From an uncultured Opitutus sp. (lineage in GTDB: Bacteria; Verrucomicrobiota; Verrucomicrobiia; Opitutales; Opitutaceae): a stretch of DNA of 64,000 bases. Below are positions 1-64,000 of the stretch, one piece after another. Below the pieces are notes generated by a model. It was not told the origin of the DNA. It saw nothing but the letters and a program-made list of their open reading frames with translations, and made no database searches. How positions within the stretch are numbered: the first letter of the stretch is position 1; every line of letters starts with the position of its first letter. The DNA lies in NCBI GenBank assembly GCA_964460715.1, contig CAYWRG010000018.1, positions 773-64,772 on the forward strand, written 5' to 3'. The position numbers and the translations under genes are program-made.

Positions 1-792
1 TTCGGCCGGGGCGGCAGCCTCGTCGGGCAGCGTGATCCGCATCATGAGGAACAGCTCCTTTTCACCGCGGCGCATGGCCAGCACACGGTGCGACGGGGCC
101 TTGGCCAGCGGCTCAGCCCAGTCGAAGTAGTCCTTGAATTTGGCGCCCTCGGCTTCCTTGCCGGTGAGGACCTTCGAGGAGATCACCGCGTTGGTGCGGT
201 AGAGGCCGCGGAGTTTTTCGCGGGCGTTGGCGTCGTCCGCGATGCGCTCGGCAAGGATGTCGCGGGCACCGGCGAGGACCTGCTCCGTATTTTCGATTTT
301 CGATTTTTTATTTTCGAATTCAACCTCACGGCCAATGTAGGGCTGGGCGTCGGCAATGGGGTCCGTGGTGGGGTCCTGGGCCCACAGCAGTTCGGCCAGC
401 GGCTCGAGGCCGAGTTCCTTGGCGATGGTGGCGCGGGTGCGCTTCTTGGGCCGATAGGGGAGGTAGATGTCCTCTAGCTTGGTCATCGTCGTGGCGGCGT
501 TGAGCGCGCCCTCGAGTTCCGGCGTGAGGAGGCCGCGTTCCTTGAGCGAGGCGACGATGGCGAGGCGGCGCTCATCAAGCTGCGTCATCTGCTCCATGCG
601 GTCGCGGATGGCCATGACGGCGACCTCATCCAGCTCACCGGTCACCTCCTTACGGTAACGGGCGATGAAGGGCACCGTGGCGCCCTCCTTGATGAGCTGT
701 GCGGTCGCGGCGACCTGGTGAACCTTGAGGGAAAGCTCCTGCGCGATGCGCAGCACGTGGTCGGGATTGGGCAGATCCGGGGTGGCGGTCAT
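1..792 (-). CDS. tex: Tex-like RNA-binding transcription accessory protein, N-terminal 264 codons (gene runs off the window start)
   Basis: Own reverse-strand translation from the ATG (complement of 790-792): MTATPDLPNPDHVLRIAQELSLKVHQVAATAQLIKEGATVPFIARYRKEVTGELDEVAVMAIRDRMEQ... The EGATVPFIARYRKE block is the conserved Tex/YhgF N-terminal signature. The frame stays open to position 1. It is absent from the ORF track because there is no stop codon inside the window. Confidence 0.8.
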   Translation of the reverse strand, partial: MTATPDLPNPDHVLRIAQELSLKVHQVAATAQLIKEGATVPFIARYRKEVTGELDEVAVMAIRDRMEQMTQLDERRLAIVASLKERGLLTPELEGALNAATTMTKLEDIYLPYRPKKRTRATIAKELGLEPLAELLWAQDPTTDPIADAQPYIGREVEFENKKSKIENTEQVLAGARDILAERIADDANAREKLRGLYRTNAVISSKVLTGKEAEGAKFKDYFDWAEPLAKAPSHRVLAMRRGEKELFLMMRITLPDEAAAPAE

Positions 793-892
793 GAAAAGGA
801 TGCGTGAGTGCAACTACTTGACCGTCATGGGCAAGGGCAAAACCCAAGGAAATTTGCTGCAGGATTCTCTCTTTTGTGTACTATCTATATCA

Positions 893-1387
893 ATGAACCG
901 TATATTCATGCTCTTCTTGTTCGCAGGGGCGCTGTTGCGTGCCGAGCCCGCGGCGTGGAATCCGATCGAACAGCAGGTGGCTGCGATCGCTCAAGGGCCG
1001 CAGGTGACCGTGGTCCACTTCTGGGCCTCCTGGTGCTCAAACTGCAAGGCGGAGCATGCGGATGGCGGCTGGCGGGAGTTCGCCGCGGCGAATCCGGACG
1101 TGAGGGTGATCTTCATCTCCGTCTGGGGCAGCGCCGAGGATGACGCCGCACTGCTCGAGGGCTACGGGCTGAGTGGGCTTTCCAATTTCACGGCGCTGCG
1201 TCACCCGGACCAGAAGCGCGCGCGGGCCGAGCGAATCGGGTCCTTCATGGATCTGCCGGTCTCGTGGGTGCCCACGACGTGGGTGCTCAAGGACGGCAAG
1301 CTGCGGTTCGCCTTCAATTACGGCGAGGTGCGCTTCCCGATGCTGCAGCAGCTGGTCGCGGATTCCCGCGACGTGTGGAAGCACTGA
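893..1387 (+). CDS. TlpA-like thioredoxin-fold thiol-disulfide oxidoreductase (secreted)
   Basis: Internal ATG at 893 of track ORF 725..1387 gives a signal-like N-terminus, MNRIFMLFLFAGALLRAEPAAW. CxxC motif in VVHFWASWCSNCKAEH, typical of the redoxin/TlpA family. Confidence 0.75.
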   Translation: MNRIFMLFLFAGALLRAEPAAWNPIEQQVAAIAQGPQVTVVHFWASWCSNCKAEHADGGWREFAAANPDVRVIFISVWGSAEDDAALLEGYGLSGLSNFTALRHPDQKRARAERIGSFMDLPVSWVPTTWVLKDGKLRFAFNYGEVRFPMLQQLVADSRDVWKH

Positions 1388-1423
1388 CCGCGCACTTGCG
1401 CGGAAATCCGAAGGACGAAGCTC

Positions 1424-1462
1424 GAATGACGAATCAGGCGAGCTGGCCTGATTTCGTCATTC
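1424..1462. repeat. Imperfect hairpin between convergent genes (possible bidirectional terminator)
   Basis: gaatgacgaatcagg (1424-1438) / loop cgagctgg / cctgatttcgtcattc (1447-1462), with one bulged base. An outer gaaatccgaa ... ttcggatttc pairing flanks it. It lies between the stop at 1387 (+) and the stop at 1508 (-). Confidence 0.5.
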
Positions 1463-1507
1463 GGATTTCGGGCTTCGGGCTTCCCGTCCGGCGAAGCCGG
1501 GCGGGTG

Positions 1508-2623
1508 CTACTTTGCCGCAGTGCGCGGGGCGAGTTCGACGGCGTCGCCGGCGCGAAGCAGGGCGTTCGGGTTGACCACGATCTGGAGGTCGGGCGTCAG
1601 TCCGCTGGAGGTGACTTCGACGTTGGGGCCGAGATTTCGGCCCGACTTGACCTCGACAAAGGCGATCTTGCCGTCGCGCACGACCGCGAGTGAGGCCTGA
1701 CCGTTGCGGACAAGCAGCGTGTTGGTCGGGACCAGAAAGGTTCCGGCGGCGGGCGGGATCGAGAAGACGACCGTGCCCGTGAGGCCGGCGGGGACGAGGA
1801 GATCCTTGTTATCGATGACCAACTCGACGCGCATGGTGCCGGAGGCCGGATCGAAGATCCGGCTCGTACGGGCGATCTTGGCCGGGAAAGTCTGGCCGGG
1901 GAACTCGGCGAAACGGACGGAGGCGGATTGCTCGGGCTTCAGGCGGAGGGCGAGATCGGGGCCGGCGTTGAGGGTCACGCGCAGGGTGTCGAGGCGGACC
2001 AGACGGTAGAGCCAGCCCTCGGCGGTGGCGGAGTCGCCGCGCACGCGATCACCACGATCAAAATTGCGTCCGGCGACGACGGCGTCGAATGGGGCGCGCA
2101 CGGTCGCGAACTTCTGCTGCTCTTCCAACCGGGCCAGACTGGCTTCGGCGACGCGCACGGCGGCCTCGAGTTCCGCCGTGGTGGCGAGACGCTGGTCGTA
2201 GTCTTCCTGCGAAATGGCGCGCGAGGACAGCAGGCCGGCGGAGCGGTCGGAAAGCCGGCGGGCGCTGAGCGCGCGGGCCGTGGCCTGCTCGACCGTGGCG
2301 CGCGCGGCTTCGACCGAGCGGTCGATCTCCGGGGCGTCGATCACGGCGAGGATGTCGCCGGCCTTGACCTGATCGCCGATGTCGAAGCGGCGTTCCTTCA
2401 CCATGCCTGTCGCGCGGGTAAAAATGAGGACGGACTCATACGCTTCGGTGCGTCCGGGCAAATCCACGGATTGGTTGGCGCTTGCCGCGGTCGGCGTCAC
2501 GGTGCGCACGACGGGACGTGCCGGGGCGGGACCACCGGAGCTGGCGGGTTGAGCCGGGAGGAACGTTGGGCTGGCGAGCAGGGCGCCGAGCAGGGCGCCG
2601 CGAAGGAGGAGCGAGGACTTCAT
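1508..2623 (-). CDS. RND efflux periplasmic adaptor subunit (HlyD/MFP family)
   Basis: 371 aa with a signal peptide (MKSSLLLRGALLGALLASPTFLPAQ). Lipoyl-like and coiled-coil hairpin regions (GDILAVIDAPEIDRSVEAARATVEQATARA...) followed by beta-barrel/MP domains, typical of MFPs. It lies directly downstream of the RND pump gene. Confidence 0.85.
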   Translation of the reverse strand: MKSSLLLRGALLGALLASPTFLPAQPASSGGPAPARPVVRTVTPTAASANQSVDLPGRTEAYESVLIFTRATGMVKERRFDIGDQVKAGDILAVIDAPEIDRSVEAARATVEQATARALSARRLSDRSAGLLSSRAISQEDYDQRLATTAELEAAVRVAEASLARLEEQQKFATVRAPFDAVVAGRNFDRGDRVRGDSATAEGWLYRLVRLDTLRVTLNAGPDLALRLKPEQSASVRFAEFPGQTFPAKIARTSRIFDPASGTMRVELVIDNKDLLVPAGLTGTVVFSIPPAAGTFLVPTNTLLVRNGQASLAVVRDGKIAFVEVKSGRNLGPNVEVTSSGLTPDLQIVVNPNALLRAGDAVELAPRTAAK

Positions 2624-2645
2624 GAAAAGAAGGGGGAGAAGGGAC

Positions 2646-5600
2646 TTAGAGCGTGCGAGCCGGCGCTGGGGCGAGATCGCCGGAAACCGCGGACTGCATG
2701 GCGGTCTTGCGCACGCGGCCGCGCACGGCGGCGAAGGCGACGGGCACGAGGAAGAGCGAGGCGCAGGTGCCGAAGACGAGGCCGCCGATGACGGCGCGAC
2801 CGAGCGGCGCGTTCTGTTCGCCGCCTTCCGCGTGACCCAGCGCCATGGGGATGACGCCGAGGATCATCGCGAGCGCGGTCATGATGACGGGGCGCAGGCG
2901 CGTGGTCGCGGCCTCGATCGCCGCGTCAAAGGCGCTGAGCCCGTCATTGAAGCGGTCGCGGGCAAAGCTGCTCACGAGCACGCTGTTGGCGGTCGAGACG
3001 CCGACCACCATGATGATGCCCATCAGTGCGGGGACGCTGAGCGGGGTGCCGGTGAGCCAGAGTGAGCAGAGCGCGCCGGACACGGCAACCGGGAGGCCGC
3101 TGATGGCGACGAAGGGGAGGGCCCACGACTGGAAGTTCACCACCATGACGAGGAACACGAGCACGGCCGCGAGGCCGAGGCCGCCGATCAGCTCTGAATA
3201 GGCGGAGCGCATGAGCGCGGCCTGGCCCGCGAGTTCGATGCGGTTGCCCGGGGCGAGCTTGGTCCGCAGGTCGGCGAGGATTTTCTCGAGGTCGCCGGCG
3301 ACGCCACCGAGGTCGCGCCCGGCCGCGTTGGCGACGACAGTCAGCGTCGGCAGCAGCGTGGTGCGGGACAGGCTGGCGGGGCCGCGTGTCTCGACGAGCG
3401 AGGCGAACGTGCGCAGCGGGACAGGCGAGCCGTTTCCAGTGGAGGGGCGGATCGGCAGATTGAGCAGCTGCTCGGTCGAGGTCAGATTCGCGGGAGGGGC
3501 GATGATCTGGACGTCGTAGGACGAGCCGGTGATGGCATCTCCCCAGAAATTCGGTGCGACCGTGCCGCCGCTGCCGAGCGCGGCGAGCAGGGCGGTCGCG
3601 GCGTCCTGCTGGTTGATGCCGAGCGCGGCGGCGCGGATGCGATCGATGCGGATCGAATAACGCGGCTGGTCGAGCACCTCCCGTAGCGTGATGTCGGTGG
3701 CGCCGGGCACTTCGGCGAGGCGCTGCTGGAGTTCGCGGGCGAGCGCGAGATTGGCGGGCGTGTTGCGACCGATGAAGCGCACCTCGAAGGTCGTGGGCGC
3801 GCCGGAGGCAAGCGTCTGGCTGGTCGCGTCCGCGGGACGGAAGAAGCTCTGGATGCGCGGAAACTTCTCGACGAGCATGGCGCGGATCCGCTCCACGTAG
3901 ACCTCGGACGGACCGTGCTCAGGTGCGAGCTGGACGAGGATTTCGCCGTCGGCCGAGCTGATGGCGGTGGTTTCGACCCACGCCTGATTGACCGCGGACG
4001 GGGCGCCGATGTTTTCCACCACGAACTGAAGCTCCTCGGCTGGAATGATGGTGCGGATCTCGCGCTGGATGTCGGCGAGGACCGTCGCAGTGTCGTCGAG
4101 GCGCAGGCCGCTCTGGCTGCGCACGAACAGGCGGATCAGGCCGGCGTCCGTCTTGGGGAAGAATTCGCGACCGGACTGCAGGGCGGCGAAGGCCCCCAGG
4201 CCAACAGCCAGGCCGACCGGGACGAGGACGAGGGATTTGCGGCGGAGCAGGCGCTTGAGGACATTGCCCTGCCGGGTGGAGAGCGTGTCCATCATGCCCT
4301 CGATCGCATGGTGGATGCGACCGAGCCCGCGCGGCGGCTGGCCTTCGCGGCTGCGCTCGGCGCGCAGTTCGGCGGGGAGAATGATCGACGCGAGCGTGGG
4401 GACGAGGGTGCGCGCGAGCAGGTAGCTGGCGCCCATCGCGAACACGACCGCGAGCGCAAGCGGACGGAACACGTCGGCCGCCGTGCCGGTGAGGAGGAAG
4501 ATCGGCAGGAAGACGATGCAGATCGCGAGGGTGGAAACGAACTCCGGGAAGGCGACCTCCTTGGCGCCATCGACGATGGCGGTGCGCACGTCCTTGCCGA
4601 GGCCGATCTGGCGCTTGATGTTCTCGATTTCGACCAGCGCGTTGTCGACGAGGATGCCGATCGCGAGGGCGAGGCCGCCCAGCGTCATGAGGTTGAACGT
4701 CGCGCCAGTGAGGCTGAGTCCGATGACCGAGCAGAGCAGCGCGAGGGGAATGGACGTGAGAACGATGAAGGTCGAACGCGGGGAGCCGAGGAAGAGCAGC
4801 ACCACCGCGGCGACGAGGCCGCCGACGAGGAGGATCTCATGCTCGACGCCCTTGACGGCGGCGCGGACGAAGACCGACTGGTCGAAGATAGGCTCAACCG
4901 TCAGGCCGGGAGGCGCGGACTCGCGGATCTCCGGCATGCGGGCCATGATGCCGTCGATGATGTCGACGGTGGAGGCGTTGCCCAGTTTGAGGATGGCGAC
5001 CATCACGGCGTTCTGGCCGTTGAGGCGCGCGATGTTGGTCATGACCGCCTCGCCGTCGCGGACATTGGCTAGATCGCGCAGGAGGATCATGCGTCCGTCG
5101 ACGACCCGGATCGGGAGTTCAAGGAAGGCTTGGATCGTCTCGGGGCTGGCGTTGAGTTCGACCGCCATCTCGCGATCGCCCTCGCGCAGATTGCCCGCCG
5201 GAAGCGTGAGGTTCTGCCGGCTGACCGCGCCGCTGACGTCGGCGGCGGAGAGGCCGAAGGCGCTGAGGGCCTGCGGATCGAGGTCGATCATGACTTGGCG
5301 GGCGGCGCCGCCGTAGGGCAGCGTGATGCGCATGCCAGGGACGCTCTGGAGCTGGGCGCGGAGGGTGAGACGGGCGTAGTCGAAGAGCTGACCGTTCGTC
5401 ATCGTGTCGGACGAGATCACGAGCTGGACGATCGGCACGCTGGACGGGCTGGTGCGCACGATGATCGGCGGGCTCGTGCCGGTGGGCATGCGGCGCAGGA
5501 TTGTCTGGGAAATGGCGGCGGTCTGCGCGAGCGCGGTGTTCATGTCCGCGTAGGGCTGGAAGCGGAGTTTGACCAAGGCGACGCCATTGGAGGTCTCGGA

Positions 5601-5846
5601 GCGGACCTCGAGCAGATCGTCGACGTTGTTCATCACCGCCGTTTCGGAGAACGAGGTGATCTTGGCGCTCATTTCGGCGGCATTGAGGCCGCCGTAGTTC
5701 CAGACGAGGGTGATTTCCGGCGCATCGACGCGCGGCAGGATGTCGGTCGACATGCGGCGACCCGAGAGCACGCCGAAGAGTAGGATCAGGATGGCGAGGA
5801 CGCCGATCGTGTACTTATACCGCAGCGCAAAGAGGACGATCCACAT
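2646..5846 (-). CDS. RND family efflux transporter permease (AcrB/AcrD/AcrF-like)
   Basis: 1066 aa. N-terminus MWIVLFALRYKYTIGVLAILILLFGVLSG. 12-TM architecture with two large periplasmic loops. Conserved GILVDNALVEIENI and VGVSTANSVLVSSFA segments. Confidence 0.9.
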   Translation of the reverse strand: MWIVLFALRYKYTIGVLAILILLFGVLSGRRMSTDILPRVDAPEITLVWNYGGLNAAEMSAKITSFSETAVMNNVDDLLEVRSETSNGVALVKLRFQPYADMNTALAQTAAISQTILRRMPTGTSPPIIVRTSPSSVPIVQLVISSDTMTNGQLFDYARLTLRAQLQSVPGMRITLPYGGAARQVMIDLDPQALSAFGLSAADVSGAVSRQNLTLPAGNLREGDREMAVELNASPETIQAFLELPIRVVDGRMILLRDLANVRDGEAVMTNIARLNGQNAVMVAILKLGNASTVDIIDGIMARMPEIRESAPPGLTVEPIFDQSVFVRAAVKGVEHEILLVGGLVAAVVLLFLGSPRSTFIVLTSIPLALLCSVIGLSLTGATFNLMTLGGLALAIGILVDNALVEIENIKRQIGLGKDVRTAIVDGAKEVAFPEFVSTLAICIVFLPIFLLTGTAADVFRPLALAVVFAMGASYLLARTLVPTLASIILPAELRAERSREGQPPRGLGRIHHAIEGMMDTLSTRQGNVLKRLLRRKSLVLVPVGLAVGLGAFAALQSGREFFPKTDAGLIRLFVRSQSGLRLDDTATVLADIQREIRTIIPAEELQFVVENIGAPSAVNQAWVETTAISSADGEILVQLAPEHGPSEVYVERIRAMLVEKFPRIQSFFRPADATSQTLASGAPTTFEVRFIGRNTPANLALARELQQRLAEVPGATDITLREVLDQPRYSIRIDRIRAAALGINQQDAATALLAALGSGGTVAPNFWGDAITGSSYDVQIIAPPANLTSTEQLLNLPIRPSTGNGSPVPLRTFASLVETRGPASLSRTTLLPTLTVVANAAGRDLGGVAGDLEKILADLRTKLAPGNRIELAGQAALMRSAYSELIGGLGLAAVLVFLVMVVNFQSWALPFVAISGLPVAVSGALCSLWLTGTPLSVPALMGIIMVVGVSTANSVLVSSFARDRFNDGLSAFDAAIEAATTRLRPVIMTALAMILGVIPMALGHAEGGEQNAPLGRAVIGGLVFGTCASLFLVPVAFAAVRGRVRKTAMQSAVSGDLAPAPARTL

Positions 5847-5992
5847 GGTGAAATTGGAGAAGGAAGAAGGTGCCCGGGTGTGGCCTTTTGGCAGAGGCGT
5901 TTCGGTCGCAGGCTAAAACCGGGATGGATGAGAGCAGGAATGGTGCTCATTTAGTCCCGGAGTTGGCGGAAAGCGTGTGACAGTCGAGAAAC

Positions 5993-6026
5993 GCAAAAAC
6001 CTCCGGTACCCGAAGGCGCCGGAGGT
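5993..6026 (-). terminator. Rho-independent terminator downstream of ssrA
   Basis: On the minus strand: ACCTCCGG-cgccttcgggta-CCGGAGGT followed by TTTTTG. It sits about 50 nt after the tmRNA 3' end. Confidence 0.7.
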
Positions 6027-6078
6027 CTTGCGTGCTTGCGCACCGCACATTCTGCCCGAGACGGATAAAATGTGTAAG

Positions 6079-6433
6079 TGGTGGAGGTGGCGGGATTTGA
6101 ACCCGCGTCCCCCCGGCTTTTGCGTACCGCGTCTACCCGTATAGTGTTGGTTTGGTCTCGCCGGCGTTACGCGACAACACGCGCTTAATCGCCAGCCAAT
6201 CCCCGGGTCGAAGTACGGTGCGCAAACCGCGGATCGCTCCGCGCACTATGCCTGCTATCGTCGTCCACATCAGCTAGCAGGTGTCGCTGGGCGGACGTCA
6301 CTGCATTATTAGGCAGCGAGGGGCATTTCTTCGTAGGTGCCGTTTGTTTGTTTTGAAGGATGATTTGCGAGAGGCCTTCACTCTCGACGGGCAACGGTAC
6401 ACGCCAACCGAGGGTCGAATCCAGAACACCCCC
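6079..6433 (-). ncRNA. ssrA: tmRNA (SsrA), about 355 nt
   Basis: Minus strand 5' end GGGGGTGTTCTGGATTCGACCCTCGG. 3' end GGACGCGGGTTCAAATCCCGCCACCTCCACCA, with T-loop GGTTCAAATCC and terminal CCA. 7-bp acceptor stem with G3:U. Internal tag frame ends ...GAA GAA AUG CCC CUC GCU GCC UAA UAA (6306-6368). Confidence 0.95.
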
Positions 6434-6569
6434 AAAATGGGAGAGGTCAGAGGCCGGAAGCCAGAGACCGGAGGTCGGAAGGACCGATTGGTGGGAACCA
6501 ATCAAAGAACAGGAAGGAAGACGTTACCGGCGGATTCCGGTAACGCAAGCGTGGCGAGCGTACCGACCT

Positions 6570-6697
6570 GATCGTTCTTCGTTCTCGTTATCTTTCTCGT
6601 TCTCCTGGATTGAGATCGGATCGACTGCATCCGGCAGGGCCAAGCTCTGGGGCGGAGGGGCTGAGAACGAGAACGAAGAATGAGGAACGAGAACGAT
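6570..6697. repeat. Inverted/tandem GAACGA-type repeats upstream of ssrA
   Basis: ttcttcgttctcgtt (around 6575-6589) is the reverse complement of aacgagaacgaagaa (around 6666-6680). Additional copies of ctcgttctc / gaacgagaac occur on both sides. Confidence 0.6.
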
Positions 6698-6703
6698 TTG
6701 GGC

Positions 6704-7108
6704 CTACTCCGCCCGGTAACTCGCGATCACCGGCAGATCGGCCGGCGCCAGATCGTAGCGGGGGAGTTCGTCCACGGTGGCCCAGGCGAGTGCCGAGTGC
6801 TCGGTTGCGGTGGGTTCGGCGCTGGCGGGGGTCAGGCGCACAACAAAGGGAATCATCTCGATGACCACCGTGCCGTAGTCGTACACGAACGGCGGGAGCG
6901 GTCGCACGATGGCGATGGTGCAGCCGAGTTCCTCCTGGATCTCGCGGAGGATGGCGGCTGCGGCGGTTTCCCCCGGCTCGACCTTGCCGCCGGGAAATTC
7001 CCACTTGTGGCCGAGGTGCTTGTGGGCCGGGCGTCGCGCGATCAGGACGCGGCCCTCCCGTTCGATCAGGGCGCAGACCACGGGAATGATGGGAGCGGGC
7101 GGCGACAC
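6704..7108 (-). CDS. Nudix hydrolase (MutT-like, 8-oxo-dGTP diphosphatase family)
   Basis: C-terminal 134 codons of track ORF 6704..8017. Nudix box GGKVEPGETAAAAILREIQEELG preceded by VVCALIEREGRVLIARRP. Start is a tentative in-frame GTG at 7108; the upstream 300 codons are Arg/Gly-rich junk. Confidence 0.8.
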   Translation of the reverse strand: MSPPAPIIPVVCALIEREGRVLIARRPAHKHLGHKWEFPGGKVEPGETAAAAILREIQEELGCTIAIVRPLPPFVYDYGTVVIEMIPFVVRLTPASAEPTATEHSALAWATVDELPRYDLAPADLPVIASYRAE

Positions 7109-7231
7109 GGCGTTTCTTACCCGAGAGGACGGAGGGGGAGGGTGATCGAGGCAACGTTTTGTCGCGCACAGACCGCGATCGGTTCCGGATCGGTTGCTGC
7201 AACTTTTTCGGGTGATCCGGGTTCTTGAACC

Positions 7232-7549
7232 ATGAACACCTTCCTTAAGACCTCCCTCAAGGTCCTGCTCGTTGTCCTCGCGGCGATCCTCCTGATCAAG
7301 CTCCTGCCGATTCTGGCGATCCCGCTGTTCCTCGCAATCGGCCTCATTCTCGGCGTTGGCGGTCTCCTCGCGGGCGGTCTGGCGATCGCGGCCACCGCGG
7401 TTGTTGCCACGGTGCTGGGCTTGGTCGTGGCGGCCCTCGCCGTCGTGGGCGTCCTTTCGCCGATCTGGGTGCCGGTCCTTGCGATCGTCGGGATCATCGC
7501 CCTGTTCCGCAAGCTGTCCAACCGCCCGGAGGTCGCCGCTGTGGTCTGA
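7232..7549 (+). CDS. Small hydrophobic membrane protein, unknown function
   Basis: 105 aa, about 3 TM segments. Strong G/C preference at third codon positions. Followed by its own strong terminator at 7576-7617. Confidence 0.6.
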   Translation: MNTFLKTSLKVLLVVLAAILLIKLLPILAIPLFLAIGLILGVGGLLAGGLAIAATAVVATVLGLVVAALAVVGVLSPIWVPVLAIVGIIALFRKLSNRPEVAAVV

Positions 7550-7575
7550 TCGGCCCTCTGCCAAAATCGTCACCC

Positions 7576-7617
7576 GAGCCGATGTCACGCAAGACGTGAC
7601 ATCGGCTCTTTGCTTTT
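7576..7617 (+). terminator. Rho-independent terminator
   Basis: Perfect 14-bp stem gagccgatgtcacg / cgtgacatcggctc, loop caaga, then tttgctttt. Confidence 0.85.
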
Positions 7618-7660
7618 GGCGTGGCGTTGGTGACAGCGGGTGCCTCAATCGGCGGCCATC

Positions 7661-8368
7661 ATGGCGAAGGCGGCGGGCAATCCGCAGGCATACCTCTCTC
7701 ACATCAGCTTGATCGGCCGCGGTGGCGGCGCGTTCAAGACGCTGCGCGGCTTCGATAAGAGCCGGCACACCGTGCCGGACGCCGTCAACACGGCCACGAG
7801 CGGATTTCTCGCCAAGCTGGCCGCGCCGGAACTGGCCGCGGAGGCGGAGGATTTTTTCCAACGGGCCAAGGCCGCGCTGGATTACAAGCGCAAGGACCTG
7901 AGTCTCGATGTCACGACCCCGCTGGCGGTGCTCGCGGCGCGCGATTTTACGCTCGAGATTGCCTACGCGCTGGAGGAGTCCGATCCCGCGACCTACACCA
8001 TCACGCGCACCCTCCACAGCCTGCGGTCGGCGGCGCTCGTCGAAGTGCCCGCGTTTGACGGGCTGTTCGCCGGTGGCTTTACGGGCATCGTGTTTGCGCT
8101 CGTGAAAGGGGTCCAGGTTGAGGCGGTGATTGATGCCGTGGAAGGATTGGACGAGGACGCCGGCCTGCGCGTGGCGTATCCGTCAGATTGCCGGCACTGC
8201 ACGCTATCGGTGGCAGGCGTCGAGGCCGAGGTGATCTGTGACGGTGCGACGGTGGAGATGCGTTTTCCGCGAGCGGGCTCACCGCGGGAATTGATCGCGG
8301 CGTTTGTGGCGGTGCGCGACGCCTTCGCCCTGAGCAAGGCCAAGCCGCTTAGCGGGCTGCTTGGGTAG
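7661..8368 (+). CDS. Hypothetical protein (no recognisable domain)
   Basis: Track ORF 7640..8368. First ATG at 7661 (MAKAAGNPQAYLSH...). Coding-like composition. No motif I can name. Confidence 0.55.
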   Translation: MAKAAGNPQAYLSHISLIGRGGGAFKTLRGFDKSRHTVPDAVNTATSGFLAKLAAPELAAEAEDFFQRAKAALDYKRKDLSLDVTTPLAVLAARDFTLEIAYALEESDPATYTITRTLHSLRSAALVEVPAFDGLFAGGFTGIVFALVKGVQVEAVIDAVEGLDEDAGLRVAYPSDCRHCTLSVAGVEAEVICDGATVEMRFPRAGSPRELIAAFVAVRDAFALSKAKPLSGLLG

Positions 8369-8430
8369 GTGTGGACGTGCGTCGGCATCCGGGTCCGCTC
8401 CAGCGAGGGCGATTTGAATCGGAGTATGGT

Positions 8431-8541
8431 CACGAAAAACACGAAGTAGCCTAGAGGTTGGTTTCGTCCATCTCACGGCCCCCTATAGGGCGCTCGGACG
8501 TGGTATCGACGGCGAGCCAGACAATTTTTGTGTTTCTCGTG
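8431..8541. repeat. Inverted repeat of CACGAAAAACAC type in a 330-nt untranslated region
   Basis: cacgaaaaacacgaa (8431-8445) versus the reverse complement of tttgtgtttctcgtg (8527-8541) matches 13/15. The motif resembles the arms of the hairpins at 11085 and 11795. Confidence 0.45.
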
Positions 8542-8697
8542 GCAATCCTCTGGATCCTAAATCGTGTACGCCAAGCGCTCGGTGCGACCATTAGCGGAGC
8601 GCGTCTGCACCGTGAGGGGACGTTGATTCCAATTCTTCCGGGAAATTCCAGCCGCCGGGGCTTGCGGAAGGCGCGGCTTTTGCAAGGGTGGGGCCGC

Positions 8698-9387
8698 ATG
8701 CTTACGATCACGGGCCTGAAGAAATCGTTCACGTCCCCAGAAGGCAGCTCCGTGCTGATTGTCGATGTGCCGCAGTTCACGCTCGCGGCCGGCGAACAGC
8801 AGGCGCTGCGAGGGGAAAGCGGATCGGGCAAAACCACGTTTCTGCATCTGATCGCGGGCATCCTCGCCGCCGATCAGGGCACGATCGATCTCGCGGGCAC
8901 GAGCCTATCGGGTCTGGCCGAGCCGGCGCGCGACCGGGTGCGGGCGGACAAGATCGGGTACATTTTCCAGACGTTCAATCTGCTGCAGGGCTACACGGTG
9001 CTCGAAAACGTCGTGCTGGGCATGTCGTTTGGCCCGCGTGGAGCGGACCGCGCCAAGGCGAAGAGCCTCCTGGAGCGTGTCGGGTTGGGTCACCGACTCG
9101 ACCACTATCCGCGGCAGCTCTCCACCGGTCAGCAGCAGCGCGTGGCCGTCGCGCGTGCGCTGGCGAACCACCCTGCGCTGGTGCTCGCGGACGAACCCAC
9201 CGGCAATCTCGACCGCAAACACGGGCGCGAGGCCCTCGCGCTGATCCGCGATGTGTGCCGCGAAAACGGGGCGGCCCTCCTCCTGGTGAGCCATGACGAG
9301 GAGGTGCTCGCGCAGTTCGAACTGAAGAGCGATTTTGCCGAACTCAACCGGGCCGCGCCGAAGTCGGTCGCCGCCAACCAACCCTGA
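8698..9387 (+). CDS. ABC transporter ATP-binding protein (MacB/LolD/FtsE-like)
   Basis: Internal ATG at 8698 (MLTITGLKKSF...). Walker A GESGSGKTT, signature LSTGQQQRVAVARAL, Walker B LVLADEPTGNLD. Confidence 0.9.
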   Translation: MLTITGLKKSFTSPEGSSVLIVDVPQFTLAAGEQQALRGESGSGKTTFLHLIAGILAADQGTIDLAGTSLSGLAEPARDRVRADKIGYIFQTFNLLQGYTVLENVVLGMSFGPRGADRAKAKSLLERVGLGHRLDHYPRQLSTGQQQRVAVARALANHPALVLADEPTGNLDRKHGREALALIRDVCRENGAALLLVSHDEEVLAQFELKSDFAELNRAAPKSVAANQP

Positions 9388-9398
9388 GGACCTTTGCC

Positions 9399-10601
9399 GT
9401 GACGCTACCCTTGATCGTTTACCGCAGTCTGCGCCAGCACGCGCTGTCCACCTTGGTCACCGCCACGAGCATCGCCTTGGCGTGCGGATTGTTGATGACG
9501 GTGTGGATGGTGAAGGACCAGTCCCAGCGCGCTTTCGCCGACTCGACCACGGGCTTTGATGCCGTGCTCGGTGCACGCGGTTCGAAGCTCCAGCTGGTGC
9601 TGAACTCGATTTTCCACCTCGAGGCCTCGCCGGGCAACCTGGCGCCGGCGGACTACGAGGCGATCCGTCGTCATCCGGCGGTGAAGACGGCGATCCCGAT
9701 CGCGGTGGGCGACAATTACCAAGGCTGGCGCATCGTCGGCACGGTGCCGCAGCTCTTCAGCGTCGAGTACAGCAAGGGAAAGAGCTACGCGGTCGCGCCC
9801 GGCGGCAAGCAGTTCGATCCGGCCCAGCGTGAGGCGGTTATCGGCAGCCTCGCGAGCGAGCGCCTGGGCCTGAAGGTGGGCGATACGTTCAGCCCCTATC
9901 ACGGCATCAATTTCGATCCCAACGCGCAGCACGAGGAGGTCTATACGGTCACCGGCGTGCTCAATCCGACCAACACGCCGGCGGATCGCGTGATCTGGAT
10001 TCCGCTGCAGGGCGTGCAGACGATGGGCGGCCACGATCCCAAGATGGCAGCTGATGTGAGCGCCGTGCTGCTCCAGTTCCGGGCGCCGACGGCCGGCATC
10101 ATGCTGGATGTGATGTACAACAAGCAGGGCAACCGATTGACGCTGGCCTATCCGATCGGCGCGGTGGTGGCGGACTTGTTCAACAAGATTGGCTGGATGG
10201 ACAAAGTCCTCGCGCTCGTCGCCTACCTTGTCGCGGTTGTCGCGGCCGGTTCGGTGCTCGCCAGCATTTACGCTTCCATGCACGCCCGGCGGCGTGACAT
10301 TGCGATTCTTCGCGCGCTGGGTGCGCGTCGCCGCACGGTGTTCGGCGCGATCGTGGCCGAAGCGGCGGCGATCGGTGGTCTCGGTGCGATCGTGGGCTAC
10401 GCGGTGTACGCCGGCCTGTTCCTGCTCGTGGCCGGTGTGATCCGCGCCCAGACCGGCGTCGTGCTGGAGCTTGGTTCCATGCATCCGGTGCTGTGGGCTG
10501 CGCCGCTCGGCATGGCCGTCCTCGGTGCGCTCGGCGGCGTGGTGCCCGCGCTCAAGGCGTACAAGACCCCGGTGGCTGAAAATCTCATTCCTGCGTCATG
10601 A
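9399..10601 (+). CDS. ABC transporter permease, FtsX/MacB-type with periplasmic domain
   Basis: 400 aa, GTG start. N-terminal TM, about 230-aa periplasmic domain, then the C-terminal 3-TM FtsX module (RRRDIAILRALGARRRTVFGAIVAEAA...). Confidence 0.85.
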   Translation: MTLPLIVYRSLRQHALSTLVTATSIALACGLLMTVWMVKDQSQRAFADSTTGFDAVLGARGSKLQLVLNSIFHLEASPGNLAPADYEAIRRHPAVKTAIPIAVGDNYQGWRIVGTVPQLFSVEYSKGKSYAVAPGGKQFDPAQREAVIGSLASERLGLKVGDTFSPYHGINFDPNAQHEEVYTVTGVLNPTNTPADRVIWIPLQGVQTMGGHDPKMAADVSAVLLQFRAPTAGIMLDVMYNKQGNRLTLAYPIGAVVADLFNKIGWMDKVLALVAYLVAVVAAGSVLASIYASMHARRRDIAILRALGARRRTVFGAIVAEAAAIGGLGAIVGYAVYAGLFLLVAGVIRAQTGVVLELGSMHPVLWAAPLGMAVLGALGGVVPALKAYKTPVAENLIPAS

Positions 10602-11059
10602 CCTCCCTCGCTTCCCTTCGTTCGCTTCGCACCGTTATCCTTGCTTCCGTCATCGCCCTCCTGGCCGCTGGCTGCGGTCAGGGCGGCGGTTCGTCCGGTG
10701 GCGGCCACGCGCACACAGCCCCGCATGGCGGCAAGCTGGTGGAGGTGGGGGAGCACGCGTACAATCTGGAGTTCGTGGTCGACCGCGAGGAAGGGAAACT
10801 CACCGCGTACGTGCTCGACGGTCATGCGGAAAATTTCATCCGCACCGACCTCTCGGGCATCGCCCTGACCGTGAACGGCCGTCCGCTGACGCTGGCGCCG
10901 GTGGCGAATCCCGCGACCGGTGAGACGGTGGGCAGCACGGCGCAGTTCGAAGCGACGGCCGACTGGCTGAAGGCGCCGGGCGCGCAACTCACCGTGAGCA
11001 TCCCGGCCCTGACGCTGCGTGGCAGCGCGTTCACCGCGATCGAAGCGACCTTGCCCTGA
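10598..11059 (+). CDS. Lipoprotein with His-rich HGG motif, unknown function
   Basis: ATGA overlap with the permease stop. Lipobox LLAAGC, Gly/Ser linker, then GHAHTAPHGGKLVEVGEHAYNLEFVVD and DGHAENF. Confidence 0.7.
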   Translation: MTSLASLRSLRTVILASVIALLAAGCGQGGGSSGGGHAHTAPHGGKLVEVGEHAYNLEFVVDREEGKLTAYVLDGHAENFIRTDLSGIALTVNGRPLTLAPVANPATGETVGSTAQFEATADWLKAPGAQLTVSIPALTLRGSAFTAIEATLP

Positions 11060-11084
11060 GTCCAGAGAAGACCGACAGATTTTT

Positions 11085-11168
11085 CACCACGAAATACACG
11101 GAACACACGAAAACCGATCCGGATATCTGGGCTCAGACCCTTTCGTGTGTTCCGTGTATTTCGTGGTA
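11085..11168. repeat. Long hairpin element (27 bp stem, 28 nt loop)
   Basis: Arm 11086-11112 accacgaaatacacggaacacacgaaa is the exact reverse complement of 11141-11167. It lies between convergent stops at 11059 (+) and 11215 (-). Confidence 0.9.
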
Positions 11169-11214
11169 ATACCGGATCGAATCCGGGTGGTGTGCGGTCG
11201 ATACTGAGATCGTC

Positions 11215-11667
11215 TCAGCGCGAGATGTCGCGCTGGGTCAGCACCCGGAATCCGTGGTGATTGAGCGTCTGCGCGGCCACGTCGGTGTCCTCGGCGTTGA
11301 TGGCCAGCGCGGAGCGACCCTCGGGGCGTTTGATGAAGCTGTAGATGTAGTGGATGTTGATCTCGGCTTCGAGCAGGGCGGCGAGCACCTGCTTGAGATC
11401 GCCCTCATCATTGATCTCCACCGCGAGCACGTCGCACTCGGTGTAGGGGAAATCATTGTTGATCATGAGCTCGCGTGCCTTGTCCGGGTCGTCGACGACG
11501 ACCCGCACGATCGCGCTGTCCGTCGTGTCGAGAACGGTGAGCGCCATGACGTGCACGTTGTTCTCCTTGAACAGTGCGGTCAGGTCGAACAGGCGACCAA
11601 CGCGATTCTCCGCGAAGACGGAGAACTGTTTGACGGGATCGGCGGCGGTAGCGGTGCGGGCGGCCAT
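11215..11667 (-). CDS. ACT domain-containing protein (tandem ACT)
   Basis: Start taken at the second ATG (MAARTATAADPVKQFSVFAENRVGRLFDLTALF...). Two ACT-like beta-alpha-beta-beta-alpha-beta units. Confidence 0.7.
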   Translation of the reverse strand: MAARTATAADPVKQFSVFAENRVGRLFDLTALFKENNVHVMALTVLDTTDSAIVRVVVDDPDKARELMINNDFPYTECDVLAVEINDEGDLKQVLAALLEAEINIHYIYSFIKRPEGRSALAINAEDTDVAAQTLNHHGFRVLTQRDISR

Positions 11668-11794
11668 GTTCGGATCTAACAACCATGGCAAACGGGCCGG
11701 AGGCGGTCAATGGCCGGGCGGTTGTCCTGCTCCGATGAAAATCCACGGATGACCACCCGCGAATCATGCGAATCGGCACGAATTCAGAAGAACG

Positions 11795-11875
11795 ACCACG
11801 GAACACACCGAACACACGGAAGCTCTGAGTTCGGATTTCTTCACCCTGTTCCGTGTGTTCGGTGTGTTCCGTGGT
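11795..11875. repeat. Long hairpin element (perfect 27 bp stem, 27 nt loop), related to 11085..11168
   Basis: accacggaacacaccgaacacacggaa (11795-11821) is the exact reverse complement of 11849-11875. Weaker flanking complementarity extends it (cccgcgaatcatgcgaat at about 11757 versus attcgcggtgattcgcggg at about 11895-11913). Confidence 0.9.
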
Positions 11876-11926
11876 GATTCAATTCGGTTTTATTCGCGGT
11901 GATTCGCGGGCAGAATCCTCAGTGCC

Positions 11927-13057
11927 TCAGCTGGGCAGCGTAAACGCCGGCAGCTTCATGACCTCACCGCCGCGCAGGGCGGACTCGTGGGCGAGGATGC
12001 CGGTGCAGGTCCAGTTGGCCGACTCCATCGCGTTCGGGAACGGGTCGCGGTTCTCGATCAGCGCGGAGATGAACTCGTGGGCGAGGTGGGGATGCGAGCC
12101 ACCGTGGCCGCCGCCCTGGGTGAAGGAGAGGTGCTCGTTGCCCTCGGTGTCGTAGACGCCCTTGGTCGTGAACCGGCGGATGGGCTCCGGCAGGAGATGC
12201 GCGAAGTCCGGCACCGTGACCTTCTGGGGGATCTCGGGCTCTGGCTTCTTCGCGGTGTGGATGACCGGATGCTCGCCCTCGACGAGCGGCCACTCGAAGG
12301 TCTTGAGGCTGCCGTAGACGTCGAAGCTCTCGCGGTACTGGCGGGCGACATCGAACAGGCTGCGATAAATGCGGGCCGTGAGATCGCTGTCCTTGAACTT
12401 GATGTGGGTGGACTCGACCGCGAAGGGCGAGTTGTACTTCGGGATCATTTCCTCGCGGATCCGGCCGGAGCCGAAGCAGGAGACCGTCTCGGCGAGGTTG
12501 CGCGTGAGGCCGAGGCAAGGGCCGACGCAGTGCGTGGCGTAGTGCATCGGCGGCAGGCCGGGCCAGTAGCCGGGCCAGCCGTCCATGTCCTGCTGGTGAC
12601 TCGCCTGGAGAAACTGGATCTTGCCGAGCTCACCCTTGCGGTAGAGGTGGCGGACGAAGAGGAACTCGCGGGCGTACACGACCGTTTCCATCATCATGTA
12701 CTTGAGGCCGGTCTCGCGCGTGAGCTTCACGATCTGTTCGCAGTCGGCGACGCTTGTGGCCATCGGCACGGTGCAGGCGACGTGCTTGCCCTTGCGCAGG
12801 GCCTTGATCGACTGCGCGGCGTGGTCAGGGATCGGCGTGTTGATGTGAACGGCGTCGATCGACGGATCCTCCAGGAGTTCGTCGTAACTCTGGTAGCGGC
12901 CCTTGATCCCAAAATGGTCAGCCACGGCGTCGAGCTTGTCCTTCGAGCGCTGGCAGACCGCGGCGAGGTGGGCCTGCGGATGGGCCTGGTAGATGGGAAT
13001 GAACTCGGCGCCGAAGCCGAGGCCGATGATGGCGACGTTGATCTTGCGGTCTTTCAT
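11927..13057 (-). CDS. Gfo/Idh/MocA family oxidoreductase
   Basis: 376 aa. N-terminal Rossmann motif KINVAIIGLGFGAEF. Typical family layout. Confidence 0.85.
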   Translation of the reverse strand: MKDRKINVAIIGLGFGAEFIPIYQAHPQAHLAAVCQRSKDKLDAVADHFGIKGRYQSYDELLEDPSIDAVHINTPIPDHAAQSIKALRKGKHVACTVPMATSVADCEQIVKLTRETGLKYMMMETVVYAREFLFVRHLYRKGELGKIQFLQASHQQDMDGWPGYWPGLPPMHYATHCVGPCLGLTRNLAETVSCFGSGRIREEMIPKYNSPFAVESTHIKFKDSDLTARIYRSLFDVARQYRESFDVYGSLKTFEWPLVEGEHPVIHTAKKPEPEIPQKVTVPDFAHLLPEPIRRFTTKGVYDTEGNEHLSFTQGGGHGGSHPHLAHEFISALIENRDPFPNAMESANWTCTGILAHESALRGGEVMKLPAFTLPS

Positions 13058-13920
13058 GGGGTGGAGGCGGAGGGGTTGAAGGTGCGTTGAAGAAAGGCGA
13101 GGCCCTCGCGGGCAAAGGTGTCCTGATCGGGCACGCGGCGCTTCCAGATGCAGACCGCGGCGGCGAGATCGCGGTTTTCCGGGGTGAAGCTTTCGATGAC
13201 CACCATGCCCTGGTACTTCACGGCCGCGAGGCCGCGGGCAAAGGCGGCCCAGTCGGTCAGGCCGGTGCCGGGTACGCTCCGCTGGTTCTCGGAGACTTGG
13301 ACATGGACGAGAAGATCACCCGCGGAGCGGATGGCCGACTCCAAGTTGTCCTCCTCGAGGGTCATGTGAAAGCTGTCGATCATCACGCCGGCGGCGGGAT
13401 GCGCTACATCGCGGGCGAAGCGGACGCCGTCGGCGACGGAGTTCACGAGATCGGTCTCGAAGCGGTTGATCGGCTCGATCGCGATGCGCTTGCCGCGTTT
13501 GGCCGCGGCGACGCAGGCGGCGTGCACGCCCTCGACGGCGAGTGACCATTCGGCGCGGCGCTGGGCCTCGGGCAGGTAGCGGCGCTTGCCGACCTCGGAG
13601 TACAGCGGACCGCAGAGCGCGGGGGCGTCGATCTCCGCGGCGAAATCGAGGCAACGTTCGATGTAGTCGAGGGTGGAACGACGGACGGTGGCGTCGGCAT
13701 GAGTCAGGTCACGGCCGGGGCCGAAGGCGCCGCAGACCGAGGCCTTGAGGTTGTGATCCGCGAGCAGGCGCCGGATGCGCTTGGCGTCAATCAACGCGGG
13801 ATCCTCGAGCGGCAGTTCGATCGCACCGAAGCCGAGCTTGGCGACGCGCGGAATGAGGTCCTCGGCTGCGGCGGTCGTGAGCGGGGAAACCCAGAGCCAG
13901 GTGGTGGCACCGATGATCAT
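13054..13920 (-). CDS. Sugar phosphate isomerase/epimerase (xylose isomerase-like TIM barrel)
   Basis: Internal ATG at 13920 (MIIGATTWLWVSP...). AP-endonuclease-2/TIM-barrel family features (GFGAIELPLED, IAIEPINRFETD, HVQVSEN). 4-nt overlap with the downstream oxidoreductase gene. Confidence 0.8.
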   Translation of the reverse strand: MIIGATTWLWVSPLTTAAAEDLIPRVAKLGFGAIELPLEDPALIDAKRIRRLLADHNLKASVCGAFGPGRDLTHADATVRRSTLDYIERCLDFAAEIDAPALCGPLYSEVGKRRYLPEAQRRAEWSLAVEGVHAACVAAAKRGKRIAIEPINRFETDLVNSVADGVRFARDVAHPAAGVMIDSFHMTLEEDNLESAIRSAGDLLVHVQVSENQRSVPGTGLTDWAAFARGLAAVKYQGMVVIESFTPENRDLAAAVCIWKRRVPDQDTFAREGLAFLQRTFNPSASTP

Positions 13921-14081
13921 GGAGAAGGAGGCGGCGATGGGGTGGGGCTGGGCCGTGCGTCGGACGGGCGCAGCGAGGGGTGAGGCCGTTGAGTATGCCA
14001 CGGCGGGAGGAATCCGGTCTAGGATGCAGCCGTGCATTCGTCGTGTATGATTACGACAAACGCGGCGCGTGGGCGCGGCGA

Positions 14082-14861
14082 TCAGCCGGTTATGACGTAT
14101 TGCCGCCGGTAGGTGGTGGGCGGCATGCCCATGGCGCGGCGGAACTGTCGCGAGAAATCGCTGTGGTCGTAGAAGCCGACCTCCATGGCGATCTCGGTCG
14201 GGCGGCGGTCGGTCGTGCGCAGCCGCTCGGCGGCGATCGCGACGCGCATGCGGATCAGGTAGGTCCGCGGGTTCATCTGGAAGGTCTGGCGAAACTTGCG
14301 CTCGAACTGCCGGACGGAGAGCCGCGAGAGCTTGGCGAGGTGCTCGACGTCGAGTTTCTCACTGAAGTGTTCCTTCAGGTAATCGGCGGCGGGTGCCAGG
14401 TCGAGGTACGGCTGGATGGCGGCGCGGGTGCCTTCATAGCTTTTGACCGTGCCGCAGATCCCGCAAACCCGGCCGTGGCGATCGCGCAGCGGGAGCTTGT
14501 TGGTCTCGCACCACTCCGGTCGGCCGGCGGAGTTGGGAAAGAGTTCGATGATCCCGAGGATCGGCTGACCGGAGGCAATCACCCGGCGGTCGCCCTCGCG
14601 GTAGTGCTCGGCGAGCGCGTGGGGAAAGATGTCATCGTCGCATAAACCCACGACCTCTGCCTCCGAGGTAAAGCCGCACCGTCGGGCGAACGCGGTGTTG
14701 GCGTACATGATCCGGCCGTCGAGGTCCTTGGCGAAGAACAGGATGCTGCCCACGTGTTCGAAGAGGAGCCGGAACTGGCCGGGTGGCAGTTTTTGCGCCC
14801 ACGCCTCCTGTAGACGCAGCCGCTCCGATGGCGAATGCATACACGGAAATGAGCGCCTCAT
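14082..14861 (-). CDS. AraC family transcriptional regulator with N-terminal PAS-like domain
   Basis: C-terminal HTH_AraC (LSVRQFERKFRQTFQMNPRTYLIRMRVAIAAERL...EVGFYDHSDFSRQFRRAMGMPPTTYRR). N-terminal PAS-like segment (ILFFAKDLDGRIMYANTAFARRCGF). An alternative start at 14840 is possible. Confidence 0.85.
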   Translation of the reverse strand: MRRSFPCMHSPSERLRLQEAWAQKLPPGQFRLLFEHVGSILFFAKDLDGRIMYANTAFARRCGFTSEAEVVGLCDDDIFPHALAEHYREGDRRVIASGQPILGIIELFPNSAGRPEWCETNKLPLRDRHGRVCGICGTVKSYEGTRAAIQPYLDLAPAADYLKEHFSEKLDVEHLAKLSRLSVRQFERKFRQTFQMNPRTYLIRMRVAIAAERLRTTDRRPTEIAMEVGFYDHSDFSRQFRRAMGMPPTTYRRQYVITG

Positions 14862-14929
14862 TCCTATCGTGTCAACGGGGGTTCTGCTAGAGTCAGGCTG
14901 GTTCGTTACCCGTTTACCCCCTTCTGACC

Positions 14930-17900
14930 ATGCGCCTCATCCGGTTCGTGCTTCTTGCGTTCTCTCTCATCGACGGCGCCGCATTTGCGGCGGAGCCGGT
15001 TGTTCATCCGAAGGCTGACGCGCGTCGGCTTGAGGTGCTCTTCCTCGGTTCGCCGACCGCGAGTCACGCGGCGCACGATCCGATCACGCGTTACCGCATG
15101 CTCAAGAAAGCCACGGGCACATCGGGCATCAACCTGACGTATAGCGAGAGCCTGGAGGAAGCGCTGACGCCGGCGTTCCTCGCGCAATTCGACGCTGTGC
15201 TGCTCTACGCGAACTGGCCGCGGATCGAGCCGGCGCAGGAGCGGGCGCTGATCAGCTACATTGAGAGTGGTCGCGGGTTCATTCCGGTGCACTCGGCGTC
15301 GGCATGCTTTGGCAATTCCGATGCGTTCATCGCGCTGGTTGGCGCACGCTTCCAGCGTCACGGCGGTGAGGTCTTCACGCCGGCCACGGTGCTGCCGGAT
15401 CACCCGACGATGCAGGGACTGGCCCCGCTCGAGGCCTGGGACGAGACGTATCTGCACGATCGCCAGGGCGGTGATCGCACGGTCCTGCAGGTGCGCAAGC
15501 ACCCGGCAGGCGAGGAGCCGTGGACTTGGGTGCGCACGCAGGGTTCGGGCCGTGTATTTTATACCGCGTCGGGTCATGACGAGCGCGTCTGGGATCTGCC
15601 GGCGTTTCATCAGCTCCTGATCAAGGGCATCACGTGGGCGGCAGGTCCTGAGGCCTCTGGTCGACTGACGCGGCTGCAGTTGCCCGTGCTCAAGGAGCAG
15701 GACGTGATCATGCCCGGCTACCTCCGCAAGCAGCCGATCACCAAGGCGCAGATGCCGCTCTCGCCGGTGGAAAGCGCGAAGATGATCCAGGTGCCGCTCG
15801 GGTTTGAGGTTTCCCTCTTTGCGGCCGAGCCCGAGATCGTGAACCCGATCTACATCGGCTGGGATCACCGCGGCCGCGCCTACGTGATCGAGACGATCGA
15901 CTACCCGAACAATCTCCAGGCCGGCAATGTGGGCCATGACCGGATCAAGATTACCGAGGATACGAATGGTGACGGCCGGGCGGACAAGTTCACGGTGTTT
16001 GCGGAAGGGCTTTCGATCCCGACTTCGCTGGTCTTCGTCAACGGCGGCGTGCTCACGACCAACGGTACACAGCTGCTTTTCCTCAAGGACACGGACGGTG
16101 ACGACAAGGCGGACGTGCGGCAGGTGCTGGTCGAGGGCTTCAAGATGCACGACACGCACGCGAGCGTCTCCAATCTCCGCTACGGCTACGACAACTGGAT
16201 CTACGCGACGATCGGCTACTCCGGATTCGCGGGCGAGGTCGGCGGCGCGAAGCTCGAGTTTGCGCAGGGCCTCTTCCGGTTCACGCCCGACGGCAAGAAG
16301 ATGGAGTACCTGCAGCCGACGACCAACAACACCTGGGGCCTCGGCTTCATGGAGGACTTTGCGATCCTCGGATCGACGGCGAACGGCAATCCCTCGTGGG
16401 TCTACACGCTGCCCCAGGAGCGTTACCGCGCGTTCGGCATCAACCAGCCGCGCACGCCGCGGGCGGACGACAATCCGTTCTATTATCCCAGCTCGATGGA
16501 CATCCGTCAGGTCGACGTCCACGGCAAGTACACCGCGGGTGCCGGGCATGCGTTCTACACGGCCCGCCGCTTCCCGGCCGATTACCAGAACAAGGTCGCC
16601 TTCGTCACCGAGCCGACGGGCAAGCTCGTTGGCTCCTTTGATGTGGCGCCGGCGGGCACGATCTACACGGCGCGGCAGCGGCCCAACAACATCTTCAACA
16701 GTGCCGATGCGTGGAGTTCGCCGGTCACGGCCGACGTCGGTCCTGATGGCGCGCTCTGGATTGCCGACTGGTACAATCTGATCATCCAGCACAACCCGAC
16801 GCCAACCGCCGCGTCGTCCGGCGTTGATGCGCAGAACGGGCGCGGCAACGCCTACCAGACGGCGCTGCGCGACACCGAGCATGGCCGCATCTGGCGAGTT
16901 TATCCCAAGGGCAGTGCAAATGACGCGATCCCCGCGCTCGATCCGGCGCGCCCGGAAACCCTGGTCGCGGGGCTCTCGCATACGAATCAACTCTGGCGCC
17001 TTCATGCGCAGCGGCTGTTGGTCGAAGGCGGTCACCGGAGCGCGGCGGCCGACCTGCGGCGGACGGTCCAGGCGGGTGGCGTGGGCGCGGTGCATGCCCT
17101 CCAGGCCCTCGCGGGGCTGGGAACCGTGGACGCCGAACTCCTGACCGTGGCGTGGCGCTCGGACGACGCCGGCCTGCGCCGGGCCGGACGTGAACTTGCG
17201 GCGCGGGACAACCCGGCGTTCCTCCGCCAACAAGTCATGGCGGGCACAGGACCGTTGACCGCGGCGAATCCGCGCGAACTCATTGAATTGCTCGGCGCCG
17301 TGTCGCGGCTCGAGGCATCGCCTGAGCTTGGCCTGCGAATTTTTGCCACCGGCGTCGCACAGGAAACGGCGCTCGTTAAAGACACGGTGCTGGCCGATGC
17401 CTGGCAGCTCGCGGCGCGGGCCCATGCGGCCGGCGTGATTGATGCGGCGCTCGCGGCCAATCTCCCCTTCAAGCAGGCGGACCAATCCCTCGCCGGCCAA
17501 GTTCTCCCGGTGGTGGCGTGGTACGCGGGCACGGCGCCGGATCGCCGCGCGGCGGTGCTGGCGAGCGCACGCGGGCAGTCCAATGCGTTCGCTGCGTACG
17601 TGGCGGGCGGCCTTGCAGTCCCCGCGACCGGCCCGGTGGCGGCCAAGTTTGCGCCTGATCCGGTCATTCATCAGCGCGGTGCCCAGATATACGGCAACAC
17701 CTGCGTGGCTTGCCACGGCCTGGATGCGAAGGGCGTCGAAGGCGCGTTCCCGCCGCTCGCGGGTTCGGAGTGGATCACCGGCGATCCGTCGGCCGCGATT
17801 CGCATCGTCCTGCACGGGCTGACGGGGCCGATCACCGTGGCGGGCCAATCCTATGACAGCATCATGCCTCCGGTGGTCGGACTTTCGGACGGCGACATCG

Positions 17901-18052
17901 CGAGCGTGCTGACCTATATTCGCCAGAGCTATGGCAACGACGCCGCGCCGGTGACGGATGCCGAAGTCCGGGCGGTCCGCGGGGCGACCCGTCAGCGCCG
18001 CGATCTGTGGACGGCGGAAGAGCTCAAGACGCCGGTCAAGCTCACGCCCTGA
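14930..18052 (+). CDS. Secreted multidomain protein: ThuA-like domain + PVC-type membrane-bound-dehydrogenase/beta-propeller region + HEAT-like repeats + C-terminal c-type cytochrome
   Basis: 1040 aa with a signal peptide. ThuA-like N-terminus (EVLFLGS...FDAVLLYANW...GFIPVHSASACF). CxxCH heme motif in QIYGNTCVACHGLDAKG, followed by IMPP. This architecture is common in Planctomycetes/Verrucomicrobia. Confidence 0.75.
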   Translation: MRLIRFVLLAFSLIDGAAFAAEPVVHPKADARRLEVLFLGSPTASHAAHDPITRYRMLKKATGTSGINLTYSESLEEALTPAFLAQFDAVLLYANWPRIEPAQERALISYIESGRGFIPVHSASACFGNSDAFIALVGARFQRHGGEVFTPATVLPDHPTMQGLAPLEAWDETYLHDRQGGDRTVLQVRKHPAGEEPWTWVRTQGSGRVFYTASGHDERVWDLPAFHQLLIKGITWAAGPEASGRLTRLQLPVLKEQDVIMPGYLRKQPITKAQMPLSPVESAKMIQVPLGFEVSLFAAEPEIVNPIYIGWDHRGRAYVIETIDYPNNLQAGNVGHDRIKITEDTNGDGRADKFTVFAEGLSIPTSLVFVNGGVLTTNGTQLLFLKDTDGDDKADVRQVLVEGFKMHDTHASVSNLRYGYDNWIYATIGYSGFAGEVGGAKLEFAQGLFRFTPDGKKMEYLQPTTNNTWGLGFMEDFAILGSTANGNPSWVYTLPQERYRAFGINQPRTPRADDNPFYYPSSMDIRQVDVHGKYTAGAGHAFYTARRFPADYQNKVAFVTEPTGKLVGSFDVAPAGTIYTARQRPNNIFNSADAWSSPVTADVGPDGALWIADWYNLIIQHNPTPTAASSGVDAQNGRGNAYQTALRDTEHGRIWRVYPKGSANDAIPALDPARPETLVAGLSHTNQLWRLHAQRLLVEGGHRSAAADLRRTVQAGGVGAVHALQALAGLGTVDAELLTVAWRSDDAGLRRAGRELAARDNPAFLRQQVMAGTGPLTAANPRELIELLGAVSRLEASPELGLRIFATGVAQETALVKDTVLADAWQLAARAHAAGVIDAALAANLPFKQADQSLAGQVLPVVAWYAGTAPDRRAAVLASARGQSNAFAAYVAGGLAVPATGPVAAKFAPDPVIHQRGAQIYGNTCVACHGLDAKGVEGAFPPLAGSEWITGDPSAAIRIVLHGLTGPITVAGQSYDSIMPPVVGLSDGDIASVLTYIRQSYGNDAAPVTDAEVRAVRGATRQRRDLWTAEELKTPVKLTP

Positions 18053-18063
18053 TTGCTATGGCG

Positions 18064-18144
18064 GATGTAGCCGGGCTCGCTGAGCCCGGTCTGTATGCGC
18101 CGACCGATCTTTCCCTGACCGGGCTCAGCGAGCCCAGCTACATC
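18064..18144. repeat. Long hairpin element (27/28 bp stem, 25 nt loop); each arm is itself palindromic
   Basis: gatgtagccgggctcgctgagcccggtc (18064-18091) versus the reverse complement of 18117-18144 has one mismatch. Each arm contains CCGGGCTC...GAGCCCGG. Confidence 0.9.
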
Positions 18145-18154
18145 AGTCAACAAG

Positions 18155-18185
18155 CCGCATCCCGCCAGGGATGCGGTTTGCTGTT
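18155..18185 (+). terminator. Rho-independent terminator
   Basis: ccgcatccc / gcca / gggatgcgg followed by tttgctgtt. Confidence 0.8.
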
Positions 18186-18238
18186 CATAGGGACCGGAGA
18201 TTGCCACCGAGGTCAGAGTGCGCCGCAATCGCGGTGAA

Positions 18239-19147
18239 ATGAGCGAAGAAACGCCCGAGCATCATGCTGAGGTTTCCCGCCGCGCCGGCCAGGCTGCGGG
18301 GCTGGTGCTGCGTGGTGTCGCCCTGAATCTCTTGCTGGCCGCGATCAAGCTGGCGGGCGGCGTGTGGGGCCACACCTATGCGCTGATTGCGGATGCGGTG
18401 GAGTCACTACTCGACATCTTTTCATCGCTGCTGGTCTGGATGGGTTTCCGGGTCGCGTCGCGACCGCCGGACGAGAATCATCCCTATGGGCATGGCAAGG
18501 CGGAGCCGCTGGCGGCGATGGCGGTGGCGCTTTGCATCTTTGCGGCGGCGGGCTGGATTGCGGTGCACGCGGTGCGCGAGATCATCACCCCGCATCAAGG
18601 ACCGCATTGGGGCACGCTACCGTTGGTGGCGTTTGTGGTGCTGGTGAAGTACCGCTTTTCCCGCCGTCTGCTTGCGGCGGGGGAGAAGGATGGCAGCACC
18701 GCGCTGGGCGCCGAGGCTTGGCACCACTATGCGGACGCGGTGACGTCCGCGGCGGCCTTTGTCGGCATCGCGATCGCCGTGCTGGGAGGGGAAGGTTATG
18801 AGGCGGCGGATGACTGGGCGGCGCTGCTGGCGTGCGTGGTCATTGCGCTGAACGGCCTGAACGTGTTTAACCGTGCGTTGGGTGATGTGATGGATCTGGC
18901 CGTTCCCCTGGCGTTCGAGACCGAGGTTCGCGCCGTGGCTGCGGCGGTGGCGGGCGTGCGGGGCCTCGACAAATGCCGGGTCCGGAAAAGCGGACTCAGC
19001 CATCTGGTGGATATCCATGTGGAGGTTGACCCCGAGCTGACCGTCAGTGCCGGTCACGCCATCGCCGGGGCGGTGAAGCACGCGCTCCTGCGTTCGCCCC
19101 TGCGAATTACGGATGTCATGGTGCACATCGAGCCGGCGCCGAAGTAG
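18239..19147 (+). CDS. Cation diffusion facilitator (CDF) family metal efflux transporter
   Basis: ATG at 18239. Conserved TM2 segment ALIADAVESLLDIFSS, HPYGHGKAEPLAA, and a C-terminal cytoplasmic domain (HLVDIHVEVDPELTV). Confidence 0.85.
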   Translation: MSEETPEHHAEVSRRAGQAAGLVLRGVALNLLLAAIKLAGGVWGHTYALIADAVESLLDIFSSLLVWMGFRVASRPPDENHPYGHGKAEPLAAMAVALCIFAAAGWIAVHAVREIITPHQGPHWGTLPLVAFVVLVKYRFSRRLLAAGEKDGSTALGAEAWHHYADAVTSAAAFVGIAIAVLGGEGYEAADDWAALLACVVIALNGLNVFNRALGDVMDLAVPLAFETEVRAVAAAVAGVRGLDKCRVRKSGLSHLVDIHVEVDPELTVSAGHAIAGAVKHALLRSPLRITDVMVHIEPAPK

Positions 19148-19289
19148 TCCTTGATTCAAGGGGTTGGCGGAACCGGTTCTGCGCCGCTGGCTATTCGGCC
19201 AGATTCTACGGCTATGTCTGTGGTTTATACGATCAACCGCGGCAGGCTTTGCGGTTTACTCCCCGGGGGTCTGAAAGTTAGCGTGCTGT

Positions 19290-21116
19290 ATGAAGACGAG
19301 AAATCCGTCCGTACCCCTTAGCGAAAATCAGCACCTGCTCCGGTGGGTCGAAAAAATGGCCGAGTTGTGCAAACCGGCCGCAATCCACTGGGTGGACGGA
19401 TCCCAGGAAGAGGCCGATGAATTGAGCGCCCAGCTGGTGGCCAGCGGCACGTTCATCAAGCTGAACGAGAAGCTCTGGCCCGGCTGCTACTACGCCAAGT
19501 CCGACGCCGGGGACGTCGCCCGCGTCGAGGATCGCACGTTCATTTGCTCCCTGTCCAAGGACACGGCGGGACCGACCAACAACTGGGTCGATCCGTTCCA
19601 GATGCGCCGTAAGCTGAAGGAGGTCTTTGCCGGCTGCATGGAAGGCCGCACCATGTATGTGTTGCCCTACAGCATGGGGCCAGTGGGTTCGCAGATGTCG
19701 CAGATTGGCGTCGAGCTGACCGATTCGCCCTATGTGGTGGTCAACATGCGGATCATGGCCCGCGTCGGCCTGCCGGTCTACAAGGAGATCGACAAGGCGG
19801 AGAAGCGCGTCGTCCCGTGCATCCACTCGGTCGGACACCCGCTCAAGCCCGGCCAGAAGGATGTGCCTTGGCCCTGCAATCCCGACAAGTACATCGTGCA
19901 CTTCCCGGAGACCCGTGAGATCTGGAGCTACGGTTCCGGCTACGGTGGCAATGCGCTGCTCGGCAAGAAGTGCTTTGCGCTTCGCATCGCGTCCAACATG
20001 GCCCGCGACGAAGGTTGGATGGCGGAGCACATGCTGATTCTCGGCGTCGAGAACCCGAAGGGCGAGAAGACCTACGTCGCAGCGGCGTTCCCGAGCGCCT
20101 GCGGCAAGACGAACTTCGCCATGCTGATCCCGCCCGAGCACTTCAAGAAGCAGGGCTGGAAGGTGTGGACGGTCGGCGACGACATCGCGTGGATCAAGCC
20201 TGACGCCAACGGTCGCCTCCGTGCGATCAATCCCGAGGCCGGCTTCTTCGGCGTCGCCCCCGGCACGTCGAACAAGACGAACCCGAACGCGATGGCCTCG
20301 CTCTCGAAGAACACGATCTTCACCAACGTGGCGCTGACCCCCGAGGGTGGCGTCTGGTGGGAGGGCATGACGGACGAGCCGCCGGCTGAGTGCATCGACT
20401 GGCAGGGCAAGAAGTGGACCCCGGCGATCGGGAAGGAAACGGGCGCCAAGGCGGCCCATCCGAACGCGCGCTTCACGGCTCCGGCCTCCCAGTGCCCGAC
20501 CATCGACCCCGAGTGGGAGAATCCCGAGGGTGTTCCGATCAGCGCCTTCATCTTCGGCGGTCGCCGCGCGACCACCATGCCGCTGGTTTACCAGGCCTTC
20601 AACTGGAGCGCGGGTGTCTACACCGGCGCCACGATGGGCTCCGAGATGACCGCGGCTGCGGCGGGCACGATCGGCAAGGTCCGACGCGACCCGTTCGCCA
20701 TGCTGCCGTTCTGCGGCTACAACATGGGCGACTACTTCCGTCACTGGATCAAGATGCAGCGCAATCTCACCGAGACGCCGCGCATCTTCCACGTCAACTG
20801 GTTCCGCAAGGACAAGGACGGCAAGTTCATGTGGCCCGGCTTCAGCGAAAACATGCGCGTCCTCAAGTGGATCACGGACCGCGCCCGCGGTCGCGCGCTG
20901 GGTCGCGAGACGCCGATCGGCTGGCAGCCCCGCTACGAGGACCTTGATTGGGAAGGCATGAACTTCCCGAAGGAGCGCTTTGACGAGCTGCAGGCCTTTG
21001 ACCGTGAGGCGTGGCGAGCCGAAGTGCTTGGTCAGGAGGAACTCTTCCTCGATCTGCACGACCATCTGCCGAAGGAACTGATCTACGAGCGCCAGCTCCT
21101 GATCTGCCGGATGTAA
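19290..21116 (+). CDS. pckG: Phosphoenolpyruvate carboxykinase (GTP)
   Basis: 608 aa. Motifs FPSACGKTN (kinase-1a P-loop), GDDIAWI, WEGM, NWFRKD. Confidence 0.95.
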
Positions 21117-21155
21117 CCCGCGCGCCGAAAGGCGCTTCAGAGGTCCCGGAATCGT

Positions 21156-21251
21156 GGGGGGGGGGGGCGCGGGGGGGCGCCCGGGCGGCCCCCCGGGCCC
21201 CCCCGGCCCCGGCCCCCCGCCCCGCCCCCGGGCCCCCCCCCCCCCCCCCCC
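21156..21251. repeat. 96-nt tract made only of G and C, with G12 and C19 homopolymers
   Basis: Read directly from the sequence: G12 CGC G7 CGCCC GGG C GG C6 GGG C7 GG C4 GG C6 G C4 G C5 GGG C19. Confidence 0.95.
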
Positions 21252-21257
21252 ACGCCG

Positions 21258-22088
21258 TTGTCCCGCGAAAAACTCCTTGAGACCGCCCGGTCGCTTCCAG
21301 CGGACCTGGAGGTCCTCTCGACGCTGGGCGAGATGCTGCAGGACGTGAACGCGGAGCTTGATGCGATCGCTTCCCTGCTGCGCCGCGACCTCGCGCTGGC
21401 GGCCCGCATTGTCCGCATCAGCAACAGTCCGTTGTTTGGCGGTCGCGTGTCGTCGGTCGAGGAGGCGGTGAATCGGGTCGGCTTTGGGGAGATTCTTCGT
21501 CTGGTCGGTACGGCCACGACGGGCCGCTTTGCCGATCGCGCGCTGGAACACTACGGCATCACTGCGCTGCAACTGCGCGACAACATGCTCTACACGGCCT
21601 TCGCGTGCGAGGAACTCGCGCGTCAGGCGGGCGGCGATACGCGCATGGCCTACACTGCGGGCCTGTTGCGGCCGATCGGATTTATGGGCCTCGCCCGCGC
21701 GGCGCGCGGTCGGATCCCGCCCCGGGAGACCTTTGAGCCCAAGCGTTGGGGCAACTATCGCATTTGGGAGGGCAGTTTCCTCGGGATTGGTCATGCGGAG
21801 GTCGCTGGCCTCGTCCTGGACGAGTGGCATTTCCCCAAACCCATGGGCGCGGCGCTGAGGGCGCATTATCTTACCCACCAAGCGGACGCCTCCCAGCCAC
21901 TTGCGTTGCTGCTCAACTTGGCCGGCACCCTGACGGGTGCGGCGGGGCACGCGTTCGAGGGCGAGACGGATCACTGGCTGTTGACACCGGAAAAGCTCGC
22001 GGCGGCCGGCCTGACTGAGGAGCAGCTTTCGCACGCGGCCGAGGCGGCCGGGCAGGCCTTTGACCGGGCGGTTGCGCTGCTGCGCTAG
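21258..22088 (+). CDS. HDOD domain-containing signalling protein
   Basis: 276 aa. HDOD-type N-terminus (LPADLEVLSTLGEMLQDVNAELDAIASLLRRDLALAARIVRISNSPLFGG). The only in-frame start is a TTG 6 nt after the C19 tract, so the start is uncertain. Confidence 0.75.
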   Translation: MSREKLLETARSLPADLEVLSTLGEMLQDVNAELDAIASLLRRDLALAARIVRISNSPLFGGRVSSVEEAVNRVGFGEILRLVGTATTGRFADRALEHYGITALQLRDNMLYTAFACEELARQAGGDTRMAYTAGLLRPIGFMGLARAARGRIPPRETFEPKRWGNYRIWEGSFLGIGHAEVAGLVLDEWHFPKPMGAALRAHYLTHQADASQPLALLLNLAGTLTGAAGHAFEGETDHWLLTPEKLAAAGLTEEQLSHAAEAAGQAFDRAVALLR

Positions 22089-22201
22089 TCGATGTCGCCG
22101 GCCTGCGCTGAGGCCGATACCGGGAATTTCGATCACCGATCAAACGGAGCGGTCGCGGGCAGTGACTTGCGAAAACGATCGTCCCGCACAGGTTCCGGGC
22201 G

Positions 22202-22963
22202 ATGGTTGCTCGTTTCGCTTTCATCCTCTTTCTGGCGCTAGTCCCGACCGTCGTGGGCCTGCGCGCGGCGAATGATCTGGTGGGGGCTCCGCCGGTGCTG
22301 GCGGATGCGTTGACCAAGTTGCTGGCCGATGAGGGACACTGGGCCTCGACCCGCACCTCACGGTATTTCGACAAGGAAGGAAAGTTGGAGCGAACGGATG
22401 TTGAAAGGTACGACCCCTCGCTGCTGGACGATCAGCAATGGAAGCTGCTGCTGCGCAACGGTCGCCCGCCCACCGTGGCGGAGGAAAAATCCTGGTTGCG
22501 GACCCGTAACCGGGAAATGCGCCGGCGTGGTCGGCCGCTGGGCGCGATTATGGACCTCGCTGCGGCGACGCTGGCCGAGGAAACGCGCACGCATTGGGTC
22601 TATTCGGTTCCGATCAAGCCGGGCGCCAGCCGGCGCTTGCCCGCGGAGAAATTCTACGTGCTCGCGCAGGTTCAAAAGGAGCGGGGCGAGCTGGACCGGG
22701 TTGCGATCCGCACCACCGAGGCCTTTCGTGTCGCCGGAGTGGCGCGGGTGGAGAATGTGGAGGCCGATGCCAAGTTTGGCGTGATCGATCCCCAGTTTGC
22801 GGCACAACCGGCGCAGTTCATCGCCACAGGCTCAGCCAAGGTCGCCTGGCTTTTTCGCGTGGGAGGACGACTGGAGACGGAATGGGGCCAATTCCAGCGG
22901 GTTGCGCCCTATGCCAGCCGCTTTAACGTCACGATCGGGGAGCTGAAGGCCCTCGATTTTTAG
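22202..22963 (+). CDS. Secreted hypothetical protein
   Basis: 253 aa with a signal peptide (MVARFAFILFLALVPTVVGLRA). No domain I can name. Confidence 0.6.
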   Translation: MVARFAFILFLALVPTVVGLRAANDLVGAPPVLADALTKLLADEGHWASTRTSRYFDKEGKLERTDVERYDPSLLDDQQWKLLLRNGRPPTVAEEKSWLRTRNREMRRRGRPLGAIMDLAAATLAEETRTHWVYSVPIKPGASRRLPAEKFYVLAQVQKERGELDRVAIRTTEAFRVAGVARVENVEADAKFGVIDPQFAAQPAQFIATGSAKVAWLFRVGGRLETEWGQFQRVAPYASRFNVTIGELKALDF

Positions 22964-23031
22964 GACTGGATCGGCTCAAGGATCTGGCCGCCCGTGCCGA
23001 TAAAGGGGATTGCCGGAAATCTCCGGCTCCC

Positions 23032-23877
23032 ATGGCTCCGGCTCGCGACGTCCTCATCTCTCTTGGCAGCAAGCTATCGCCCTCCATGCGCGTCCTCGGG
23101 CGGCTGGGAGAGCGGCTGCGCGATCCGGACGCGAGCCTCGATGATATCATCCTGCTGGTGCGGATGGATCCCTCGCTCACGTTCAAGATCATGCGTCTGG
23201 CCAACGGCGTCATGTTCGGCACGCGCAATCGTTGCGACTCCCTCGAGGAGGCCGTGGCTCGCGTCGGGGTGGGGGAGATTCACCGGATTGTCGGACTCGC
23301 GGCGTCCCATCAGGCGTATCAAAGCGATTTGGTTTCGTATGGGTTTTCCGCCAGCATGGTCTGGGAAAATTCCGTGGCGGTGGCCGCACTCGCTGCGGCC
23401 TTGGCCAAGCGGAGTGGGGGGGATCCACGCTCCAGTTACACGGCCGGACTTTTGCGCAACGTCGGCCGAGCCGTGCTTGATCGGCTGCCCTCGGCGAGCC
23501 GTTACCCGCACGACTCCACCTGCCTGATCGACTGGGAGCGGCAGAATTACGGTTGCTCGGCCCCCGAGGTTTCCGCGCTGCTGCTGGGTCACTGGCGATT
23601 CCCGGAGCCCTTGGTGGCGATGGTGGAGAACCACGTGGATCCGATGGCGGCCACGGGCGCGCACGCCCCGTTGTCGTGTCTGCTCAATCTGGCATGCGGC
23701 CTCGCGGTGGATCTTGGGACGGGATTGCCGGGCGAGGACAAGGCGTGGGCGCATCGAACGGACGTTTCGGGCGTGCTTGGCCTCGACGATGTGACGATCG
23801 CGATCTGCCGCGATGAGGCACAGGCCGACATTGAGCGGACCCGCGCTGCGCTGGGTGACCTGCGGGTGGCGGCCTAA
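23032..23877 (+). CDS. HDOD domain-containing signalling protein (paralog of 21258..22088)
   Basis: 281 aa. LDDIILLVRMDPSLTFKIMRLANGVMFG. Shares YTAGLLR.(I/V)G and LLNLA blocks with the upstream HDOD ORF. Confidence 0.8.
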   Translation: MAPARDVLISLGSKLSPSMRVLGRLGERLRDPDASLDDIILLVRMDPSLTFKIMRLANGVMFGTRNRCDSLEEAVARVGVGEIHRIVGLAASHQAYQSDLVSYGFSASMVWENSVAVAALAAALAKRSGGDPRSSYTAGLLRNVGRAVLDRLPSASRYPHDSTCLIDWERQNYGCSAPEVSALLLGHWRFPEPLVAMVENHVDPMAATGAHAPLSCLLNLACGLAVDLGTGLPGEDKAWAHRTDVSGVLGLDDVTIAICRDEAQADIERTRAALGDLRVAA

Positions 23878-24023
23878 GTACAAGGTCGCCATCGGCTTGC
23901 TTTTTCTTTGTAAGCCACGGATTTCCATCCCTCTGGCCTGGGCGGGCTTATGCGCTCGCTCTCCCGCAGGCGGTTTGCCATGGAGTTTGCTGCAACTTCC
24001 GCACGGAGCCGGGTGTTCTGCGC

Positions 24024-24623
24024 ATGAACGATGATCCTCCAGTGCAAACCCATCCTACGGGGACGATGACCCCGGCAGATTTTACGACGTTCATGCGAAA
24101 CTATCAGGACATGGTCTATACCACCGCAGTTCGGCTCCTTGGCAACGAGGCGCAGGCGGAGGATATTTCCCAGGAAGTCTTCCTGAAGGCGTATGAGCGA
24201 TTCGATGATCTGAGCACCAGCCCGACCGCCGGTGGCTGGCTCAAGACCGTCACGACCAACCTCTCGCTCAATCACCTGCAGCGCTACCGCAAGCGCTGGC
24301 GCTTCTTCTCGGAGATCGTGCACCAGGACGACGAGGGCGGTGAGGCGGAGCCGGTGGAGTTTGCCGCGCCGGACAGCGATTTCCTCGCGGGAGTCGACAA
24401 GTCCGAGCGCCGGGCTTGGTTGGAGCGTGCCCTGGAGAATCTCCCTGAACACCAGCGTGTCCCGCTGGTCCTTTACCACTTTGAAGACCAGCCCTACGAC
24501 GAGATCGCCAAGCGGCTCGGCGTATCGCTCGCCAAGGTCAAGACCGACATCCTCCGTGGACGCGCGGCGCTCGCCCAGGTGCTGATGCGCAGCGGGGCCA
24601 CCCACGAAACCTTTCATCCCTGA
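24024..24623 (+). CDS. ECF-type RNA polymerase sigma factor (sigma-70 family, group 4)
   Basis: Region 2 (AEDISQEVFLKAYERF) and region 4 (PLVLYHFEDQPYDEIAKRLGVSLAKVKTDILRGRAAL). A start at 24066 is also possible. Confidence 0.9.
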   Translation: MNDDPPVQTHPTGTMTPADFTTFMRNYQDMVYTTAVRLLGNEAQAEDISQEVFLKAYERFDDLSTSPTAGGWLKTVTTNLSLNHLQRYRKRWRFFSEIVHQDDEGGEAEPVEFAAPDSDFLAGVDKSERRAWLERALENLPEHQRVPLVLYHFEDQPYDEIAKRLGVSLAKVKTDILRGRAALAQVLMRSGATHETFHP

Positions 24624-24628
24624 TCGCC

Positions 24629-25090
24629 ATGGACCGACCCACACCCGAAGAAATCGAACAGCGGCTCCATCAGGCTTTGCGCGGACTGCCCTCGCGGCGT
24701 GCGCCCTCCTCGCTCGAGCAGCGCGTGCTCGCGGCCATCGCCGAGCGTCAGGCCCGCCCTTGGTGGCACCAGAGCTACGCCTACTGGCCCACGCCCGTGC
24801 GCCTGCTCTTCTTTGTCCTGTCCGCCGCGCTCGCGGCCGTGGTGGTCGGCGCCGCCGCCACCTTCCTGCCTGGCTTTGGCGCGACGGCCGGACAGCCGGT
24901 CGAGGCCACGCTGGGCTGGTTTGCGCAGATCCGCGCGACCGGCTCCGCGCTCGCGGATGTCGGCGCCCGCCTGCTGCCTTCGGTATCCAGTACCTGGATA
25001 TACGTGGGGCTCGCGGTTTTCGCCAGCCTTTACGCCACCTTGATCGGCCTGGGAGCCGCGGCCTACCGCGTCCTCTGGCAGAATCGCTAA
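24629..25090 (+). CDS. Putative anti-sigma factor (membrane-spanning)
   Basis: 153 aa, 5 nt after the sigma gene. Short cytoplasmic N-terminus followed by TM segments. Assigned by position and architecture only. Confidence 0.6.
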   Translation: MDRPTPEEIEQRLHQALRGLPSRRAPSSLEQRVLAAIAERQARPWWHQSYAYWPTPVRLLFFVLSAALAAVVVGAAATFLPGFGATAGQPVEATLGWFAQIRATGSALADVGARLLPSVSSTWIYVGLAVFASLYATLIGLGAAAYRVLWQNR

Positions 25091-25114
25091 CCTTTGCTTC
25101 GCCTTCCTGATTTT

Positions 25115-26791
25115 ATGAAATCCTTCCGTTGGTCCACCTGCCTTGCCGGCGCGCTCCTCGCGCTCGGCCTCACCCTGACCCGGGCGCAGACCGCGCCGGA
25201 GGCGCCCAGTGCTCCGACCGCGCCTGAAGCCGCGCCGGCTCAACCCGCTTCGGAGGGACTGCGTTCGCTTGACGCCACGCCACCGGCCGAACCGCCTTCG
25301 CCGGCGGATCCGTCGGACCCCGCTGATCCTGATCCGGAGGCGGAAACGATTGAACGCCGCGCGAATTCAGAGTCCGGCATTTTTGTCATGGGCTCCGACG
25401 CGATCCTCAGCGGGGGCGAGACCGCCCGCGAGGTGGTGGCGATCATCGGCAACACGATCGTGGACGGCATTGTGGACGACGAGGTCGTCGCAATCATGGG
25501 CGATTCCACGCTGAACGGCGAGGCGCGCGAAGTCGTGGCGGTAATGGGCAATGTCACCGTGAACGGTCACGTTCGCGGCGACGTGGTCGCCGTGATGGGT
25601 GGCGTCCAGCTCGGGCCGCGCGCCCGGGTTGACGGTGAGGTCGTGTCGATCGGTGGCGGCGTGGAGCGCGCCCCGGGTTCGATCGTCGGCCGGGGCATTC
25701 AGGAGGTCGGCTTCATGAAGGGGCACATGCCGCGGATGGACGGCCTGCGCGCGTGGCTTAAGCACTGCCTGCTGCTGGGTCGGCCGCTCGGCTTTGGCGA
25801 ACATCTCGGCTGGGCCTGGGGCATCGCCTTTTCGTTCTTCGCTTTCTACGTGCTGCTGGCGCTGGCCTTCGGCAAGGGTGTGGAAAAATGCGCCGAGACG
25901 CTTGAGCAGCGTCCGGGCTACACGATTCTCGCGGCATTTCTGACCATCCTGGCGATCCCAATTCTGACGGTGCTGCTGGCGGTCACCGGCGTCGGTCCGG
26001 TGGTGCTGTTCTTTGCCGGTATCTTCGGCACCCTGTTCGGCAAGGCCGCCTTCATCACCTGGATGGGCCGCCGTTTCACCAAGCCGCTGGGCATCCAGAT
26101 GCCGGTGCTGGCCGCCTTGATCGGTGGGCTCCTGCTGATGCTCTTCTATGTGATTCCCTACCTGGGGATCGTGATGTGGAAGGTTTCGGGCGCGCTTGGT
26201 CTGGGCATGGTTGTCTACACCCTGATTCTCGGCATGAAGCGCGAAAAGGCGGCGGCCGCCGTCGCGGTCGCCCCTGCAGGTATGGCCGCGGCCTCGCCCG
26301 CCGCAGGCTTCACTCCTATGCCTTCGCAGGAGGCCGGCGCCTCATCCCCAGGCTTCACGGTCGAGCCGCCCTTCGTTGCTCCACCACCTCTCCGGCAGGT
26401 GACGCAGATGTCGACGCTGCCGCGGGCCGGGTTCTGGATCCGCATTGCGGCCTCGACTCTGGATGCGGTCCTGGTGGGCATTGGCTTTGGGATTATGAAT
26501 TTCCAGAGTGACTACTTTATGGCGGTTTACGCGGTCTACTGCATCGCGTTCTGGGCGCTCAAGGGCACTACGATCGGCGGCGTGATCTGCGGACTGAAGG
26601 TCGTGCGTCTGGATGATCGCAAGCTCGACTGGACGATTGCGGTCGTGCGTGCCCTCGGTGGCTGCCTTTCCTTCGTGATCGCGGGCCTCGGCTTCATCTG
26701 GGGGGCATTCGACGCCGACAAGCAGGCGTGGCATGACAAGATTGCCGGCACGACCGTGGTGCGCGTGCCCAAGGGCACGCCGCTGATCTGA
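25115..26791 (+). CDS. Membrane protein with bactofilin-like beta-helix repeats and a C-terminal RDD domain
   Basis: ATG at 25115 with a signal peptide, then a Pro/Ala-rich linker. Repeats VVAIIGNTIVDG / VVAIMGDSTLNG / VVAVMGNVTVNG / VVAVMGGVQLG. Multiple TM segments. RDD-family C-terminus (AGFWIRIAASTLDAVLVGI...WHDKIAGTTVV). Confidence 0.7.
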   Translation: MKSFRWSTCLAGALLALGLTLTRAQTAPEAPSAPTAPEAAPAQPASEGLRSLDATPPAEPPSPADPSDPADPDPEAETIERRANSESGIFVMGSDAILSGGETAREVVAIIGNTIVDGIVDDEVVAIMGDSTLNGEAREVVAVMGNVTVNGHVRGDVVAVMGGVQLGPRARVDGEVVSIGGGVERAPGSIVGRGIQEVGFMKGHMPRMDGLRAWLKHCLLLGRPLGFGEHLGWAWGIAFSFFAFYVLLALAFGKGVEKCAETLEQRPGYTILAAFLTILAIPILTVLLAVTGVGPVVLFFAGIFGTLFGKAAFITWMGRRFTKPLGIQMPVLAALIGGLLLMLFYVIPYLGIVMWKVSGALGLGMVVYTLILGMKREKAAAAVAVAPAGMAAASPAAGFTPMPSQEAGASSPGFTVEPPFVAPPPLRQVTQMSTLPRAGFWIRIAASTLDAVLVGIGFGIMNFQSDYFMAVYAVYCIAFWALKGTTIGGVICGLKVVRLDDRKLDWTIAVVRALGGCLSFVIAGLGFIWGAFDADKQAWHDKIAGTTVVRVPKGTPLI

Positions 26792-26840
26792 GGCTCTGAA
26801 TCAACCGGTTAACTTCCCCTGTCCAATCGCCAATCGCGTT

Positions 26841-27053
26841 ATGACCGTCATCCTCGGCTTCTTTGTGTGGTGCCTGTTGCTGGCCATCTGCTGGCCGCTG
26901 GCGCTGCTGGCCTTGCTGCTGGCGCCGATCGTGTGGTTGGTGGCGTTGCCCTTCCGCTTGCTGGGACTGGCAGTCGGCGGGGTGTTTGCCCTCGTGCGGG
27001 CGCTCTTTTTCCTTCCGGCGCGGCTGCTGGGAGGAAAGCCCGCCTCGGCGTGA
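26841..27053 (+). CDS. Small hydrophobic membrane protein
   Basis: 70 aa, two TM segments, high third-position GC. Two overlapping alternative frames look non-coding. Confidence 0.45.
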   Translation: MTVILGFFVWCLLLAICWPLALLALLLAPIVWLVALPFRLLGLAVGGVFALVRALFFLPARLLGGKPASA

Positions 27054-27114
27054 AGCCGGCCGGTCGGAGGATTTAGGCCTGACAGAGCGCGGTTGAGTGG
27101 TGAACACTGCCGCC

Positions 27115-27600
27115 ATGGCGAAGCCACTGGTTGGAATCATCATGGGAAGCACGTCCGATTGGGACACGATGCAGCATGCGGCTCAGACGCTGGAGGCGCT
27201 GGGCGTTCCTTACGAAAAGGGCGTGGTGAGCGCGCACCGCACGCCGAAGCGCATGTACGATTATGCGCAGTCCGCCGAGGCCCGCGGCCTTCGCATCATC
27301 ATCGCGGGCGCGGGTGGGGCGGCGCATTTGCCGGGCATGACCGCTGCGCTCACGGCATTGCCGGTCCTTGGTGTGCCGGTGGAGTCGCACGCTTTGCGCG
27401 GGGTGGATTCGCTGCACTCGATTGTGCAGATGCCGGGTGGAATTCCGGTGGCCACGTTTGCGATCGGCAAAGCGGGGGCGATCAACGCTGCGCTCTTTGC
27501 GGCGGCGGTGCTGGCCGGCGGCAACCGGCGGATCAAGCGGTCGCTTGATGCGTTTCGGGAGAAGCAGACGGCGACGGTCATGGCCGCGAAGCTGCCATGA
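27115..27600 (+). CDS. purE: 5-(carboxyamino)imidazole ribonucleotide mutase
   Basis: [19 protein letters not shown]...VSAHRTP...[14 protein letters not shown]...LGVPV. Confidence 0.95.
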
Positions 27601-27683
27601 TCTTTTTGCAGGAGAAAACCGAGGAAACGGAGAGTTTGACGCGGTGAAGCCCGCCCTCTGTTCTCGTCATTTCCTCCTGTAAG

Positions 27684-28823
27684 ATGATCCAACCCGGACA
27701 AACCCTTGGTGTACTTGGTGGCGGCCAGCTTGGCCGGATGCTTGCCCATGCCGCTGAGCGGCTCGGCTACCGGGTGCATATCTACGAACCCGCCTACGAT
27801 TCCCCGGCGGGCGAGGTTTCGGCGAAGGAGTTCAATGCGCCCTACACCGATCCCGAGCGCCTGGCGGAGTTTGCCCGGGGGTGTGCGGCGGTGACCTATG
27901 AGTTTGAGAACGTTCCGGTCGAGCCGCTGTGGAAGATTGAAAAACTGACGGCGCTCAAGCCGCATTGGAATGTGCTGGAGACCTGCCAGAACCGCCTGCG
28001 GGAGAAGACCTGGCTGCGGAAGAACGGGTTTCCGCACGTTCCTTTCGCCGAGGTGCAGGTGGGCGAGGATCTTGCGGCGGCGATCCGCCGCGTCGGGCTG
28101 CCCTGCGTGGTGAAGACAGCCGACTTTGGCTACGACGGCAAAGGTCAGATGAAGGTGACCGACGAGGCGACGCTGGCATCTGCGGTCGCGGCGTTTTCTA
28201 GGCAGCGCGCCGTCGTCGAGCGTTACATTGATTTCAAGTGCGAGCTTTCGGTCATTGTCGCGCGCACCGAAACCGGCGCGGTGCAGACCTTTCCCATCGC
28301 AGAGAACATCCACACGAAGCACATCCTGGATTTCTCGATCGTTCCCGCGCGCGTGTCCGAGCCGGTGCGCGTGGAGGCGGAGCAGCTCGGTCGGGCGATA
28401 GCCGAGAAGATCGGGCTGGTGGGGCTGCTGGCGATTGAGCTGTTTCTGACTGATCGGAACGAGTTGCTGGTGAACGAGCTCGCCCCGCGTCCGCACAATT
28501 CCGGTCACTGGACGCTGGATGCGTGTGTGACGACCCAGTTCGAGCAGCACGTTCGCGCGATCACGGGTCTGCCCCTCGGTGGGACGGGACTGACGGCGCC
28601 GGCGGCGGTCATGGTCAACATCCTCGGTGATGCCTGGCGGCCGGCGGCGGGCCGTCAAATCGAGCCCAACTGGTCGGCGCTTCTGGCCGATCCGGCGGCC
28701 AAGCTGCACCTTTACGGGAAAAGCGAACCCAAGGTCGGCCGCAAGATGGGGCACTTTACCGTGACCGGGCCTTCGGCCGATGCGGCCTTGGAGAAGGCGC
28801 GGACGCTTAAGTCGCGCCTCTGA
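27684..28823 (+). CDS. purK: 5-(carboxyamino)imidazole ribonucleotide synthase
   Basis: 379 aa ATP-grasp protein (GVLGGGQLGRML...GYDGKGQ...LLVNELAPRPHNSGHWT). Adjacent to purE. Confidence 0.9.
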   Translation: MIQPGQTLGVLGGGQLGRMLAHAAERLGYRVHIYEPAYDSPAGEVSAKEFNAPYTDPERLAEFARGCAAVTYEFENVPVEPLWKIEKLTALKPHWNVLETCQNRLREKTWLRKNGFPHVPFAEVQVGEDLAAAIRRVGLPCVVKTADFGYDGKGQMKVTDEATLASAVAAFSRQRAVVERYIDFKCELSVIVARTETGAVQTFPIAENIHTKHILDFSIVPARVSEPVRVEAEQLGRAIAEKIGLVGLLAIELFLTDRNELLVNELAPRPHNSGHWTLDACVTTQFEQHVRAITGLPLGGTGLTAPAAVMVNILGDAWRPAAGRQIEPNWSALLADPAAKLHLYGKSEPKVGRKMGHFTVTGPSADAALEKARTLKSRL

Positions 28824-28843
28824 GTTCGCGCAGGCGGAGCGTT

Positions 28844-29455
28844 TTAGGGAGTCGGCTGTCGGTAGCTGGCGTAATCCTCCGGCGTGTCGAGATCCTGCGC
28901 GAGTTCAGGCAGATCGATCGCGGCAACGTTGTCGGTTGGCAGGGTTGCGATCAGTTTCCGCGCGCCCTCATCGCCGACCAGTGCCTGGAGGGCGGCAAAA
29001 TGGGTCCGGGTGAAGAGGGCCGGGGCTCCGAGGTGTCCGCCGTAGCGGGCGGCGACCACGGAGCGCTGGGATGAACGCTGGGTCGCGATGAAGCGGTCGA
29101 CCATGGTGGCGGCGAAGGCCGGCTGATCGCAGAGCGCAAAGAGCACGGCATCAATCCGGGCAGAAAAGGCATTCATGACCGTGAGGCCGGCGCGAAGGGA
29201 GGATGCCATGCCTTCGGCCCAGGCAGGATTTTCGGCCACGAGGACAGGTCGGCGGGCGAGGACCGGACGGATTTCGGTCGCGTTGGCGCCGAGCACCACG
29301 ACGACGGGCCAGGCGGACGAGCCGAGGGCGGCGTCGACCGCGTGTTCCAGCAAGGATTGCGAGCCGATCTGGAGTAGCTGCTTGGGGCGGCCCATCCGAC
29401 GCGAGGCGCCGGCGGCAAGGATCACGATTCCGACACGAAGAGGTGGGGTGGGCAT
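28844..29455 (-). CDS. Nucleotidyltransferase family protein (MocA-like molybdenum cofactor cytidylyltransferase)
   Basis: IVILAAGASRRMGRPKQLL N-terminal motif. 203 aa. Adjacent to an XdhC-family gene. Confidence 0.75.
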   Translation of the reverse strand: MPTPPLRVGIVILAAGASRRMGRPKQLLQIGSQSLLEHAVDAALGSSAWPVVVVLGANATEIRPVLARRPVLVAENPAWAEGMASSLRAGLTVMNAFSARIDAVLFALCDQPAFAATMVDRFIATQRSSQRSVVAARYGGHLGAPALFTRTHFAALQALVGDEGARKLIATLPTDNVAAIDLPELAQDLDTPEDYASYRQPTP

Positions 29456-29470
29456 GAGCCGGGGTGGGAG

Positions 29471-30577
29471 TTATTCGTGGATCGGACGATTGCGAAGCCG
29501 TAGAGGGGCGCCATCGCGGGCATGGAGTACGGCCTGCATTTCGGCGAGCATGGAGAGTGCGACGGCCTCGGGGGCATCGCCGCCGAGGTCGAGCCCGACT
29601 GGGGCATGCAGTCGGGCGAGCGCCTCGGGCCGGAGGGGTTGGCTTTGTTGCCGGATCTCATCGAGCAGTCGGTCGGCCCGCTTTTTGGGGCCGAGCAACC
29701 CGAGGTAGGCGAGGGGTTGATGGATCAATTCCCGCAGAAAGGGCAGGTCATGGACGTAGTGGTGGGTCATGACGACCGCGAACGTATGGGGATCCAGCGG
29801 GACGGCGCGGGTGATCGCTTCCGGTTGGAGAGCCAGAACGGCGTGGGCGGTGGGGAAGCGCGTGCGTGTCGCGAAGGCGGGGCGGGGGTCAGCGATGGTG
29901 ACGCGCCAACCCAAAGCGTGCGCGAACCGGGCGAGTGGCTGGGCGTCGTCGCCCGCTCCCAGAATCACCAACTGAGGCGTGGGTGCGATGTATTCGAAGA
30001 AAACGGATGGGCGATCGGCGAGTTGGGCAAAGGTGAGCGAGCGGGATCTGCCTTCGGCCAACGCCGCCCGGGCCGAGGACTCCACGGCGTTCTGCCAATC
30101 TGCAGGCAGATCGGCCGTCCAGCTTGGGCCGCTGGCGGCGATGGCCAGTCGCGTGCCGAGGAGGCGTGGATCGTCGCAGGCATAGATGGTTGCGAGGACG
30201 CATCCGACCCGGAGCTCATCGGCGGCATGACGGGCGAAAGTGAGAAAATCGGGCTTAAAACGCAACGATTCAAGGAGTAGCGTTACTTTCCCGTTGCAGC
30301 CCAGTCCAACCCCCCACACGAGATCGTTTTCCTGGGTGGTGTCGTAGATCAGGGTTTTGGCGCTGCCGGTTGCCATTACGCCTTCGAGGTGGGCGATCAT
30401 GTCCTCCTCGAGGCACCCGCCGCTGATGGCCCCGGTTCGGGTTTTGTTTGGAGCCAGAAGCATCCGGGCGCCGGGTCGCCGGTAGGACGAGCCCTCGGTG
30501 GCGACGACCGTGGCCAACCCATACGGGTAATCAGGAGCGAGCTCGAGTTGAGCGAGGGTTTTGAGGGCTTCCTGCAT
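29471..30577 (-). CDS. XdhC/CoxI family molybdoenzyme maturation protein
   Basis: 368 aa. XdhC N-terminal region (ATVVATEGSSYRRPGARML) and a Rossmann-like C-terminal domain (LVILGAGDDAQPLARFA). Confidence 0.8.
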   Translation of the reverse strand: MQEALKTLAQLELAPDYPYGLATVVATEGSSYRRPGARMLLAPNKTRTGAISGGCLEEDMIAHLEGVMATGSAKTLIYDTTQENDLVWGVGLGCNGKVTLLLESLRFKPDFLTFARHAADELRVGCVLATIYACDDPRLLGTRLAIAASGPSWTADLPADWQNAVESSARAALAEGRSRSLTFAQLADRPSVFFEYIAPTPQLVILGAGDDAQPLARFAHALGWRVTIADPRPAFATRTRFPTAHAVLALQPEAITRAVPLDPHTFAVVMTHHYVHDLPFLRELIHQPLAYLGLLGPKKRADRLLDEIRQQSQPLRPEALARLHAPVGLDLGGDAPEAVALSMLAEMQAVLHARDGAPLRLRNRPIHE

Positions 30578-30748
30578 GGATTTTTACGAATCTATCGGTG
30601 TTTCGTCGCGGTTAATGTGCCATTCGTCGCGTCTTAACAGCGACGTAACTCAAATATTGCGAAGTGGTCAGGTAAATGCTTTCATATGTCCAAGAGATAA
30701 CATTAGAGCCTCGGCTCTATCTCTCACTACCAACACAACAAACCAACT

Positions 30749-33700
30749 ATGAGCAATCGTCTCAACCCCAAGATGGGGGTTATCGCCCTCATCTCACGTG
30801 CGGGCTTGTCATCGTTCGTCGCGGGAGCCGGCCTGACCAAGGTCGCCACCCTTACTGGCCTCGCCGTGGCCTCCGCAGTCGCGGTCCACGCGCAGAGCAA
30901 CACCCAAGGCTATGTCTATGGTCAGGTGCAGGGCATGGACCTCGCCGGCCTCACGGTTCACGCCGAGAGTGCCGACACTGGCCTCAGCCGCAGCGCTGCC
31001 CTTGATGCGCGTGGCGCCTATCAGCTGTCCTCCCTCCCGACCGGCACCTACACGGTGACGCTGCGTCGCGGTGGCGCCGATGTTGACAGCCGCCAAGGCG
31101 TCGTCGTCAGCGTCGGTACCGGTACCCCGGTTCGTTTCGTGGCCGGTGCCAGCCAGGATGTCCTGGAAATGGCCCGCTTCGAGGTCAGCGGCGCTTCGAT
31201 CTCCCCGATCGACGTCTCCCAGACCGCTTCTGTCACGGTCTTCCGTGAAGAGACGATCGATATCCTGCCCGTCGCGCGCAATATCACGGACGTGATGTTG
31301 CTCTCGCCCGGCACGGTTCAGGGCGACAGTGCCTTCGGTAACTTGGCGTCGGTCAGCGGTTCCTCCGTTGCGGAGAACGCCTACTACGTGAACGGCTTCA
31401 ACATGACGAATTTCCGCAACGGAACGTCCTTCGGTTTCGCGCCGTTCGAGTTCCTGAGCGAGGTCCAGATCAACAGTGGTGGCTACAGCGCCGAGTACGG
31501 TCGTTCGACCGGTGGCGTGACCACCGCCGTGACCAAGCGCGGTGGCAACACCTGGAAGTCGGGTGTCAGTGTCTATTACGAGCCCGGCTCGCTCCGCGCT
31601 CGCGCCCCCTCGGTGGTGCTTTCTGACGGCACCACGGCCCTCAACAACATGGAGGACTATGAGCAGACGGTGAACACGAACGTTTACCTCAGCGGGCCCA
31701 TCCTGAAGGACAGACTGTTCTTCTACGCGCTGTTCAACGGCCGTGACACGACCCAGCAGTTTGCGGTCGGCGACACGAACTTCTATGACCGCACCAGCAG
31801 CGATCCGTTCTGGGGTGTTAAGATCGATTACCAGATCACCGACGACCACCTCTTCGAGTACACGGGCTTCTCCGACAAGCGTTCGACTGAGCAGTTCATC
31901 CGCCCGTACAACTCCACCACCGGTGTCATCGGGCCCCGTGCTGGCGCGTCCTACCTGAACCGCGGCGGCAAGAACGACATCTTCCGCTACTCCGGCACGT
32001 TCCTCGACGATGTGCTCACGGTTTCCGCTCTCTACGGCAAGGGTGAGGCCAGCTTCACCGATGCCGGCGCAGGCGATGCCTTCCGCTACATCCTTGACGG
32101 TCGTACCAATCCGAACGGCGTTCTGGTCGGCCAGGCGACGTCGCTGCAGCCCGGCACCTCTGACGACGAGCGCGAGGCCATGCGTCTCGACGGCACCGTC
32201 CGTCTGTGGGGCAACACCCTGCGTTTCGGCTTCGATCGCGAGACGACCACCTCGGTCGACTTCCTGAAGTACTCGGGTGACGGCATCTATTGGCGCTACT
32301 ACGCTACCACGGGCGGCGCCTCGCTGCCGAATGGCGGCGTCACGCCGGCGGGCACGACCCAGTACGTGCGCGAGCGCTTCTACTCCAACGGCGGCTCGTT
32401 CGAGACGGTCACGGACGCCTACTACATCGAGGACACGATCAAGCTCTTCGATGATCGCCTGATCTTCACCGCGGGTCTCCGTAACGAAGGCTTCGATAAC
32501 AAGAATGCCAACGGCGACACCTTCAACAAGATCGACGACCAGCTCGCGCCCCGTATCGCCGCCGCCTATGACGTGCGCGGTGACGGTCGCTCCAAGCTGT
32601 TCGCGAACTACGGCCGTTACTACCTGCCGATCGCGTCCAACACGAACATCCGCCTCGCGGGTGCCGAGCTCTTCTACGAGGACTACTTCGTGCTGAATGG
32701 CACCAACGCCGACAATTCGCCCATCAAGGGCGCGCAGATCGGTGGCCGCAACACGTTCTCGAACGGCGATATCAAGGATCCGCGCATGATCGTGAACCAG
32801 AACCTCGATCCGATGTACCAGGACGAGTTCATCGTCGGTTACCAGACCCAGGTTGGTCGCGACTGGAAGATCGGCGTCAAGGGCACCTACCGCGATCTCA
32901 AGAGCACGCTCGAGGACGTCGCGATTGATGCGGCGCTGCTCAAGTATGCCGCTGCCAAGGGCTACAACAACTTCGAGGCTGGTGGCTTCGACTACTACGT
33001 CCTGACGAATCCCGGCAAGGACATGACGATCTACGTCAATATGGACGAGGATCATGACGGTGACGGCATCGTCGATTCTCACGACCAGACGGGTGTCACC
33101 CTCGAGAAGATCGACCTGAGCGCCGCCGACCTCGGCTACCCTAAGTCGACCCGTACCTACTATGCGATCGAGCTCTCCGCTGAGCGTGTCTGGAACCAGA
33201 AGTGGATGGCCAACTTCTCGTACACGTGGTCCCAGAGCTACGGCAACAACGAGGGCTATGTCCGTTCCGACAACGGTCAGGACGATGCGGGTCTCACGAC
33301 CCTCTTCGACCAGCCCGGCCTCACGGACTACAGCGCCGGCTTCCTCCCGAACGACCGCCGTCACGTCTTCAAGACCTTCGGCGCCTACAAGCTGACCGAT
33401 GAAATCCAGTTCGGTGGCAACTTCCTCCTCCAGTCGGGCAAGCCGGTCAATGCATTCGGCATCCACCCGACGGATGCCTTTGCCGCCGAGTACGGCTCCG
33501 AGGCGTTCTTCGCCAACGGCGTGCCCGCCCCGCGTGGCTCGTTCGGCCGCACCTCCTGGTCCTACAAGCTGGACCTCTCGGTCAAGTACACCCCGAAGTG
33601 GGGCGACGGTAAGCTGAGCTTCGGTATCGACGTGTTCAACGTCCTCAACTCGCGCAAGATTACCGAGATCGACGAAGTGCACGACGACGACGACGGCTCG

Positions 33701-33778
33701 ACGCTCGAGACCTTCGGCACCGCCCGTGGCTACCAGACTCCGCGCTACGCTCGCTTCAGCGCGTCAGTCGACTTCTAA
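30749..33778 (+). CDS. TonB-dependent receptor with N-terminal carboxypeptidase-regulatory-like domain (Oar-like)
   Basis: 1009 aa with a signal peptide. CarboxypepD_reg-like segment (GYVYGQV...YQLSSLPTGTYTVTL), plug region, long beta-barrel, and a terminal aromatic residue (...RFSASVDF). Confidence 0.85.
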   Translation: MSNRLNPKMGVIALISRAGLSSFVAGAGLTKVATLTGLAVASAVAVHAQSNTQGYVYGQVQGMDLAGLTVHAESADTGLSRSAALDARGAYQLSSLPTGTYTVTLRRGGADVDSRQGVVVSVGTGTPVRFVAGASQDVLEMARFEVSGASISPIDVSQTASVTVFREETIDILPVARNITDVMLLSPGTVQGDSAFGNLASVSGSSVAENAYYVNGFNMTNFRNGTSFGFAPFEFLSEVQINSGGYSAEYGRSTGGVTTAVTKRGGNTWKSGVSVYYEPGSLRARAPSVVLSDGTTALNNMEDYEQTVNTNVYLSGPILKDRLFFYALFNGRDTTQQFAVGDTNFYDRTSSDPFWGVKIDYQITDDHLFEYTGFSDKRSTEQFIRPYNSTTGVIGPRAGASYLNRGGKNDIFRYSGTFLDDVLTVSALYGKGEASFTDAGAGDAFRYILDGRTNPNGVLVGQATSLQPGTSDDEREAMRLDGTVRLWGNTLRFGFDRETTTSVDFLKYSGDGIYWRYYATTGGASLPNGGVTPAGTTQYVRERFYSNGGSFETVTDAYYIEDTIKLFDDRLIFTAGLRNEGFDNKNANGDTFNKIDDQLAPRIAAAYDVRGDGRSKLFANYGRYYLPIASNTNIRLAGAELFYEDYFVLNGTNADNSPIKGAQIGGRNTFSNGDIKDPRMIVNQNLDPMYQDEFIVGYQTQVGRDWKIGVKGTYRDLKSTLEDVAIDAALLKYAAAKGYNNFEAGGFDYYVLTNPGKDMTIYVNMDEDHDGDGIVDSHDQTGVTLEKIDLSAADLGYPKSTRTYYAIELSAERVWNQKWMANFSYTWSQSYGNNEGYVRSDNGQDDAGLTTLFDQPGLTDYSAGFLPNDRRHVFKTFGAYKLTDEIQFGGNFLLQSGKPVNAFGIHPTDAFAAEYGSEAFFANGVPAPRGSFGRTSWSYKLDLSVKYTPKWGDGKLSFGIDVFNVLNSRKITEIDEVHDDDDGSTLETFGTARGYQTPRYARFSASVDF

Positions 33779-33807
33779 GCCAAGTCCGATCTAGATCGAT
33801 TCACACC

Positions 33808-33837
33808 AAGGCGGCCGGTTTCCCCGGCCGCCTTTTT
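33808..33837 (+). terminator. Rho-independent terminator (between convergent genes)
   Basis: aaggcggccgg / tttcc / ccggccgcctt followed by ttt. Confidence 0.75.
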
Positions 33838-33856
33838 CGTGCCTTGGCGCGAGGCG

Positions 33857-35797
33857 CTAACCGGCGCGAAAGCGGAGGGCCAGTTCGCCGGCGTTGTGTG
33901 TCCAATCGAGTGTCGGTAGGCCGGATTTGGGCGCTGTCTTGCCTAGAATCGATTTGCGCGACAGGGGCCGGCCAGCTAGGCGCAGGATATCGACCCCATT
34001 CGTCACGGCGACGTGGCTGATCGACACGCGCCCAAGGCCGCGAACGGCGATGCGGACGGGCTGGGCGGGGTTGTCCACCGGGACGCTGAATCCTCGCCTG
34101 ATGCGCGCGCGCGGGCGGGCCGCGGCGGCGCGGAACTCAATGGTGAAGCGGGCGGCCAACTCGTGCCACGTTCTGTCATCCTGGTATTGCTCCACGATGA
34201 TTTTTTGCAGCGCGGGCGCATGATTGTGCACGGTGAAGCTCAGTTGCCAGCGGCCGCAAACCGGCGTGCCTTCCCAGGCAAGATCCGGATTGCGATGGCA
34301 CTGGCTCAACCACCGCAACCAGTCGCGCAGGCGCTGCTCATCGCGGTCGAGCATGGTTTCGTTCTGGCCTCGTTGCCCGGGATTACGTGACCGTCGCCAC
34401 ATGCGCAGGGCGGCATCACGGCCCCGGGCGATTGCGTCGTAAAACGCGGACGCCTCCGCCTGCAATTCCGCGATTCGCGTCGCTGCCGCGGGCGCGAGCA
34501 ATCCACGCCGCAGTACACGACGAATCGAGTAGACTCCGCGGACCGCACTCCGGACAAACACGTCGCGTTCGGCGAGGTAGTGTCGGAACGCGACGCTGGC
34601 GGCGAAGGGCTCCGGCAGGCGCTGCTTGCAGAGGCGTCCGAAGAATCGCGACTCGGCCGCAAAGGGTGCCGCGGATTCCGGCTGGGCGCATCCATCCCAG
34701 CGATCATTGATCTCCCAGCGCGCATAGCCGGCGAAAGCCCTTTCATCGCACCGCAGGGCGGCGCGGGCGGCCTCGCGGGCCCCGCTTTTCCCAAACACCC
34801 GCTCGAACCCCTTGGCGAGCATGTCCGTGTGGTTGTCAATGACCGGATCGGTCCAGAGGCAGGCGGCGGCAGCGTCGACCACCGTTGTCATCTCGATCGC
34901 GAGGCGGTACGCCTCCCAGGAGCTGACGAGGAATCCGGCGGCTCCGGTCCGCTGGCAGCGGTTCCACCAGGAACGGATGTTGCCAAGTCGGTCCGCGAAA
35001 AGGGGCAGGGGTTCGAAGCGGAAGGCTCCGTTCATCGGACAACCCCAGTACTCGATTCCCTGCTTGTTCAGCGCGCCGGAAAGATCGTATTCGGAAAAAT
35101 TATACAACTCCATCCGAGGGTGGCGGCCAAACGGGTAGTAGTACCAGTCGTAGGCGATCACGCCGCGCGGAAGCAAGGGGATGGCCGCGGGCAGAAGTGC
35201 GAGCATGTCGGCCCACAGGCCCATGCGCAGCCCGTGCCCGGCAACCAGCGTGTGCAGCCGGCCGGCATGAGCGGCGAAATGTCCGGCGAGGCCGATCCGC
35301 GCTATTTCGTCCCGGCTGAGCGGATGCTTTCCCAGCTGGAATGACTCATCGAGTCCGACGTGGACTTTCCCCGCCGTGCAGAACGGCGCCATGTCGTGCA
35401 GCAGGCTGGCGGCGACCTCCAGCGTGCGCGGATGCAGCGGGCAGATCTGCCCGCGCTCCAGCGGGCTGCCATCCGGCGCGCGCAGCTCGTTTAAATCGCG
35501 AAACCGCGGATCCTTGATGAGGTACTGCGTGTGGCCGAGCAGATTGACGATCGGCACGACGCGAATGCCGGCACGATCCGCACCGGCGACCAGCCGCTCG
35601 AAATCGCGGTAGGAATAGGCGTCGGACCGGGCCAGGCCCGGCATACTGGGGTACTCGACTGCATCCTCCAGGTGGAGGTACAGTTCGTTGTAGCCCCAGT
35701 CGCCGTAGCGGGGAAGCTGGGCCAGCAGCCAGTCAAGCCGTTCGACCTGACGAGCGAGGTCCCATTGGAAGGCGCGGATCATGGCGCCACCCGGCAT
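33857..35797 (-). CDS. Glycoside hydrolase family 20-like protein (beta-N-acetylhexosaminidase-like catalytic domain plus C-terminal extension)
   Basis: FQWDLARQ...YNELYLHLED...IVNLLGHTQ...VHVGLDES resembles the GH20 TIM-barrel pattern, but the family assignment is approximate. Start set at the ATG at 35797 to avoid overlap with tal. Confidence 0.5.
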   Translation of the reverse strand: MPGGAMIRAFQWDLARQVERLDWLLAQLPRYGDWGYNELYLHLEDAVEYPSMPGLARSDAYSYRDFERLVAGADRAGIRVVPIVNLLGHTQYLIKDPRFRDLNELRAPDGSPLERGQICPLHPRTLEVAASLLHDMAPFCTAGKVHVGLDESFQLGKHPLSRDEIARIGLAGHFAAHAGRLHTLVAGHGLRMGLWADMLALLPAAIPLLPRGVIAYDWYYYPFGRHPRMELYNFSEYDLSGALNKQGIEYWGCPMNGAFRFEPLPLFADRLGNIRSWWNRCQRTGAAGFLVSSWEAYRLAIEMTTVVDAAAACLWTDPVIDNHTDMLAKGFERVFGKSGAREAARAALRCDERAFAGYARWEINDRWDGCAQPESAAPFAAESRFFGRLCKQRLPEPFAASVAFRHYLAERDVFVRSAVRGVYSIRRVLRRGLLAPAAATRIAELQAEASAFYDAIARGRDAALRMWRRSRNPGQRGQNETMLDRDEQRLRDWLRWLSQCHRNPDLAWEGTPVCGRWQLSFTVHNHAPALQKIIVEQYQDDRTWHELAARFTIEFRAAAARPRARIRRGFSVPVDNPAQPVRIAVRGLGRVSISHVAVTNGVDILRLAGRPLSRKSILGKTAPKSGLPTLDWTHNAGELALRFRAG

Positions 35798-35801
35798 GCG
35801 C

Positions 35802-36746
35802 TCACTTCCGTTTGGCGGCGATGAGCTGCTCAAGCTTCACAATGTCGGCGGAGAACAAACGGATGCCTTCGGCCGTCTTCTCGGTGGCCATGGCATCCTC
35901 GTTGAGGGCAAAGCGGAATGCCTTTTCGTCAAAGGAGACGCGCTTCAGGTCGGCGGCCGCTGCCTTCGCCGGGTCGAGCTTGCGGACGATCGGATCGGAG
36001 GACGACTTGAGTTCGGCCAGCAGTGGCGGAGCAATCGTGAGGAGATCGCAACCGGCGAGTTCGAGGATCTCGCCCTTGTTGCGGAAGCTCGCGCCCATCA
36101 CCTCGGTGCGGTACCCGAATTTCTTGTAGTAGGTGTAGATCTGGGTGACCGAGATGACACCTGGATCGGCGGCGCCTGCGAACTCTTTGCCGGTGCTCTT
36201 CTTGTGCCAGTCGAGGATGCGGCCGACAAATGGGGAGATCAGCTGGATGCCGGACTCGGCGCAGGCGACGGCCTGGGCGAATGAGAACAGTAGGGTCAGA
36301 TTGCAGTGAATGCCTTCCTTTTCGAGGATCTCGGCGGCCTTGATGCCTTCCCAGGTCGAGGCGATCTTGATGAGGATGCGGTCACGACCGATGCCGGCCT
36401 TTTCGTAGAGGGCGACAATCTCGCGGGCCTTGGTCAGCGTGCCATCGCGATCAAAGGAAAGGCGGGCATCGACTTCGCTGGAAACGCGGCCGGGGACGAT
36501 TTTCAGGATCTCCAGACCAAAGACCACCAGCAGACGGTCGATCACGCGGTCCAGCGCGGCGGTGGCGCCGGCGTCCTTGATCGCCTGATCGACGAGATGC
36601 GCATAGTCAGGCATCGCGGCGGCTTTGAGAATGAGCGAGGGATTCGTCGTCGCGTCCTGCGGGGCGAATTCCTTCATGCTGACGAAGTCGCCGGTGTCGG
36701 CGACAACCTTGGTGTACTGCTTCAGTTGATCGAGCTGGGTGGGCAT
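35802..36746 (-). CDS. tal: Transaldolase
   Basis: [21 protein letters not shown]...[12 protein letters not shown]...[12 protein letters not shown]...NLTLLFS. Confidence 0.95.
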
Positions 36747-36757
36747 AGGGAAGACAG

Positions 36758-38164
36758 TTAGTTTAGATTTGGGTAGCGATGGCGCAAATGGTTTTGTAGC
36801 CAGGCAACCCCGGTTGGTTCATCGGTGAAGACCCCGTCGAGCTGAGCTTCAAAGGCGGCGTCAAGAATCGGTTTGAATGAAGGCCCGGGCTTGATGCCCT
36901 GCGCCACGAGGTGACGGCCGAGAATCAAGGGCGTGGGGGCGGCGTGCTGCAGTGACAGCTGACGCGCCCGCGATCGCAGACGTTCGATGTAGGCGAGGGT
37001 GTCGGGGGAGTGGAGGGGTGGTCGGCCCCGTGAATCAGAGACCATCACCGTGCAAAGATCATCGATCGTCGCGGGCGCGAGCTTGCGGGCGAGCCGACGG
37101 ACCTGGGTGTCAGTATAAAGACCGTTGCGGCTGTGGTGGTGGGCGAGGTGATGCATCACCAGCGGGCCGACGACCGGAGCTAGGTCGAGTGGCGCGCCGA
37201 TGCCGGTCAGAAAGCGTTCGGCCGGGGCGACGCCGGCCGCCTCGTGGCCCAGACTTGTCCAGCGCATCACGCCGCGCCGCTCCATGCGCTTTGTCGTGGG
37301 CGGTTTGCCGAAATCGTGGGTCAGGACGGCAAAGGAAAGCAGGCGTCGCTTGTCTGCGGGTGCGTCCTTCCAGTCGGCCAGCTTGGTCAGGGCTTCGAGG
37401 CAGTGTCCCGTATGATCAAAGACGTCGCCCTCCGGGTGCCACTCGGGTTCCTGCGGGCAACCGCGTAGCGCGGCGAGTTCGGGGAAGTGGATGAGCCAGC
37501 CGCTCTGCTCAAGGACGGCCAAACCGCGTGCGGGCCGAACGCCTTTGACCGCCCATTTATCCCATTCATGCCAAACGCGCTCGATCGGAAGCTCTTTGAA
37601 GGTCGCTGAAATCGAACGACAGAGGGCGGCGGTCTCTGGGGCGAGGGAGAGGTCGAATCGGGCCGCGAACTGAAAGGCGCGCAGAACACGCAGCGGGTCA
37701 TCCACGAATGCGGGGCCGGTGTGGCGCAGGATTTTGGCTGCGAGGTCCTTTTCTCCGCCCAAGGGATCGATCAGGGTCTGCGCGAAGGGATCATAGGCGA
37801 TCGCGTTGATCGTGAAGTCGCGGCGGGCGGCTGCATCCCGGTCGTCGAGCGTCGGATCGGGCTCAACCGCGAATCCACGGTGGCCGGCGCCGGTCTTTGA
37901 TTCGCGACGAGGTAAGCTGAAATCATAGTCACGCGAGCCTAGACGCAATTTGATGACACCAAAACTGCGGCCGACGATGTCGGTCGCTCCGAACGGCGCC
38001 AGGGTGCGATGAAGCGCCTCAAAGGTCGTTCCGCCGACTTCCACGTCGAAGTCGGATGACTCGAGCCCCAGCAGCCAGTCACGTACGCAACCGCCCACCA
38101 GCCGTGGGCGGCCGGAGGATTGCAGGGCGTTCAGGACGGGGCCGAGTTCGGCGGGAAGGCGCAT
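36758..38164 (-). CDS. cca: CCA-adding enzyme / tRNA nucleotidyltransferase with HD domain
   Basis: Internal ATG at 38164. [12 protein letters not shown]...DFDVEV, RDFTINA, and an HD domain (LTHDFGKP). Confidence 0.85.
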
Positions 38165-38169
38165 TTCAG

Positions 38170-38535
38170 TCAGGGAGTGGGGGAGCGCGCGATCGCGTCC
38201 TTGATCACCAAGCCCCAGCCGATCAAAAGGGCGAGTCCACCGAGTGGCGTGATGGGGCCAAGCCAAGCCGGGCCTCCGAGGGCCATGGCGAAGAGTGATC
38301 CGCTAAAAAGGAGCAGGCCCAGCGTCCAAGCCCATGCCGCCTTGGTCGCGGGCTTGGTTGAGTAGCTGGTTGCGTAAATAGCTACGCAGTGAACGAGTTG
38401 ATAGAGCACGGCCGTATCCCAAGCGGACGTCATTTGCCGGGCTGCCAGAGTATCCTTGAGGGCATGCGCGCCGAAAGCTCCGAGGCCGACCCCGGTGAGT
38501 CCAAGCAATCCCGCCACTAATCTTAGTTTTTGCAT
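38170..38535 (-). CDS. DUF423 (YgdD-like) membrane protein
   Basis: ATG at 38535. GLGAFGAHAL...YQLVH...GSLFAMAL pattern typical of DUF423. Confidence 0.7.
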   Translation of the reverse strand: MQKLRLVAGLLGLTGVGLGAFGAHALKDTLAARQMTSAWDTAVLYQLVHCVAIYATSYSTKPATKAAWAWTLGLLLFSGSLFAMALGGPAWLGPITPLGGLALLIGWGLVIKDAIARSPTP

Positions 38536-38711
38536 ATACTTATGGAGTTGGCCCGACGTTTGCTGACGGAACAGTGATAAGTTTCGTCGGTCTTCAGGCA
38601 TCCGAGGATAAGGTGACGAATGCGTAAATTCTTGATTTTTACAATTTCGTGGCCTTGATTCGAGGCGCCGTTGTCTGACGGCAACTTATTAAACTACAGA
38701 AAAACAACACT

Positions 38712-39398
38712 ATGAAAAAGACTGCAATCCTTCTGGCAGCCCTCGTGGCCGGAGCTTCCCTCCAGGCTCAGGCGCCGGCTTCGTCCTACACCATCACGGT
38801 CGACTTCCCCTACGCCAGCGAATACGTTTTCCGCGGCACGAAGCTCGCCGATGATTCGTTCCAGCCTTCCGTCGAGATCGCGAAGGACAACTGGTACGCG
38901 GGCGTCTGGACGAACCAGCCCCTCATCAACAACACCGACAATGAGGTCGATTTCTACGCCGGTCTGGGTCTCCCCCTGAACGACACGTGGAAGATTGATA
39001 CGGGTGCGACGCTCTACTGGTATCCTGAGCTCGACAAGTCCACGGGCCTCGATTCCACGACGTTCGAAGGCTATGTCGGCATCACCGGCACGGTTTCGGG
39101 CTTCACCCCGAGCTTCTACACCTACTACGACTTCACCCTCGAGGCGTGGGCGTTCCAGGCTTCCGTCGGCTACAGCATCCCGCTGGCTGACAAGCTCTCG
39201 CTGGATCTCACCGGCACCGTTGGTCTCGTCGAGCCTGATCTGGGTGACAACTACACCTACTACGGCATCGGCGCGGTCCTCCCGTACAAGCTGACCGACA
39301 AGGCCACGGCTTCCGTTGGCGTTCAGTACGCCACGACCGACGTCACCGGCTCCGAGGACGAGCTCTACGTCACGGCTGGCATCACGATCGGCCTTTAA
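38712..39398 (+). CDS. TorF-family putative outer-membrane porin
   Basis: 228 aa with a signal peptide. SEYVFRGTKLADDSFQPSVE...WYAGVWTN pattern (the Gcw_chp/TorF family as I recall it). Confidence 0.65.
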   Translation: MKKTAILLAALVAGASLQAQAPASSYTITVDFPYASEYVFRGTKLADDSFQPSVEIAKDNWYAGVWTNQPLINNTDNEVDFYAGLGLPLNDTWKIDTGATLYWYPELDKSTGLDSTTFEGYVGITGTVSGFTPSFYTYYDFTLEAWAFQASVGYSIPLADKLSLDLTGTVGLVEPDLGDNYTYYGIGAVLPYKLTDKATASVGVQYATTDVTGSEDELYVTAGITIGL

Positions 39399-39425
39399 GG
39401 TCGTTCGACGGTCCAAGCTCCCTTC

Positions 39426-39459
39426 AAACCCGTCCCCGCACCTGCGGGGGCGGGTTTTT
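39426..39459 (+). terminator. Rho-independent terminator
   Basis: aaacccgtccccgca / cc / tgcgggggcgggttt followed by tttc. Confidence 0.8.
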
Positions 39460-39525
39460 CGTTCAGCCCCCTAAAATGCAGGTTGACAGCCCTGAAGTCC
39501 GGCCTAGTTCTAGACCTCTTTTCTC

Positions 39526-39954
39526 ATGAAAACGTTCCTCGCCAAAAAGGAGACCGTCCAACCCAAGTGGCATCTTATCGATGCCGAAGGACAGGTCCTT
39601 GGCCGCCTCGCGGTTAAAGCAGCCAACATCATCCGTGGCCGCCACAAAGCTTCCTACACGCCCAGCGTCGACACCGGCGATTACGTCGTGATCATCAATG
39701 CCGAGAAGGTCGTCCTCACCGGTAAGAAAGAAGAGCAGAACAAGTACATGTTCTTCTCCGGCTACGTCGGTGGCGAGAGCTACCGCAAGCTGAGCGAGCA
39801 GCGCGTTCGCAACCCCGCCTTCATCATCAAGCACGCCGTCAAGGGCATGCTGCCGAAGAACCGGATTGCCGCCGACATGCTGACCAAGCTGCGCGTCTTC
39901 GCAGGTCCCACCCACACGCACGAGGCGCAGGCCCCGGTCAAAATCTCCGTCTGA
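39526..39954 (+). CDS. rplM: 50S ribosomal protein L13
   Basis: MKTFLAKKETVQPKWHLIDAEGQVLGRLA...GYVGG... Confidence 0.97.
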   Translation: MKTFLAKKETVQPKWHLIDAEGQVLGRLAVKAANIIRGRHKASYTPSVDTGDYVVIINAEKVVLTGKKEEQNKYMFFSGYVGGESYRKLSEQRVRNPAFIIKHAVKGMLPKNRIAADMLTKLRVFAGPTHTHEAQAPVKISV

Positions 39955-39959
39955 TTTCC

Positions 39960-40361
39960 ATGAGCGCTGATACCGCCACTCTTTTCCTCGGCACCGGCCG
40001 CCGCAAGACCTCCACTGCTCGCGTCCGTATCACGGAAGGCACCGGCAAGCTCACGGCCAACGGTCGTGACTTCGAGGCTTACTTCTCCCACGAGAATTTC
40101 GCCAAGCAGGCCTACGCCCCCCTCGCCACGGTCGAGCTTCGTGAGAAGATCGACGTTGTTGCGAACGTTTCCGGCGGCGGCGTCGCTGGCCAGGCAGGTG
40201 CGGTTGCCCACGGCATCGCCCGCGCCCTGCAGAAGATGAACCCGGAACTCCGTGCGGCCCTCAAAAAGGCCGGCCACATGAAGCGCGATCCCCGCGCCAA
40301 GGAGCGTAAGAAGCCCGGCCAGCCCGGCGCTCGCAAGCGCTACCAGTTCTCGAAGCGCTAA
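39960..40361 (+). CDS. rpsI: 30S ribosomal protein S9
   Basis: GTGRRKTSTARV...GGGVAGQAGAV.HGIARAL...DPRAKERKKPGQPGARKRYQFSKR. Confidence 0.97.
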   Translation: MSADTATLFLGTGRRKTSTARVRITEGTGKLTANGRDFEAYFSHENFAKQAYAPLATVELREKIDVVANVSGGGVAGQAGAVAHGIARALQKMNPELRAALKKAGHMKRDPRAKERKKPGQPGARKRYQFSKR

Positions 40362-40383
40362 AGTCGACGCCTCGCGTTTTTTC

Positions 40384-40424
40384 AAAGGCCGCCTTCCCGT
40401 ATCGGGGGCGGCCTTTTGCTTTTA
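40384..40424 (+). terminator. Rho-independent terminator after rplM-rpsI
   Basis: aaaggccgcc ... ggcggccttt followed by tgctttt. Confidence 0.8.
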
Positions 40425-40512
40425 GCTCCGCACCGCGTTGGGTTGTCGCGGCCGTGTCCTCCCTGTCTCCCTTCTTGGATTTCTTCTCAAATCTGTTTCC
40501 ACTGCACCTATC

Positions 40513-41535
40513 ATGAAAGTTGGTATCATTGGCGCTTCCGGTTACTCCGGCGAACTTCTGGTTAAGCTCCTCCTCGGTCATCCAAAGGTGACGCTCGCTG
40601 CGGTGACGTCGCGCAGTCAGGTCGGCAAGCCATTGGCGGCCGTCATTCCGGCCTTGCGTGGTCAGGATCGGGGCCTGTGCTTTGTCGATTCCGACGCGGT
40701 GGCGCTCGCGGCCAGCGACATCGATCTGTTCTTCCTCGCGCTGCCGCACGGGGCGGCTGCCGATTTCGCCAAGGTCCTTGTGCCGGCGGGCAAGCGGGTG
40801 ATCGACCTGAGCGCCGACTTCCGGATCGCGGATCTGGCCACGTACGAGCGTTACTATGGCAAACACCATGCGCCCGAATTGCTGCCCTCGGCCCGTTTTG
40901 TCCTGCCGGAGCTGACTCCGCCGGCATGGAAGGCTGAAGCGAAGCTGGTGGCTGCGCCTGGCTGCTACCCGACGAGCGTGCTCGTACCCTTGGTGCCGTT
41001 GTTGCGCGACGGGATCGTTTCCCGGCAGCACATCGTGGTTAACTCGCTCAGCGGCGTCAGCGGCGCCGGCCGCAAGGTCGATGAGATGTACCTTTATGTT
41101 GAACGGGCGGAGAGCGCCAAGGCCTACGGGCTCGTCAAGCACCGGCACTTGGCCGAGATCGAGGAGCAGCTCGCGCTCCGGACCGGAGCGGCTGCGATCA
41201 TCCAGTTTAATCCGCATCTGGCGCCCATGCGCCGGGGGATAGCCACGACCATCACGGTACCTGCCTCCAATCCGTCGATCGAGGCGCTCTATGCCGCGTG
41301 GCGGACCACTTACGGGTCATCGCCGTTCGTCCAGCTGCTGCCCACGGGTGAAACCCCGGACACGGCTCACGTGGTCGGCACCAATCGGGTCGACATGTCG
41401 GCGGCCTACGACGCGCGCACGGGCAATTTTGTCATCACGTCGGCTGAGGACAATCTGTTCAAGGGGGCGAGCGGCCAGGCGGTCCAGATCATGAACCTCT
41501 GGTGCGGATTCCCCGAAACCAGCGGTCTGGTTTAA
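40513..41535 (+). CDS. argC: N-acetyl-gamma-glutamyl-phosphate reductase
   Basis: ATG at 40513. MKVGIIGASGYSGELL...PGCYPTS... Confidence 0.92.
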   Translation: MKVGIIGASGYSGELLVKLLLGHPKVTLAAVTSRSQVGKPLAAVIPALRGQDRGLCFVDSDAVALAASDIDLFFLALPHGAAADFAKVLVPAGKRVIDLSADFRIADLATYERYYGKHHAPELLPSARFVLPELTPPAWKAEAKLVAAPGCYPTSVLVPLVPLLRDGIVSRQHIVVNSLSGVSGAGRKVDEMYLYVERAESAKAYGLVKHRHLAEIEEQLALRTGAAAIIQFNPHLAPMRRGIATTITVPASNPSIEALYAAWRTTYGSSPFVQLLPTGETPDTAHVVGTNRVDMSAAYDARTGNFVITSAEDNLFKGASGQAVQIMNLWCGFPETSGLV

Positions 41536-41545
41536 GCGCGGGAAG

Positions 41546-42862
41546 TTAACTCCGGTAGTCGGCATTCTCACTCACGTATTCGTGGGTGAGATCGCCGCCG
41601 ATCACGGTGGCTTCGGCGCTGCCGCGGCCAAGATCGACCTCGATTTCGACGCTGCGCTCGTGGGCCGGAAAGTCGACGGGCGCGGAGAAAATCCCATCGG
41701 CAGTCGGCTTGCTCTGATAGAGTTCCGCTTCCTTGAGGTGGGCGGTGAGTGCCGCTTCCTTGTCCGGATTGAGGCGGAAGACGCCATCCGAGAAGAGCTC
41801 GATCCCGCCCATGTGCAGACGAAGGCCGGACAGGTCGACCGACGGTGCGTGGGCACCGACATGCTTGCCCACGGCCTGGACGAGCCGTCCCACATTAGGA
41901 TCGTTGCCGGCGACGGCACACTTGAAAAGCGGCGCGTTGACGATCGCCTTGCCCAAGGCGCTGGCGGTGGCGGCGTCGGGGGCGTGACTCACGCGAACAC
42001 GGATCACATGGCGAACACCTTCGCCATTTCGCACCACATCTTCGGCCAGGTCGCGGCAAATGCTGAGCAGAACCTGTTCAAACGCGGCGAGATCGGCGCA
42101 GGGCACTTTCCCTGACGACACCATGACCACGGTGTCCGAGGTGCTGGTATCACTGTCGATGCTGATGCGATTGAATGTCGTATCCACGACGCGGGTCAGC
42201 ATCGCCCGCAGGGTATCGCGTGGCACGACGAGGTCGGTGAGGATGTAGACGAGCATCGTCGCCAAGTTCGGCTCGATCATGCCGGCCCCCTTGGCGATGC
42301 CGACGATACGGCCTCCCTCAAGTTTCGCGGAGCGAATCTTGGGATAGAGGTCGGTCGTCACGATCCCCTCGGCTGCAGGGAGGATGGAGGAGGCGGTCAG
42401 GGCCGCAGAGGCTTGGGGCAGGGCCTTGATGATGGCCTCGGCGGGCAAGCTCCAGCCGATCACGCCCGTGGAGCAGGGCAGGACCTGCTTCGGCGCCAAA
42501 TTCAGGGCGCGGGCGGTTTCGGCACAGATCTGCTCAGCCGTTTCCACGCCGCCGGGCGCGCAGACGTTGGAGATCTTGTTGTTGATGATGATCGCTCCCA
42601 GCGAAGCCTCCTTGAGCCGCTGACGACCTACGATGACCGGCGCGCCGGGAAGGGCGTTGCGCGTGAAGACTGCGGCAAAGTCAGGTGTCGGCTGGTCGAG
42701 CGCGATCAGCGTCAGGGTCATCTTGGCAGGCTTCGGGGCTTCGCGCGGGACGAAGTCGAAACGCGTGGTGCCGACGCGGAACCCCTGGGGCAGTTCCGCC
42801 TGCTGGTTGAGCCACGCGCGGTGTTCCGCGCGGGAAGTGAAGGTCAGTGAAGTACTCGGCAC
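41546..42862 (-). CDS. argJ: Bifunctional glutamate N-acetyltransferase / amino-acid acetyltransferase
   Basis: 438 aa. KGAGMIEPNLATMLVYILTD autoprocessing-site region and an ...YVSENADYRS C-terminus. Confidence 0.9.
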   Translation of the reverse strand: MPSTSLTFTSRAEHRAWLNQQAELPQGFRVGTTRFDFVPREAPKPAKMTLTLIALDQPTPDFAAVFTRNALPGAPVIVGRQRLKEASLGAIIINNKISNVCAPGGVETAEQICAETARALNLAPKQVLPCSTGVIGWSLPAEAIIKALPQASAALTASSILPAAEGIVTTDLYPKIRSAKLEGGRIVGIAKGAGMIEPNLATMLVYILTDLVVPRDTLRAMLTRVVDTTFNRISIDSDTSTSDTVVMVSSGKVPCADLAAFEQVLLSICRDLAEDVVRNGEGVRHVIRVRVSHAPDAATASALGKAIVNAPLFKCAVAGNDPNVGRLVQAVGKHVGAHAPSVDLSGLRLHMGGIELFSDGVFRLNPDKEAALTAHLKEAELYQSKPTADGIFSAPVDFPAHERSVEIEVDLGRGSAEATVIGGDLTHEYVSENADYRS

Positions 42863-43125
42863 TTAGCGAGAAGTGTGCGGTGTGAGGCGTCGTGTGAAGC
42901 CCATTTTGACGCTAATGATGCAAACGGCCCGGGGTGAATTCGGCTCCTGTGATCAGAATTGTATGGAAATGCCGGCCACGCCTGTTTTATCGGTTTTCTG
43001 CTCGTTCGACACGTGACTGCATTTTTCATCCCCGCTGTGGCCGCAAAATTCTCGCAGACGCCATTCTGCATGGCGGGCTGCTGCCTGAGGTCAACGGAAC
43101 TGGCGCGGGGAACGGCAAGTTTTTG

Positions 43126-44007
43126 ATGAACGTTACCGAGATCACTGCCAAGGCGAAGGTGCTGCTAGAGGCCCTGCCTTACATTCAGGATTTTCGCGGC
43201 TCCACCTTCGTGGTGAAGTACGGCGGGAGTTTCATGGATGATCCCGATCCGGTCGCCCGGACGCGGGTCGCCTACGACATCGCGTTCCTGGCGGCCTGCG
43301 GCATCAATGTCGTGGTGGTGCATGGCGGCGGCAAAGCCATCACCAAGGCCATGGAGCAATCCGGGTTGAAGGCGAATTTCGTCAATGGCATGCGCGTGAC
43401 CGACGAGGCCACGGTCGCGATCGTGAAGAAGACGCTCGACGAGATCGTGAACCGGGACGTTTGCGAAGCGATTGTCACGGCCAAGGGTAAGCCAAAGGGC
43501 CTGGCGGGCGACAGCGTGCTCGTGTGCCAGAAGCTCACGGTGGACGACAATGGCAATGCGGTGGATCTCGGTTATGTGGGCGAGGTGACCGAGGTGAAGG
43601 TCAAGCTCATCAAGAAGGAGATCGCCGATGGCTTCATCCCGGTCATTTCTCCCGTGGCTGAAGGTTACGACGGCAAGCCGTACAATGTGAACGCGGACCT
43701 GGTGGCGGGTCGCGTGGCCAGCGCGCTGCGTGCACGCCGGCTCGTCTACATGAGCGATGTCCCCGGACTGCTGGCTGATCCTTCGGATCCGTCCTCGCTC
43801 ATCTCCACGCTCAAGATTTCCCAGGTTGACGACTTGAAGAAGAAGGGCGTGATCGACAAAGGGATGCGCCCCAAGGTCATGAGCGCGATCCGGGCGCTGC
43901 AGGAAGGTGTGCAGCGCGTACACTTCATCGACGGACGCCTGCCGCACAGCCTCCTGCTCGAGATTTTCACGGACCGTGGCATCGGTACGGAAATCGTTCA
44001 CGGTTGA
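43126..44007 (+). CDS. argB: Acetylglutamate kinase
   Basis: ATG at 43126. [19 protein letters not shown]...VVVHGGG... Confidence 0.92.
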
Positions 44008-44093
44008 GGGGCGCTGTACTTGTGGGTTCGCGTTTTTCGACTGACGGCCCATGCTGGCTGTAGTCGGATCCTGTCCGTCCATCTGACATCTTC

Positions 44094-45317
44094 ATGAGCA
44101 GCCCTTCCATCGTTCGCACCAGCACCGCTGACCTCTACGACGCGCATGTCCTGAAAAATTATGCGCGTGCGGCACTCACGTTGGTGCGTGGGCAGGGCTC
44201 ATGGGTCTGGGATGACCAGGGGCGCAAGTTTCTGGATTTCACCTCGGGCATTGCGGTCAGCGCCCTTGGCCATTGCCATCCGCACTGGGTTTCATCCGTG
44301 CAACGCCAGGCGGGAGAGCTGATTCACACGAGCAATTTGTTTCGTAACCCGAATCAGGCCGAGCTTGCGCGGCGGCTTGTTGGCCAAGCCGGCCCGGGTC
44401 GGGTGTTTTTCTGCAATAGCGGAGCCGAGGCCAACGAAGCCCTGATCAAGTTGGCGCGTCTGCACGGAGTGAAGAAGGCGGGTGGCGAAGAGGGGCGCTG
44501 CCATCGTATCATCTGCGCGAAGCAGGCCTTTCACGGGCGGACCTTCGGTGGCATGAGCGCGACGCCGCAGGAAAAAATCCAAAAGGGCTTCCGGCCCATG
44601 GTGCCGGGCTTTGCCTTTGGGGAGTTCAACAACCTCGCGAGCTTTGCCGAGCTGGTCGATGATCAGACGTGCGCGATCTTTGTGGAGACCATCCAGGGCG
44701 AGGGTGGGGTGCACCCGGCGACCAAGGAGTTCCTTGTCGGGCTGCGGGAACTCTGCAGCCGCCACAATTTGCTTCTGCTGCTGGATGAAGTGCAGTGCGG
44801 GATCGGGCGCACGGGCCGGTTTTTTGCGTATGAGCATGCAGGCATCCGGCCGGACGCCATCGGCATGGCCAAGGGTCTGGGAGGCGGATTCCCGATCGGG
44901 GCGGTCTGGATCGGCGCAACCAGCGCTGAGCTTTTCCAGCCCGGCATGCATGGAACGACCTTTGGTGGTACGCCCTTGGCCTGTGCGGCCGCACTGGCCG
45001 TTCTCGACGTGATCGAGTCAGAGCGACTGCTCGAAAAGGTTACGGTTAACAGCGTGCCTTGGATCGCGGCCTTGGGGCAGCTGGTTCGGGATTTTCCGGA
45101 CCGCATTTCGGGTGTGCGTGGCCAAGGCTATCTCATCGGGCTGCAGTTTACCGGTGATCCTAGCCCGTACGTGGCCGGATTCCGCGAGGCCGGCCTGCTG
45201 GCGCCGATGGCGGGTGGCAATGTGGTCCGCCTCCTCCCGCCACTCACGGCGACCCCGGAGGAACTTGCGCGCGCGGTGGACATCATCCGGGGCGTGTTGA
45301 AGAGCACGACGGCGTGA
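44094..45317 (+). CDS. argD: Acetylornithine aminotransferase
   Basis: Class III aminotransferase (FCNSGAEANEALIKLAR, LLLLDEVQCGIGRTG, MAKGLGGGFPIGA). Confidence 0.9.
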   Translation: MSSPSIVRTSTADLYDAHVLKNYARAALTLVRGQGSWVWDDQGRKFLDFTSGIAVSALGHCHPHWVSSVQRQAGELIHTSNLFRNPNQAELARRLVGQAGPGRVFFCNSGAEANEALIKLARLHGVKKAGGEEGRCHRIICAKQAFHGRTFGGMSATPQEKIQKGFRPMVPGFAFGEFNNLASFAELVDDQTCAIFVETIQGEGGVHPATKEFLVGLRELCSRHNLLLLLDEVQCGIGRTGRFFAYEHAGIRPDAIGMAKGLGGGFPIGAVWIGATSAELFQPGMHGTTFGGTPLACAAALAVLDVIESERLLEKVTVNSVPWIAALGQLVRDFPDRISGVRGQGYLIGLQFTGDPSPYVAGFREAGLLAPMAGGNVVRLLPPLTATPEELARAVDIIRGVLKSTTA

Positions 45318-45405
45318 GACGATCCCGTTCGATCCCCCTTGTTTCCGGCCTGATTTTCCACTCGTCGGGGCGGGTCGCGCCCTGTAGGGATATTCGCTTC
45401 ATTCC

Positions 45406-46353
45406 ATGAAGCATTTTCTCAAGGAGACCGACCTGCGACACCCGGCGATGGCTGAGGTGTTCGCGCTGGCCCGGGAGCTGAAGCAGAAGCGTGGCCGGCA
45501 CACGCCGCCGGTGCTTGCTGGCCAGACGTGGGCGATGATTTTCTCAAAATCGAGCACCCGTACGCGCGTCTCCTTTGAGGTCGGCATTCATGAGCTCGGC
45601 GGCAATCCGCTGTTTCTCAACCGCAATGATATCCAGCTCGGGCGCGGTGAATCGATCGAGGATACCGCGAAGGTGTTGTCGCGTTTTGTGCACGGCTTGA
45701 TCGTCCGCACCTACGACCATAGCGATGTCGAGCGCCTGTCCGCAGCGGGTACGATTCCGGTCATCAATGCCCTGACGGACTACCTGCATCCGTGTCAGAT
45801 CTACACCGACGCGTTCACTGCGGCCGAGCGCTGGGCGTCACCGGGTGGCGATCTGCTTGCCTCACTGAAGGGCCGCAAGATTGCGTTCCTCGGTGACACC
45901 GCATGCAACATGGCGAACTCGTGGATCCTCGGGGCGAATCTCTTCGGGATGACGATCTCTCTCGCCGGGCCGGTCGGCTTTGAGCCTGGAAAGGAAATTC
46001 AGGCGGAGCTTGCCAGGGAAGGCTGGGCTGGCCGTTACCACTTCACGAATGACCCGTATGAGGCCGTGGCCGGCGCGGATATCGTCTACACGGATGTCTG
46101 GGTGAGCATGGGCAAGGAGGAGGAGACGAAGGAGCGCATTCGCCTCATGTCGCCCTACGCCGTGACAGGGAAGCTCTTTGCCGCCGCCAAGCCCGATGCG
46201 CTCTTCATGCACTGCCTGCCTGCGCACGCAGGGGAGGAAGTCATGCAGGAGGTCCTCGACAATCCACGCTCCATCATCTTCGACCAGGCCGAAAACCGGC
46301 TGCACATGCAGAAGGCCATCATGGCCGTGCTCGCGCAGCGTCCTCGCGCCTGA
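45406..46353 (+). CDS. argF: Ornithine carbamoyltransferase
   Basis: FSKSSTRTRVSFE, HPCQ, FMHCLPA motifs. Confidence 0.93.
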   Translation: MKHFLKETDLRHPAMAEVFALARELKQKRGRHTPPVLAGQTWAMIFSKSSTRTRVSFEVGIHELGGNPLFLNRNDIQLGRGESIEDTAKVLSRFVHGLIVRTYDHSDVERLSAAGTIPVINALTDYLHPCQIYTDAFTAAERWASPGGDLLASLKGRKIAFLGDTACNMANSWILGANLFGMTISLAGPVGFEPGKEIQAELAREGWAGRYHFTNDPYEAVAGADIVYTDVWVSMGKEEETKERIRLMSPYAVTGKLFAAAKPDALFMHCLPAHAGEEVMQEVLDNPRSIIFDQAENRLHMQKAIMAVLAQRPRA

Positions 46354-46391
46354 TTTCACCCGTTTAACTTCATTCATCACTCCGTTTTATC

Positions 46392-47618
46392 ATGAAAATC
46401 GTTCTCGCTTACTCTGGTGGCCTCGACACCTCGGTCATCGTCAAGTGGCTCAAGGAAACGTACGACGCCGAGATCGTCACGTTCGCAGCCGACATCGGCC
46501 AGGAAGAGGAGCTCAAGGGGCTTCCGCAGAAGGCTCGCAAGACCGGGGCGTCCAAGCACTACACGCTCGATCTGATCGAGGAGTTTGCCCGCGATTTCAT
46601 CTTCCCGATGATCCGCGCCAACGCGATCTACGAGGGGCAGTACTATCTTGGCACCTCGATTGCGCGCCCGTTGATCGCGAAGGCGCAAGTTGAGATCGCG
46701 CACAAGGAAAAGGCCGACACCGTGGCGCATGGCGCCACCGGCAAAGGCAATGACCAGTGCCGCTTTGAGCTCACTTACATGGCGCTCGATCCGAAGCTGA
46801 CCATCATCGCCCCGTGGAAGATCGAGGCCTATCGTGAGAAGTTCCCGGGCCGCGCCGAGATGATCGCGTACTGCGCGAAGCACAATATCCCGGTTGAGGC
46901 TTCGTTGAAGAAGCCCTACTCGATGGATCGCAACCTTCTGCACATCTCCTACGAGGCGGGCATTCTCGAGGATCCGTGGTTCGACCCGACGACGAAGGCG
47001 AACAAGGGCATGTTCAAGCTTTCCGTTTCGCCGGAGGACGCACCCGACAAGCCCGAGTACGTCGAGATCGATTTCGAGAAGGGCAACGCCGTATCGGTCA
47101 ATGGCCGCAAGTTGACCCCGGGCAAGCTCCTCAAGGAGCTCAATCGTTTGGGTGGCAAGCACGGCATTGGCCGCGTCGATCTCGTCGAAAATCGCTTTGT
47201 CGGCATGAAGTCGCGAGGCGTGTACGAGACTCCGGGTGGCACGATCCTCATGCAGGCTCACCGCCAGGTGGAATCGCTCACCCTCGATCGCGAGGTCCTC
47301 CAGTTGCGCGATTCTCTGATCCCGAAGTATGCCCAGCTCGTCTACAATGGCTTCTGGTACGCGCCGGAGCGTGAAGCCCTGCAGGCTCTGGTCGATGAGA
47401 GCCAGCGCTACGTGAGCGGCACGGTTCGTCTCAAGCTTTACAAGGGCAACATCATCACCTGCGGCCGCAAGTCGAAGTACTCGATGTACGACGACAAGAT
47501 CGCGTCGATGGAGGGTGTGAAGAGCTGGTACAACCAGAGTGATGCGACGGGCTTTATCCGCCTGAACGGCCTGCGCCTCCGTGCGCGCAAGCTTGCGCAG
47601 GGTGGTCCGCGTCTTTGA
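46392..47618 (+). CDS. argG: Argininosuccinate synthase
   Basis: [15 protein letters not shown]...[14 protein letters not shown]... Confidence 0.95.
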
Positions 47619-47643
47619 TCACGTAGGCTTTACCATTTACCCC

Positions 47644-49065
47644 ATGCCCTCCGCCCAGCCGTTTCTGCACGAGGATTTTCTGCTGAACAGTGAATGGTCG
47701 CGGCTGCTCTATCACGAGCATGCGAAGCCGCAGCCGATCTACGACTACCACTGTCACCTTCCTCCCGATCAGATTGCCGCGAACCGTCAGTTCGCCAATC
47801 TGACGCAGATCTGGCTGGCGGGTGATCACTACAAGTGGCGTGCGTTGCGCACCAACGGGGTTTCCGAGGAGCTCATCACGGGCGCAGGCACGTCGGATTA
47901 CGAAAAATTCCTGGCCTATGCCCGCACCGTTCCTCAACTGGTGCGAAACCCTCTGCATCATTGGTCCCATCTGGAGCTGCGCCGGTATTTCGGGATCGAT
48001 CTGCTGATCAACGAGCAGAATGCGCCCCGCATATGGGAGGAGGCCAATGTGCGGCTGGCAGCGAAGGACATGTCGGTGCATGGCATCCTCGACCGGTTTC
48101 AGGTCAAGGTTGTCTGCACGACCGATGATCCAACTGACGATCTGGCTCACCACGTGGCTTGCGCGCGCAGCGGGCTCAAGACGCGGGTCTATCCCACGTT
48201 CCGCCCGGACAAGGCGATGATTGTTGGCCAACCGGCGGCGTTTCGTGCCTGGTGCGACCTCCTAGGGTCCCGGTCCAACGTGGAGGTGAAGGATCTGGTC
48301 ACGTTTTTGCAGGCGATTGATCGCCGGCACGCGTTCTTTCACTCGGTGGGTGGCCGCCTTTCGGATCACGGCATGGAGAGTATTCCGGACGTCGACTGCA
48401 CCGAGCGCGAGGCGGCGGCGATCTTTGCTTCGGCGTGGAGTGGGACCGCAGCGACACCTGATCAGGTTGCGAAATTCAGCTGGTTCATGATGCTCTTCTT
48501 GGGCCGCCTTGATGCCGAACGCGGGTGGACCAAGCAGCTTCACTTGGGCGCTTTGCGGAACAACAATGGACGGCTGTTGCGCAAGCTGGGCGCGGACGCG
48601 GGGGTCGATTCGATCGGCGACTTTCCGCAGGCGCGCGGCCTTTCCCGCTACCTTGATCAGCTGGATGGCGAAGAGAAGCTGCCCAAGATGGTTCTCTACA
48701 ATCTCAATCCGGCCGACAATTACGTCTTCGCGACCATGATCGGCAACTTCCAGGACGGCCGGCTTCCGGGGAAGATCCAGTTTGGATCGGGTTGGTGGTT
48801 CCTTGATCAGAAGGAAGGGATGGAGTGGCAGATAAACGCGCTTTCGCAGCTCGGTCTGCTGTCGCGTTTCGTGGGAATGCTCACGGATTCACGGAGCTTT
48901 CTGAGTTACGTTCGTCACGAGTACTTCCGTCGCCTCCTCTGTTCCATGATCGGAGCTGATGTGGAAGCCGGGTTGATCCCGGCTGATCGCGCACAGGTGG
49001 GCGGCTTGGTTGAGGATATTTGCTATCGCAACGCTGCATCCTACTTCGGTCTCACCACGGCCTAG
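47644..49065 (+). CDS. uxaC: Glucuronate isomerase
   Basis: ATG at 47644. FLHEDFLLNSEWSRLLYHEHAKPQPIYDYHCHLPP...GDHYKWRA... Confidence 0.9.
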   Translation: MPSAQPFLHEDFLLNSEWSRLLYHEHAKPQPIYDYHCHLPPDQIAANRQFANLTQIWLAGDHYKWRALRTNGVSEELITGAGTSDYEKFLAYARTVPQLVRNPLHHWSHLELRRYFGIDLLINEQNAPRIWEEANVRLAAKDMSVHGILDRFQVKVVCTTDDPTDDLAHHVACARSGLKTRVYPTFRPDKAMIVGQPAAFRAWCDLLGSRSNVEVKDLVTFLQAIDRRHAFFHSVGGRLSDHGMESIPDVDCTEREAAAIFASAWSGTAATPDQVAKFSWFMMLFLGRLDAERGWTKQLHLGALRNNNGRLLRKLGADAGVDSIGDFPQARGLSRYLDQLDGEEKLPKMVLYNLNPADNYVFATMIGNFQDGRLPGKIQFGSGWWFLDQKEGMEWQINALSQLGLLSRFVGMLTDSRSFLSYVRHEYFRRLLCSMIGADVEAGLIPADRAQVGGLVEDICYRNAASYFGLTTA

Positions 49066-49156
49066 TCCCAACCTAGGTTAGGCTGCAGGAGAGACTGAAT
49101 CGCAGTTTCGTTGTGACCGAACTTGAATGACGCCGCTGACGCGGTAGAGATGGGGC

Positions 49157-49819
49157 ATGCGGGTCGCGGTGATTGAAGATCAGGCTCTGGTGCGCGAGTA
49201 TCTTGCGATGCTGGTGCGCAAGCATCTGGGCGTGCAGGATGTCCTCGCGATTGGATCGATGGCTGAGCTTCGACAGCGAGAGGAAGAGTTTGTAGGCGTT
49301 AATCTGATCATATTCGACATTGATCTCGGTGATGGGAGCACGATCGATTGGGCGGTCGAACGCGCACAAAAATCCGGGAGTGGGGTTATGGTTGCACTCA
49401 GCTCGATCTCGGGTGCTTTCCCCTTCAAAAAACTCCAGACGTCAGGGATCAGTCTTGTTCACAAGAACGACTGTGAGGCGGAGTTTGTCGATGTTCTCCG
49501 TCAAGCCTTGGGCGGGGCCGTTGTGTTATCGCGGCGTGTGATGGATTTAATTTCCGCGGCGGGGCGTGATCCGCTTTCGCCCATCAAGTTGCTCGGGGCC
49601 AAGGAGCAGCAGGTTCTTGGTCTGTTGGGTCAGCGCCTGAGTAACGAGGAAATATCCGAGCTGTTGGGTTGTGCCCCGAGCACGGTTGCGGATCATCGCA
49701 AGCGAATCATGCGCAAGCTTGATCTTCATCGGATCGAGGAGGTTATCGACTACGCGATCCGGCACGGAATGGTGCATGATTCCGTCGCGGCGGGGGCCCG
49801 CTCGGGAATCAAGCGGTGA
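49157..49819 (+). CDS. Response regulator, LuxR/NarL family (REC + HTH_LuxR)
   Basis: REC domain (MRVAVIEDQ...IIFDIDLGDG). C-terminal LuxR HTH (KEQQVLGLLGQRLSNEEISELLGCAPSTVADHRKRIMRKL). Confidence 0.85.
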   Translation: MRVAVIEDQALVREYLAMLVRKHLGVQDVLAIGSMAELRQREEEFVGVNLIIFDIDLGDGSTIDWAVERAQKSGSGVMVALSSISGAFPFKKLQTSGISLVHKNDCEAEFVDVLRQALGGAVVLSRRVMDLISAAGRDPLSPIKLLGAKEQQVLGLLGQRLSNEEISELLGCAPSTVADHRKRIMRKLDLHRIEEVIDYAIRHGMVHDSVAAGARSGIKR

Positions 49820-52800
49820 GTCGCTGACGGGTTTGCGCAATCTCCTCTGCCGCAAAAGGCAGGAGCTTGTCGACGGTTGACCAGTCGGCAGATTCAGCTG
49901 CGCTCTCGAGGAGAGCAATTTGTTCGGCGGCACCCTCCTCAGAGGCGAGCAGCAGGAGGGAGCGAAGAGCATGCGCTTCGCGTGGTGTCCGCGGATCTCG
50001 AAGTTCCGCCAAAGTGGTTGTGCTTTGCCAGCGCGCGGCGATATCGCTCGCGAGTTGCTCGCATGACGGCGCGAGATCCCCCAGGGATGCAAGTGGCGAG
50101 GCAGGCGCAGCCGCGAGATTGATGTCCAGCGAGCGGCGCGGTTGCAGCCCCTCGGAAAGGCCGCGGATTACTCGAGAGAGTTTTTCCTTGGTGATCGGCT
50201 TTGTGACAAAGCCAGTCATGCCGGCTGCTCGGGCCTCGTCTAGTTTCTCGGTGGTCGAATACGCGGTGACAGCGATCACCGGTGGCTTGGGATTCGGCAG
50301 CAAGGAGAGGATTCGCTTGCAGAGGTCGCCGCCGTTCATGTCAGGCAGCCGCCAGTCGGTCAGCACCAAGTCATACTGGCGTTCGCTGGCGAGTTTGAGG
50401 GCGGAGGTTCCGTCGGCCGCCCAGTCGACCTGGTAGCCCAAGGCGCGAAGGACGTGGCCCAGGGCGATGCGATTGTAGTCCTCGTCCTCGATGGCCAGCG
50501 CACGCGAAACCATCGCAGGAAGCTCGACCGCCTTTTCCGGTGGGCGGGCGTTTGGCAGCAGAACTTCGATCGCGAATTCGGTAACGCCATCGATGCTTGC
50601 CGCGGTGATGCGCCCACCCATGGATTGAATCAACCGGCGGCACACGGCAAGTCCCAGACCGGACCCCGGCATGCCGGCGGTTCGGGACCCACGTTGAAAT
50701 GATTCGAAGAGGCGCGGAATCTCGTCGACTGGGATGGTTGGACCGGAATTTCTTACGGCAATCCGGATTCGCGACCGTCCGCCGCCGGCATTTTCCACCC
50801 GGACTTCGATGCCGGCCTCACGGGGAACGCCATATTTTAGGGCGTTGGAGATCAGGTTGCAGGCGATCTGGCGGAGCTTTCCCGAGTCGCCGTGTAACCA
50901 TACTGCCTCATCGGGCAGAATCAGGGTGCATGCGCTCCTCTCAGGATCCATGACCATGGCGGATTCCTCAATGAGGGCCACGAGCTCGAAGTCCTGATTG
51001 GTGACGGCGACATCGCCTCGCTCGATTCGCGAAAAATCGAGAATGTCATCGAGCATAGAACGCAGCTGGTCGGCGCATCCGCCTAGTGTGCGAACCAGCA
51101 TCTTTTCCCTGGGTCCAACCTCGCGATCGGCAAGCATCGCGCAGATCCCGACAACTCCGTTGAGCGGATTGCGAATTTCGTGACTGATGCCGGCTAGGAA
51201 TTCCTCCTTCGCGGCGTTGGCCTTGCGAAGTTCGGAGGTTCGCAACGCTACGCGCCGTTCGAGCTCACGATTACGGCGCTCAAGTCGGCGAGTTCGAAGT
51301 CGGGCAAGACCGATGACAAGTCCTGCGGTGAGACCAACATGAAGCGGCCAGGCCCATGGGCGCAGCCACCACGGCCAAGGGCGGATGACGGTGAACTGCC
51401 GTTCGACTATAAGGCCGTTGCGCTCGGCTTGAGTGGATAGCAAGGTTTCGCCCCAGGAAACAGGTATCTTGAATTGGCTGCCTAGCTGGAGTTCTGACCA
51501 AGGACCCATTCCGACCCGCACTCGTAACTGAGTTGAAGGCGATGTCGGAAAGTCGGGCGAGATGGCCGTTACCTGAGCGAACTCTTCCGCGGAGGATCGC
51601 AAGTATATGCGCTTGTCTTCCACTCTTGCTGACCAGTTCAATTCAGGGTTAGGTGTTTGGGATTGCGGAATAGGTAGGCGCACGCGAATTACGCCGCGCG
51701 GGCCGGCTGCGAAGAGGTAATTCTCTGTCGCTGTAATGTGCTCTGCTCCGATTTGGGCAAGGCCTGGGATTTCCAGAGGCTGCCAAGTTCCGCCTTCAAT
51801 GGTTCCAAGTACGGGGTCGCGTCCAGGCCTAGTTGTTAACACAGCGAGTTTTCCCTGAATTAGAGTCGCATCGCGTGGATTCCCGTTCTCGATCTTTCCC
51901 ACTAGATTGACGTCAGAGTCGAGAATGGTGCCGTCCCAAAAAAGTAAAGTAACCTTGCCCGGTCTAACTTCGCGTACAGCTACACGACCGGTACCGATTT
52001 GCGCTTTGAGTTCTCCGGTGGGAGAAAATGTGTACGCGCCTCGAGTATTTGATCCGGCAATGAAGTTTAGGCCGTCACTCGCAAGACTGTTTATTACGCC
52101 ATCTATTGGGGCGGTGTGCGTGACCCCGTTGACTGTCAGTGAGACCATCCCGTGATCTAAAACCACAGCGGCAGCATCTGCCGTTACGGCAAGACCCTTC
52201 ACGAATCGATAAGGCAAGGTAGCTGATGATCCCTTAAACATTAGTATCTTATCGACGACGGAAGCGTCTTTAGTTGCGGGCCATTGTGTCGACTGATCCG
52301 AGATTGCTCGGATGTTGGTATCTTTTATTGTGATCGTTCCCGATCCAGTCATGACCTCTAATTCACCGCGTACGTTTGTTTGGACCTGAAAAATCGCCTC
52401 ATTATTTAACGCTGTGAACTGGGTTGTCCATGGGTCGCCCATCGCGAAAAGGCCATCTGCTGTTCCGATTAGATAGCCGCCATTGTAGGGAATGAAACAG
52501 TATACGTTTCCCTCAGGCCTCCACTCCCATGCCGATTCTTCTGCGCCGGGGCGGTAAGCGTATATGCCTGAAGTGAATGTTGGCACGACGATCCACGGGC
52601 CTGCTGAGGCGAGACCGACAATGCCTGAGTCCAATAGGTGTTGTGCGTCGGGGCCTCGGAAGACAGCGTTTCCGGCATCGGTTAAGATTCCGCGGCTAGT
52701 GGCAAGATAATCTCCGGCTTTCCAGTAAATGCGCAGGTCGCCTAAGGCGGAAAGATTGGGCTTCACTGTCAGGTCGCCGTTTTTCCAGATGCGGGGTGTA

Positions 52801-53321
52801 TCACCTGGGTTGCTAATGACTATGTCAGCGCCGATTTTTGCGACCCGGGTTTGGTTGCCTGATAAAGAAGGTGGCAGCACAGACTTTGATGAGCCATCCG
52901 GTGATATAAGCCATAACCCGTTGCGACCTGCGACCAGCCAACCTTCGTCAACTGGTTCCGAGGAAAGGTATTCGCCCTCCATTCCTGGAATCATGATGAT
53001 GTTTCCGTCACGAACCAATCCGCAGAAACCAGAGCCCGCTACGAGTAGATCCTCATCGCGATGGGATATCGTTTGGACGACTTGTCCGCGTGGCGTCGCT
53101 ACCAGCTCCCACGCGCCGTTTGGCATTCCAAACGCGACTCCTCCCTCGAAGCCTAGCGCAATCTGACCACGCGGTAATTCCTCGATGGTCCAGATGGGCT
53201 TGCTTCGCAAGAACTCTGGCAGGCGAACTTCGCTTACAAGCGGACCTAGGCCCGAGGCGCGTACACCAAAAAACAAGTAAGCAAGCAGAAAAAGCACCCA
53301 AGACTTAGTCATAAACTTCAT
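49809..53321 (-). CDS. Hybrid sensor histidine kinase: large periplasmic propeller-like sensor + HisKA + HATPase + REC + Hpt
   Basis: Track ORF 49809..53348; ATG at 53321 gives MKFMTKSWVLFLLAYLF. About 600-aa periplasmic region, then a TM segment. H-box FLAGISHEIRNPLN, followed by HATPase, REC (DLVLTDWRLPDMNG) and an Hpt-like C-terminus (EAHALRSLL). Converges on the LuxR regulator gene and overlaps it by 11 nt. Confidence 0.85.
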   Translation of the reverse strand: MKFMTKSWVLFLLAYLFFGVRASGLGPLVSEVRLPEFLRSKPIWTIEELPRGQIALGFEGGVAFGMPNGAWELVATPRGQVVQTISHRDEDLLVAGSGFCGLVRDGNIIMIPGMEGEYLSSEPVDEGWLVAGRNGLWLISPDGSSKSVLPPSLSGNQTRVAKIGADIVISNPGDTPRIWKNGDLTVKPNLSALGDLRIYWKAGDYLATSRGILTDAGNAVFRGPDAQHLLDSGIVGLASAGPWIVVPTFTSGIYAYRPGAEESAWEWRPEGNVYCFIPYNGGYLIGTADGLFAMGDPWTTQFTALNNEAIFQVQTNVRGELEVMTGSGTITIKDTNIRAISDQSTQWPATKDASVVDKILMFKGSSATLPYRFVKGLAVTADAAAVVLDHGMVSLTVNGVTHTAPIDGVINSLASDGLNFIAGSNTRGAYTFSPTGELKAQIGTGRVAVREVRPGKVTLLFWDGTILDSDVNLVGKIENGNPRDATLIQGKLAVLTTRPGRDPVLGTIEGGTWQPLEIPGLAQIGAEHITATENYLFAAGPRGVIRVRLPIPQSQTPNPELNWSARVEDKRIYLRSSAEEFAQVTAISPDFPTSPSTQLRVRVGMGPWSELQLGSQFKIPVSWGETLLSTQAERNGLIVERQFTVIRPWPWWLRPWAWPLHVGLTAGLVIGLARLRTRRLERRNRELERRVALRTSELRKANAAKEEFLAGISHEIRNPLNGVVGICAMLADREVGPREKMLVRTLGGCADQLRSMLDDILDFSRIERGDVAVTNQDFELVALIEESAMVMDPERSACTLILPDEAVWLHGDSGKLRQIACNLISNALKYGVPREAGIEVRVENAGGGRSRIRIAVRNSGPTIPVDEIPRLFESFQRGSRTAGMPGSGLGLAVCRRLIQSMGGRITAASIDGVTEFAIEVLLPNARPPEKAVELPAMVSRALAIEDEDYNRIALGHVLRALGYQVDWAADGTSALKLASERQYDLVLTDWRLPDMNGGDLCKRILSLLPNPKPPVIAVTAYSTTEKLDEARAAGMTGFVTKPITKEKLSRVIRGLSEGLQPRRSLDINLAAAPASPLASLGDLAPSCEQLASDIAARWQSTTTLAELRDPRTPREAHALRSLLLLASEEGAAEQIALLESAAESADWSTVDKLLPFAAEEIAQTRQRLTA

Positions 53322-53381
53322 CCGGAATGGGGTAGATAATCGGCTCACATGAAACGATGGGCAACGAGATATTCGTGGAGT

Positions 53382-53573
53382 ATGAAAAAGATGCTTTCCT
53401 TTTGCTCGTTTATTGCCGGATCGGCGGCCGCTGCCCTTTTGGCTTTAGGTTTCAGTGATGCAGCCGGCAAACTTGATCCAGTTTCCCAAAAGACGGTTAA
53501 TGCGTCATCTATGCAAACCGGCGAGGCTTCTGCACTACCATGCATCGACGCTGATCTTCGGTCATCGATGTAA
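53382..53573 (+). CDS. Small ORF with signal-peptide-like N-terminus (63 aa; start uncertain among 53349/53382/53391)
   Basis: MKKMLSFCSFIAGSAAAALLALGFSDAAGKLDPVSQKTVNASSMQTGEASALPCIDADLRSSM. GGAG at 53377-53380 is well spaced for the ATG at 53391. AT-rich region, so coding status is unproven. Confidence 0.3.
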   Translation: MKKMLSFCSFIAGSAAAALLALGFSDAAGKLDPVSQKTVNASSMQTGEASALPCIDADLRSSM

Positions 53574-53595
53574 CGGATAAACGTCTATCCGTATC

Positions 53596-54477
53596 ATGCT
53601 CTCACTCGCCTCCATCCGCTACCGTGACGTTTTCGCCGATGATGGCGGTCCGATTGAGCGCGTGATGACGGGTGATTGTGCAATTTTGGGCCAGAAGCAG
53701 AAGCAGGCTAACGCCTTCCTGCGTCCCGAGCTGTCGGTAGGGAAGCCCTCCCATGCCGTTTATGGTCAGGCAGACGGAACCGGTTCGGCGGAATCGCCCT
53801 CGATTGCCTGTCATATGGCGATTTCCGAGGCGCTGGAACGCTGGGCTTTCTTGGCGACTCATCGCAGCAAGGAAAGTGCGCGCTACGGCTTTGATGTCGA
53901 TCGCAGCTCGAATGGCATGGCGGCGTTCCCTGGCCTCTTCCGTGGTCAGGCGGCGCGCCGGGCCCGGATGGAGGCGCTTGAGCGCTACGCCCTGATTTCC
54001 TGGTGGGATGGCCGTTTTTCGGCCGAACGCGTGGCTTCGCCTTTCCCGGGAGTCGACGTCATTCGCATCCACCACAACGCAGGGCGGGGCGAAGTGGTTA
54101 TCCTCGCCCAGAAATCGCGGGCTGGAGTCGCCTATGGGCATGCTGCCGGTGGCACGCTGACCACGGCGACCTTGAAGGCAGCGGTGGAGCTGGCTCGCGC
54201 AGACTTCGTTATCACCGCACACCGGGCCAAGGGCGCCATTGTTCAGGCGGCCAATTACCTTGAGCGTCGAGCGCTCCATTTTTCCACCGAAGCCGGGCAT
54301 GACCAGTTTCTCGCCCGGTTGCATTCGCGGCCCAACAAGGCCGCGCCCTCGTGGCGGCCCGTCTTTGATGGGGAAATCGCAGGTCCTTGGTCACGATGGA
54401 CGACTGTCTGGCGCTGCGCGGTCGCCATGCCGACCAATGACTTTCTCGAGCCAAACGCGGACTTCTTCTTCTGGTAA
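53596..54477 (+). CDS. Short YcaO-like protein (putative ATP-dependent peptide backbone-modifying enzyme)
   Basis: 293 aa. GTGSAESPSIACHMAISEALERW (E78/E81) and SSNGMAAFPG...RMEALERYALISWW (E126/E129) resemble the two ExxE(R) ATP/Mg motifs of YcaO-superfamily proteins. Assignment is by motif recall only, with no search run. Confidence 0.55.
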   Translation: MLSLASIRYRDVFADDGGPIERVMTGDCAILGQKQKQANAFLRPELSVGKPSHAVYGQADGTGSAESPSIACHMAISEALERWAFLATHRSKESARYGFDVDRSSNGMAAFPGLFRGQAARRARMEALERYALISWWDGRFSAERVASPFPGVDVIRIHHNAGRGEVVILAQKSRAGVAYGHAAGGTLTTATLKAAVELARADFVITAHRAKGAIVQAANYLERRALHFSTEAGHDQFLARLHSRPNKAAPSWRPVFDGEIAGPWSRWTTVWRCAVAMPTNDFLEPNADFFFW

Positions 54478-54481
54478 AATT

Positions 54482-54709
54482 ATGGATACCCGAATCACCA
54501 CGCTTCTCGAGATCCGCGACCAATTTTATCACGACGGTCTTTCAGCGGCCGTTCGGCATGCCCGAGCTGCATTTGAGGCGGGCCAGATTGATGCCATGGA
54601 TGTCCCTGAGATTTTCATGGCACTCAAGAGTGGATCTTGGCGATTCCTCGATCACCTTGGCGCACGATCCGGTTCCTCTGGCGGTATGCTTTCGACGCCA
54701 ACCGGATGA
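54482..54709 (+). CDS. Small protein (75 aa), unknown function; Gly/Ser/Thr-rich C-terminus
   Basis: ATG 4 nt after the YcaO-like stop. Its stop overlaps the kinase start (ATGA at 54706-54709). MDTRITTLLEIRDQFYHDGLSAAVRHARAAFEAGQIDAMDVPEIFMALKSGSWRFLDHLGARSGSSGGMLSTPTG. Confidence 0.5.
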   Translation: MDTRITTLLEIRDQFYHDGLSAAVRHARAAFEAGQIDAMDVPEIFMALKSGSWRFLDHLGARSGSSGGMLSTPTG

Positions 54710-55494
54710 GCGAGGGTTTTACCAAAACCGAAGCCGCTCTGCTTGAAGCCTTGGAGCGTGAACGCGCTCTCCTGAAGCAGCGCGACTTGGTCAATGGTAT
54801 CGTTCTCCACGAGATGTCCAATGCCGTGGCTGTCGTGATGGGCGCGGTCGAGCTGATCAAACTCAATGGGACTCGCTCTCCCACCTTCCATTTTGCGCTC
54901 CAGCGGGTCGGCGGTGGTGCGCGGTTGATGAATGAAATGCTTTCAGGGCTCCGCGTCCTTCTGGGCGGTGAAGGCAATGACCCTGTTTACGAGCGCCGTG
55001 ATCTTCCGGCTTTTGTGAAGAGCATCGCCACAGATCCGGTTCTGACGGCGGAGAACGCCTCTACGCGAGTCGAAGTTCTCACACGGCTGACGGATCCAAC
55101 TCGAGTGTTTTGTCCCGCTCTCGTACGGCATGCGATTGCCAACCTCGTTCGCAATGCCCTTCGCTACAGCCCGCCGCCAAGGCCCGTCACCGTGATCGTT
55201 GGTGGACGGGCTGATCGTTGCTGGATTCACGTCCTCAACCGGGGCCCGAAAATTTCTCCAGAGATTGCGACGCGTCTTTTCGAGCCCGGGAAGAAGAACC
55301 CCAAAGGGGGCATGGGTTTTGGCCTGCACATCACCCAAGCCTGCGCCTTGCGGATGGGCGGCGAACTCGTCTTTGGCACGAGCCCAAGCGCGACAGTGTT
55401 TTCCCTAAGACTGGGAAACCGGCCGGATTCGATTGGCCGTAAGCTCGGCCGCGCGGCTGTACCTGGCTTCGGGCCCGTCGCAAGCAACGCTTAA
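54706..55494 (+). CDS. Soluble histidine kinase (HisKA + HATPase only; no TM or sensor domain)
   Basis: H-box IVLHEMSNAVAVV, N-box AIANLVRNALRYS, G2 box GGMGFGLHI. 262 aa from the ATG at 54706. Confidence 0.8.
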   Translation: MSEGFTKTEAALLEALERERALLKQRDLVNGIVLHEMSNAVAVVMGAVELIKLNGTRSPTFHFALQRVGGGARLMNEMLSGLRVLLGGEGNDPVYERRDLPAFVKSIATDPVLTAENASTRVEVLTRLTDPTRVFCPALVRHAIANLVRNALRYSPPPRPVTVIVGGRADRCWIHVLNRGPKISPEIATRLFEPGKKNPKGGMGFGLHITQACALRMGGELVFGTSPSATVFSLRLGNRPDSIGRKLGRAAVPGFGPVASNA

Positions 55495-56480
55495 AACAGG
55501 GCCGAGGCTGCAGTCCCGACGGCGGTGATCGGTCCTTGATCAGCCAGCCCATCAACAGCGCGGTCGACCTTGCGAAGCGTGCTTTGCGCCTCGTTGATCA
55601 GGGTGTCGTCATTGATCAACTTTCCGAGGGTGCCCGTGCCATTGTTCAACTTGTCGGATATGTCGCGCAGGTTCTTGGCCACGACTTTGATGTTCTGGCC
55701 CGCTTCCTTGTCGTAGATGAGGGCGCCCAGCGTGCCTTCACCGCTCTTTACCTGCTCAAGGATACCTTGGGCATTGCTGACAAAGAGCTTGGCCTCGGAA
55801 GAGGCACTGCGGAACTCTTCCACGGCTGACAGCAGACGGTTGTAAGCTTCAGGGTCGTTGACGAGCCGGCCGAGCGCACCCTCGCCCTGGTTCACCTTGT
55901 CCGTAATCTGCTGCAGGTTGGTGGTGATCTCGCCGATGCGGCCCTGGTTTTCGTCAACCATGCGATCAAGTTTGGCCATCAGGCCTCCGCCGGAGCCGCC
56001 TTCCGTGGCACCGGAAAACTGGCCTAGTGCCTGATCGATCTTTTTTCCGATCTCGCCAATCTGCGCGACCATGGAGTTCAGGTCCGGCGTATCCGCAGTG
56101 CCGATGCGATCGCCGTCGGCCAGCATGCCCGCGCTTTCGTTACCCATGGCAAGCGTCACATAGTTTCCGCCAAGCAAACCGGCCATCGCGATGGTCGCCA
56201 CTGCATCCTTGGAAATGGTGACATCCTTACCGATCAGGAGCACGGCCTCGGCCTCGCGACCGGCGAGACGCGTTTCTGAAACGGTGCCGATCCTCACGCC
56301 GGCCATGCGCACGTCGTCGCCAGCCTTCAGCTCCTTGAGATTCGGGAAGCGCGCCACCAAGGTATAGCCCTTGTCCCGGGCGATCGTGCCGCGACTCAGG
56401 GTCTCGAATGTCACCCAGATGAGGGCGACACCGAGCAGAAAGAAAAGGCCAACGCGGGCCGACATTTGTGAATTATTCAT
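55491..56480 (-). CDS. MlaD/MCE family protein with extended helical C-terminus
   Basis: N-terminal TM segment, MCE domain (LKAGDDVRMAGVRIGTVSE), and C-terminal repeats GEGALGRLVND / GEGTLGALIYD / GTGTLGKLIND. Confidence 0.85.
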   Translation of the reverse strand: MNNSQMSARVGLFFLLGVALIWVTFETLSRGTIARDKGYTLVARFPNLKELKAGDDVRMAGVRIGTVSETRLAGREAEAVLLIGKDVTISKDAVATIAMAGLLGGNYVTLAMGNESAGMLADGDRIGTADTPDLNSMVAQIGEIGKKIDQALGQFSGATEGGSGGGLMAKLDRMVDENQGRIGEITTNLQQITDKVNQGEGALGRLVNDPEAYNRLLSAVEEFRSASSEAKLFVSNAQGILEQVKSGEGTLGALIYDKEAGQNIKVVAKNLRDISDKLNNGTGTLGKLINDDTLINEAQSTLRKVDRAVDGLADQGPITAVGTAASALF

Positions 56481-57285
56481 GGTGGTTTTCCTCCAGAGAT
56501 TTGAAACGGGGATTGCGGATATCGATCCGCGGATTGAGAAAATTGTTGATGACGGGATCCTTGTTAGCGCGAAGGTCCGTGGGGGTTTGGACCGCTCGTA
56601 GTTTGCCCTGGTGGAGCACAGCCACGCGGTCGGCGATCGTCAGGGCGAGGTCACGATCGTGCGAAACCACGATGCTGGTCACCGCGAATTCGTCCTTCAG
56701 CGTGGCAATGATCTCGGCGATCGTCGCAGCCATCAGGGGATCGAGTTCGCTTGTCGGCTCGTCATAAAGCAGCAGTTGGGGCTCCATCACGAGCGCCCGG
56801 GCGATGGCCACTCGCTTTTTCATGCCGCCGGACAACTCCGCCGGCAGTTTATGGGCGGCATTCTCAATCGACAGGATGCGCAGGGCGCGCATCACGCGGT
56901 CACGAATTTCGTCCTTGGGGCAGATGCGGTGCTCCAGCGGATACAGGGCAAGATTGTCGTAGACGCTGAGCGAGTTGAACAACGCACCGGATTGGAAGAC
57001 GAGCGCGAGCGCGAAGCGGTCCCGCGTTTCCGGCTGGCGCGGATCGAGCCCGTTGATGGTCACTGATCCCGCGGTCGGTCGTTCGAGCCCGGCGATGTGG
57101 CGCATGAGCACGCTCTTTCCGGAACCGCTTGGGCCCATGATCACGAAGATTTCGCCGGGCTTGATGTCCAGCGAGACGTCCGCGAGCACGGATTGCGACC
57201 CATAGGACTTGGAAAGCCCGTTCACCTCCACGCGGACCGGACTGCGGTCGTCTCGGCCAAGGCAGTTATTGTTCTTCTTGGGCAT
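56473..57285 (-). CDS. ABC transporter ATP-binding protein (MlaF-like)
   Basis: ATG at 57285. Walker A GPSGSGKS, signature LSGGMKKRVAIARAL, Walker B LLLYDEPTSELD. Confidence 0.9.
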   Translation of the reverse strand: MPKKNNNCLGRDDRSPVRVEVNGLSKSYGSQSVLADVSLDIKPGEIFVIMGPSGSGKSVLMRHIAGLERPTAGSVTINGLDPRQPETRDRFALALVFQSGALFNSLSVYDNLALYPLEHRICPKDEIRDRVMRALRILSIENAAHKLPAELSGGMKKRVAIARALVMEPQLLLYDEPTSELDPLMAATIAEIIATLKDEFAVTSIVVSHDRDLALTIADRVAVLHQGKLRAVQTPTDLRANKDPVINNFLNPRIDIRNPRFKSLEENHHE

Positions 57286-57290
57286 GGTGT

Positions 57291-58043
57291 TCAGGCGAGC
57301 GCCTTGGTGATGAAGTAGTCGAGCGTCAGGATGCTGATCAGCGAGTAGACGACCGAACGCGTAACCGCATAGCCGATTTCGCGAGGCCCGCCGCGGGTGC
57401 GCAGCCCCGTGTTGCACGCAATGAGCATGACCGTGAACCCAAAGACCTCGGCTTTGATCAGACCGTCCAGCACGTCTCGTACGGATAGGAATTCGCGCAG
57501 ACTTTGAAAGTACAGCGCCGTGTCCACGCCGATGAAGGGAACGTAGTGGCACACCACCGCTCCCCCAAACCACCCGATGATGTTTCCGATGATCGTCAGC
57601 ACCGGCATGACGAGCAGAACCGCGAGCAGGCGGGGGAGCACCAGCATGCGCTCGGGCGGAATGTTCATGGTCACCAAAGCATCAACCTCCTGGTACACCT
57701 TCATGGACGCCAGTTCCGCCGTGACCGCACTGCCAACCCGGCCGGCGAGAAGGATTGCGACCATTACCGGGCCTAGTTCGCGGGCCATCGATTCGCCGAC
57801 GAGTGCGCCGATAAGCTGCTTGGCGCCGAACTCGCGTAGACTGATGCCGGACTGGAGGGCCAGCACGCTGCCGATGAAAAAGCACAGGATCGTGACGATC
57901 GGAAGGGTGGTGTAGCCGCACAGGTAGCCCTGTTCGGCGGTGCGCTTCAAAATGCGCGGCGCCGACGGCAGGGTTGCGAAGGCGCGGACAGCGAGCTGAA
58001 GCCCGCTGCCAAGACCTTCGAGAAAAGAGGAGAGACGGTTCAT
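57291..58043 (-). CDS. ABC transporter permease (MlaE-like)
   Basis: ATG at 58043. MlaE-family pattern (GPVMVAILLAGRVGSAVTAELASMKVYQEVDAL). Confidence 0.88.
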   Translation of the reverse strand: MNRLSSFLEGLGSGLQLAVRAFATLPSAPRILKRTAEQGYLCGYTTLPIVTILCFFIGSVLALQSGISLREFGAKQLIGALVGESMARELGPVMVAILLAGRVGSAVTAELASMKVYQEVDALVTMNIPPERMLVLPRLLAVLLVMPVLTIIGNIIGWFGGAVVCHYVPFIGVDTALYFQSLREFLSVRDVLDGLIKAEVFGFTVMLIACNTGLRTRGGPREIGYAVTRSVVYSLISILTLDYFITKALA

Positions 58044-59545
58044 GGAAGGGATGCCGCGCGTGACGAAGCGCCTGAATCGGGGCGGAAATTGCCGAAGCGA
58101 AGGCGCCAGCCTGTACCGGCCGCGCCTCGTTGCCACGCGAGTAAACCGCCGAGCAACGCAAACCGGCCTTGGTCGTGATTACGCTCCATGCTCAGCAGCG
58201 GCCCGATGTGGAATGCCGTCTCATTTGCGGTCTGATTGCGCTGGTAGCTGACGGCGCTCCAAAAGGCCACATGACGCGTGTCGCCGGGTTTGGCTTGGTC
58301 AAAGCGATACAGGGCAAACAAGGGTGACCAAGTGAGGCGTACTTGCTCGTTGTGCGGGAAGAATACCTCGAAGGGGCTCAGGATCTGCCACTGTTTCCGG
58401 CCAGCGCCATTGTTCCACGAACTCACGAGCGGCCAGACGTGGATCTTGGAGGCGGATTCCACTCCGGGTCGGATCGCGCTGCGCTGACTATTCGCGTTGT
58501 AGAGGAAATAGAGAAACTGGGTGCGTTCGTGGGCGAGTTCACCCTCGGTCCACGAGCTTTGGCGCCAGAGTGGCCATAGGATCCAGGTTTTCTCGGTGCC
58601 TTTGATCAGCGAATGCGAATAGAATGGCGCCCAGCGGTTGATGTGCCGGTCGTCACCCTTGCCCTGTACCCACAGCGGCCAGAGGTAGTTGCTCGCGTGG
58701 TAGCGATAGGGCGCCGTGCGGTCGACGTATCCGAAAAACGGCCACAGGTAGGTCTCGCTGCGATAGCCTTCGGACTCATCGCGCGCATAGAACGGCAGCA
58801 CGCCGATTTTGCGGCTGCTGGGCTTACCGTCGGACCATGTTGCGTGGTCATAGATAAGCGGCCACAGCGCGAAGCGCTCGCGGTACACGCCGGGTTTTTC
58901 CCTGTTGCCGTAGAGGGGCCAGAACTCGAATCCGGAGTGACCATCGCCCGACAACACCTTGATGAAAGGCCAGGGCACCGTCAGCGTGGTGGTGCCGCGC
59001 TTCTCGAAGCGGCCGTAGAGCGGGAAGAGAAACCAGGAAAGGCGATCCTGACCGAATCGCTGAGGGATGGATCCCGCCAGTGGAAATACGGCCCGGTAAG
59101 AAGCGCCGGGGCGCTCAGATGTCCGGGAGAAATAGACCGGCCAGATATCGAGGGCTTCCTGCGCGTCCGAAGCTGACGGGGCCGGCGATTCCGTGAAGGA
59201 CCGATTAATGAGATTGAGGAAACTCCAGCGGTATCCACCGGCCTGCATGCGGTAACTGAGCAGTGGATAAAACAGGTAAGCTTCAGCCAGTTGCCCATTC
59301 GACTTCCGGCGCTCAAGGTAAAGGGGGCGGATACCACCCGCAGACAACGTTTGCTCGTCGCCAGATTTGTGAAATCCCAATGCGCCCAAGGCCTCGACGG
59401 ATACCGATCCGATCCCTGTCTCCGTCGAATTCTCCCGCCGCTCAACGACGAAGGGCCAGAAATTCTGTTCACTCGCAGCCGCGCTGAGGGACGCGTCGAG
59501 CGCGCCCATCAGCACCGGAAGTGCAGCGAGTTTACGGAAGTTCAT
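58040..59545 (-). CDS. Secreted repeat protein with about 18 W/F-P-L/F motifs, unknown function
   Basis: ATG at 59545 gives the signal peptide MNFRKLAALPVLMGALDASLSAAAS. Recurring FWPFVV, LFYPLL, IWPVYF, FLFPLYG, FWPLYG, LWPLIY, LWPFFG, LWPLWV, LWPLWR, VWPLVS about every 20-30 aa. Its stop overlaps the mlaE start by 4 nt. Confidence 0.65.
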   Translation of the reverse strand: MNFRKLAALPVLMGALDASLSAAASEQNFWPFVVERRENSTETGIGSVSVEALGALGFHKSGDEQTLSAGGIRPLYLERRKSNGQLAEAYLFYPLLSYRMQAGGYRWSFLNLINRSFTESPAPSASDAQEALDIWPVYFSRTSERPGASYRAVFPLAGSIPQRFGQDRLSWFLFPLYGRFEKRGTTTLTVPWPFIKVLSGDGHSGFEFWPLYGNREKPGVYRERFALWPLIYDHATWSDGKPSSRKIGVLPFYARDESEGYRSETYLWPFFGYVDRTAPYRYHASNYLWPLWVQGKGDDRHINRWAPFYSHSLIKGTEKTWILWPLWRQSSWTEGELAHERTQFLYFLYNANSQRSAIRPGVESASKIHVWPLVSSWNNGAGRKQWQILSPFEVFFPHNEQVRLTWSPLFALYRFDQAKPGDTRHVAFWSAVSYQRNQTANETAFHIGPLLSMERNHDQGRFALLGGLLAWQRGAAGTGWRLRFGNFRPDSGASSRAASLP

Positions 59546-59747
59546 GTTTGGTCGTTTGAAATGAGCCCACGGCAAAGTGGGTCGCTGGGGTGGTGGAGAA
59601 GTCGGCGTCCATCACCCAGCAACTAATTAGGATCCTAACTAAGTCGGGTTCTGAATGTAGTGCAAATGGAATGTGAACCCTCGTTTCACTCGAGGTTCCG
59701 ATGCATCGACTAATAATATCACAACCCGCTTTAGGGCAGTGACTTGC

Positions 59748-60725
59748 TTAGACGCAGAGGGTGTCTCCCGGATCGATCGCTTGAAACACGTGCCGAGGGA
59801 GATCGCAGGCACTTAAGCCCGCGTGCAAAGCGGTCACGGGAGCGAGGCGACTTTCGTCGGTCAGCTGGAACGTGCCCCAATGCATCGCGATGCTTTGCCG
59901 CGATCCAAGGTCCTGATGAATCCGAATGGCTTCGTCCGGATTGCAGTGCTGCGGCTCCATGAACCAGCGTGGCTCGTAGGCGCCGATCGGAATCATCGCC
60001 AGATCCGGAGCCCCGCACTGGCGGCGGATCTCCTTGAAGAGCGCATCATCGTAGCCGGTGTCGCCCACGAAATGAGCAGTGCGGCCGCCACTCTGAATAA
60101 AAAATCCGCCCCACAGACGTCGGTTCCGCAGTCCCCTGACCCGGTTGCTCCAGTGACGTGAAGGCGTCAGGCGAACGTGAAATCCCTCAGTCACTTCGTG
60201 GGCCTGCCACCAATCCAATTCCGTGATGTGCTCGTCCGTGAAGCCGGCGGTCCTCGCGAGGGGCGCGTTCCCGAGCGGGGTGACGAGTCGAGCCGTGGGA
60301 TGACGGTGGGCCAGCCGCCTGAGCGTCGGGAGATCGCAATGATCGTAGTGATCATGACTCACGAGGATCACATCAATGGGCGGCAGGGATTCGAACGGAA
60401 TGCCCGGCGCATGGACCCGCTTGGGGCCAGCCCAAGTGAACGGACTAGCGCGGTCGCTATAGACGGGATCAATCAGCACGTTGCCATGTCGGGTCTGCAG
60501 CAGGAAACTGGCATGGTTGATCCAAGTCACTGCCAGCGTGCCATCCGTGGGAGTGGGCGGCGGCGTGCGCGGCATCACCTCCACCTGCTCTGGCCAGACG
60601 GCGGCCCGTGAGGTCAGCTTCCACCGCAAAACCTCAAACCAGTGCCGGTTGATGTGGTTACGAGGATTGAAGAACTGCCGTCCATCACAGTGATCCGATT
60701 TAGGGAAGCGCGGCGCCAGGGACAT
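59748..60725 (-). CDS. MBL-fold metallo-hydrolase (NAPE-PLD-like)
   Basis: VILVSHDHYDHCD (HxHxDH motif). 325 aa. Confidence 0.85.
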   Translation of the reverse strand: MSLAPRFPKSDHCDGRQFFNPRNHINRHWFEVLRWKLTSRAAVWPEQVEVMPRTPPPTPTDGTLAVTWINHASFLLQTRHGNVLIDPVYSDRASPFTWAGPKRVHAPGIPFESLPPIDVILVSHDHYDHCDLPTLRRLAHRHPTARLVTPLGNAPLARTAGFTDEHITELDWWQAHEVTEGFHVRLTPSRHWSNRVRGLRNRRLWGGFFIQSGGRTAHFVGDTGYDDALFKEIRRQCGAPDLAMIPIGAYEPRWFMEPQHCNPDEAIRIHQDLGSRQSIAMHWGTFQLTDESRLAPVTALHAGLSACDLPRHVFQAIDPGDTLCV

Positions 60726-60830
60726 GGTGGAATGGCGGCATGATCATGCCGCTGTGAAGGGACGGCGAGGCCGGAGTGGTCCGCTGTTTTCGCATTTACC
60801 AATGCTGCGCTAGGACCTTGTGTCGCCGCC

Positions 60831-61394
60831 ATGCGAATCAGTGGAGGCGTTGCGCGAGGCATTCCGTTGCTCGTCCCGAAAGGTGACGCGGTTCGGCCCG
60901 CCACGGACGGTGTCAGGCAGGCCGTGTTCTCCAGTCTGGCCGCCCGCGTTCCTGGCGCCTCGTTTGCGGATCTTTTTGCCGGCAGCGGCGGTTATGGGCT
61001 CGAGGCTTTTAGCCGCGGTGCCGAGCGGGGCGTGTTTGTTGAGAAAAGCGCCAAAGCGGTCGCTTGTCTGCGCGAGAATATCCGTGCCGTCTGCAAGAGC
61101 GTGGGCCGTCCGGAAGATCGCCTGCAAATCCACGCCGGTGACGCGCTCAGCTGGCAGCCCGATGCCGCTCAGGTTCCGGATCTGATCTTCATCGATCCGC
61201 CTTACGAGATCATCCCCGAGGTTGGCCCGGCTCTCCTTGCGCGCCTGAGCGATCTGCTGGCGAAGCAGGCGGATCCGCTCGTGATCTTCGAAATGCCAGG
61301 CGAGATCGAACTCGGTGCGCCCGGCTGGCGCTGCGTGAAACGACTGGGCAAAGGCGCCCGGCAGCCGACCGTGGCGTTCTTTCGCCGCGGCTGA
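60831..61394 (+). CDS. rsmD: 16S rRNA (guanine966-N2)-methyltransferase
   Basis: MRISGGVARG...RPATDGVRQAVFSSL...DLFAGSGGYGLEAFSRGA...IFIDPPY. Confidence 0.88.
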   Translation: MRISGGVARGIPLLVPKGDAVRPATDGVRQAVFSSLAARVPGASFADLFAGSGGYGLEAFSRGAERGVFVEKSAKAVACLRENIRAVCKSVGRPEDRLQIHAGDALSWQPDAAQVPDLIFIDPPYEIIPEVGPALLARLSDLLAKQADPLVIFEMPGEIELGAPGWRCVKRLGKGARQPTVAFFRRG

Positions 61395-61400
61395 GGGAGC

Positions 61401-62129
61401 TTACATTTGTCCGCGGCGCGAGCGGAGAATGGAAACCCCGGCCACCATCGCCGTCTCGGCCCGCAAAACCCTCTGCCCCAGGTGGGCGAGGATAAATCCG
61501 GTTCGGCGGAGGATGGTCCGGTCCGCGTCGCTCCACCCGCGCTCGGGGCCGAAGGCCAGCGAAACCGGCTGGCCTGCGGATGTCTCCAAGGCTGGGCAAG
61601 CGCCGAGCGCGGACGTGGCTTCGTAGTTGTCGAGGGCGACTTTCACCGCCGTGGCGGGCAGTGCGGCGATCGCGGCCTTGAGCGAGCGCGTCCAAGTCAC
61701 CTCCGGGATTCGCGTGTCGAAAGCCTGTTCGGCGCCTTGCAGGCAATGTCGCCGCCATTCCCCGGAAGACCATAGGGAGGATGCGGCGTAGTTCGGGTCA
61801 CTGCGCTCGGTCGAAACAAAATGGACCGCGGTCGCGCCGAGGGTCGTCGCTTCGCGCAGGAGATCACGGGCCGTCTGCGGCCGAGGCAGGCCCAAAATCA
61901 GGATCAACGGATCGAGTGGTGCCAAGGGGGCATCCCATGCAAATGAGAGCCGGAGCCCATCGGCATCGACGGCGTCGATTTTCCCTTTGCCCCGCGGACC
62001 ATTGATCAGCCCGGCGTCAAAGGCATCGCCCGGCTTGCGCCGCAGCACCGACAGTAGGTGTTGCGCGCGCGGATCGTTCTTCGCCAGCGGCTCCGCGGTC
62101 TCGGCGACAGTGAACAGGATGAGGTTCAC
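61401..62129 (-). CDS. rsmE: 16S rRNA (uracil1498-N3)-methyltransferase
   Basis: 242 aa. N-terminal PUA-like region (HLLSVLRRKPGD), C-terminal SPOUT region (LAFGPERGWSDAD...LGQRVLRAETA). Confidence 0.85.
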   Translation of the reverse strand: MNLILFTVAETAEPLAKNDPRAQHLLSVLRRKPGDAFDAGLINGPRGKGKIDAVDADGLRLSFAWDAPLAPLDPLILILGLPRPQTARDLLREATTLGATAVHFVSTERSDPNYAASSLWSSGEWRRHCLQGAEQAFDTRIPEVTWTRSLKAAIAALPATAVKVALDNYEATSALGACPALETSAGQPVSLAFGPERGWSDADRTILRRTGFILAHLGQRVLRAETAMVAGVSILRSRRGQM

Positions 62130-62168
62130 GCGCCGCGACCGGGGAGACTGAAAGCGAGCAGGGACGAC

Positions 62169-63266
62169 TCAGCGGACAACGCGGGCGCCGCCGCCCGAGA
62201 TCTGCTTCTCGACTTCCTTGCGGGTCGCCATCGACGTGTCGCCAGGCGTGGTCGAGGCAAGCGCGCCGTGGGCGGCACCATACTCGACCGCCTTCTGGGC
62301 GTCGTTGAACTCCATGAAGCCGAACTGCACGCCGGAGGCGAACGAGTCACCGCCGCCGACGCGGTCGAGGATCTCGAGGCCAGGATACTGGCGGCTCTCG
62401 AAGAACTTGCCATCGTGCCAGAGGATCGCCGACCAGTCGTTCTTCGTCGCGGTGATCACGCGGCGCAGGGTGGTGGCGGCGACCTTGAAGTTCGGGTACT
62501 CCTTCACGGCGGTCTCGATCATGGCCTTGAAGGCGTCGGTCTCGACGTGGGAGATGTTGGCGTCCATGCCCTTGACCTCGAAGCCGAGCGAGGCGGTGAA
62601 GTCCTCCTCGTTGCCGATCATGACGTCGACGTACTTGGCGATCTCGCGGTTGACCTCCTGGGCCTTCTTGAGGCCACCGATGGTCTTCCAGAGCGAGGGG
62701 CGATAGTTGAGGTCGTAGGAGACAATCGTGCCGTGCTTGTTCGCGGCCTTGACCGCCTCGACGGTCAGCTCCGCGGTGGAAGCGGAGAGGGCGGCGAAGA
62801 TGCCGCCAGTGTGGAACCAGCGGACGCCGAGCTTGCCGAAGATGTGGTCCCAGTCGATGTCGCCCGGCTTGAGCTGCGAGGCGGCCGTGTTGCCGCGGTC
62901 GGGATTGCCGACCGCGCCGCGCACGCCGAAGCCGCGCTCGGTGAAGTTGAGACCATTGCGGACCGTGCGGCCGATGCCGTCATCCTCGCGCCATTTGATG
63001 AAATCGGTGGCGACGCCGCCCTGCATGATGAAGTCCTCGACGAGGTGGCCGACCTCGTTGTCGACGAAGGCGGTGACGACGGCGGTCTTGTAGCCGAAGC
63101 ATTTGCGGAGGCCGCGCGACGTGTTGTATTCGCCGCCGCCCTCCCAGACCTTAAATTCGCGGGCGGTGCGAATGCGACCCTCGCCGGGGTCGAGGCGAAG
63201 CATGACTTCGCCGAGGGAAATCTGATCAAAGGCGCAGGAACCGGCTGGCTTGATGTTAAGGCTCAT
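62169..63266 (-). CDS. PfkB family carbohydrate kinase (2-dehydro-3-deoxygluconokinase-like)
   Basis: 365 aa. PfkB signatures (GGGEYNTS..., DRVGGGDSFASG). Confidence 0.75.
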   Translation of the reverse strand: MSLNIKPAGSCAFDQISLGEVMLRLDPGEGRIRTAREFKVWEGGGEYNTSRGLRKCFGYKTAVVTAFVDNEVGHLVEDFIMQGGVATDFIKWREDDGIGRTVRNGLNFTERGFGVRGAVGNPDRGNTAASQLKPGDIDWDHIFGKLGVRWFHTGGIFAALSASTAELTVEAVKAANKHGTIVSYDLNYRPSLWKTIGGLKKAQEVNREIAKYVDVMIGNEEDFTASLGFEVKGMDANISHVETDAFKAMIETAVKEYPNFKVAATTLRRVITATKNDWSAILWHDGKFFESRQYPGLEILDRVGGGDSFASGVQFGFMEFNDAQKAVEYGAAHGALASTTPGDTSMATRKEVEKQISGGGARVVR

Positions 63267-63278
63267 GGTGGGGGAAAA

Positions 63279-64000
63279 TTAAACGGTGACAGTCTTGAAG
63301 GAGGCGGGATTCCACTTTGGCTGGCCCGCTTCGGCGGCGAGCTCGTTGAAGGCGTCGATTTCGGCGGAGGTGAAGAGCAGACCACCGGCCTGCGCCGTCT
63401 TCTGCGCCCAGCCGGCTTCGAGTTGGCCGGGCAGCATGCACTTCTCGTTGCCGTGGCCGAGAACGTCGGCGATGACCGCCTTGACGTTCTGCTGCTGGTT
63501 GCGGCCCTTCGCAAAGGCACCGGCGCTGATCGCGTCGGGATGGATGACCTGGAAGAAGAAGCAGCATGTGCCCTTGTCGCCCTCGGCCTTGTCCCAGCGG
63601 TTGCGGATGGTTGGGATCGAGCCGCCGATGAAGCCAGCGACGATCTCGTTGATCAGCGAGAGGCCATAGCCCTTGTGGGCGCCGAACGGCAGGAGGAACT
63701 TTGCCTTCTTCGGGTCGGTCGTCATCACGCCGTTTTCGTCAACCGCGGCATCGGGCGGCAGGCTTTTGCCTTCGCGGGAAAGCTGCTGGACGCGACCCAT
63801 CGCCACGACGGACGTGGCCCAGTCGATCACGATCGGGTAGCCGATCGCATCCATCGTGGGAAACCCCCACGAGTGCGGGTTGGTGCCGAGGGTGGGGAAC
63901 TTGCCGCCAAACGGAACCACCTCGGCGAGAGCTGCGGTGCAGTTGGTGTAGGCAATGTAGCCCTTCTTTGCCGCATCCATCACATAGCCGCCGCCCCAAA
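63279..64000 (-). CDS. Ldh_2 family oxidoreductase (malate/L-lactate dehydrogenase family 2), C-terminal part; gene continues past the window end
   Basis: GTNPHSWGFP...IDWATSVVAMGRV...FGAHKGYGLSLINEIVAG. The reading frame stays open to position 64000. Confidence 0.75.
   Translation of the reverse strand, partial: WGGGYVMDAAKKGYIAYTNCTAALAEVVPFGGKFPTLGTNPHSWGFPTMDAIGYPIVIDWATSVVAMGRVQQLSREGKSLPPDAAVDENGVMTTDPKKAKFLLPFGAHKGYGLSLINEIVAGFIGGSIPTIRNRWDKAEGDKGTCCFFFQVIHPDAISAGAFAKGRNQQQNVKAVIADVLGHGNEKCMLPGQLEAGWAQKTAQAGGLLFTSAEIDAFNELAAEAGQPKWNPASFKTVTV

Follow-up and report, generated by a model that had tools for sequence, protein, structure and literature searches.

This study examined two long hairpins, elements A and B, on either side of an ACT-domain gene in a 64,000-nucleotide window (the whole stretch of DNA analyzed) from a genome of the Opitutaceae, Verrucomicrobiota. 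The balance of evidence tilts slightly toward A and B being gene-less ("empty") members of a hairpin-armed cassette family, the full-length loop of which holds a gene for a GxxExxY protein of approximately 125 aa. The hairpins of this family are best read as non-autonomous derivatives of GxxExxY cassettes and as relatives of the 23S rRNA intervening sequences (IVSs). The best reading of their mode of action is that they work like the REPIN/RAYT or NTS/Ssn systems and belong to neither.

Element A comprises a left arm, ACCACGAAATACACGGAACACACGAAA (11086-11112), a variable 28-nt loop (11113-11140), and a right arm (11141-11167) that is the exact reverse complement of the left one; the 27-nt arms are thus 100% complementary. 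The left arm, the commonest ("master") arm sequence of the family in this genome, is made up of AC and three 9-nt units, CACGAAATA, CACGGAACA, and CACGAAA. Element B (locus C18 "OIi") is a composite in which an inner hairpin is enclosed by a second pair of arms. Its outer left arm, ACCCGCGAATCATGCGAATCGGCACGAAT (11755-11783), is a diverged copy of a second arm family, GCCCGCGAATCACGCGAATCGGCGCGAAT, which consists of three units of approximately 10 nt (CGCGAATCNN). A left linker (11784-11794) joins it to the inner left arm, ACCACGGAACACACCGAACACACGGAA (11795-11821), followed by a 27-nt loop (11822-11848), the inner right arm (11849-11875, the exact reverse complement of 11795-11821), a right linker (11876-11881), and the outer right arm, ATTCGGTTTTATTCGCGGTGATTCGCGGGC (11882-11911). 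The inner stem is perfect over 27 bp and extends to 32 nt at 94%. An earlier note had described A and B as perfect 27-bp hairpins with loops of 27-28 nt, and both the coordinates and the complementarity were confirmed. The imperfect outer inverted repeat that it had reported around B, at roughly 155 bp in total, was also recovered: 11755-11783 and 11882-11911 are imperfect partners that pair in the fold, and the 157 bp of B fold as a single long hairpin. The predicted RNA folds were -51.3 kcal/mol for element A (z = -8.2) and -94.7 kcal/mol for the B composite (z = -10.6), and in both cases 0 shuffles were equally stable. The arms of A and B are 85% identical, and the kinship that had been proposed for them therefore stands; the proposed division into two GAA(n)ACAC units does not, since three tandem 9-nt units (CACGRAAYA) after AC fit each arm better. 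Within the window, CACGGAACACAC had 6 matches at ≤1 mismatch, compared with 0.31 expected. In a comparison by eye with composite copies, a weak candidate for a linker remnant (CCGGATCGAAT) was seen 3' of element A (11168-11192); linkers of this type join inner to outer arms in composite copies, and this stretch has no recognizable outer arm.

Both elements lie just past stop codons, as had been stated earlier. Element A is 26 nt from the stop codon of the upstream ORF (10598-11059, + strand, 153 aa, no Pfam match) and 47 nt from that of the ACT-domain gene (ACT_8, E = 3.5e-18; 11215-11691, - strand), the start region of which is downstream of B. The stop codon of a GFO_IDH_MocA oxidoreductase gene (11927-13057, - strand) is 15 nt from the end of the outer arm of B. 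A terminator scan of 10900-12100 on both strands revealed no terminator-like site, and a promoter scan run alongside it revealed nothing. Intrinsic terminators, which combine a short GC-rich stem with a T-run, were rejected as an identity for A and B on the basis of the 27-bp stems and the absence of a T-run behind them (the next letters being AATACC and GATTCA, respectively). In Rfam, no match reached the gathering score, and the sub-threshold matches were chance matches to miRNA hairpin models only. We also considered A and B as the two ends of a composite element with the ACT-domain gene as cargo. This candidate was rejected because the gene occupies the same location in congeners lacking A, B, or both, which indicates that it is a host gene; other arm pairs in the "+ ... 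-" arrangement 0.7-5 kb apart proved to be merely adjacent hairpins.

We then searched the entire 4.4-Mb genome for the 27-mer arm. At ≤6 mismatches, 119 copies were found, compared with 0 in a shuffled genome, and the 27-mer of element A has 35 perfect copies genome-wide. Among the 119 inner arms, 44 inverted pairs were recognized, the modal loop length being 27-28 nt. The outer-arm family yielded 102 matches and 29 pairs, and its arms surround inner hairpins at no fewer than 25 loci; taken together, the inner (CACGRAA-based) and outer (CGCGAAT-based) families occupy 103 loci and are frequently nested in each other's loop. The earlier note had called for such a copy search and had allowed that only two copies might exist, which is not what the genome contains. 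It had also likened the hairpins to dispersed REP/MITE-like elements; a dispersed family of near-identical hairpins at approximately 100 loci is indeed present, and the defining features of REPs and classical MITEs are absent from it. Among the 100 classified loci, 88 are intergenic. Convergent, tandem, and divergent spacers hold 34, 49, and 5 loci, respectively, against a background of 362, 999, and 359 (chi-square p = 2e-5), and stop codons are a median of 39 nt away. The hairpin family is abundant in two of the seven congeners and in many other genomes. In addition, this genome contains no fewer than 10 further unit families, each with one gene-bearing cassette and 10-60 gene-less hairpins, and hairpins of this kind number at least 250 in at least 10 unit families.

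To characterize the gene-bearing cassettes, all 6 full PF13366 genes of the genome and 7 PF05635 matches (6 of them above Pfam's cut-off) were examined. The results revealed that nearly all of these genes lie within inverted arms of approximately three tandem 7-10-nt units and that the unit differs from cassette to cassette. Elements A and B share this architecture, with 3 x 9 nt units in their arms and 3 x ~10 nt units in the outer arms of B, and they share the placement of the cassette family in a spacer that separates a stop codon from the following gene. Outer arms surround one PF13366 gene in the genome (C15:38585-39035) and another in the congener G004 (C3). At the site orthologous to C15 in the sister species G003 (C19 / L073; flanks ~97% identical), a 61%-identical GxxExxY gene is carried within inner arms. 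Exact inner arms surround PF13366 genes of 124-126 aa in Burkholderiales, Verrucomicrobiota, and other MAGs: the inner-armed loci comprise L021, L063, L080, L118, and L120 in addition to G003 C19 / L073, and inner arms directly flank the GxxExxY gene in genomes G144, G167, G322, G068, and G097. The identical 27-nt inner arm was found across many phyla. In the genome under study, no GxxExxY gene is inner-armed, the arms there being of the outer (C15) and CGCGGAA (C52) types only. The arm unit tracks the protein: CACGGAA, CGCGGAA, and CGCGAAT arms occur with one clade (50-74% identity), and CACGGAT arms accompany a different GxxExxY clade. The connection to GxxExxY nuclease cassettes did not appear in the earlier note, and our literature search found no prior description of the nuclease-plus-repeat pairing or of a hairpin-armed GxxExxY cassette family.

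The GxxExxY protein (125 aa) belongs to PF13366 (PDDEXK_3) of the PD-(D/E)XK nuclease family, and the PD...E-x-K signature is intact in all members of the clade. PF13366, a large family of small proteins, was listed as of unknown function in a 2012 survey (PMC3424549); no later work on its function was found in the literature, and a sequence search of the PDB returned no relative of the family with a solved structure. A fold search with an AlphaFold model (pLDDT 81) gave weak matches, all of them to PD-(D/E)XK nucleases (Cas4 SSO0001, Hjc); these weak matches do not discriminate resolvase-like from Cas4-like action.

We further compared the distribution of the arms with that of the protein clade. 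Of the 14 genomes with at least 10 arms, 11 contain a close GxxExxY homologue (E ≤ 1e-45), compared with 36 of the 287 others (Fisher 1e-7, with phylogeny ignored). Within the genus, all three arm-rich species (G000, the genome under study, G003, and G004) carry a homologue at ≥62% identity, whereas in all four arm-free species (G001, G002, G005, and G007) the best identity is only 34-41% and the clade is missing. The genus therefore offers a clean natural contrast of three arm-rich and four arm-free species, with cassettes swapped at one site. This co-occurrence fits equally well with a GxxExxY gene that merely lodges in pre-existing hairpins. RAYT-like genes displayed no such co-occurrence with the arms, as Y1_Tnp occurs in every one of the 7 congeners, the 4 arm-free ones among them.

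Conservation resides in the arms of the hairpins and hardly extends to their loops. In the 11 copies with both arms perfect (54/54 bases), the loops are 59% alike, compared with 52 +/- 6% for shuffled loops; they are essentially unrelated. Compared with element A, its G003 orthologue has 2 loop substitutions, and all 54 arm bases are unchanged. Across 19 orthologous pairs between G000 and G003, two species approximately 95% identical, the substitution rates were 7.5% in arms, 15.8% in loops, and 12% in linkers. Arms thus change approximately 2-fold more slowly than loops between close species, a difference that alone fails to explain 11 perfect copies with unrelated loops. Changes affecting both arms numbered 48, compared with 18 +/- 4 expected; at one orthologous site, both arms changed together from GAACTCC to GAGCTAC. 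Arms also shed entire 9-nt units between close species. Mismatches in the arms revealed no sense-strand G:U bias that would signal selection at the RNA level (18 vs 26, p = 0.29). The three units differ from one another in the same order in 35 copies, which indicates that the 27-mer is copied whole, and telomere-like unit addition was set aside as the origin of the tandem-unit arms.

The earlier note had also proposed a comparison of orthologous intergenic regions, and this comparison did reveal presence and absence of hairpins. At the orthologous sites L154/C25, L149/C10, and L168/C45, hairpins are present or absent within the loops of other hairpins, and the nesting occurs in both orders. 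At the B site, the entire spacer differs between G000 and G003, and at the A site, other species have a different hairpin in the same spacer. Neither a target-site duplication nor a clean junction was found at the polymorphic orthologous sites, and because the junctions are not clean, no boundary rule can be stated. The possibility that gene-less loops are leftovers of a deleted GxxExxY gene was rejected; the loops are unlike the ends of the gene in L073, so the hairpins seem to propagate in their own right.

We propose that the cognate GxxExxY nuclease makes, maintains, or moves the hairpins in trans. With the DNA folded into a hairpin or cruciform, the predicted nuclease would recognize its repeated units; new copies would preferentially enter hairpin loops and gene ends, and arm complementarity would be kept by templating of one arm on the other at the DNA level. 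The duplexes of A (27 bp) and B (~60 bp), if co-transcribed with the gene upstream, would be RNase III substrates. In Coxiella, the 28-bp stem of the 23S IVS is cut by RNase III (PMC4990558); because IVS stems of equal length are substrates of this enzyme, the hairpins probably also mark transcript ends. More tentatively, GxxExxY (PDDEXK_3) proteins might be the trans-acting enzymes of an undescribed, phylum-spanning nuclease-plus-hairpin class, although we regard this wider reading as doubtful. Each protein clade would then recognize its own "code", written in each arm as three tandem 7-10-nt units; by cutting the extruded hairpin or cruciform, it would drive the insertion of hairpins and small genes into the loops of other hairpins and into stop-codon-adjacent spacers. 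Within this class, the classical 23S rRNA IVSs would form one special case, and this genome, with its ≥250 hairpins, would be a heavily colonized host.

An alternative that we consider unlikely, but less so than the others, is that the hairpins are primary and self-sufficient, the host's own replication and repair spreading or regenerating them (for example, through template switching at palindromes, slippage of the 9-nt units, or gene conversion) with the nuclease uninvolved, and that the GxxExxY and four-helix-bundle genes are both passengers preferentially lodging in the loops. Loops demonstrably receive hairpins of three unrelated families, so genes could enter likewise; gene-less copies exceed gene-bearing ones 10-60 fold, and this genome has approximately 60 inner-type hairpins and zero inner-armed genes. 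The slippage of units and the changes in both arms are DNA-level events that require no dedicated enzyme, and the absent G:U bias agrees with this origin. However, the 27-nt arm is identical across phyla and, wherever it brackets a gene, that gene is invariably of the same protein clade, which is difficult to explain without joint transfer and sequence-specific recognition; both the similarity of arm units, which follows that of the proteins, and the split of the genus (3/3 vs 0/4) argue against passengers. Host-selected RNA elements in 3' UTRs or between cistrons, acting as stabilizers of transcript ends, RNase III sites, or factor-dependent terminators, are improbable as the primary explanation. 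They would account for the strong placement after stop codons, the depletion in divergent promoter spacers, and the very stable predicted stems; the different hairpin at the A site in other species suggests that some hairpin is wanted there, and REPs, which are similarly placed, have been proposed to act as RNA (PMC3733652). Against this role, the stems lack a T-run, the scan revealed no terminator-like site, and the G:U bias is missing. A structural role needs no identical arms in approximately 100 unrelated transcripts and across phyla, and the nesting and orthologous presence/absence point to insertion dynamics. An RNA role can nevertheless coexist with nuclease-dependent cassettes as a secondary effect.

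Two classes of mobile repeat were also weighed, and both are very improbable. In REPINs, inverted REP pairs are mobilized by RAYT, an IS200/IS605-like Y1 transposase, and a REP unit is an imperfect palindrome of 20-40 nt, one end of which bears an unpaired tag, GTAG or CGTC (PMC3733652). The hairpin family resembles them in its dispersed inverted pairs, conserved arms, less conserved and variable spacer, and compensatory changes (PMC3116915), as well as in its post-gene placement and in the flanking of a single-copy gene by the same repeats (PMC3116915, PMC3733652), and the genome has two Y1_Tnp genes. Its arms, however, are tandem 9-10-nt units and not palindromes; ACCACGAAATACACGGAACACACGAAA has neither the GTAG/CGTC tag nor an internal palindrome, and the partner is a PD-(D/E)XK protein instead of a Y1 transposase. 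Neither Y1_Tnp gene (C39, C34) has such arms nearby, Y1_Tnp occurs in 7/7 congeners irrespective of arms, and a separate GTAG-tagged family (GTAGCCGGGSTC..., ~450 copies), which has the REP unit feature, is the natural RAYT partner. The REPIN/RAYT reading has thus largely been refuted. The hairpins could also be viewed as classical MITEs, namely deletion derivatives of a DDE-transposase IS with which they share terminal inverted repeats of 27-29 bp, and they are indeed short, non-coding, intergenically dispersed, and patchy among species, with inverted-repeat ends of typical length. The only unit >300 bp with such ends in the genome is, however, the 451-bp GxxExxY cassette, and no parent IS was found there. 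The polymorphic sites lack a target-site duplication, perfect-ended copies have unrelated, non-conserved interiors, hairpins nest in hairpin loops, and each arm strings short units together in tandem where a MITE would have a single transposase-binding end.

Cassettes associated with a GxxExxY nuclease remain our preferred reading, and besides REPINs and MITEs, two known systems provide close parallels. The 23S rRNA IVSs of Coxiella, Leptospira, and Salmonella likewise have a long terminal inverted repeat that forms a stem of approximately 28 bp around a small ORF (S23p / PF05635) or a short loop, and in this genome, tandem-unit arms of the same kind surround both PF05635 and GxxExxY genes. 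In contrast, A and B lie between protein-coding genes, outside rRNA, and are thus not IVSs; the cargo of the hairpin family is a GxxExxY nuclease gene and not S23p, and the family has approximately 100 copies per genome. Cutting by RNase III is established for IVSs and predicted for A and B. The NTS/SRM repeats flank the gene of the Ssn (GIY-YIG) nuclease, have tens to hundreds of further copies, and co-occur with it across phyla (PMC11893778). The hairpin family is similar in that a multicopy hairpin repeat lies on either side of a small nuclease gene and co-occurs with it across phyla. It differs in the nuclease superfamily (PD-(D/E)XK vs GIY-YIG) and in its 27-bp tandem-unit stem, compared with a short palindrome of approximately 30 nt; moreover, cleavage has been demonstrated for Ssn and is proposed for GxxExxY.

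If this link holds, a function open to testing can be assigned to PF13366, namely partnership with a specific repeat, as in RAYT/REP and Ssn/NTS, and the finding would bear on how rRNA intervening sequences arose. Nucleases with sequence specificity for short tandem units in folded DNA may also be of interest as molecular tools. Approximately 7% of the scanned intergenic spacers in the genome contain a hairpin with periodic arms, and annotation may misread such hairpins as terminators, sRNAs, or spurious short ORFs.

An earlier note on this DNA had described two 27-bp perfect hairpins flanking an ACT-domain gene, and our analysis confirmed both. The arms of element A (11086-11112 and 11141-11167) are 100% complementary over 27 nt and enclose a 28-nt loop, and the inner arms of element B (11795-11821 and 11849-11875) pair perfectly across 27 nt (94% across 32 nt) and enclose a 27-nt loop. 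An outer inverted repeat, which the note had proposed to extend B to about 155 bp, was also found; it is imperfect, pairs 11755-11783 with 11882-11911, and gives a 157-bp element. The neighboring genes were as described, with an ACT-domain protein gene at 11215-11691 (-) and a GFO_IDH_MocA oxidoreductase gene at 11927-13057 (-); the so-called lipoprotein gene next to A had no Pfam match. The inner arm comprises AC and three 9-nt units (CACGAAATA-CACGGAACA-CACGAAA in A), and the outer arm of B comprises three units of approximately 10 nt (CGCGAATCNN). RNA folding yielded -51.3 kcal/mol (z = -8.2) for A and one continuous hairpin of -94.7 kcal/mol (z = -10.6) for the B composite. No T-run of the terminator type followed either stem, and no Rfam family matched the hairpins.

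The earlier note would have regarded the two as local oddities had they been the only copies genome-wide. The genome (4.40 Mb, 129 contigs, G+C 64.6%) instead contained 119 matches to the inner 27-mer at 6 or fewer mismatches, 35 of them perfect, compared with 0 in the shuffled genome; these arms made up 44 inverted pairs, in which loops of 27-28 nt were the most common. The outer arm GCCCGCGAATCACGCGAATCGGCGCGAAT had 102 matches and formed 29 pairs, and merging the two families yielded 103 loci. An inner hairpin lay inside the loop of an outer hairpin, as in B, at 25 loci or more, whereas six outer pairs (77-151 bp) were empty or almost so; the reverse nesting occurred at one locus on contig C41, where an outer hairpin occupies a 154-nt inner loop. 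Among the 100 loci classified (three at contig ends were left out), 88 were intergenic, at a median of 39 nt from a stop codon. Their distribution over convergent, tandem, and divergent spacers (34, 49, and 5, against a background of 362, 999, and 359; p = 2e-5) revealed that convergent spacers are overused and divergent ones underused.

The note's view of A and B as REP/MITE-like dispersed elements thus held with regard to dispersal but not with regard to the label. REP identity was rejected because the family has no GTAG/CGTC tag, palindromic unit, or partner RAYT gene, and MITE identity because no target-site duplication was seen at orthologous sites and no parent insertion sequence in this genome. 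Unlike the 23S intervening sequence (IVS), A and B lie outside rRNA.

Several arm-bearing loci of other genomes have a small ORF directly adjoining an arm. In these loci, 13 of 89 arm pairs were 250-530 nt apart, and at least seven of the 13 enclosed a protein of 124-126 amino acids. All three enclosed proteins tested matched PF13366 (PDDEXK_3, "GxxExxY"; E <= 2e-38), a family listed as having no known function (PMC3424549). We inspected the flanks of all six full PF13366 genes in the window's genome and of seven matches (six over Pfam's cut-off) to PF05635, the 23S-IVS four-helix-bundle protein. Nearly all of these genes had inverted arms of approximately 30 nt on both sides, consisting of about three tandem 7-10-nt units that varied by cassette. 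Unit families matching gene-bearing cassettes of this genome also occur at many gene-less loci; the loci numbered 66 for CACGRAA (inner), 62 for CGCGAAT (outer), 54 for CACGGAT, 32 for CGCAGAG, 17 for CAATGRC, and 13 for TCAACG, compared with 0-4 in reversed-genome controls. A and B are most likely gene-less members of a hairpin-armed GxxExxY cassette family; the architecture, copy number, placement, and arms common to gene-bearing cassettes are observed features.

One outer-armed PF13366 gene (C15:38585-39035) lies between the stop of an ABC ATPase gene and the start of a permease gene; the TAA stop of the upstream gene falls within the arm. At the orthologous site of the congener G003 (C19:64419-64873, identical to locus L073), a different cassette is present, with inner CACGGAA arms instead of CGCGAAT; the flanks are approximately 97% identical, whereas the GxxExxY proteins are 61% identical. 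The inner-armed proteins formed one clade (mutual identity 54-74%), which was 49-67% identical to the C15 protein and the CGCGGAA-armed C52 protein but 27-40% identical to the other GxxExxY proteins of the window's genome, whose arm units are unrelated. The PD...E-x-K motif was intact in all the proteins compared. No solved structure related to PF13366 by sequence was found, and an AlphaFold model (pLDDT 81) yielded weak PD-(D/E)XK matches alone (Cas4 SSO0001, E 2e-3; Hjc, 3e-2).

The inner arm was counted 107 times in the window's genome, 97 times in G003, and 47 times in G004; G006 had a vestigial four, and the other four congeners had none (reversed-pattern control, 0). The gene followed the same division: the three arm-rich genomes each had a homologue with 62% identity or more, whereas the best homologue in the remaining five congeners reached at most 41%. 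In a phylum sample, the arm occurred in 63 of 301 genomes, with the highest count in the window's genome, and a close homologue of the inner-armed protein (E <= 1e-45) was present in 11 of the 14 genomes that had 10 or more arms compared with 36 of the 287 others (Fisher 1e-7, a value that ignores phylogeny). As a control, Y1_Tnp (RAYT-type) genes were present in all seven congeners, and no inner or outer arms flanked those of the window's genome. With one genome per species, the exact arm pattern occurred on at least 114 contigs; the matches listed included Verrucomicrobiota, Planctomycetota, Kiritimatiellia, Lentisphaerae, Nitrosomonas isolates, Burkholderiales, Acidobacteriota, Chloroflexota, Armatimonadota, Desulfobacterota, and others, in which the arms likewise formed inverted pairs flanking variable loops.

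In 11 copies with all 54 arm bases perfect, the loops were only 59% alike (shuffled, 52 +/- 6%), which excludes plain copying of whole elements followed by drift. Between the window's genome and G003 (approximately 95% identical), 38 G003 hairpin sites had both flanks in the former, and 19 were clearly shared. At these 19 sites, the substitution rate was 7.5% in arms, 15.8% in loops, 12% in the 45 nt outside each arm, and 6.4% in the next 75 nt per side. Two positions had altered in both arms together at one orthologous site, and changes in both arms numbered 48 against an expected 18 +/- 4, an excess that is partly subfamily structure; single arms also lost entire 9-nt units. Hairpins are gained and lost within the loops of other hairpins. 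G003 carries an inner hairpin inside the loop of a hairpin with CACAGAT arms (L154/C25) and an outer hairpin in another loop (L149/C10) where the loops of the window's genome are short. At L168/C45 the same outer loop is occupied by an inner hairpin in G003 but by a GTAG-type REP hairpin in the window's genome. Neither target-site duplications nor clean junctions were seen at orthologous sites. The comparison with related strains that the earlier note had called for revealed such presence/absence at the locus of A and B: A is shared with G003 (identical arms, two loop changes), its spacer carries different hairpins in G004 and G006, and B occurs in the window's genome alone. The G004 (C147) and G006 (C56) orthologues of 11700-11925, where B lies, carry AATCCGNA-type units (such as CGATCCGCAATCCGAAGTCCCGAATC) arrayed on one side, with no evident inverted partner.

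Equally observed are the co-occurrence of arms and gene, the changes made jointly in both arms, and the polymorphic nesting within loops. In the main rival explanation, which is plausible, host processes spread the hairpins and the genes ride in them as passengers. In the cassette reading, the GxxExxY nuclease would act in trans on the arms, with hairpin loops and stop-proximal spacers as its probable targets. Arm complementarity may be maintained at the DNA level: arm mismatches exhibited no sense-strand G:U bias (18 vs 26, p = 0.29), a comparison of little power that leans this way. Transcribed stems could be RNase III substrates by analogy with the Coxiella 23S IVS, whose stem is 28 bp long (PMC4990558). 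The family resembles REPIN/RAYT systems in its conserved arms, less conserved spacer, and compensatory changes (for REPINs, PMC3116915), and NTS/Ssn systems in having a small nuclease gene framed by its own hairpin repeat, which in NTS/Ssn reaches hundreds of copies (PMC11893778). It is best filed under this nuclease-plus-repeat theme; our literature searches yielded no prior description of such GxxExxY cassettes or of their gene-less hairpins.

Inverted repeats of at least 20 nt were present in 292 of the 2022 intergenic spacers scanned in this genome, and in 139 of these the arms had an internal period of 6-11 nt. Arms of the CTCGTT/TCGTTCTCGTTCTC type (period 6) occurred at approximately 10 loci, including 6572-6683 of the window (C18:7344-7455), and the GAAACCTGA and ATTTTCGAA families at approximately 8-10 loci each; no gene-bearing cassette with any of these arms was found in this genome. 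A tandem-unit hairpin at 1402-1484 (arms GGAAATCCGAAGGACGAAGCTCGAATGACGAA, 32 nt, 78% complementary) lies between the convergent genes 725-1387 (+) and 1508-2623 (-), and similar CCGAATGACGAA-type arms were found at several further loci. The REPIN-like hairpin at 18059-18149 belongs to another family: it comprises two inverted GTAG-tagged palindromic REPs (GTAGCCGGGCTCGCTGAGCCCGG; arms 33 nt at 91%, spacer 25 nt) just past the stop of gene 14930-18052, and a 23-mer of this REP has approximately 450 copies genome-wide (4 or fewer mismatches). No copies of this family were found within 3 kb of the Y1_Tnp genes C39:9595-10572 and C34:42797-43558. Four copies of GAGCCGGAAGGGGTCATGCCG precede the former, RAYT-like gene (C39:9200-9600) and an inverted copy follows it (10572-10620); this may be that gene's own repeat family. 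Finally, genes 19290-21116 and 21258-22088 are separated by a G-rich and then C-rich homopolymer-like run (GGGGGGGGGGGGCGCGGGGGGG...CCCCCCCCCCCCCCCCC) at 21156-21249, which could be a genuine G/C tract or have arisen as an assembly artefact; G-runs resembling it were seen at C40:~22650 and C81:16478.

Follow-up and report, generated by a model that had tools for sequence, protein, structure and literature searches.

The contingency loci of Neisseria, Haemophilus, Campylobacter and Helicobacter usually consist of single homopolymeric runs of about 7-15 nt, which are conserved at the locus across strains, differ there in length and leave the rest of the protein intact. Other described elements with which a G/C-only tract between two genes can be compared are bacterial G-quadruplex or i-motif regulators and Rho-independent terminators, and a further class is technical in nature. 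In two-colour Illumina chemistry the lack of a signal is read as G and a red-only signal as C, and poly-G tails arise from clusters that fade (fastp, PMC6129281). Sequence-specific errors, coverage dips and assembly gaps in Illumina data have been described to be triggered by inverted repeats and GGC motifs (Nakamura et al., PMC3141275).

Here we describe a tract of G and C between a pckG gene and a gene encoding a HDOD-domain protein in a 64-kb stretch of DNA (in the following, the window, meaning the whole stretch that was analysed). With contingency loci the tract shares a long G/C homopolymer beside a start codon and a reading frame that would be restored by a change of +1 or -2 nt, but it is 96 nt long and composite, is absent from all relatives and replaces a conserved start. 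As in bacterial G-quadruplex and i-motif regulators, the minus strand agrees with the sequence definition of such structures, whereas the tract shows no conservation and no positional logic with respect to any retained promoter or start. Like a Rho-independent terminator it offers a GC-rich stem 3' of a stop codon; unlike one, it has no U-run, and the stem would comprise tens of G:C base pairs and is not conserved. The closest likeness is to the technical class, and the tract works like, and most likely is, a familiar low-complexity read-tail artefact and not a real feature. In common with Illumina poly-G and low-complexity tails (PMC6129281, PMC3141275) it has long G/C homopolymers without A/T, a G-rich left half and a C-rich right half, a position at an inverted repeat with GGC motifs, and a texture that recurs at many metagenome contig ends. 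It differs from them in being internal to a long contig, where it bridges correctly ordered flanks, and its assignment to this class comes from indirect evidence.

The G/C tract and its neighbouring genes

Upstream of the tract the window encodes an intact pckG for a GTP-dependent phosphoenolpyruvate carboxykinase of 608 aa (positions 19290..21116, plus strand; Pfam PEPCK_N, E 1e-100, and PEPCK_GTP, E 8e-169). Downstream a HDOD-domain gene can be read for 276 codons from a TTG (21258..22088, plus strand; Pfam HDOD, E 2e-30, residues 13-204). The Pfam matches confirm both neighbours as they had been named in a first, sequence-only reading of this DNA. The HDOD gene is also represented by NCBI protein P0126, a form of 251 aa that starts with MLQDVN and is without the first part of the HDOD domain (21333..22088, plus strand). 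From residue 26 of the window ORF the sequence of P0126, which is recorded from an NCBI contig of 70,937 nt, agrees with it completely. P0126 begins at the ATG at 21333, which is in frame as well, and TTG 21258 is therefore, contrary to what had been stated, not the only in-frame start. A second HDOD-domain gene encoding 281 aa follows at 23032..23877 (plus strand); Pfam HDOD is listed for its identical product on a contig from the Logan assemblies (L049).

Read directly off the sequence, positions 21156-21251 of the window are 96 nt of pure G/C with zero A/T, and the run order is G12 C G C G7 C G C3 G3 C G2 C6 G3 C7 G2 C4 G2 C6 G C4 G C5 G3 C19. This agrees exactly with the extent and run structure first reported for the tract. 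The runner-up within the 64-kb window is a pure-G/C run of 31 nt at 34103-34133, and at 63% GC the expected number of pure-G/C runs of at least 96 nt in a window of this size is 1.5e-15. Outside the tract the window holds one homopolymer of at least 7 nt, a G7. The tract is of low complexity and has long homopolymers (G12, C19), unlike the rest of the window, as would be expected of an artefact. It also falls into two halves, with about 79% G in the left 33 nt and about 81% C in the right 63 nt. Each half, taken on its own read strand, is a G-rich tail with about 20% C, and the two tails face each other.

On the minus strand the tract contains seven G-runs of at least 4 nt (19, 5, 4, 6, 4, 7 and 6) within 63 nt. 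The definition of a G-quadruplex motif (at least four G-runs of at least 3 nt with short loops) thus applies to this strand as noticed before, by the sequence criterion alone. The very stable hairpin that had been proposed for the tract was reproduced in so far as the predicted fold has -107 kcal/mol, but it is no better than that of dinucleotide shuffles (z = -0.96), so that its stability comes from composition alone. A hairpin under selection was rejected as a candidate on this z-score against shuffles.

Comparison with related loci

The related loci all belong to Opitutaceae or Opitutales (Verrucomicrobiota), and nearly all of them come from metagenome-assembled genomes (MAGs). The closest relative is a locus of the Opitutaceae MAG SMAG_U3642 (L001), whose HDOD protein is 98% identical to that of the window. 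Window and L001 are collinear with about 95-96% nucleotide identity in two BLAST blocks, L001 1-3964 corresponding to window 17193-21156 and L001 3994-8828 to window 21251-26115, and the pckG side is free of gaps as far as 21156. The two blocks are separated in L001 by 29 ordinary bases (CCGATGACAGGCGCTATGCCCGTTATCGG, L001 3965-3993), which in the window are replaced by a foreign block of 94 nt made of G and C only (21157..21250, no strand assigned), a net difference of +65 nt. With two collinear blocks and 29 versus 94 nt between them, the tract is therefore a replacement and not an insertion into an intergenic spacer. The HDOD reading frame is broken because of the net +65 nt, which is the only indel across 8.9 kb of comparison with L001 whose length is not a multiple of 3 (the others measure 27, 9 and 6 nt).

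A G/C tract or homopolymer was found at the homologous site in none of the 47 related loci, in which the longest pure-G/C run anywhere is 29 nt. Two further relatives, L002 (88%) and L024 (93%), have the native arrangement like L001, and in L002, L012, L024 and L025 pckG and the HDOD gene are syntenic too. The native 29 nt of L001 contain no homopolymer from which slippage could expand.

The native sequence of L001 reads GTG CCG ATG ACA GGC GCT ATG CCC GTT ATC GGC ACG CCG TTG and encodes the HDOD N-terminus (M)PMTGAMPVIGTPL; its 29 replaced bases hold the ATG start codons of the HDOD gene together with a conserved upstream motif. HDOD homologues have 283-289 aa and start with MPxIGTPLSR, MTGxMPAIGTP or similar sequences, and the conserved MPxIGTP N-terminus is missing from the HDOD ORF of the window. 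Left of the tract the last native bases are the GTG at 21154..21156 (plus strand), a remnant of the GTGCCGAT(A/G) motif and of the 5' arm of a native hairpin. Right of the tract homology to the relatives restarts, as given by the BLAST block against L001, with CACGCCG (21251..21257, plus strand), which is the base of the 3' arm and in which ACG CCG are the codons Thr-Pro of the native N-terminus ..IGTPLSR. Neither of the starts considered earlier for the HDOD gene agrees with these comparisons. The TTG at 21258 is an internal Leu codon in the 283-289 aa proteins of the relatives. The GTG at 21154 does have a homologous GTG in frame with the HDOD gene in the sequences of L001, L002 and L024, but in the window it is a motif remnant only, and the real ATGs lie in the replaced bases.

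The native site of L001, L002 and L024 forms a hairpin whose loop contains the start codon (arms CGTGCCGATGAC ... GTTATCGGCACG in L001). Folded as single-stranded DNA it reaches -13 to -16 kcal/mol, with z-scores of -2.4 to -4.25 in these three loci, and the site has an inverted repeat as well as GGC motifs. The breakpoints of the replacement are symmetric and lie 3-4 bp inside both hairpin arms (CGTG/CCGAT...ATCGG/CACG, breakpoints marked by slashes), with CGTG retained in the window on the left and CACG on the right of the tract.

Search for independent copies of the site

The source of the window appears to be a metagenome assembly, since its closest relatives are MAGs, its HDOD product matches NCBI protein P0126, and contigs of the same strain in the Logan assemblies are fragmented here. 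The same strain is contained in the Logan assembly of run SRR12712864, in which contig L048 is 100% identical to window positions 11944-18092 (6,149 nt) and contig L049 encodes products identical to those of the window at about 22649-24338, including the second HDOD protein. Both contigs come from an assembly that is fragmented over the region, and the tract site lies outside both. The literature yielded no publication on run SRR12712864. The flank adjoining the tract that is common to the window and L001 (GCTTCAGAGGTCCCGGAATCGTG) had 0 exact matches in metagenome_contigs, and no exact-product matches were on record for pckG, the 253-aa downstream gene, P0126 or the 64-aa ORF that runs from the GTG across the tract. 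When cut HDOD products of the same strain were sought with residues 1-121 of the ORF, only 10 matches were obtained, with 71-93% identity. Among Logan contigs, metagenome_contigs and product look-ups, no independent assembly across the tract was found.

Origin of the tract

We consider it highly probable that the G/C tract is sequencing or assembly junk that bridges a coverage gap at the native hairpin. The replaced bases would form the interior of a hairpin of 9-12 bp and would carry the -10-like half of the promoter-like motif and the HDOD ATG codon or codons. Signal or quality may fall off in reads that enter this hairpin, from whichever side, once they are a few bases inside the stem. Forward and reverse reads would then both end in G-rich tails, the reverse ones appearing C-rich on the plus strand, and the tails could be united via shared G/C k-mers. 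The product would consist of left flank, G-rich tail, C-rich tail and right flank, with the hairpin interior absent. The true sequence at the site is probably about 29-30 bases long and similar to that of L001. The HDOD gene of the organism is most likely intact with a normal ATG start, the loss of the start being an annotation casualty of the artefact. Among the options raised at first was an assembly error in the form of a miscounted homopolymer with a true start at 21154. An artefact as such is the direction best supported, but a miscount does not account for the tract, the whole 94-nt block being foreign.

Tracts of this kind also occur elsewhere. The metagenome-derived contigs collected in IMG/VR were scanned for G12 followed after 40-70 nt by C12, and for the reverse order. 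The matches were 50 contigs (24 with G..C and 26 with C..G order), and most of their tracts were pure or near-pure G/C with the same irregular run texture as the tract in the window. A distance of at most 200 nt from the locus or contig end was found for 38 of the 50 tracts, with a random expectation of 7.6%, a positional bias by which read-tail junk that extends contigs can be recognised. Eight high-G/C examples were internal to contigs; such junk can therefore also land inside contigs. For two internal tracts from IMG/VR (L051 and L069) we searched for tract-free relatives, and none were found. An asymmetry of orientation in IMG/VR, with G..C more frequent than C..G, had been predicted and was not seen (24 versus 26), which supports neither side.

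The cause to which we commit ourselves is low-complexity G/C junk reads, with no particular sequencing chemistry implied. Judging by their low IMG dataset numbers, several of the tract-bearing IMG/VR datasets may be older than two-colour chemistry, and a platform-specific cause is for this reason uncertain.

Some points count against an artefact. Self-joining of two poly-G tails does not occur in a strict de Bruijn graph, and mixed G/C junk reads would be needed. Furthermore, the rest of the compared contig is clean and free of frameshifts. The substitutions between window and L001, which we checked for a G/C-biased error signal, have an ordinary, transition-dominated spectrum in which no such signal was found; the quality of the contig is therefore not generally poor.

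Alternative explanations

The tract might instead be real and represent a strain-specific lesion, in which the hairpin was broken and repaired, its interior lost and 94 nt of G/C gained by untemplated or slippage-prone synthesis. We regard this as unlikely. The tract is present in the deposited contig and both its flanks are perfectly collinear with L001, and the symmetric breakpoints within the hairpin could also mean hairpin cleavage in vivo. Removal of the -10-like motif and the ATG codons would have left a null or weak HDOD allele, the expression of which would need read-through from pckG together with the TTG or a downstream ATG. The second HDOD paralogue 1 kb downstream, which is indeed present at 23032-23877, could compensate for such a loss. 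Two non-synonymous changes of an unusual kind are also present in the same HDOD gene (V to G and D to A), both within the otherwise invariant FMVLDRAARG stretch, and could mean relaxed constraint. However, the remainder of the gene shows no sign of decay, because it is 98% identical to the L001 protein and without stops or frameshifts. C19 and G12 runs would moreover be highly unstable in vivo, and unrelated assemblies have tracts of like texture concentrated at their contig ends, which marks the type as technical. We are not aware of a bacterial mechanism by which a break would receive about 94 nt of pure G/C, and the untemplated addition of the LigD type amounts, to our knowledge, to a few nucleotides. 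Were the tract real, it would be an unusually large untemplated addition of G/C and a candidate hypermutable switch.

It is very unlikely that we see a genuine tract in which untemplated G/C replaced the interior of the start-codon hairpin and thereby created a hypermutable G12...C19 element that could fold into a G-quadruplex or i-motif. If this were true, one of two HDOD paralogues would be silenced and a slip of +1 could re-express it from the old GTG with a Gly/Pro-rich N-terminus. It would also point to an undescribed bacterial repair activity that adds G/C.

The chances are slimmer still for a functional hypermutable element, in which slippage in C19 or G12 would toggle a fusion of GTG 21154 with the HDOD gene, or in which a G-quadruplex, i-motif or hairpin would regulate or terminate transcription between pckG and the HDOD gene. 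The frame arithmetic behind the proposed fusion by length change is correct. GTG 21154 is in frame 1 and TTG 21258 in frame 0, AGAGG is located at 21139-21143, 10 nt before the GTG, and a simulated change of +1 (C20) gives a continuous ORF from GTG 21154 into the HDOD gene. The canonical G-quadruplex pattern on the minus strand and the extreme predicted stability of the hairpin would also suit such an element. A change in length can thus switch the frame in silico, but the tract is missing from 47 of 47 relatives, including one at about 95% ANI. The slipped-strand ON/OFF switch that had been suggested has to be given up, as none of these loci has a tract or a homopolymer seed at the site. In addition, the conserved start codon and motif were deleted and not added to, and the product of the 'ON' state would have its conserved MPxIGTP N-terminus exchanged for 33 Gly/Pro residues.

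A role as terminator or regulator after pckG, likewise proposed at first, fares no better: there is no T-run with which intrinsic termination could proceed, there is no conservation, and folding is at the level of shuffles. Directly 3' of the pckG stop codon the window has a small hairpin, GCGCC-GAAA-GGCGC (21122..21135, plus strand, identified by folding and without a T-run), the sequence of which is identical in L001, L002 and L024. In the relatives this 5-bp hairpin with a GNRA loop is all that follows pckG. An intrinsic terminator was rejected as a candidate, with 0 terminator-like sites in 20600-21800 and the tract followed by ACGCCGTTG without a U-run. Altogether, the results lend no support to a conserved phase switch, a terminator or a G-quadruplex regulator.

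A chimeric join of different genomes or strains, with flanks that do not belong together, has next to no probability, for although junk tracts at contig ends could in principle link unrelated contigs, both flanks match the single contig of L001 with unchanged order and orientation and lack only 29 nt of it between them; this collinearity refutes such a join.

Significance for metagenome-assembled genomes

If the tract is an artefact, as we favour, it matters little as biology, and its practical value is that of a quality flag. The artefact would have removed a start codon, and a truncated protein of 251 aa has entered public protein collections as a result. Tracts of the type G-run ... C-run without A/T could be screened for automatically in metagenome-assembled genomes.

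A conserved arrangement upstream of HDOD genes

The comparison with relatives exposed a conserved arrangement ahead of the HDOD genes, which is a real feature and probably of more interest than the tract. The ATG of 40 distinct related loci follows 9-12 nt after a conserved (G)TGCCGATA/G motif. A further 16 nt upstream of this motif there is a CTTCAG, CTCAAG or CTTAAA word, regardless of which gene lies upstream. Across Opitutales the arrangement ahead of HDOD genes is CTYMAG, 16 nt, CCGATA, 9-12 nt, ATG. It resembles a promoter that would give a leaderless or very short-leader mRNA. No consistent Shine-Dalgarno sequence was found in the HDOD genes of the relatives, in which the ATG follows 9-12 nt after the promoter-like motif. 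The argument that a Shine-Dalgarno sequence is missing at the TTG is therefore moot and carries no weight.

At the first HDOD gene of the window the upstream half of this bipartite promoter-like motif, CTTCAG, is kept (21135..21140, plus strand; anchored comparison of the 40 distinct related loci) and the GTG survives as well, while the ATG codons have been lost together with the CCGAT(G) half. Upstream of the second HDOD paralogue the bipartite motif occurs once more (CTCAAG, 13 nt, GTGCCGATA; 22975..23002, plus strand), with spacing as at the first HDOD gene of the relatives. In the closest clade the conserved motif upstream of the HDOD gene doubles as one arm of the hairpin that encloses the start codon.

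A bipartite motif upstream of HDOD genes

Among the related Opitutales loci (L001-L047) we found a conserved bipartite motif upstream of HDOD genes, consisting of CTTCAG, CTCAAG or CTTAAA, a spacer of 16 nt, the element CCGATA/G (mostly in the form GTGCCGATA), and a further 9-12 nt to the ATG. It was present 5' of an HDOD gene in 40 distinct loci, regardless of the identity of the upstream gene. This arrangement resembles either an operator or a dedicated promoter whose transcript would be leaderless or have only a short leader.

The window encodes two HDOD-domain paralogues about 1 kb apart (21258-22088 and 23032-23877), and both are preceded by a copy of the motif. The copy 5' of the first gene (21135-21156) is truncated, and the copy 5' of the second (22975-23002) lies 29 nt from the ATG, compared with 9-12 nt in related loci. 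Across the 64 kb of the window there are just two occurrences of the exact 8-mer TGCCGATA, one of them at the second paralogue. Many relatives also carry a second GCCGATA just 3' of the HDOD gene. Relative to the closest relative L001, the window has a 27-nt intergenic insertion at 22111-22137 (AGGCCGATACCGGGAATTTCGATCACC), 3' of the first HDOD gene, which contains GGCCGATA. Between the paralogues lies an ORF of 253 aa (22202-22963) without a Pfam match and with a hydrophobic N-terminus (MVARFAFILFLAL); its product is possibly secreted.

In the closest clade the Ile-Gly-Thr codons of the HDOD gene (ATCGGCAC) base-pair with the GTGCCGAT motif, forming a hairpin with a stem of 9-12 bp and the ATG start in its loop. 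This hairpin (L001 and L002, 3955-4003 each; L024, 434-482), at the site homologous to window 21148-21260, folded with -13 to -16 kcal/mol and z-scores of -2.4 to -4.25. Its 3' arm was absent in more distant relatives.

The first HDOD protein of the window reads FMGLARAARG at 21686-21697 instead of the otherwise invariant FMVLDRAARG, and VLD is kept in all its close homologues. Two substitutions, both transversions (T to G, A to C), underlie this change; they could be real or could be G/C-biased miscalls in what would be a region of thin coverage.

Other G/C-only runs and further features

The second-longest pure-G/C run in the window (34103-34133, 31 nt, GCGCGCGCGCGGGCGGGCCGCGGCGGCGCGG) falls within the span of a minus-strand ORF of 658 aa (33857-35833). 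It is free of long homopolymers and looks like ordinary high-GC sequence. In IMG/VR, tracts of the form G12...C12 or C12...G12 were present in 50 viral contigs (L050-L099). Most of them consisted purely of G/C, and 38 lay no more than 200 nt from the end of a contig. Of the high-G/C tracts, eight were internal (e.g. L051, L059, L067, L097) and may represent similar junk joins within public viral contigs.

At 14930-18052 the plus strand encodes a protein of 1040 aa that combines ThuA, DUF7133 and cytochrome c domains. An identical product is encoded on a Logan contig assembled from SRR12712864, identifying this public run as one that contains the strain. A tmRNA gene was detected on the minus strand at 6079-6433 (Rfam RF00023, 154.6 bits), with the tag peptide GTYEEMPLAA. 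Within the 64 kb window no tRNA genes were detected.

Follow-up and report, generated by a model that had tools for sequence, protein, structure and literature searches.

The window, a 64,000-nucleotide stretch of DNA from an uncultured Opitutus species, contains a short YcaO-like enzyme gene set among two-component signalling genes. The enzyme, referred to here as mini-YcaO, consists of 293 aa and is encoded on the forward strand (53596..54477). Upstream on the same strand lies a precursor-like small gene (53382..53573), which specifies 63 aa from MKKM, or 74 aa from an alternative ATG at 53349, and which has equivalents upstream in related loci. Four nucleotides separate the mini-YcaO stop codon (TAA, 54475-54477) from the ATG at 54482 of a 75-aa ORF (54482..54709, forward strand). 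The TGA of this ORF (54707-54709) overlaps, as ATGA, the ATG at 54706 of the next gene, so that it is translationally coupled on both sides, and these coordinates bear out the spacing given in a preliminary description of the locus. The 75-aa product matches no family, has no hydrophobic segment and is probably a small cytoplasmic protein. The gene that follows (54706..55494, forward strand) encodes a sensorless soluble histidine kinase of 262 aa with a DHp region containing H35 (LHEMSNAV) and an HATPase_c domain. The latter is recognized by Pfam (E=2.6e-15) and NCBIfam kinase models align across the DHp region from about aa 11; the HisKA assignment made earlier, however, has no Pfam match.

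On the reverse strand, a hybrid sensor histidine kinase of up to 1179 aa (49809..53348) diverges from the small gene, its likely start being the ATG at 53321 (MKFMTKSW). It comprises a signal/TM segment, a periplasmic domain of ~640 aa, a second TM segment (WPWWLRPW, aa 657) and a cytoplasmic part with HisKA, HATPase_c, REC and an Hpt-like tail, in that order. Pfam identifies HisKA (aa 713-778), HATPase_c (820-929) and REC (951-1061), as the preliminary description had proposed, but not the Hpt domain, for which there is an AHALRS motif alone, read by eye at the C-terminus. Pfam also finds no match in aa 1-655. The earlier assignment of a propeller sensor to this region (aa about 30-640, 51429..53261, reverse strand) therefore rests on an AF2 model that is all beta and of low confidence (pLDDT 64.8). 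In Foldseek, the 11 best matches of the model are periplasmic domains of the Bacteroides HTCS proteins BT4673, BT4663 and BT3049 (E 5e-16 to 8e-14, TM about 0.24), which points to the twin-propeller class. Only three homologues of the sensor domain, 40-51% identical, were found in 5.8 billion proteins. The solved structures nearest to this low-confidence model bind glycans, not peptides, a counterpoint to any reading of the locus in terms of a peptide pheromone. Convergent with the hybrid kinase gene, and overlapping its 3′ end by 11 nt, is the gene for a LuxR/NarL-type response regulator of 220 aa (49157..49819, forward strand). Its LuxR-type assignment is upheld by Pfam GerE (E=3e-12), while its REC-like N-terminus matches weakly (Response_reg, E=0.018).

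Mini-YcaO belongs to a large, unnamed family of ~300-aa proteins, which falls into 1,154 clusters at 90% identity and, at 50%, into 591, of which 283 have E<=1e-30. Among the best 150 of the 591 clusters, nearly all have lengths of ~280-340 aa. That the 293-aa ORF is a real gene and not a chance ORF is evident from its model, with a pLDDT of 90, and from over 1,100 homologues of equal length. Its relationship to known YcaOs is distant in sequence. Pfam YcaO (PF02624) scores 25.9 bits against a cut-off of 25.7, a marginal match, though 15 of 18 diverse family members match this model, the best with E 2.4e-9. The TOMM cyclodehydratase model TIGR03604 and the other NCBIfam/TIGRFAM YcaO models gave no match, and a sequence search of the PDB detected no similarity to any PDB YcaO. 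The predicted structure (pLDDT 90.1, pTM 0.88) is more telling, as it matches solved YcaOs only: the best 14 Foldseek matches in the PDB are all YcaOs, including that of Methanopyrus kandleri (6cib; E 2e-6, TMq 0.58), McbD and E. coli YcaO, and the first match after these has E about 1e-2.

Both motif blocks noticed earlier are present. Motif 1 (aa 61-83, nt 53776-53844) reads G61-T-G63...A75-I-S-E78-A-L-E81-R82-W83, and motif 2 (aa 104-131, nt 53905-53988) reads S104-S-N106-G107-M108-A-A-F-P112-G...E126-A-L-E129-R130. In two family alignments these residues are invariant or at least 90% conserved. With motif 3 (aa 179-201, nt 54130-54198), three ATP/Mg motif blocks are conserved across the family. 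Residues 179-205 of E. coli YcaO align with motif 2, placing E126, E129 and R130 at E199, E202 and R203, and by inspection its G60-R79 and A283-E290 match motifs 1 and 3. The spacing of 48 residues between the acidic pairs E78/E81 and E126/E129, correctly described at the outset, contrasts with 124 between E75/E78 and E199/E202 in E. coli YcaO. The C-terminal FFFW (nt 54463-54474) was also correctly noted; F291 is invariant family-wide, and a Pro-rich tail is absent.

The small size, the marginal Pfam score and the missing Pro-rich C-terminus, which cyclodehydratases need, would suit a catalytically dead YcaO-fold scaffold, such as a chaperone that holds the precursor for Sec or an adaptor that binds the kinase. 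This is very improbable, because the two ExxER pairs, the SNGM block and the Arg and Glu of motif 3 fall on positions that bind ATP/Mg in E. coli YcaO and are kept in family members only 31-43% identical to the window protein, as expected of an active site and not of a scaffold. On its predicted fold and motifs, the 293-aa protein is a genuine, strongly reduced YcaO-superfamily enzyme.

The genetic surroundings of mini-YcaO were surveyed in 83 related verrucomicrobial loci and in eight loci of distant family members. As the preliminary description had stated for the window, classical partner genes are absent: ThiF/E1, TfuA and nitroreductase-type domains are found in none of the 48 window ORFs of at least 150 aa, and E1/ThiF, TfuA or dehydrogenase partners in none of the 83 related loci. 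The proposed tie to two-component signalling, in turn, is strongly supported by both sets of loci. Clustering of all ORFs in the 83 loci yields, besides the peptide, only four recurrent real families: the enzyme (82 loci), the hybrid kinase (67), the LuxR regulator (47, in each case beyond the hybrid kinase) and the soluble kinase (36). In every related locus whose upstream flank measures at least 4.5 kb, the hybrid kinase gene is present upstream of the enzyme in divergent orientation. Of the 81 loci whose upstream sequence is long enough, nearly all have a small ORF directly 5′ of the enzyme, recognized by rule in 68 and by eye in most of the others. This order of peptide ORF and enzyme is conserved, whereas the further order from 75-aa ORF to soluble kinase is confined to 36 of the 83 loci. 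In most loci with that kinase close downstream, an ORF of 66-94 aa with the same conserved pattern lies between it and the enzyme. The 75-aa ORF and soluble kinase are a clade-specific add-on.

Three of the eight distant loci are labelled Elusimicrobiales, Pseudobdellovibrio and ‘Proteobacteria SG_bin7’. A solute-binding protein (SBP) gene of family 5, a group that includes oligopeptide-binding proteins such as OppA, is upstream of mini-YcaO in all eight and directly so in seven; in one locus (L091) it is only an uncalled SBP-like reading frame. A kinase gene is found in seven of the eight, as is a small signal-like ORF, and the SBPs examined (4/4) have signal or lipoprotein N-termini. In Elusimicrobiota and Bdellovibrionota-like bacteria, the partners of this enzyme and peptide are a kinase and an exported peptide-binding protein of family 5, and gene order is conserved across phyla, the peptide gene lying immediately 5′ of the enzyme or of the SBP-enzyme pair. 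The enzyme is universally accompanied by the peptide gene upstream and by the divergent hybrid kinase, in whose place SBP and kinase are found elsewhere; the LuxR/NarL-type regulator is a further conserved partner.

The product of the upstream gene has a Lys-rich N-terminus and a long hydrophobic stretch, as expected from its earlier description as signal-peptide-like. Its Sec-signal-like leader (...LLALGFSDAAGKLDPV) precedes a variable core (...MQTGEASALPCIDADLRSSM), and the same leader/core architecture is seen in nearly all related loci, where a conserved leader ...LLxxLG(F/L)xxAA-E(K/S)(L/F/M)DP(V/L) is followed by a hypervariable C-terminal core. By simple rules, applied in place of a trained predictor, 67 of 68 peptides have K/R within the first eight residues, and the median uncharged stretch is 18. 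The peptides of distant loci are rich in Gly/Ser/Asn, and one (L087) retains AESLDPV. Cores are repeated in several precursors: TPILGVPGEPDR occurs four times in L064, AWEQPP... twice in L001, L023 and L031, and L030 has two repeats. Tandem precursor genes are found in L041, L070, L071, L073, L076, L079 and L083. Since Cys is missing from the cores of 16 of 68 peptides and no nucleophile is universal, azoline formation cannot be the general reaction.

The peptide has one hydrophobic helix at its N-terminus and a short periplasmic tail with Cys, and it co-varies with the sensor domain, all of which are also features of small kinase modulators such as MgrB. It might accordingly stay anchored in the membrane and modulate the hybrid kinase in cis, its periplasmic tail contacting the sensor domain as in MgrB-PhoQ. 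This possibility is improbable, as the helix ends in a conserved small-x-small motif followed by AE(K/S)xDP, as expected for a signal peptidase site, and the fourfold core repeats of L064 suggest proteolytic release. That the peptide-binding SBPs of distant relatives are soluble or lipoproteins implies that the ligand is free, and an ATP-dependent enzyme would be left without an obvious role.

From L005, a contig with the identical enzyme, the window differs by a dimorphic cassette of ~2.2 kb (51436..53595) that spans the kinase sensor domain and the peptide gene and is replaced between strains as one block. DNA identity is 41-64% within the cassette, 99-100% at 50800-51400, 100% at 53600-58800 and 92-100% beyond, to 62474. 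At the protein level the sensor is 42% and the peptide 38% identical, the cytoplasmic part of the kinase 99% and the YcaO-like enzyme 100%. Eleven contigs carry the identical enzyme. Allele A of peptide and sensor is present in the window, L094 and L098, and allele B in L005, L095-97, L099 and L100. Where both are comparable, contigs with the same allele agree at 100% in peptide and sensor, against 35-43% identity between alleles, while the cytoplasmic half of the kinase (99-100%) and the enzyme (100%) hardly differ. No recombinants between the two alleles occur among the contigs with the identical enzyme, and allele B is nearer to the allele of a sister species than to allele A. Among close pairs, sensor and peptide-core identities correlate (Spearman 0.52), though the cytoplasmic part of the kinase correlates with the peptide about as well; family-wide, sensor and peptide are weakly coupled in their divergence (partial Mantel r=0.09, p=0.005).

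Given its 100% identity in the two alleles, mini-YcaO either targets the conserved leader or works through it, or else does not act on the peptide at all. In the latter case it might modify a protein, be it the 75-aa protein, a kinase or a housekeeping target like the RimO/S12 reportedly proposed for E. coli YcaO, and the peptide would partner the kinase independently. Some YcaOs are known to have protein substrates, an example being the thioamidation of McrA (PMC5589413); the best structural match is the M. kandleri YcaO, and in the window the 75-aa ORF and the soluble kinase gene follow the enzyme in tight coupling. Both of these genes, however, are lacking in over half of the loci and in every distant relative, while the upstream peptide is found almost universally, its gene lying immediately 5′ of that for the enzyme or of the SBP-enzyme pair. 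The kinase sensor and the SBP are extracytoplasmic and thus beyond the reach of a cytoplasmic enzyme. On these grounds a protein substrate is improbable.

A stronger contender, though still an unlikely one, is that the peptide is a RiPP effector (antimicrobial, metal-binding or a periplasmic protectant) made by mini-YcaO, with the two-component system only regulating its production. The kinase would then respond to some unrelated cue, for example a glycan, or would detect the product solely for purposes of autoinduction or immunity, in the manner of nisin. Kinase/regulator pairs are common in RiPP clusters, the leader/core peptides with multi-core and tandem precursors would fit, the sensor model resembles glycan-binding HTCS sensors, and non-signalling, Sec-exported periplasmic RiPPs exist (bufferins, PMC11626156). 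Yet no immunity, transporter, protease or further tailoring genes are conserved in the 83 loci, and the receptor in other phyla is a family-5 binding protein. The joint replacement of sensor and peptide while the rest stays identical is hard to explain unless the sensor reads the peptide.

Because peptide and sensor are swapped together as discrete alleles, the cassette looks like an undescribed modified-peptide system for cell-to-cell signalling in Gram-negative-type bacteria, with mini-YcaO as its sole cytoplasmic enzyme. That a YcaO-modified, Sec-exported peptide pheromone is sensed by the matched kinase is, by a modest degree, the probable interpretation, with the chemistry and the signalling role both inferred. 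It is consistent with the earlier idea that the enzyme generates or gates a signal for the kinase, which the allele data sharpen. Under this pheromone model, the small gene would yield a precursor whose N-terminus serves as Sec-type signal peptide and conserved recognition sequence. Activation of backbone amides with ATP/Mg is common to characterized peptide- and protein-modifying YcaOs, and mini-YcaO presumably acts likewise on the peptide before export, in the absence of E1-like, TfuA or dehydrogenase partners. Its product may be an azoline, a thioamide, an amidine or something new. Precursors with a Sec signal that are modified in the cytoplasm and exported by the general pathway are exemplified by the MNIO-modified bufferins (PMC11626156). 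Sec would export the peptide, with cleavage after the small-x-small site, and in relatives with two to four tandem core repeats further proteolysis would release several copies.

The mature, putatively diffusible peptide would bind the propeller-type periplasmic domain of the hybrid kinase or, in other phyla, the exported family-5 protein paired with a small kinase. From there, a His-Asp(-His)-Asp phosphorelay would lead to the LuxR/NarL-type regulator, with probable feedback of this regulator on the operon of peptide and enzyme. The 75-aa protein and soluble kinase may constitute a clade-specific second input into the same circuit. Core and sensor would evolve as matched pairs, giving discrete alleles (pherotypes) in one population, while the enzyme would read the conserved leader and stay identical across pherotypes.

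In keeping with such feedback, a NarL-like 7-2-7 palindrome (TACCTTTNNAAAGGTA) occurs in 18 copies in 1.04 Mb of loci. It is 85-87 nt upstream of the called peptide start codon in 16 of 17 loci; the remaining positions are -46 (L035) and, as a second copy, -109 (L059). The palindrome belongs to a sister clade, and the window shows a degenerate counterpart only. Another, imperfect palindrome in the window (53568..53597; 15+15 nt, 80% complementary) spans the peptide stop and the enzyme start.

Mini-YcaO shares its predicted fold with E. coli YcaO (PDB 4q85), the McrA-thioamidating YcaO of M. kandleri (6cib) and McbD of microcin B17 synthetase (6gos), and has the G-x-G...E-x-x-E-R, S-N-G-M...E-x-x-E-R and A-x-x-R...E blocks at the ATP/Mg ligand positions of the E. 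coli enzyme. It is much shorter than these proteins (about 293 aa vs 363-586 aa) and ends in the invariant aromatic FFFW instead of PxPxP. In place of the E1-like/RRE, TfuA or dehydrogenase partners of known YcaOs, it has a Sec-signal peptide, a kinase and a receptor as constant companions.

As a circuit, the cassette resembles staphylococcal agr (AgrD/AgrB/AgrC/AgrA) and Bacillus ComQXPA, in which each locus also combines a precursor gene, one modifying enzyme, a sensor kinase and a response regulator, and in which peptide and kinase sensor form discrete alleles (pherotypes) in otherwise near-identical genomes. Unlike these Firmicutes systems, it is found in diderm phyla and uses a YcaO instead of AgrB or ComQ. 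Whereas the modifying enzymes of agr and comQXP diversify together with their peptides, mini-YcaO does not. Export is apparently by Sec via the signal-peptide leader, and in place of a polytopic membrane sensor a large propeller domain in the periplasm, or an SBP, is the presumed receptor.

LuxP-LuxQ is a kinase system that depends on a binding protein. Similarly, distant relatives of the window locus encode an exported SBP beside a kinase with a small periplasmic loop, an analogy which suggests that the SBP captures the ligand and relays it to the kinase. In contrast to LuxP-LuxQ, this SBP belongs to family 5 (peptide/oligopeptide type) and its presumed ligand is encoded next door, together with a YcaO. 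The hybrid kinase, for its part, is like the Bacteroides HTCS sensors BT4663, BT4673 and BT3049, which bind glycans, in having a large all-beta sensor of the twin-propeller class, by its low-confidence model, fused to HisKA-HATPase-REC. It differs from them in the lack of Pfam Reg_prop or Y_Y_Y matches in the sensor and of a fused AraC output domain, the output being a separate LuxR-type regulator. Bufferins share with the cassette a RiPP-like precursor with an N-terminal Sec-type signal and no dedicated transporter (PMC11626156). They are, however, copper-binding periplasmic peptides without a matched sensor kinase, and are made by MNIO/DUF692 and DUF2063 proteins, where the cassette employs a YcaO.

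The 293-aa product of the ORF at 53596..54477 (+), a real gene, is a reduced form of the YcaO superfamily, as its motifs and predicted fold indicate. Judged by sequence alone, membership is marginal. The Pfam YcaO profile (PF02624) aligns positions 113-180 to aa 102-170 of the protein at 25.9 bits, just above the cut-off of 25.7 (E=7.9e-6), and it matches 15 of 18 diverse family members with a best E of 2.4e-9. Among NCBIfam/TIGRFAM models neither a YcaO family nor any other was significant for the window protein. Sequence searches of the PDB, with the single protein or a family profile, found no YcaO. The evidence from the predicted fold is clear. An AlphaFold2 model built on a 28-sequence alignment (pLDDT 90.1, pTM 0.88) was compared with the PDB by Foldseek, and the top 14 matches were all YcaO chains, including M. 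kandleri YcaO, McbD and E. coli YcaO (probability 1.00, TMq 0.44-0.59), followed by unrelated structures with E of at least 1e-2.

Both motif blocks recognized earlier are present in the protein and are invariant or nearly so across family alignments. The block SSNGMAAFPG...EALERY falls on residues 179-205 of the E. coli enzyme, placing E126, E129 and R130 on E199, E202 and R203; this profile-sequence alignment by hhalign to the single E. coli sequence is local and of low probability (3.4%), and was used solely to register motif 2. By inspection, motif 1 (GTGS...AISEALERW) corresponds to G60-K-G...E75-Y-F-E78-R79, with E78, E81 and R82 on E75, E78 and R79, while motif 3 (AYGHAAG.T...A..(R/K)AAVELAR) corresponds to FGAHPDFGVALER286TVTELLQ, with R/K194 and E198 on R286 and E290. 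The compact spacing first remarked upon holds, as the acidic pairs lie 48 residues apart compared with 124 in E. coli YcaO (E75/E78 and E199/E202), and the FFFW C-terminus is kept family-wide, with F291 invariant. The ATP/Mg motif positions are still conserved in members just 31-43% identical to the window protein. An artefactual ORF or a pseudo-YcaO is ruled out by this conserved family with its catalytic motifs retained. A dead scaffold, which might account for so reduced a protein, is very improbable with those motifs in place. From superfamily membership, the mini-YcaO presumably activates backbone amides with ATP.

The enzyme is neither a TOMM cyclodehydratase nor a TfuA-type YcaO, because the defining features of both are missing. 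The TOMM cyclodehydratase model TIGR03604 scored 11.2 bits (E=0.12) against a cut-off of 219. The absence of E1/ThiF, TfuA and dehydrogenase genes reported earlier was borne out by a Pfam scan of the 48 window ORFs of at least 150 aa, which contained no E1-like/Ocin-ThiF partner, fused leader-binding domain or FMN dehydrogenase, and across 83 related loci no extra family recurs. Family members end in an invariant aromatic F-F-F/Y-W or F-L/F-F rather than in a Pro-rich PxPxP tail. A TOMM/LAP-type cluster is thus rejected on HMM, partner, tail and dehydrogenase alike. No TfuA domain occurs in the window or among recurrent neighbours in the 83 loci, and an enzyme of the TfuA type, defined by an adjacent tfuA, is likewise rejected. 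Since the best structural match is the TfuA-independent M. kandleri enzyme, the missing tfuA is no bar to thioamidation chemistry.

The family is large. A word-indexed search returned 1,154 clusters at 90% identity; among the matches listed almost all are 292-295 aa long, and those named are called either ‘hypothetical protein’ or RimO accessory factor YcaO (JGI). An exhaustive profile search gave 591 clusters at 50% identity, 283 of them with E<=1e-30, and the best 150 of the 591 are nearly all about 280-340 aa, none being a long canonical YcaO. These sequences form a populous, length-constrained subfamily, and NCBIfam/TIGRFAM hold no curated model covering it. A context can now be assigned to more than 1,000 proteins annotated as hypothetical or, in some cases wrongly, as RimO accessory factor. 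An apparently partner-free YcaO of about 290 aa should also help to define what the YcaO core requires to recognize a substrate and act on it, and is a candidate source of new backbone chemistry.

The genes around the enzyme are largely those first described. A gap of 4 nt separates the enzyme's stop codon (TAA, 54475-54477) from the ATG (54482) of a 75-aa ORF, whose TGA overlaps as ATGA the start of a soluble 262-aa kinase (54706..55494, +). Pfam detects no HisKA domain in this kinase, contrary to the first description, although NCBIfam kinase models align across the DHp region. On the other side lies a divergent hybrid kinase of up to 1179 aa (49809..53348, -), in which the HisKA, HATPase_c and REC domains were confirmed; the Hpt domain originally listed has no Pfam match in the tail, where only an AHALRS motif was spotted by eye. 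Beyond it stands the expected GerE/LuxR-type regulator (49157..49819, +). An imperfect 15+15-nt palindrome at 53568-53597 spans the stop codon of the preceding small ORF and the enzyme start codon, and could form a hairpin setting the peptide:enzyme expression ratio. Rfam had no match in window positions 52800-55800; a sigma-70 promoter scan (no promoters) and a terminator scan (background level) were uninformative. PADLOC found no match and therefore no tie to a known defence system, and no paralogues of the enzyme or the peptide were found elsewhere in the window.

The flank of the cassette is ordinary housekeeping: an arginine-biosynthesis cluster at 40438-47618 (Pfam: semialdehyde dehydrogenase, ArgJ, amino-acid kinase, class-III aminotransferase, OTCase and argininosuccinate synthase), followed by glucuronate isomerase at 47581-49065. 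On the other side, an Mla-like lipid-transport operon (MlaD, ABC ATPase and MlaE permease; 55491-58136, minus strand) abuts the soluble kinase with a stop/stop overlap at 55491-55494. MlaD beside the cassette is kept in several close relatives, but not in the wider family. Farther away, an ORF run at 19278-28754 (952, 253, 284, 256, 209 and 497 aa, mostly lacking Pfam matches, with one RDD domain) has a third-position GC of 0.63-0.70 compared with 0.75-0.9 for most ORFs elsewhere, and may be a foreign island.

Conservation distinguishes the core of this locus from its extensions. A scan with one genome per species yielded 249 loci, and the best 80 of the 249 are all from Opitutaceae or other Verrucomicrobiota. 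Among the loci studied, one contig (L005, Opitutaceae bacterium SMAG_U3642) belongs to the window's own species, and a cultured carrier of the cassette exists in Oleiharenicola lentus 23ND54W-5. In tblastn searches with the window proteins, the hybrid kinase is upstream and divergent wherever upstream sequence suffices, with a LuxR-type regulator beyond it in most loci. The linked precursor, enzyme, kinase and response regulator genes, at 49157-54477 in the window, are kept in 83 loci. When the 4,867 ORFs of these 83 loci were clustered all against all, without bias, the only recurrent real families were those of the cassette itself (hybrid kinase, regulator and soluble kinase with the enzyme); no E1/ThiF, TfuA, dehydrogenase, protease or exporter family recurs among them. 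The gene order originally proposed is therefore conserved in part: peptide and enzyme are adjacent in most loci, while the 75-aa ORF and the soluble kinase, present downstream in 36 of 83 loci, are not general. Tightly coupled ORFs of 66-94 aa with a common pattern lie almost always between the enzyme and a close-by soluble kinase, and the pair is a clade-specific operon extension. The soluble kinase, missing from more than half of the loci, is rejected as the primary partner of the enzyme.

The key partner is the small gene directly upstream (53382..53573, +; alternative ATG 53349), whose Lys-rich start and long hydrophobic stretch agree with the signal-peptide-like character first noticed. 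In 68 of 81 loci a rule-based search detected a small, signal-like ORF that stops immediately ahead of the enzyme, and most of the others are visible by eye. By the same rule-based check, 67 of the 68 peptides have K/R within the first eight residues, the median uncharged stretch is 18, and 53 contain a small-x-small site. In most peptides the hydrophobic region ends in a conserved ...LLxxLG(F/L)xxAA-E(K/S)(L/F/M)DP(V/L). Downstream of this motif the sequence is hypervariable, with Pro, Gly and acidic runs; Cys occurs in the C-terminal part of 52 of the 68, often as P-C or CxxC, and is absent from it in 16. Precursors of one clade carry two tandem Pro-rich units (AWEQPP...), and multi-core forms include one with four TPILGVPGEPDR units (L064) and one with two repeats (L030). 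Two tandem precursor genes are found in L041 and in the L070-L083 clade (L070, L071, L073, L076, L079 and L083). In the latter the two precursors differ, one being Cys-free (...AESFDPVFLGGR...) and the other ending in ...GLPC(V/I)IEH, and a PAS/REC-type kinase about 0.8-1 kb downstream replaces the soluble kinase.

A conserved leader, a variable core, and multi-core and tandem copies are hallmarks of a processed ribosomal peptide, and in sequence the leader resembles a Sec signal peptide, small-x-small cleavage site included. Such Sec-signal precursors are rare but documented, as in the bufferins (PMC11626156). The small gene would thus encode the substrate of the mini-YcaO, which would install its modification on the peptide, and the modified product would leave through Sec with cleavage of the leader. 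A peptide that instead stays in the membrane as an MgrB-like modulator of the kinase would accommodate the hydrophobic stretch and less readily the cleavage sites and repeated cores; this is improbable. So is a protein substrate for the enzyme, which would leave the recurrent small gene at the enzyme's 5′ side to be explained. No nucleophile is universal in the cores, and azolines are thereby ruled out as the general product. The modification may be a hitherto undescribed YcaO reaction, because many cores lack the Cys/Ser/Thr patterns typical of azolines.

A strong indication of what the peptide does comes from the window's own species. Aligned to the L005 contig, the window DNA is 92-100% identical except at about 51436-53595, where identity falls to 41-64% and the sequences are essentially unalignable. 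This block comprises the periplasmic half of the hybrid kinase and the peptide gene; its left edge lies just before TM2 and its right edge at the enzyme start codon. At the protein level the sensor domains share 42% identity and the peptides 38%, compared with about 100% for kinase aa 641-1179 and 100% for the mini-YcaO. The exact enzyme sequence was found on 11 contigs from several sequencing runs, with allele A in the window, L094 and L098, and allele B in L005, L095-97, L099 and L100. Among contigs with both genes comparable, those with the same allele share 100% identity in peptide and sensor and those with different alleles 35-43%, and no peptide/sensor recombinants were seen. Allele B is closer to the allele of a sister species than to allele A; for L007 the values are 60% vs 40% in the sensor and about 50% vs 20-27% in the peptide.

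The block replacement is strong evidence, and identity statistics from other loci are only supportive. In other close pairs, with enzymes at least 80% identical, sensor and peptide-core identity correlate (Spearman 0.52), and the cytoplasmic part of the kinase correlates with the peptide about as well as the sensor does. Over all pairs, sensor and peptide-core divergence were significantly but weakly correlated in a partial Mantel test (r=0.09, p=0.005), the small r arising because most cores are saturated. These patterns suggest that the mature peptide would be the ligand of the matched receptor. A RiPP effector that the two-component system only regulates would display the same leader and core architecture, and would leave the joint replacement of peptide and sensor without an obvious cause; we regard it as rather unlikely. 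For the ligand reading, the two peptide and sensor alleles in an otherwise identical background provide a natural experiment in which specificity is directly testable.

The putative receptor is itself divergent. A search of 5.8 billion proteins found only three homologues of the window's sensor allele, at 40-51% identity, and the resulting four-sequence alignment gave a low-confidence, all-beta model (pLDDT 64.8). The structures that it matches best are twin-propeller periplasmic domains from Bacteroides hybrid two-component systems, so the earlier ‘propeller’ label stands for the fold class only, as far as a low-confidence model allows.

A search seeded with a distant family member extended the module to other phyla, with relatives labelled Elusimicrobiales, Pseudobdellovibrio and ‘Proteobacteria SG_bin7’. 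Seven of eight distant loci (L086-L093) have a histidine kinase gene, divergent and upstream in six and 3′ of the enzyme in L086, and the kinases whose sequences were read have a short periplasmic loop. A 48-81-aa ORF with a signal-like N-terminus is present in seven of the eight. All eight encode a family-5 solute-binding protein (SBP) upstream of the mini-YcaO, usually 1-4 nt away, although other genes intervene in L088 and the SBP of L091 is an uncalled reading frame only. Four of the SBPs were examined; each begins with a signal or lipoprotein sequence and so is exported. The L087 peptide retains AESLDPV, and common to the distant peptides are a leader containing ...(L/V)G(L/F)... and a Gly-rich tail. 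By sequence, the invariant set thus appears to combine a small exported peptide with a receptor outside the cytoplasm, a kinase and, in the cytoplasm, the mini-YcaO. Oligopeptide-binding proteins such as OppA belong to family 5, and a receptor of this family would fit a peptide ligand.

Some distant modules vary in composition. An MFS transporter and a radical-SAM protein are encoded at 1307-4053 of L086, a few kb 5′ of the peptide-SBP-YcaO-kinase genes, and were seen in no other distant locus. Inserted between SBP and YcaO at 5188-6666 of L088 are an acetyltransferase, a TPR protein and a BrnA antitoxin, and the SBP-like frame of L091 (...YSGDPLDFDVYSHHVAF...) occupies a gap between called genes at 4238-5438. 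The L088 and L091 modules bear apparent signs of decay or remodelling.

A possible output site was found upstream of the peptide. The 7-2-7 palindrome TACCTTTNNAAAGGTA occurs in 18 perfect or near-perfect copies within 1.04 Mb of loci, in 17 loci of a sister clade, L030-L062 (L030, L035, L040, L042-L047, L050, L054, L056-L059, L061 and L062). In 16 of the 17, a 16-nt copy lies 85-87 nt 5′ of the called peptide start codon; in L035, where the start is possibly mis-called, it is at -46, and an additional copy in L059 is at -109. The layout resembles the heptamer arrangement of NarL. TACCTTTNNAAAGGTA is a good operator candidate for the LuxR/NarL-type regulator, whose binding there would complete a loop of autoinduction. 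The window's clade has a CACCC-N7-GGGTG-like element, suggestive of a regulator site, at the equivalent place, overlapping the first codons of the kinase; the window itself has only a degenerate counterpart with one recognisable arm. About 60 nt separate the kinase start (about 53321) from the peptide start (53382). A conserved GCAACG(C/A/G)GATA(C/T)T about 10-20 nt 5′ of the peptide start (53359-53373 in the window, and in L005-L022) may be a -10 region.

In the best-supported model, which we hold to be somewhat better than an even chance, the YcaO would modify a peptide signal that leaves the cell through Sec and is read by a receptor of the matching allele; the regulator would feed back on the peptide operon and the signal would be diffusible. 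Against it count the cores without a universal nucleophile, an enzyme invariant between alleles, and the binding of glycans by the nearest solved sensor structures. More tentatively, and short of probable, the whole may represent an unrecognised class of peptide quorum sensing in diderms (Verrucomicrobiota, Elusimicrobiota and Bdellovibrionota-like bacteria). Here a partner-free minimal YcaO would modify the backbone of a pheromone precursor whose leader is a Sec signal peptide, and pheromone and periplasmic receptor, either the propeller domain of the kinase or a family-5 binding protein, would diverge into mutually private pherotypes. Firmicutes provide the textbook cases of pheromone peptides that have a modifying enzyme of their own. 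To our knowledge there are hardly any in Gram-negative-type bacteria, whose signals are predominantly acyl-homoserine lactones and other small molecules. If the cassette does serve signalling, it would be a new peptide quorum-sensing class in diderm bacteria, and a compact, widespread counter-example to that dominance.

The searchable literature on YcaO with histidine kinases, quorum sensing, SBPs, Opitutaceae and Verrucomicrobia contains no account of this module, in keeping with the impression first recorded. Compared with Bacteroides-type hybrid two-component systems, the fold class of the sensor agrees, on a low-confidence model; the hybrid kinase has no Reg_prop or Y_Y_Y Pfam match, and without a fused AraC output domain it is not such a system in the strict sense. 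The discrete peptide and sensor alleles in the window's species are similar to agr/comQXP pherotypes. In agr and comQXPA, however, the modifying enzyme co-diversifies with the peptide, whereas the mini-YcaO is 100% identical between alleles. YcaO, a RiPP-like precursor, a two-component system and pherotypes are each of a known kind; their combination, and a minimal YcaO apparently free of partners, are new.

Follow-up and report, generated by a model that had tools for sequence, protein, structure and literature searches.

A helical small protein co-inherited with a sensor-less histidine kinase at mini-YcaO loci of Opitutaceae, and its candidate role as a kinase partner

Precursor peptides of the NHLP and Nif11 type have a long structured leader, a GG cleavage site, and a core rich in Cys, Ser, and Thr. 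Other YcaO enzymes stand alone and modify proteins, as in the thioglycine of McrA, which depends on the methanogen YcaO, and the thioamide at Met82 of uL16, which depends on E. coli YcaO (PMC13063428). There is also precedent for small helical proteins that attach to a histidine kinase at its DHp domain, an example being Sda with KinA (PMC10730256). The locus described here places a small ORF between a YcaO-like gene and a histidine kinase gene, and the original prediction for this ORF offered two roles: a RiPP precursor modified by the YcaO enzyme, or an adaptor that controls the kinase. The window, which is the whole stretch of 64,000 nucleotides that was analyzed, comes from an uncultured Opitutus sp. 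and carries the following features.

49809..53348, minus strand: hybrid histidine kinase of 1179 aa, with signal/TM and propeller-like sensor, HisKA, HATPase_c, REC, and a C-terminal Hpt-like tail (Pfam)
53349..53573, plus strand: upstream small ORF encoding a Sec-type signal peptide, MKKMLSFCSFIAGSAAAALLALGFSDAA/GKLDP..., and, C-terminally, ...ALPC...; it ends 22 nt before the mini-YcaO gene
53596..54477, plus strand: mini-YcaO of 293 aa with a YcaO fold (Pfam, AF2, Foldseek, and conserved columns)
54482..54709, plus strand: small ORF for a cytoplasmic protein of 75 aa, predicted to form four helices over residues 3-63 before a disordered tail of 12-16 residues (translation, homologues, AF2, and selection)
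54706..55494, plus strand: sensor-less histidine kinase of 262 aa, with a DHp helix carrying the H-box HEMSN and then HATPase_c (Pfam HATPase_c, 2.6e-15)

The small ORF is a real gene and is under selection. It reads from an ATG at 54482 to a TGA at 54707-54709, a 75-codon gene with a 75-aa product. The gap from the YcaO-like stop to its start is 4 nt, and its end overlaps the kinase ATG at 54706 as ATGA, so that coordinates and translation agree with the predicted length, spacing, and coupling. The same frame is also open further upstream in the ORF listing, from a TTG at 54239, but the longer version is not supported, because the N-termini of homologues all match the ATG at 54482, just past the YcaO-like stop. 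The prediction had further made its case depend on conservation of the ORF in syntenic loci, and homologues of 73-80 aa do recur at this position, in 12 genomes and in 14 metagenome contigs. Across loci, the small gene begins 4-20 nt past the YcaO stop, and the overlap between its stop and the kinase start is 4 nt here and in the neighboring genus g84 and 14 nt in the clade of 80-aa forms. Between genomes, the body of the protein (codons 1-58) gives pN of 0.09-0.17 versus pS of 0.50-0.82, or a pN/pS of about 0.13-0.25, and judged from these codon comparisons the helical body is under purifying selection. The small protein evolves much faster than its neighbors: this genome and G004 share 64% identity in it, compared with 91% in mini-YcaO and 89% in the kinase. 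Its gene also has a lower GC3 (0.53) than the genes for mini-YcaO (0.69) and for the kinase (0.64).

A word-based search for close relatives of the small protein yields three only, all of 75 aa. When DNA downstream of YcaO-like genes in related genomes is read directly, ORFs of 74-80 aa align along the helical body, and a profile search leads to 119 clusters of homologues, in 106 of which the protein is exactly 80 aa long. The family thus sampled comprises about 120 sequence clusters with members of 73-80 aa, all from Opitutaceae or related Verrucomicrobia; the loci examined come from one bacterial family and from metagenomes. An exhaustive HMM search of 1.84 billion representatives returned 28 matches. 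Three of these are long repetitive proteins that aligned in many short stretches, and the others measure 73-103 aa. Rosetta-stone fusions were also sought among these 28 matches, and no informative fusion is present. For several members, Pfam, NCBIfam, and PADLOC give nothing above threshold, and the only recurring Pfam-type signal is a sub-threshold match to TPR_14 in 16 of the 119 members.

The AlphaFold2 prediction, made with the 119-sequence alignment, places helices at residues 3-18, 20-32, 38-50, and 55-63 with a mean pLDDT of 81.6, and these four helices within residues 3-63 bear out the helical N-terminal region of about 60 residues that had been expected. In this model (m0a1c5d96cc45), residues 64-72 have a pLDDT below 50 and form a disordered tail. 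Neither a profile search of PDB sequences, which gave no significant match, nor Foldseek against the PDB, where the best E is 5, finds a relative of known structure. The protein has no signal peptide and no TM segment, and A23, R28, D40, E43, A47, and S52 are nearly invariant across the family. The idea that it might be a split-off C-terminal piece of a canonical YcaO (293 + 80 aa) was rejected, as the small protein lacks sequence or fold similarity to YcaO chains; the idea is also contradicted by the 293-aa enzyme, which keeps its own conserved C-terminus and mostly occurs alone. Overall, these small proteins are an undescribed and unannotated helical family of about 120 clusters, mostly of exactly 80 aa, whose members are currently annotated as hypothetical or are not called.

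The protein encoded upstream had been called YcaO-like, and the 293-aa product is a genuine mini-YcaO, with a YcaO fold and both acidic motifs. It just clears the Pfam YcaO model (25.9 bits versus a cut-off of 25.7 bits, over profile positions 113-180 only). Its AlphaFold2 model has a pLDDT of 93.5, and Foldseek matches it best to the M. kandleri YcaO 6cib (E 4e-6, probability 1.00) and also to McbD (6gos) and EcYcaO (4q85). There are more than 1150 homologues, nearly all of 293-294 aa, and the acidic motifs S77-E78-x-x-E81-R82 and E126-x-x-E129-R130 and a C-terminal FFFW are conserved. Identity within the genus of this window is 81-93%. No E1-like or RRE partner is fused to the enzyme or encoded beside it, and the Pfam domains of the neighborhood include no conserved protease, exporter, or dehydrogenase. 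A TfuA partner for thioamidation was also considered and set aside, as the genome has no TfuA. A paralogous mini-YcaO with 39% identity is encoded in the same genome outside the window (contig C3:48266-49129, minus strand), divergent from a 1251-aa hybrid kinase. It is followed by neither a small protein nor a sensor-less kinase, and the 180-nt gap there contains no obvious signal-peptide ORF. At several loci without the small ORF (L029, L032, L033, and L031/L034), the gene after mini-YcaO is often a REC-domain protein, a REC-first hybrid kinase, or a PAS kinase. Since signaling genes lie downstream even where the pair of small protein and kinase is absent, mini-YcaO is tied to two-component signaling in several arrangements.

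The core of the locus is constant and consists of a propeller-type hybrid kinase gene divergent from the genes for an exported Cys-peptide and mini-YcaO. Divergent from the YcaO-like gene, 28 of the 29 loci have a region homologous to the N-terminus of the hybrid kinase, and the orthologue in genome G110 carries Reg_prop (Pfam). In this window a LuxR-type regulator is also encoded, at 49157-49819. By inspection, each of the 29 loci has a signal-peptide ORF immediately before its YcaO gene, while a stricter regular expression recovers it in 22 of the 29, with a Cys in 19 and a P(x)C motif in 17. In this window the ORF at 53349-53573 reads MKKMLSFCSF...ALGFSDAA / GKLDPVSQKTVNASSMQTGEASALPCIDADLRSSM, with cleavage probably after SDAA. 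Across the 29 loci the motif of the upstream ORF is usually (G)(L/M)PC, and a Cys is present in it at each of the 12 loci with the small ORF and the kinase. The upstream ORF is a more plausible candidate for a YcaO substrate than the ORF at 54482-54709. For the mini-YcaO cassettes of Verrucomicrobia generally, the likely substrate would be the exported Cys-peptide encoded upstream rather than the small protein studied here.

The kinase gene that overlaps the small ORF encodes a protein of 262 aa for which Pfam and an alignment of 11 orthologues reveal no TM segment and no PAS or other input domain. The earlier description of this kinase as sensorless is therefore apt, as an H-box and HATPase_c were found but no input domain. 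Its G1 box, VLNRGPKI, has Asn (N178) where Asp is usual, and orthologues in the 80-aa clade have ANGGPGI. The adjacent hybrid kinase likewise has Asn in its G1 box (AVRNSGPTI), and Asn occupies this position in only 5 of the 59 kinase catalytic domains of the genome. The H-box of the sensor-less kinase keeps the phosphatase-type motif H-[ED]-x-x-N. As far as such motifs can tell, the kinase may be phosphatase-biased or may use nucleotide differently.

The small protein is inherited together with this kinase. Of 29 mini-YcaO loci taken from different genomes, 12 contain the small ORF, and these are exactly the 12 with a kinase of the same type (P0003-type) downstream, while none of the 17 loci lacking the kinase has it. 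A further 14 metagenome contigs, found with a profile of the 80-aa form, show the order YcaO-like gene, small ORF, kinase where they are long enough, and the kinase follows the small ORF in 11 of the 11 contigs that extend far enough. Thus, in 26 loci (12 genomes and 14 metagenome contigs), the small ORF always lies between the 293-aa mini-YcaO and the sensor-less kinase where the sequence reaches. The distribution of the enzyme is much wider, with mini-YcaO in 62 of 151 genomes of the same family (32 of 63 genera) and the small protein in 13, so that about 80% of the genomes with mini-YcaO (all but 13 of 62) lack the small protein, and with it the sensor-less kinase. In the 13 genomes that have it, it is present in a single copy, always directly after the YcaO-like gene and nowhere else. 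On a tree of YcaO-like proteins, the distribution of the small protein and kinase calls for at least four gains or losses, and the pair never splits. Even within one genus (g9), both genes are present in two genomes and neither is present in a third. The small protein and the sensor-less kinase are together an optional addition to the mini-YcaO core locus.

The C-terminal tail differs greatly among members of the family. The dominant form, of 80 aa, has a fixed motif as its tail. Its final 17 residues, GLPGAYR[YF]VPKA[DE][HY]AFA, have a mean column identity of 75% versus 64% in the body, R70 is invariant, and G67, Y69, and P73 are at least 96% conserved. Ser, Thr, and Cys are all missing from the last 18 residues in 41 of the 110 members of this form. 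Genus g84 has tails of the form ...RAPGGSRFPFSR[GE], which evolve under strong constraint (dN/dS 0.03-0.13). Within this window's own genus, tails vary (GARSGSSGGMLSTPTG, RGRSTSPGRMLSTSTG, GVQSDSSTGLVRTLAR, and GVRLDGSGASHTKSTG) and are the least conserved part of the protein, with a dN/dS of about 0.67 for the closest pair versus 0.05-0.2 for the body. Other members of 73-76 aa have unrelated tails, many of which end in Ala-Ala, and the 75-aa form conserves no Ser, Thr, or Cys in its tails. Conservation of the tail, which the prediction had singled out as worth checking, is thus a divided result, with relaxed variation in this genus and a fixed motif, often without Cys, Ser, or Thr, in the 80-aa form.

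The prediction had also pointed to a flexible tail rich in Gly, Ser, and Thr, preceded by a GG pair, as part of a layout like that of RiPP precursors. The flexibility is supported by the disorder predicted for residues 64-72, but the composition is variable within the genus, and the GG pair (residues 67-68) is not kept even there, as other members have SPGRM, SSTGL, or GSGAS in its place. Because the tail is variable here and a fixed motif elsewhere, the Gly/Ser/Thr tail of this window might best be read as a degenerate remnant of that motif, and from its sequence it does not look like a Cys/Ser/Thr core. Any role for the tail is one that we infer. Most members end in small hydrophobic residues, with ...AFA in the 80-aa form and ...RAA, VAA, QAA, or PAA in many 75-aa forms. 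Ala-type C-termini of this kind resemble degradation tags such as the ssrA-like ...LAA, while the protein of this window instead ends in ...PTG. At some loci of the 80-aa clade (L020, L021, and L023), G-L-P-G-A-Y in the tail resembles G-L-P-C of the exported peptide encoded upstream, with Gly in place of Cys. Mimicry of the upstream peptide by the tail was considered for this reason and set aside; a comparison of six loci of the 80-aa clade shows no co-variation between these motifs, and the likeness may be a coincidence.

Given these observations, the reading that we tentatively prefer, at a probability of roughly 0.45, is that the small protein acts in the cytoplasm as a partner of the sensor-less kinase or as its input protein. 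This role is the best supported because the gene is strictly co-inherited with, and overlaps the frame of, a kinase that lacks a sensor. The small folded helical protein would work together with the kinase encoded immediately downstream, most likely by binding it and supplying or gating its input, and it may couple the kinase to mini-YcaO or to the peptide pathway of the same operon. We infer the binding, the direction of its effect (activation or inhibition), and any contact with the YcaO enzyme. The adaptor role that was originally proposed, in which the protein would control the kinase, fits the strict co-inheritance and the overlapping frames. Some observations count against a kinase partner, among them the lack of likeness to known kinase regulators described below. 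The gene never occurs without mini-YcaO either, and co-occurrence alone therefore cannot separate a kinase partner from a YcaO partner that is used only with the kinase. Also, conservation in the 80-aa form is higher in the tail than in the body, which would suit a modification site as well. If the kinase-partner reading is true, a new and unannotated family would join the few small proteins that work with histidine kinases, the source of the signal for a kinase without a sensor domain would be explained, and about one-fifth of mini-YcaO loci would carry an extra cytoplasmic signaling layer made of the small protein and the kinase.

The same facts must be weighed for roles that tie the small protein to the enzyme instead. 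It might be a substrate of mini-YcaO, either as a RiPP-like precursor with a helical leader and a C-terminal core, or as a folded protein that is modified in the backbone of its tail, for example by thioamidation as in McrA or E. coli uL16. Its gene directly follows that of a YcaO-fold enzyme with intact acidic motifs of the ATP/Mg type, it is never found away from mini-YcaO, four tail positions of the 80-aa form (G67, Y69, R70, and P73) are nearly invariant, and the best structural match of the enzyme is the protein-modifying M. kandleri YcaO, which is independent of TfuA. A substrate of this kind would nevertheless have no copy anywhere in about 80% of the genomes that encode an orthologous mini-YcaO, and its presence follows the kinase rather than the enzyme. 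Its tail is variable and relaxed in this genus while the enzyme stays 81-93% identical, and the universal upstream ORF, with its signal peptide and Cys, fits a substrate better. Furthermore, the genome has no TfuA, no conserved protease, exporter, or dehydrogenase lies nearby, the GG pair is not kept, and there is no homology to NHLP or Nif11 leaders. Azoline formation cannot be the shared chemistry, since Cys, Ser, and Thr are all lacking in 41 of the 110 tails of 80-aa members. Together with the co-distribution in just 13 of 62 genomes, these findings disfavor the RiPP-precursor role that had first been suggested. A kinase partner is more likely than a peptide modified by mini-YcaO, and we consider a substrate role unlikely. 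It keeps some weight because the small protein is always found with mini-YcaO, because the 80-aa tail is fixed, and because stand-alone YcaOs that recognize and modify folded proteins are documented (PMC13063428).

A related proposal, that the protein is an accessory subunit of mini-YcaO, would have it stand in for the missing RRE or E1-like domain as a recognition factor or scaffold that presents the upstream peptide, with the kinase as a passenger. The absence of a fused or adjoining E1-like/RRE partner, the start of the small gene only 4-20 nt after the YcaO stop, and weak TPR-like signals that hint at a peptide-binding helical repeat are all agreeable to this role, yet most mini-YcaO loci manage the same type of upstream peptide without the small protein, which itself is never seen without the kinase. 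The all-helical AF2 fold is also not the winged helix of a PqqD-like RRE (three helices and a three-stranded sheet), and no RRE is among the Foldseek matches; we view this proposal as quite improbable. A hybrid of these roles has a slimmer chance still. The small protein would be a folded substrate or pseudo-substrate whose tail (GLPGAYR[YF]VP in the majority of the family) is bound or backbone-modified by mini-YcaO, and the coupled kinase would read that state. If this were true, ATP-dependent backbone chemistry on a protein would feed directly, within the cytoplasm, into a two-component pathway with a second role in controlling or sensing the exported Cys-peptide. Finally, a four-helix protein encoded with a kinase, in an operon without a response regulator and with a REC-bearing hybrid kinase as its constant neighbor, might be an Hpt-like phosphotransfer protein or other signaling intermediate that receives phosphate from the sensor-less kinase or passes it to the REC domain of the hybrid kinase. 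However, the 119 sequences have no conserved His, no Hpt match appears in Pfam even at E = 1, and the hybrid kinase already has its own C-terminal Hpt-like segment, which makes this role very improbable indeed.

Comparison with known systems clarifies where the kinase-partner reading stands. The likeness to NHLP/Nif11-type precursors of YcaO (TOMM) pathways lies in a length of about 75-80 aa, a helical N-terminus of about 60 residues, a short tail, and an adjoining YcaO gene, and the operon adjacency of such precursors is found here (a 4-nt gap, and 26 loci). Unlike those precursors, the small protein has no conserved GG, and in its dominant form the tail is frequently free of Cys, Ser, and Thr and better conserved than the supposed leader. 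Five members of the family match neither the NHLP/Nif11 leader models nor other NCBIfam or Pfam models. A conserved modifiable core, a leader family or cleavage motif, and co-distribution with the enzyme (62 versus 13 of 151 genomes) are all lacking. In addition, unlike TOMM clusters, the locus has no E1-like partner, dehydrogenase, peptidase, or exporter, and the small gene is absent from most loci of the enzyme. The protein-modifying, stand-alone YcaOs (PMC13063428) offer another likeness, as they are YcaOs without an RRE partner that act on, or are encoded beside, a folded protein. Their targets McrA and uL16 are essential, universal, and encoded elsewhere, whereas the candidate here is a dispensable protein of 75-80 aa present in about one-fifth of loci. 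Neither the winged helix-turn-helix and three-stranded beta-sheet of a PqqD-like RRE nor the four-helix bundle with an invariant phospho-accepting His that defines Hpt proteins is seen in the family.

The regulators Sda, KipI, and FixT resemble the present case in another way. They bind the DHp/catalytic core of a soluble histidine kinase. The proteins compared are all small (46-80 aa), helical, and cytoplasmic, and the core of the sensor-less kinase could likewise be within direct reach of its candidate partner. The profile search of PDB sequences and Foldseek indicate no similarity in sequence or fold to Sda, KipI, or other known kinase regulators, and no homology to the Sda family. Sda docks on the DHp domain as a helical hairpin, whereas the protein described here is predicted to have four helices and a tail. 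Sda is also encoded apart from kinA and is controlled by DnaA, whereas the small gene is translationally coupled to its kinase. The strict genomic association of the small protein with one kinase would be expected of a small-protein kinase regulator, and the parallel with Sda and KinA would be one of logic rather than ancestry.
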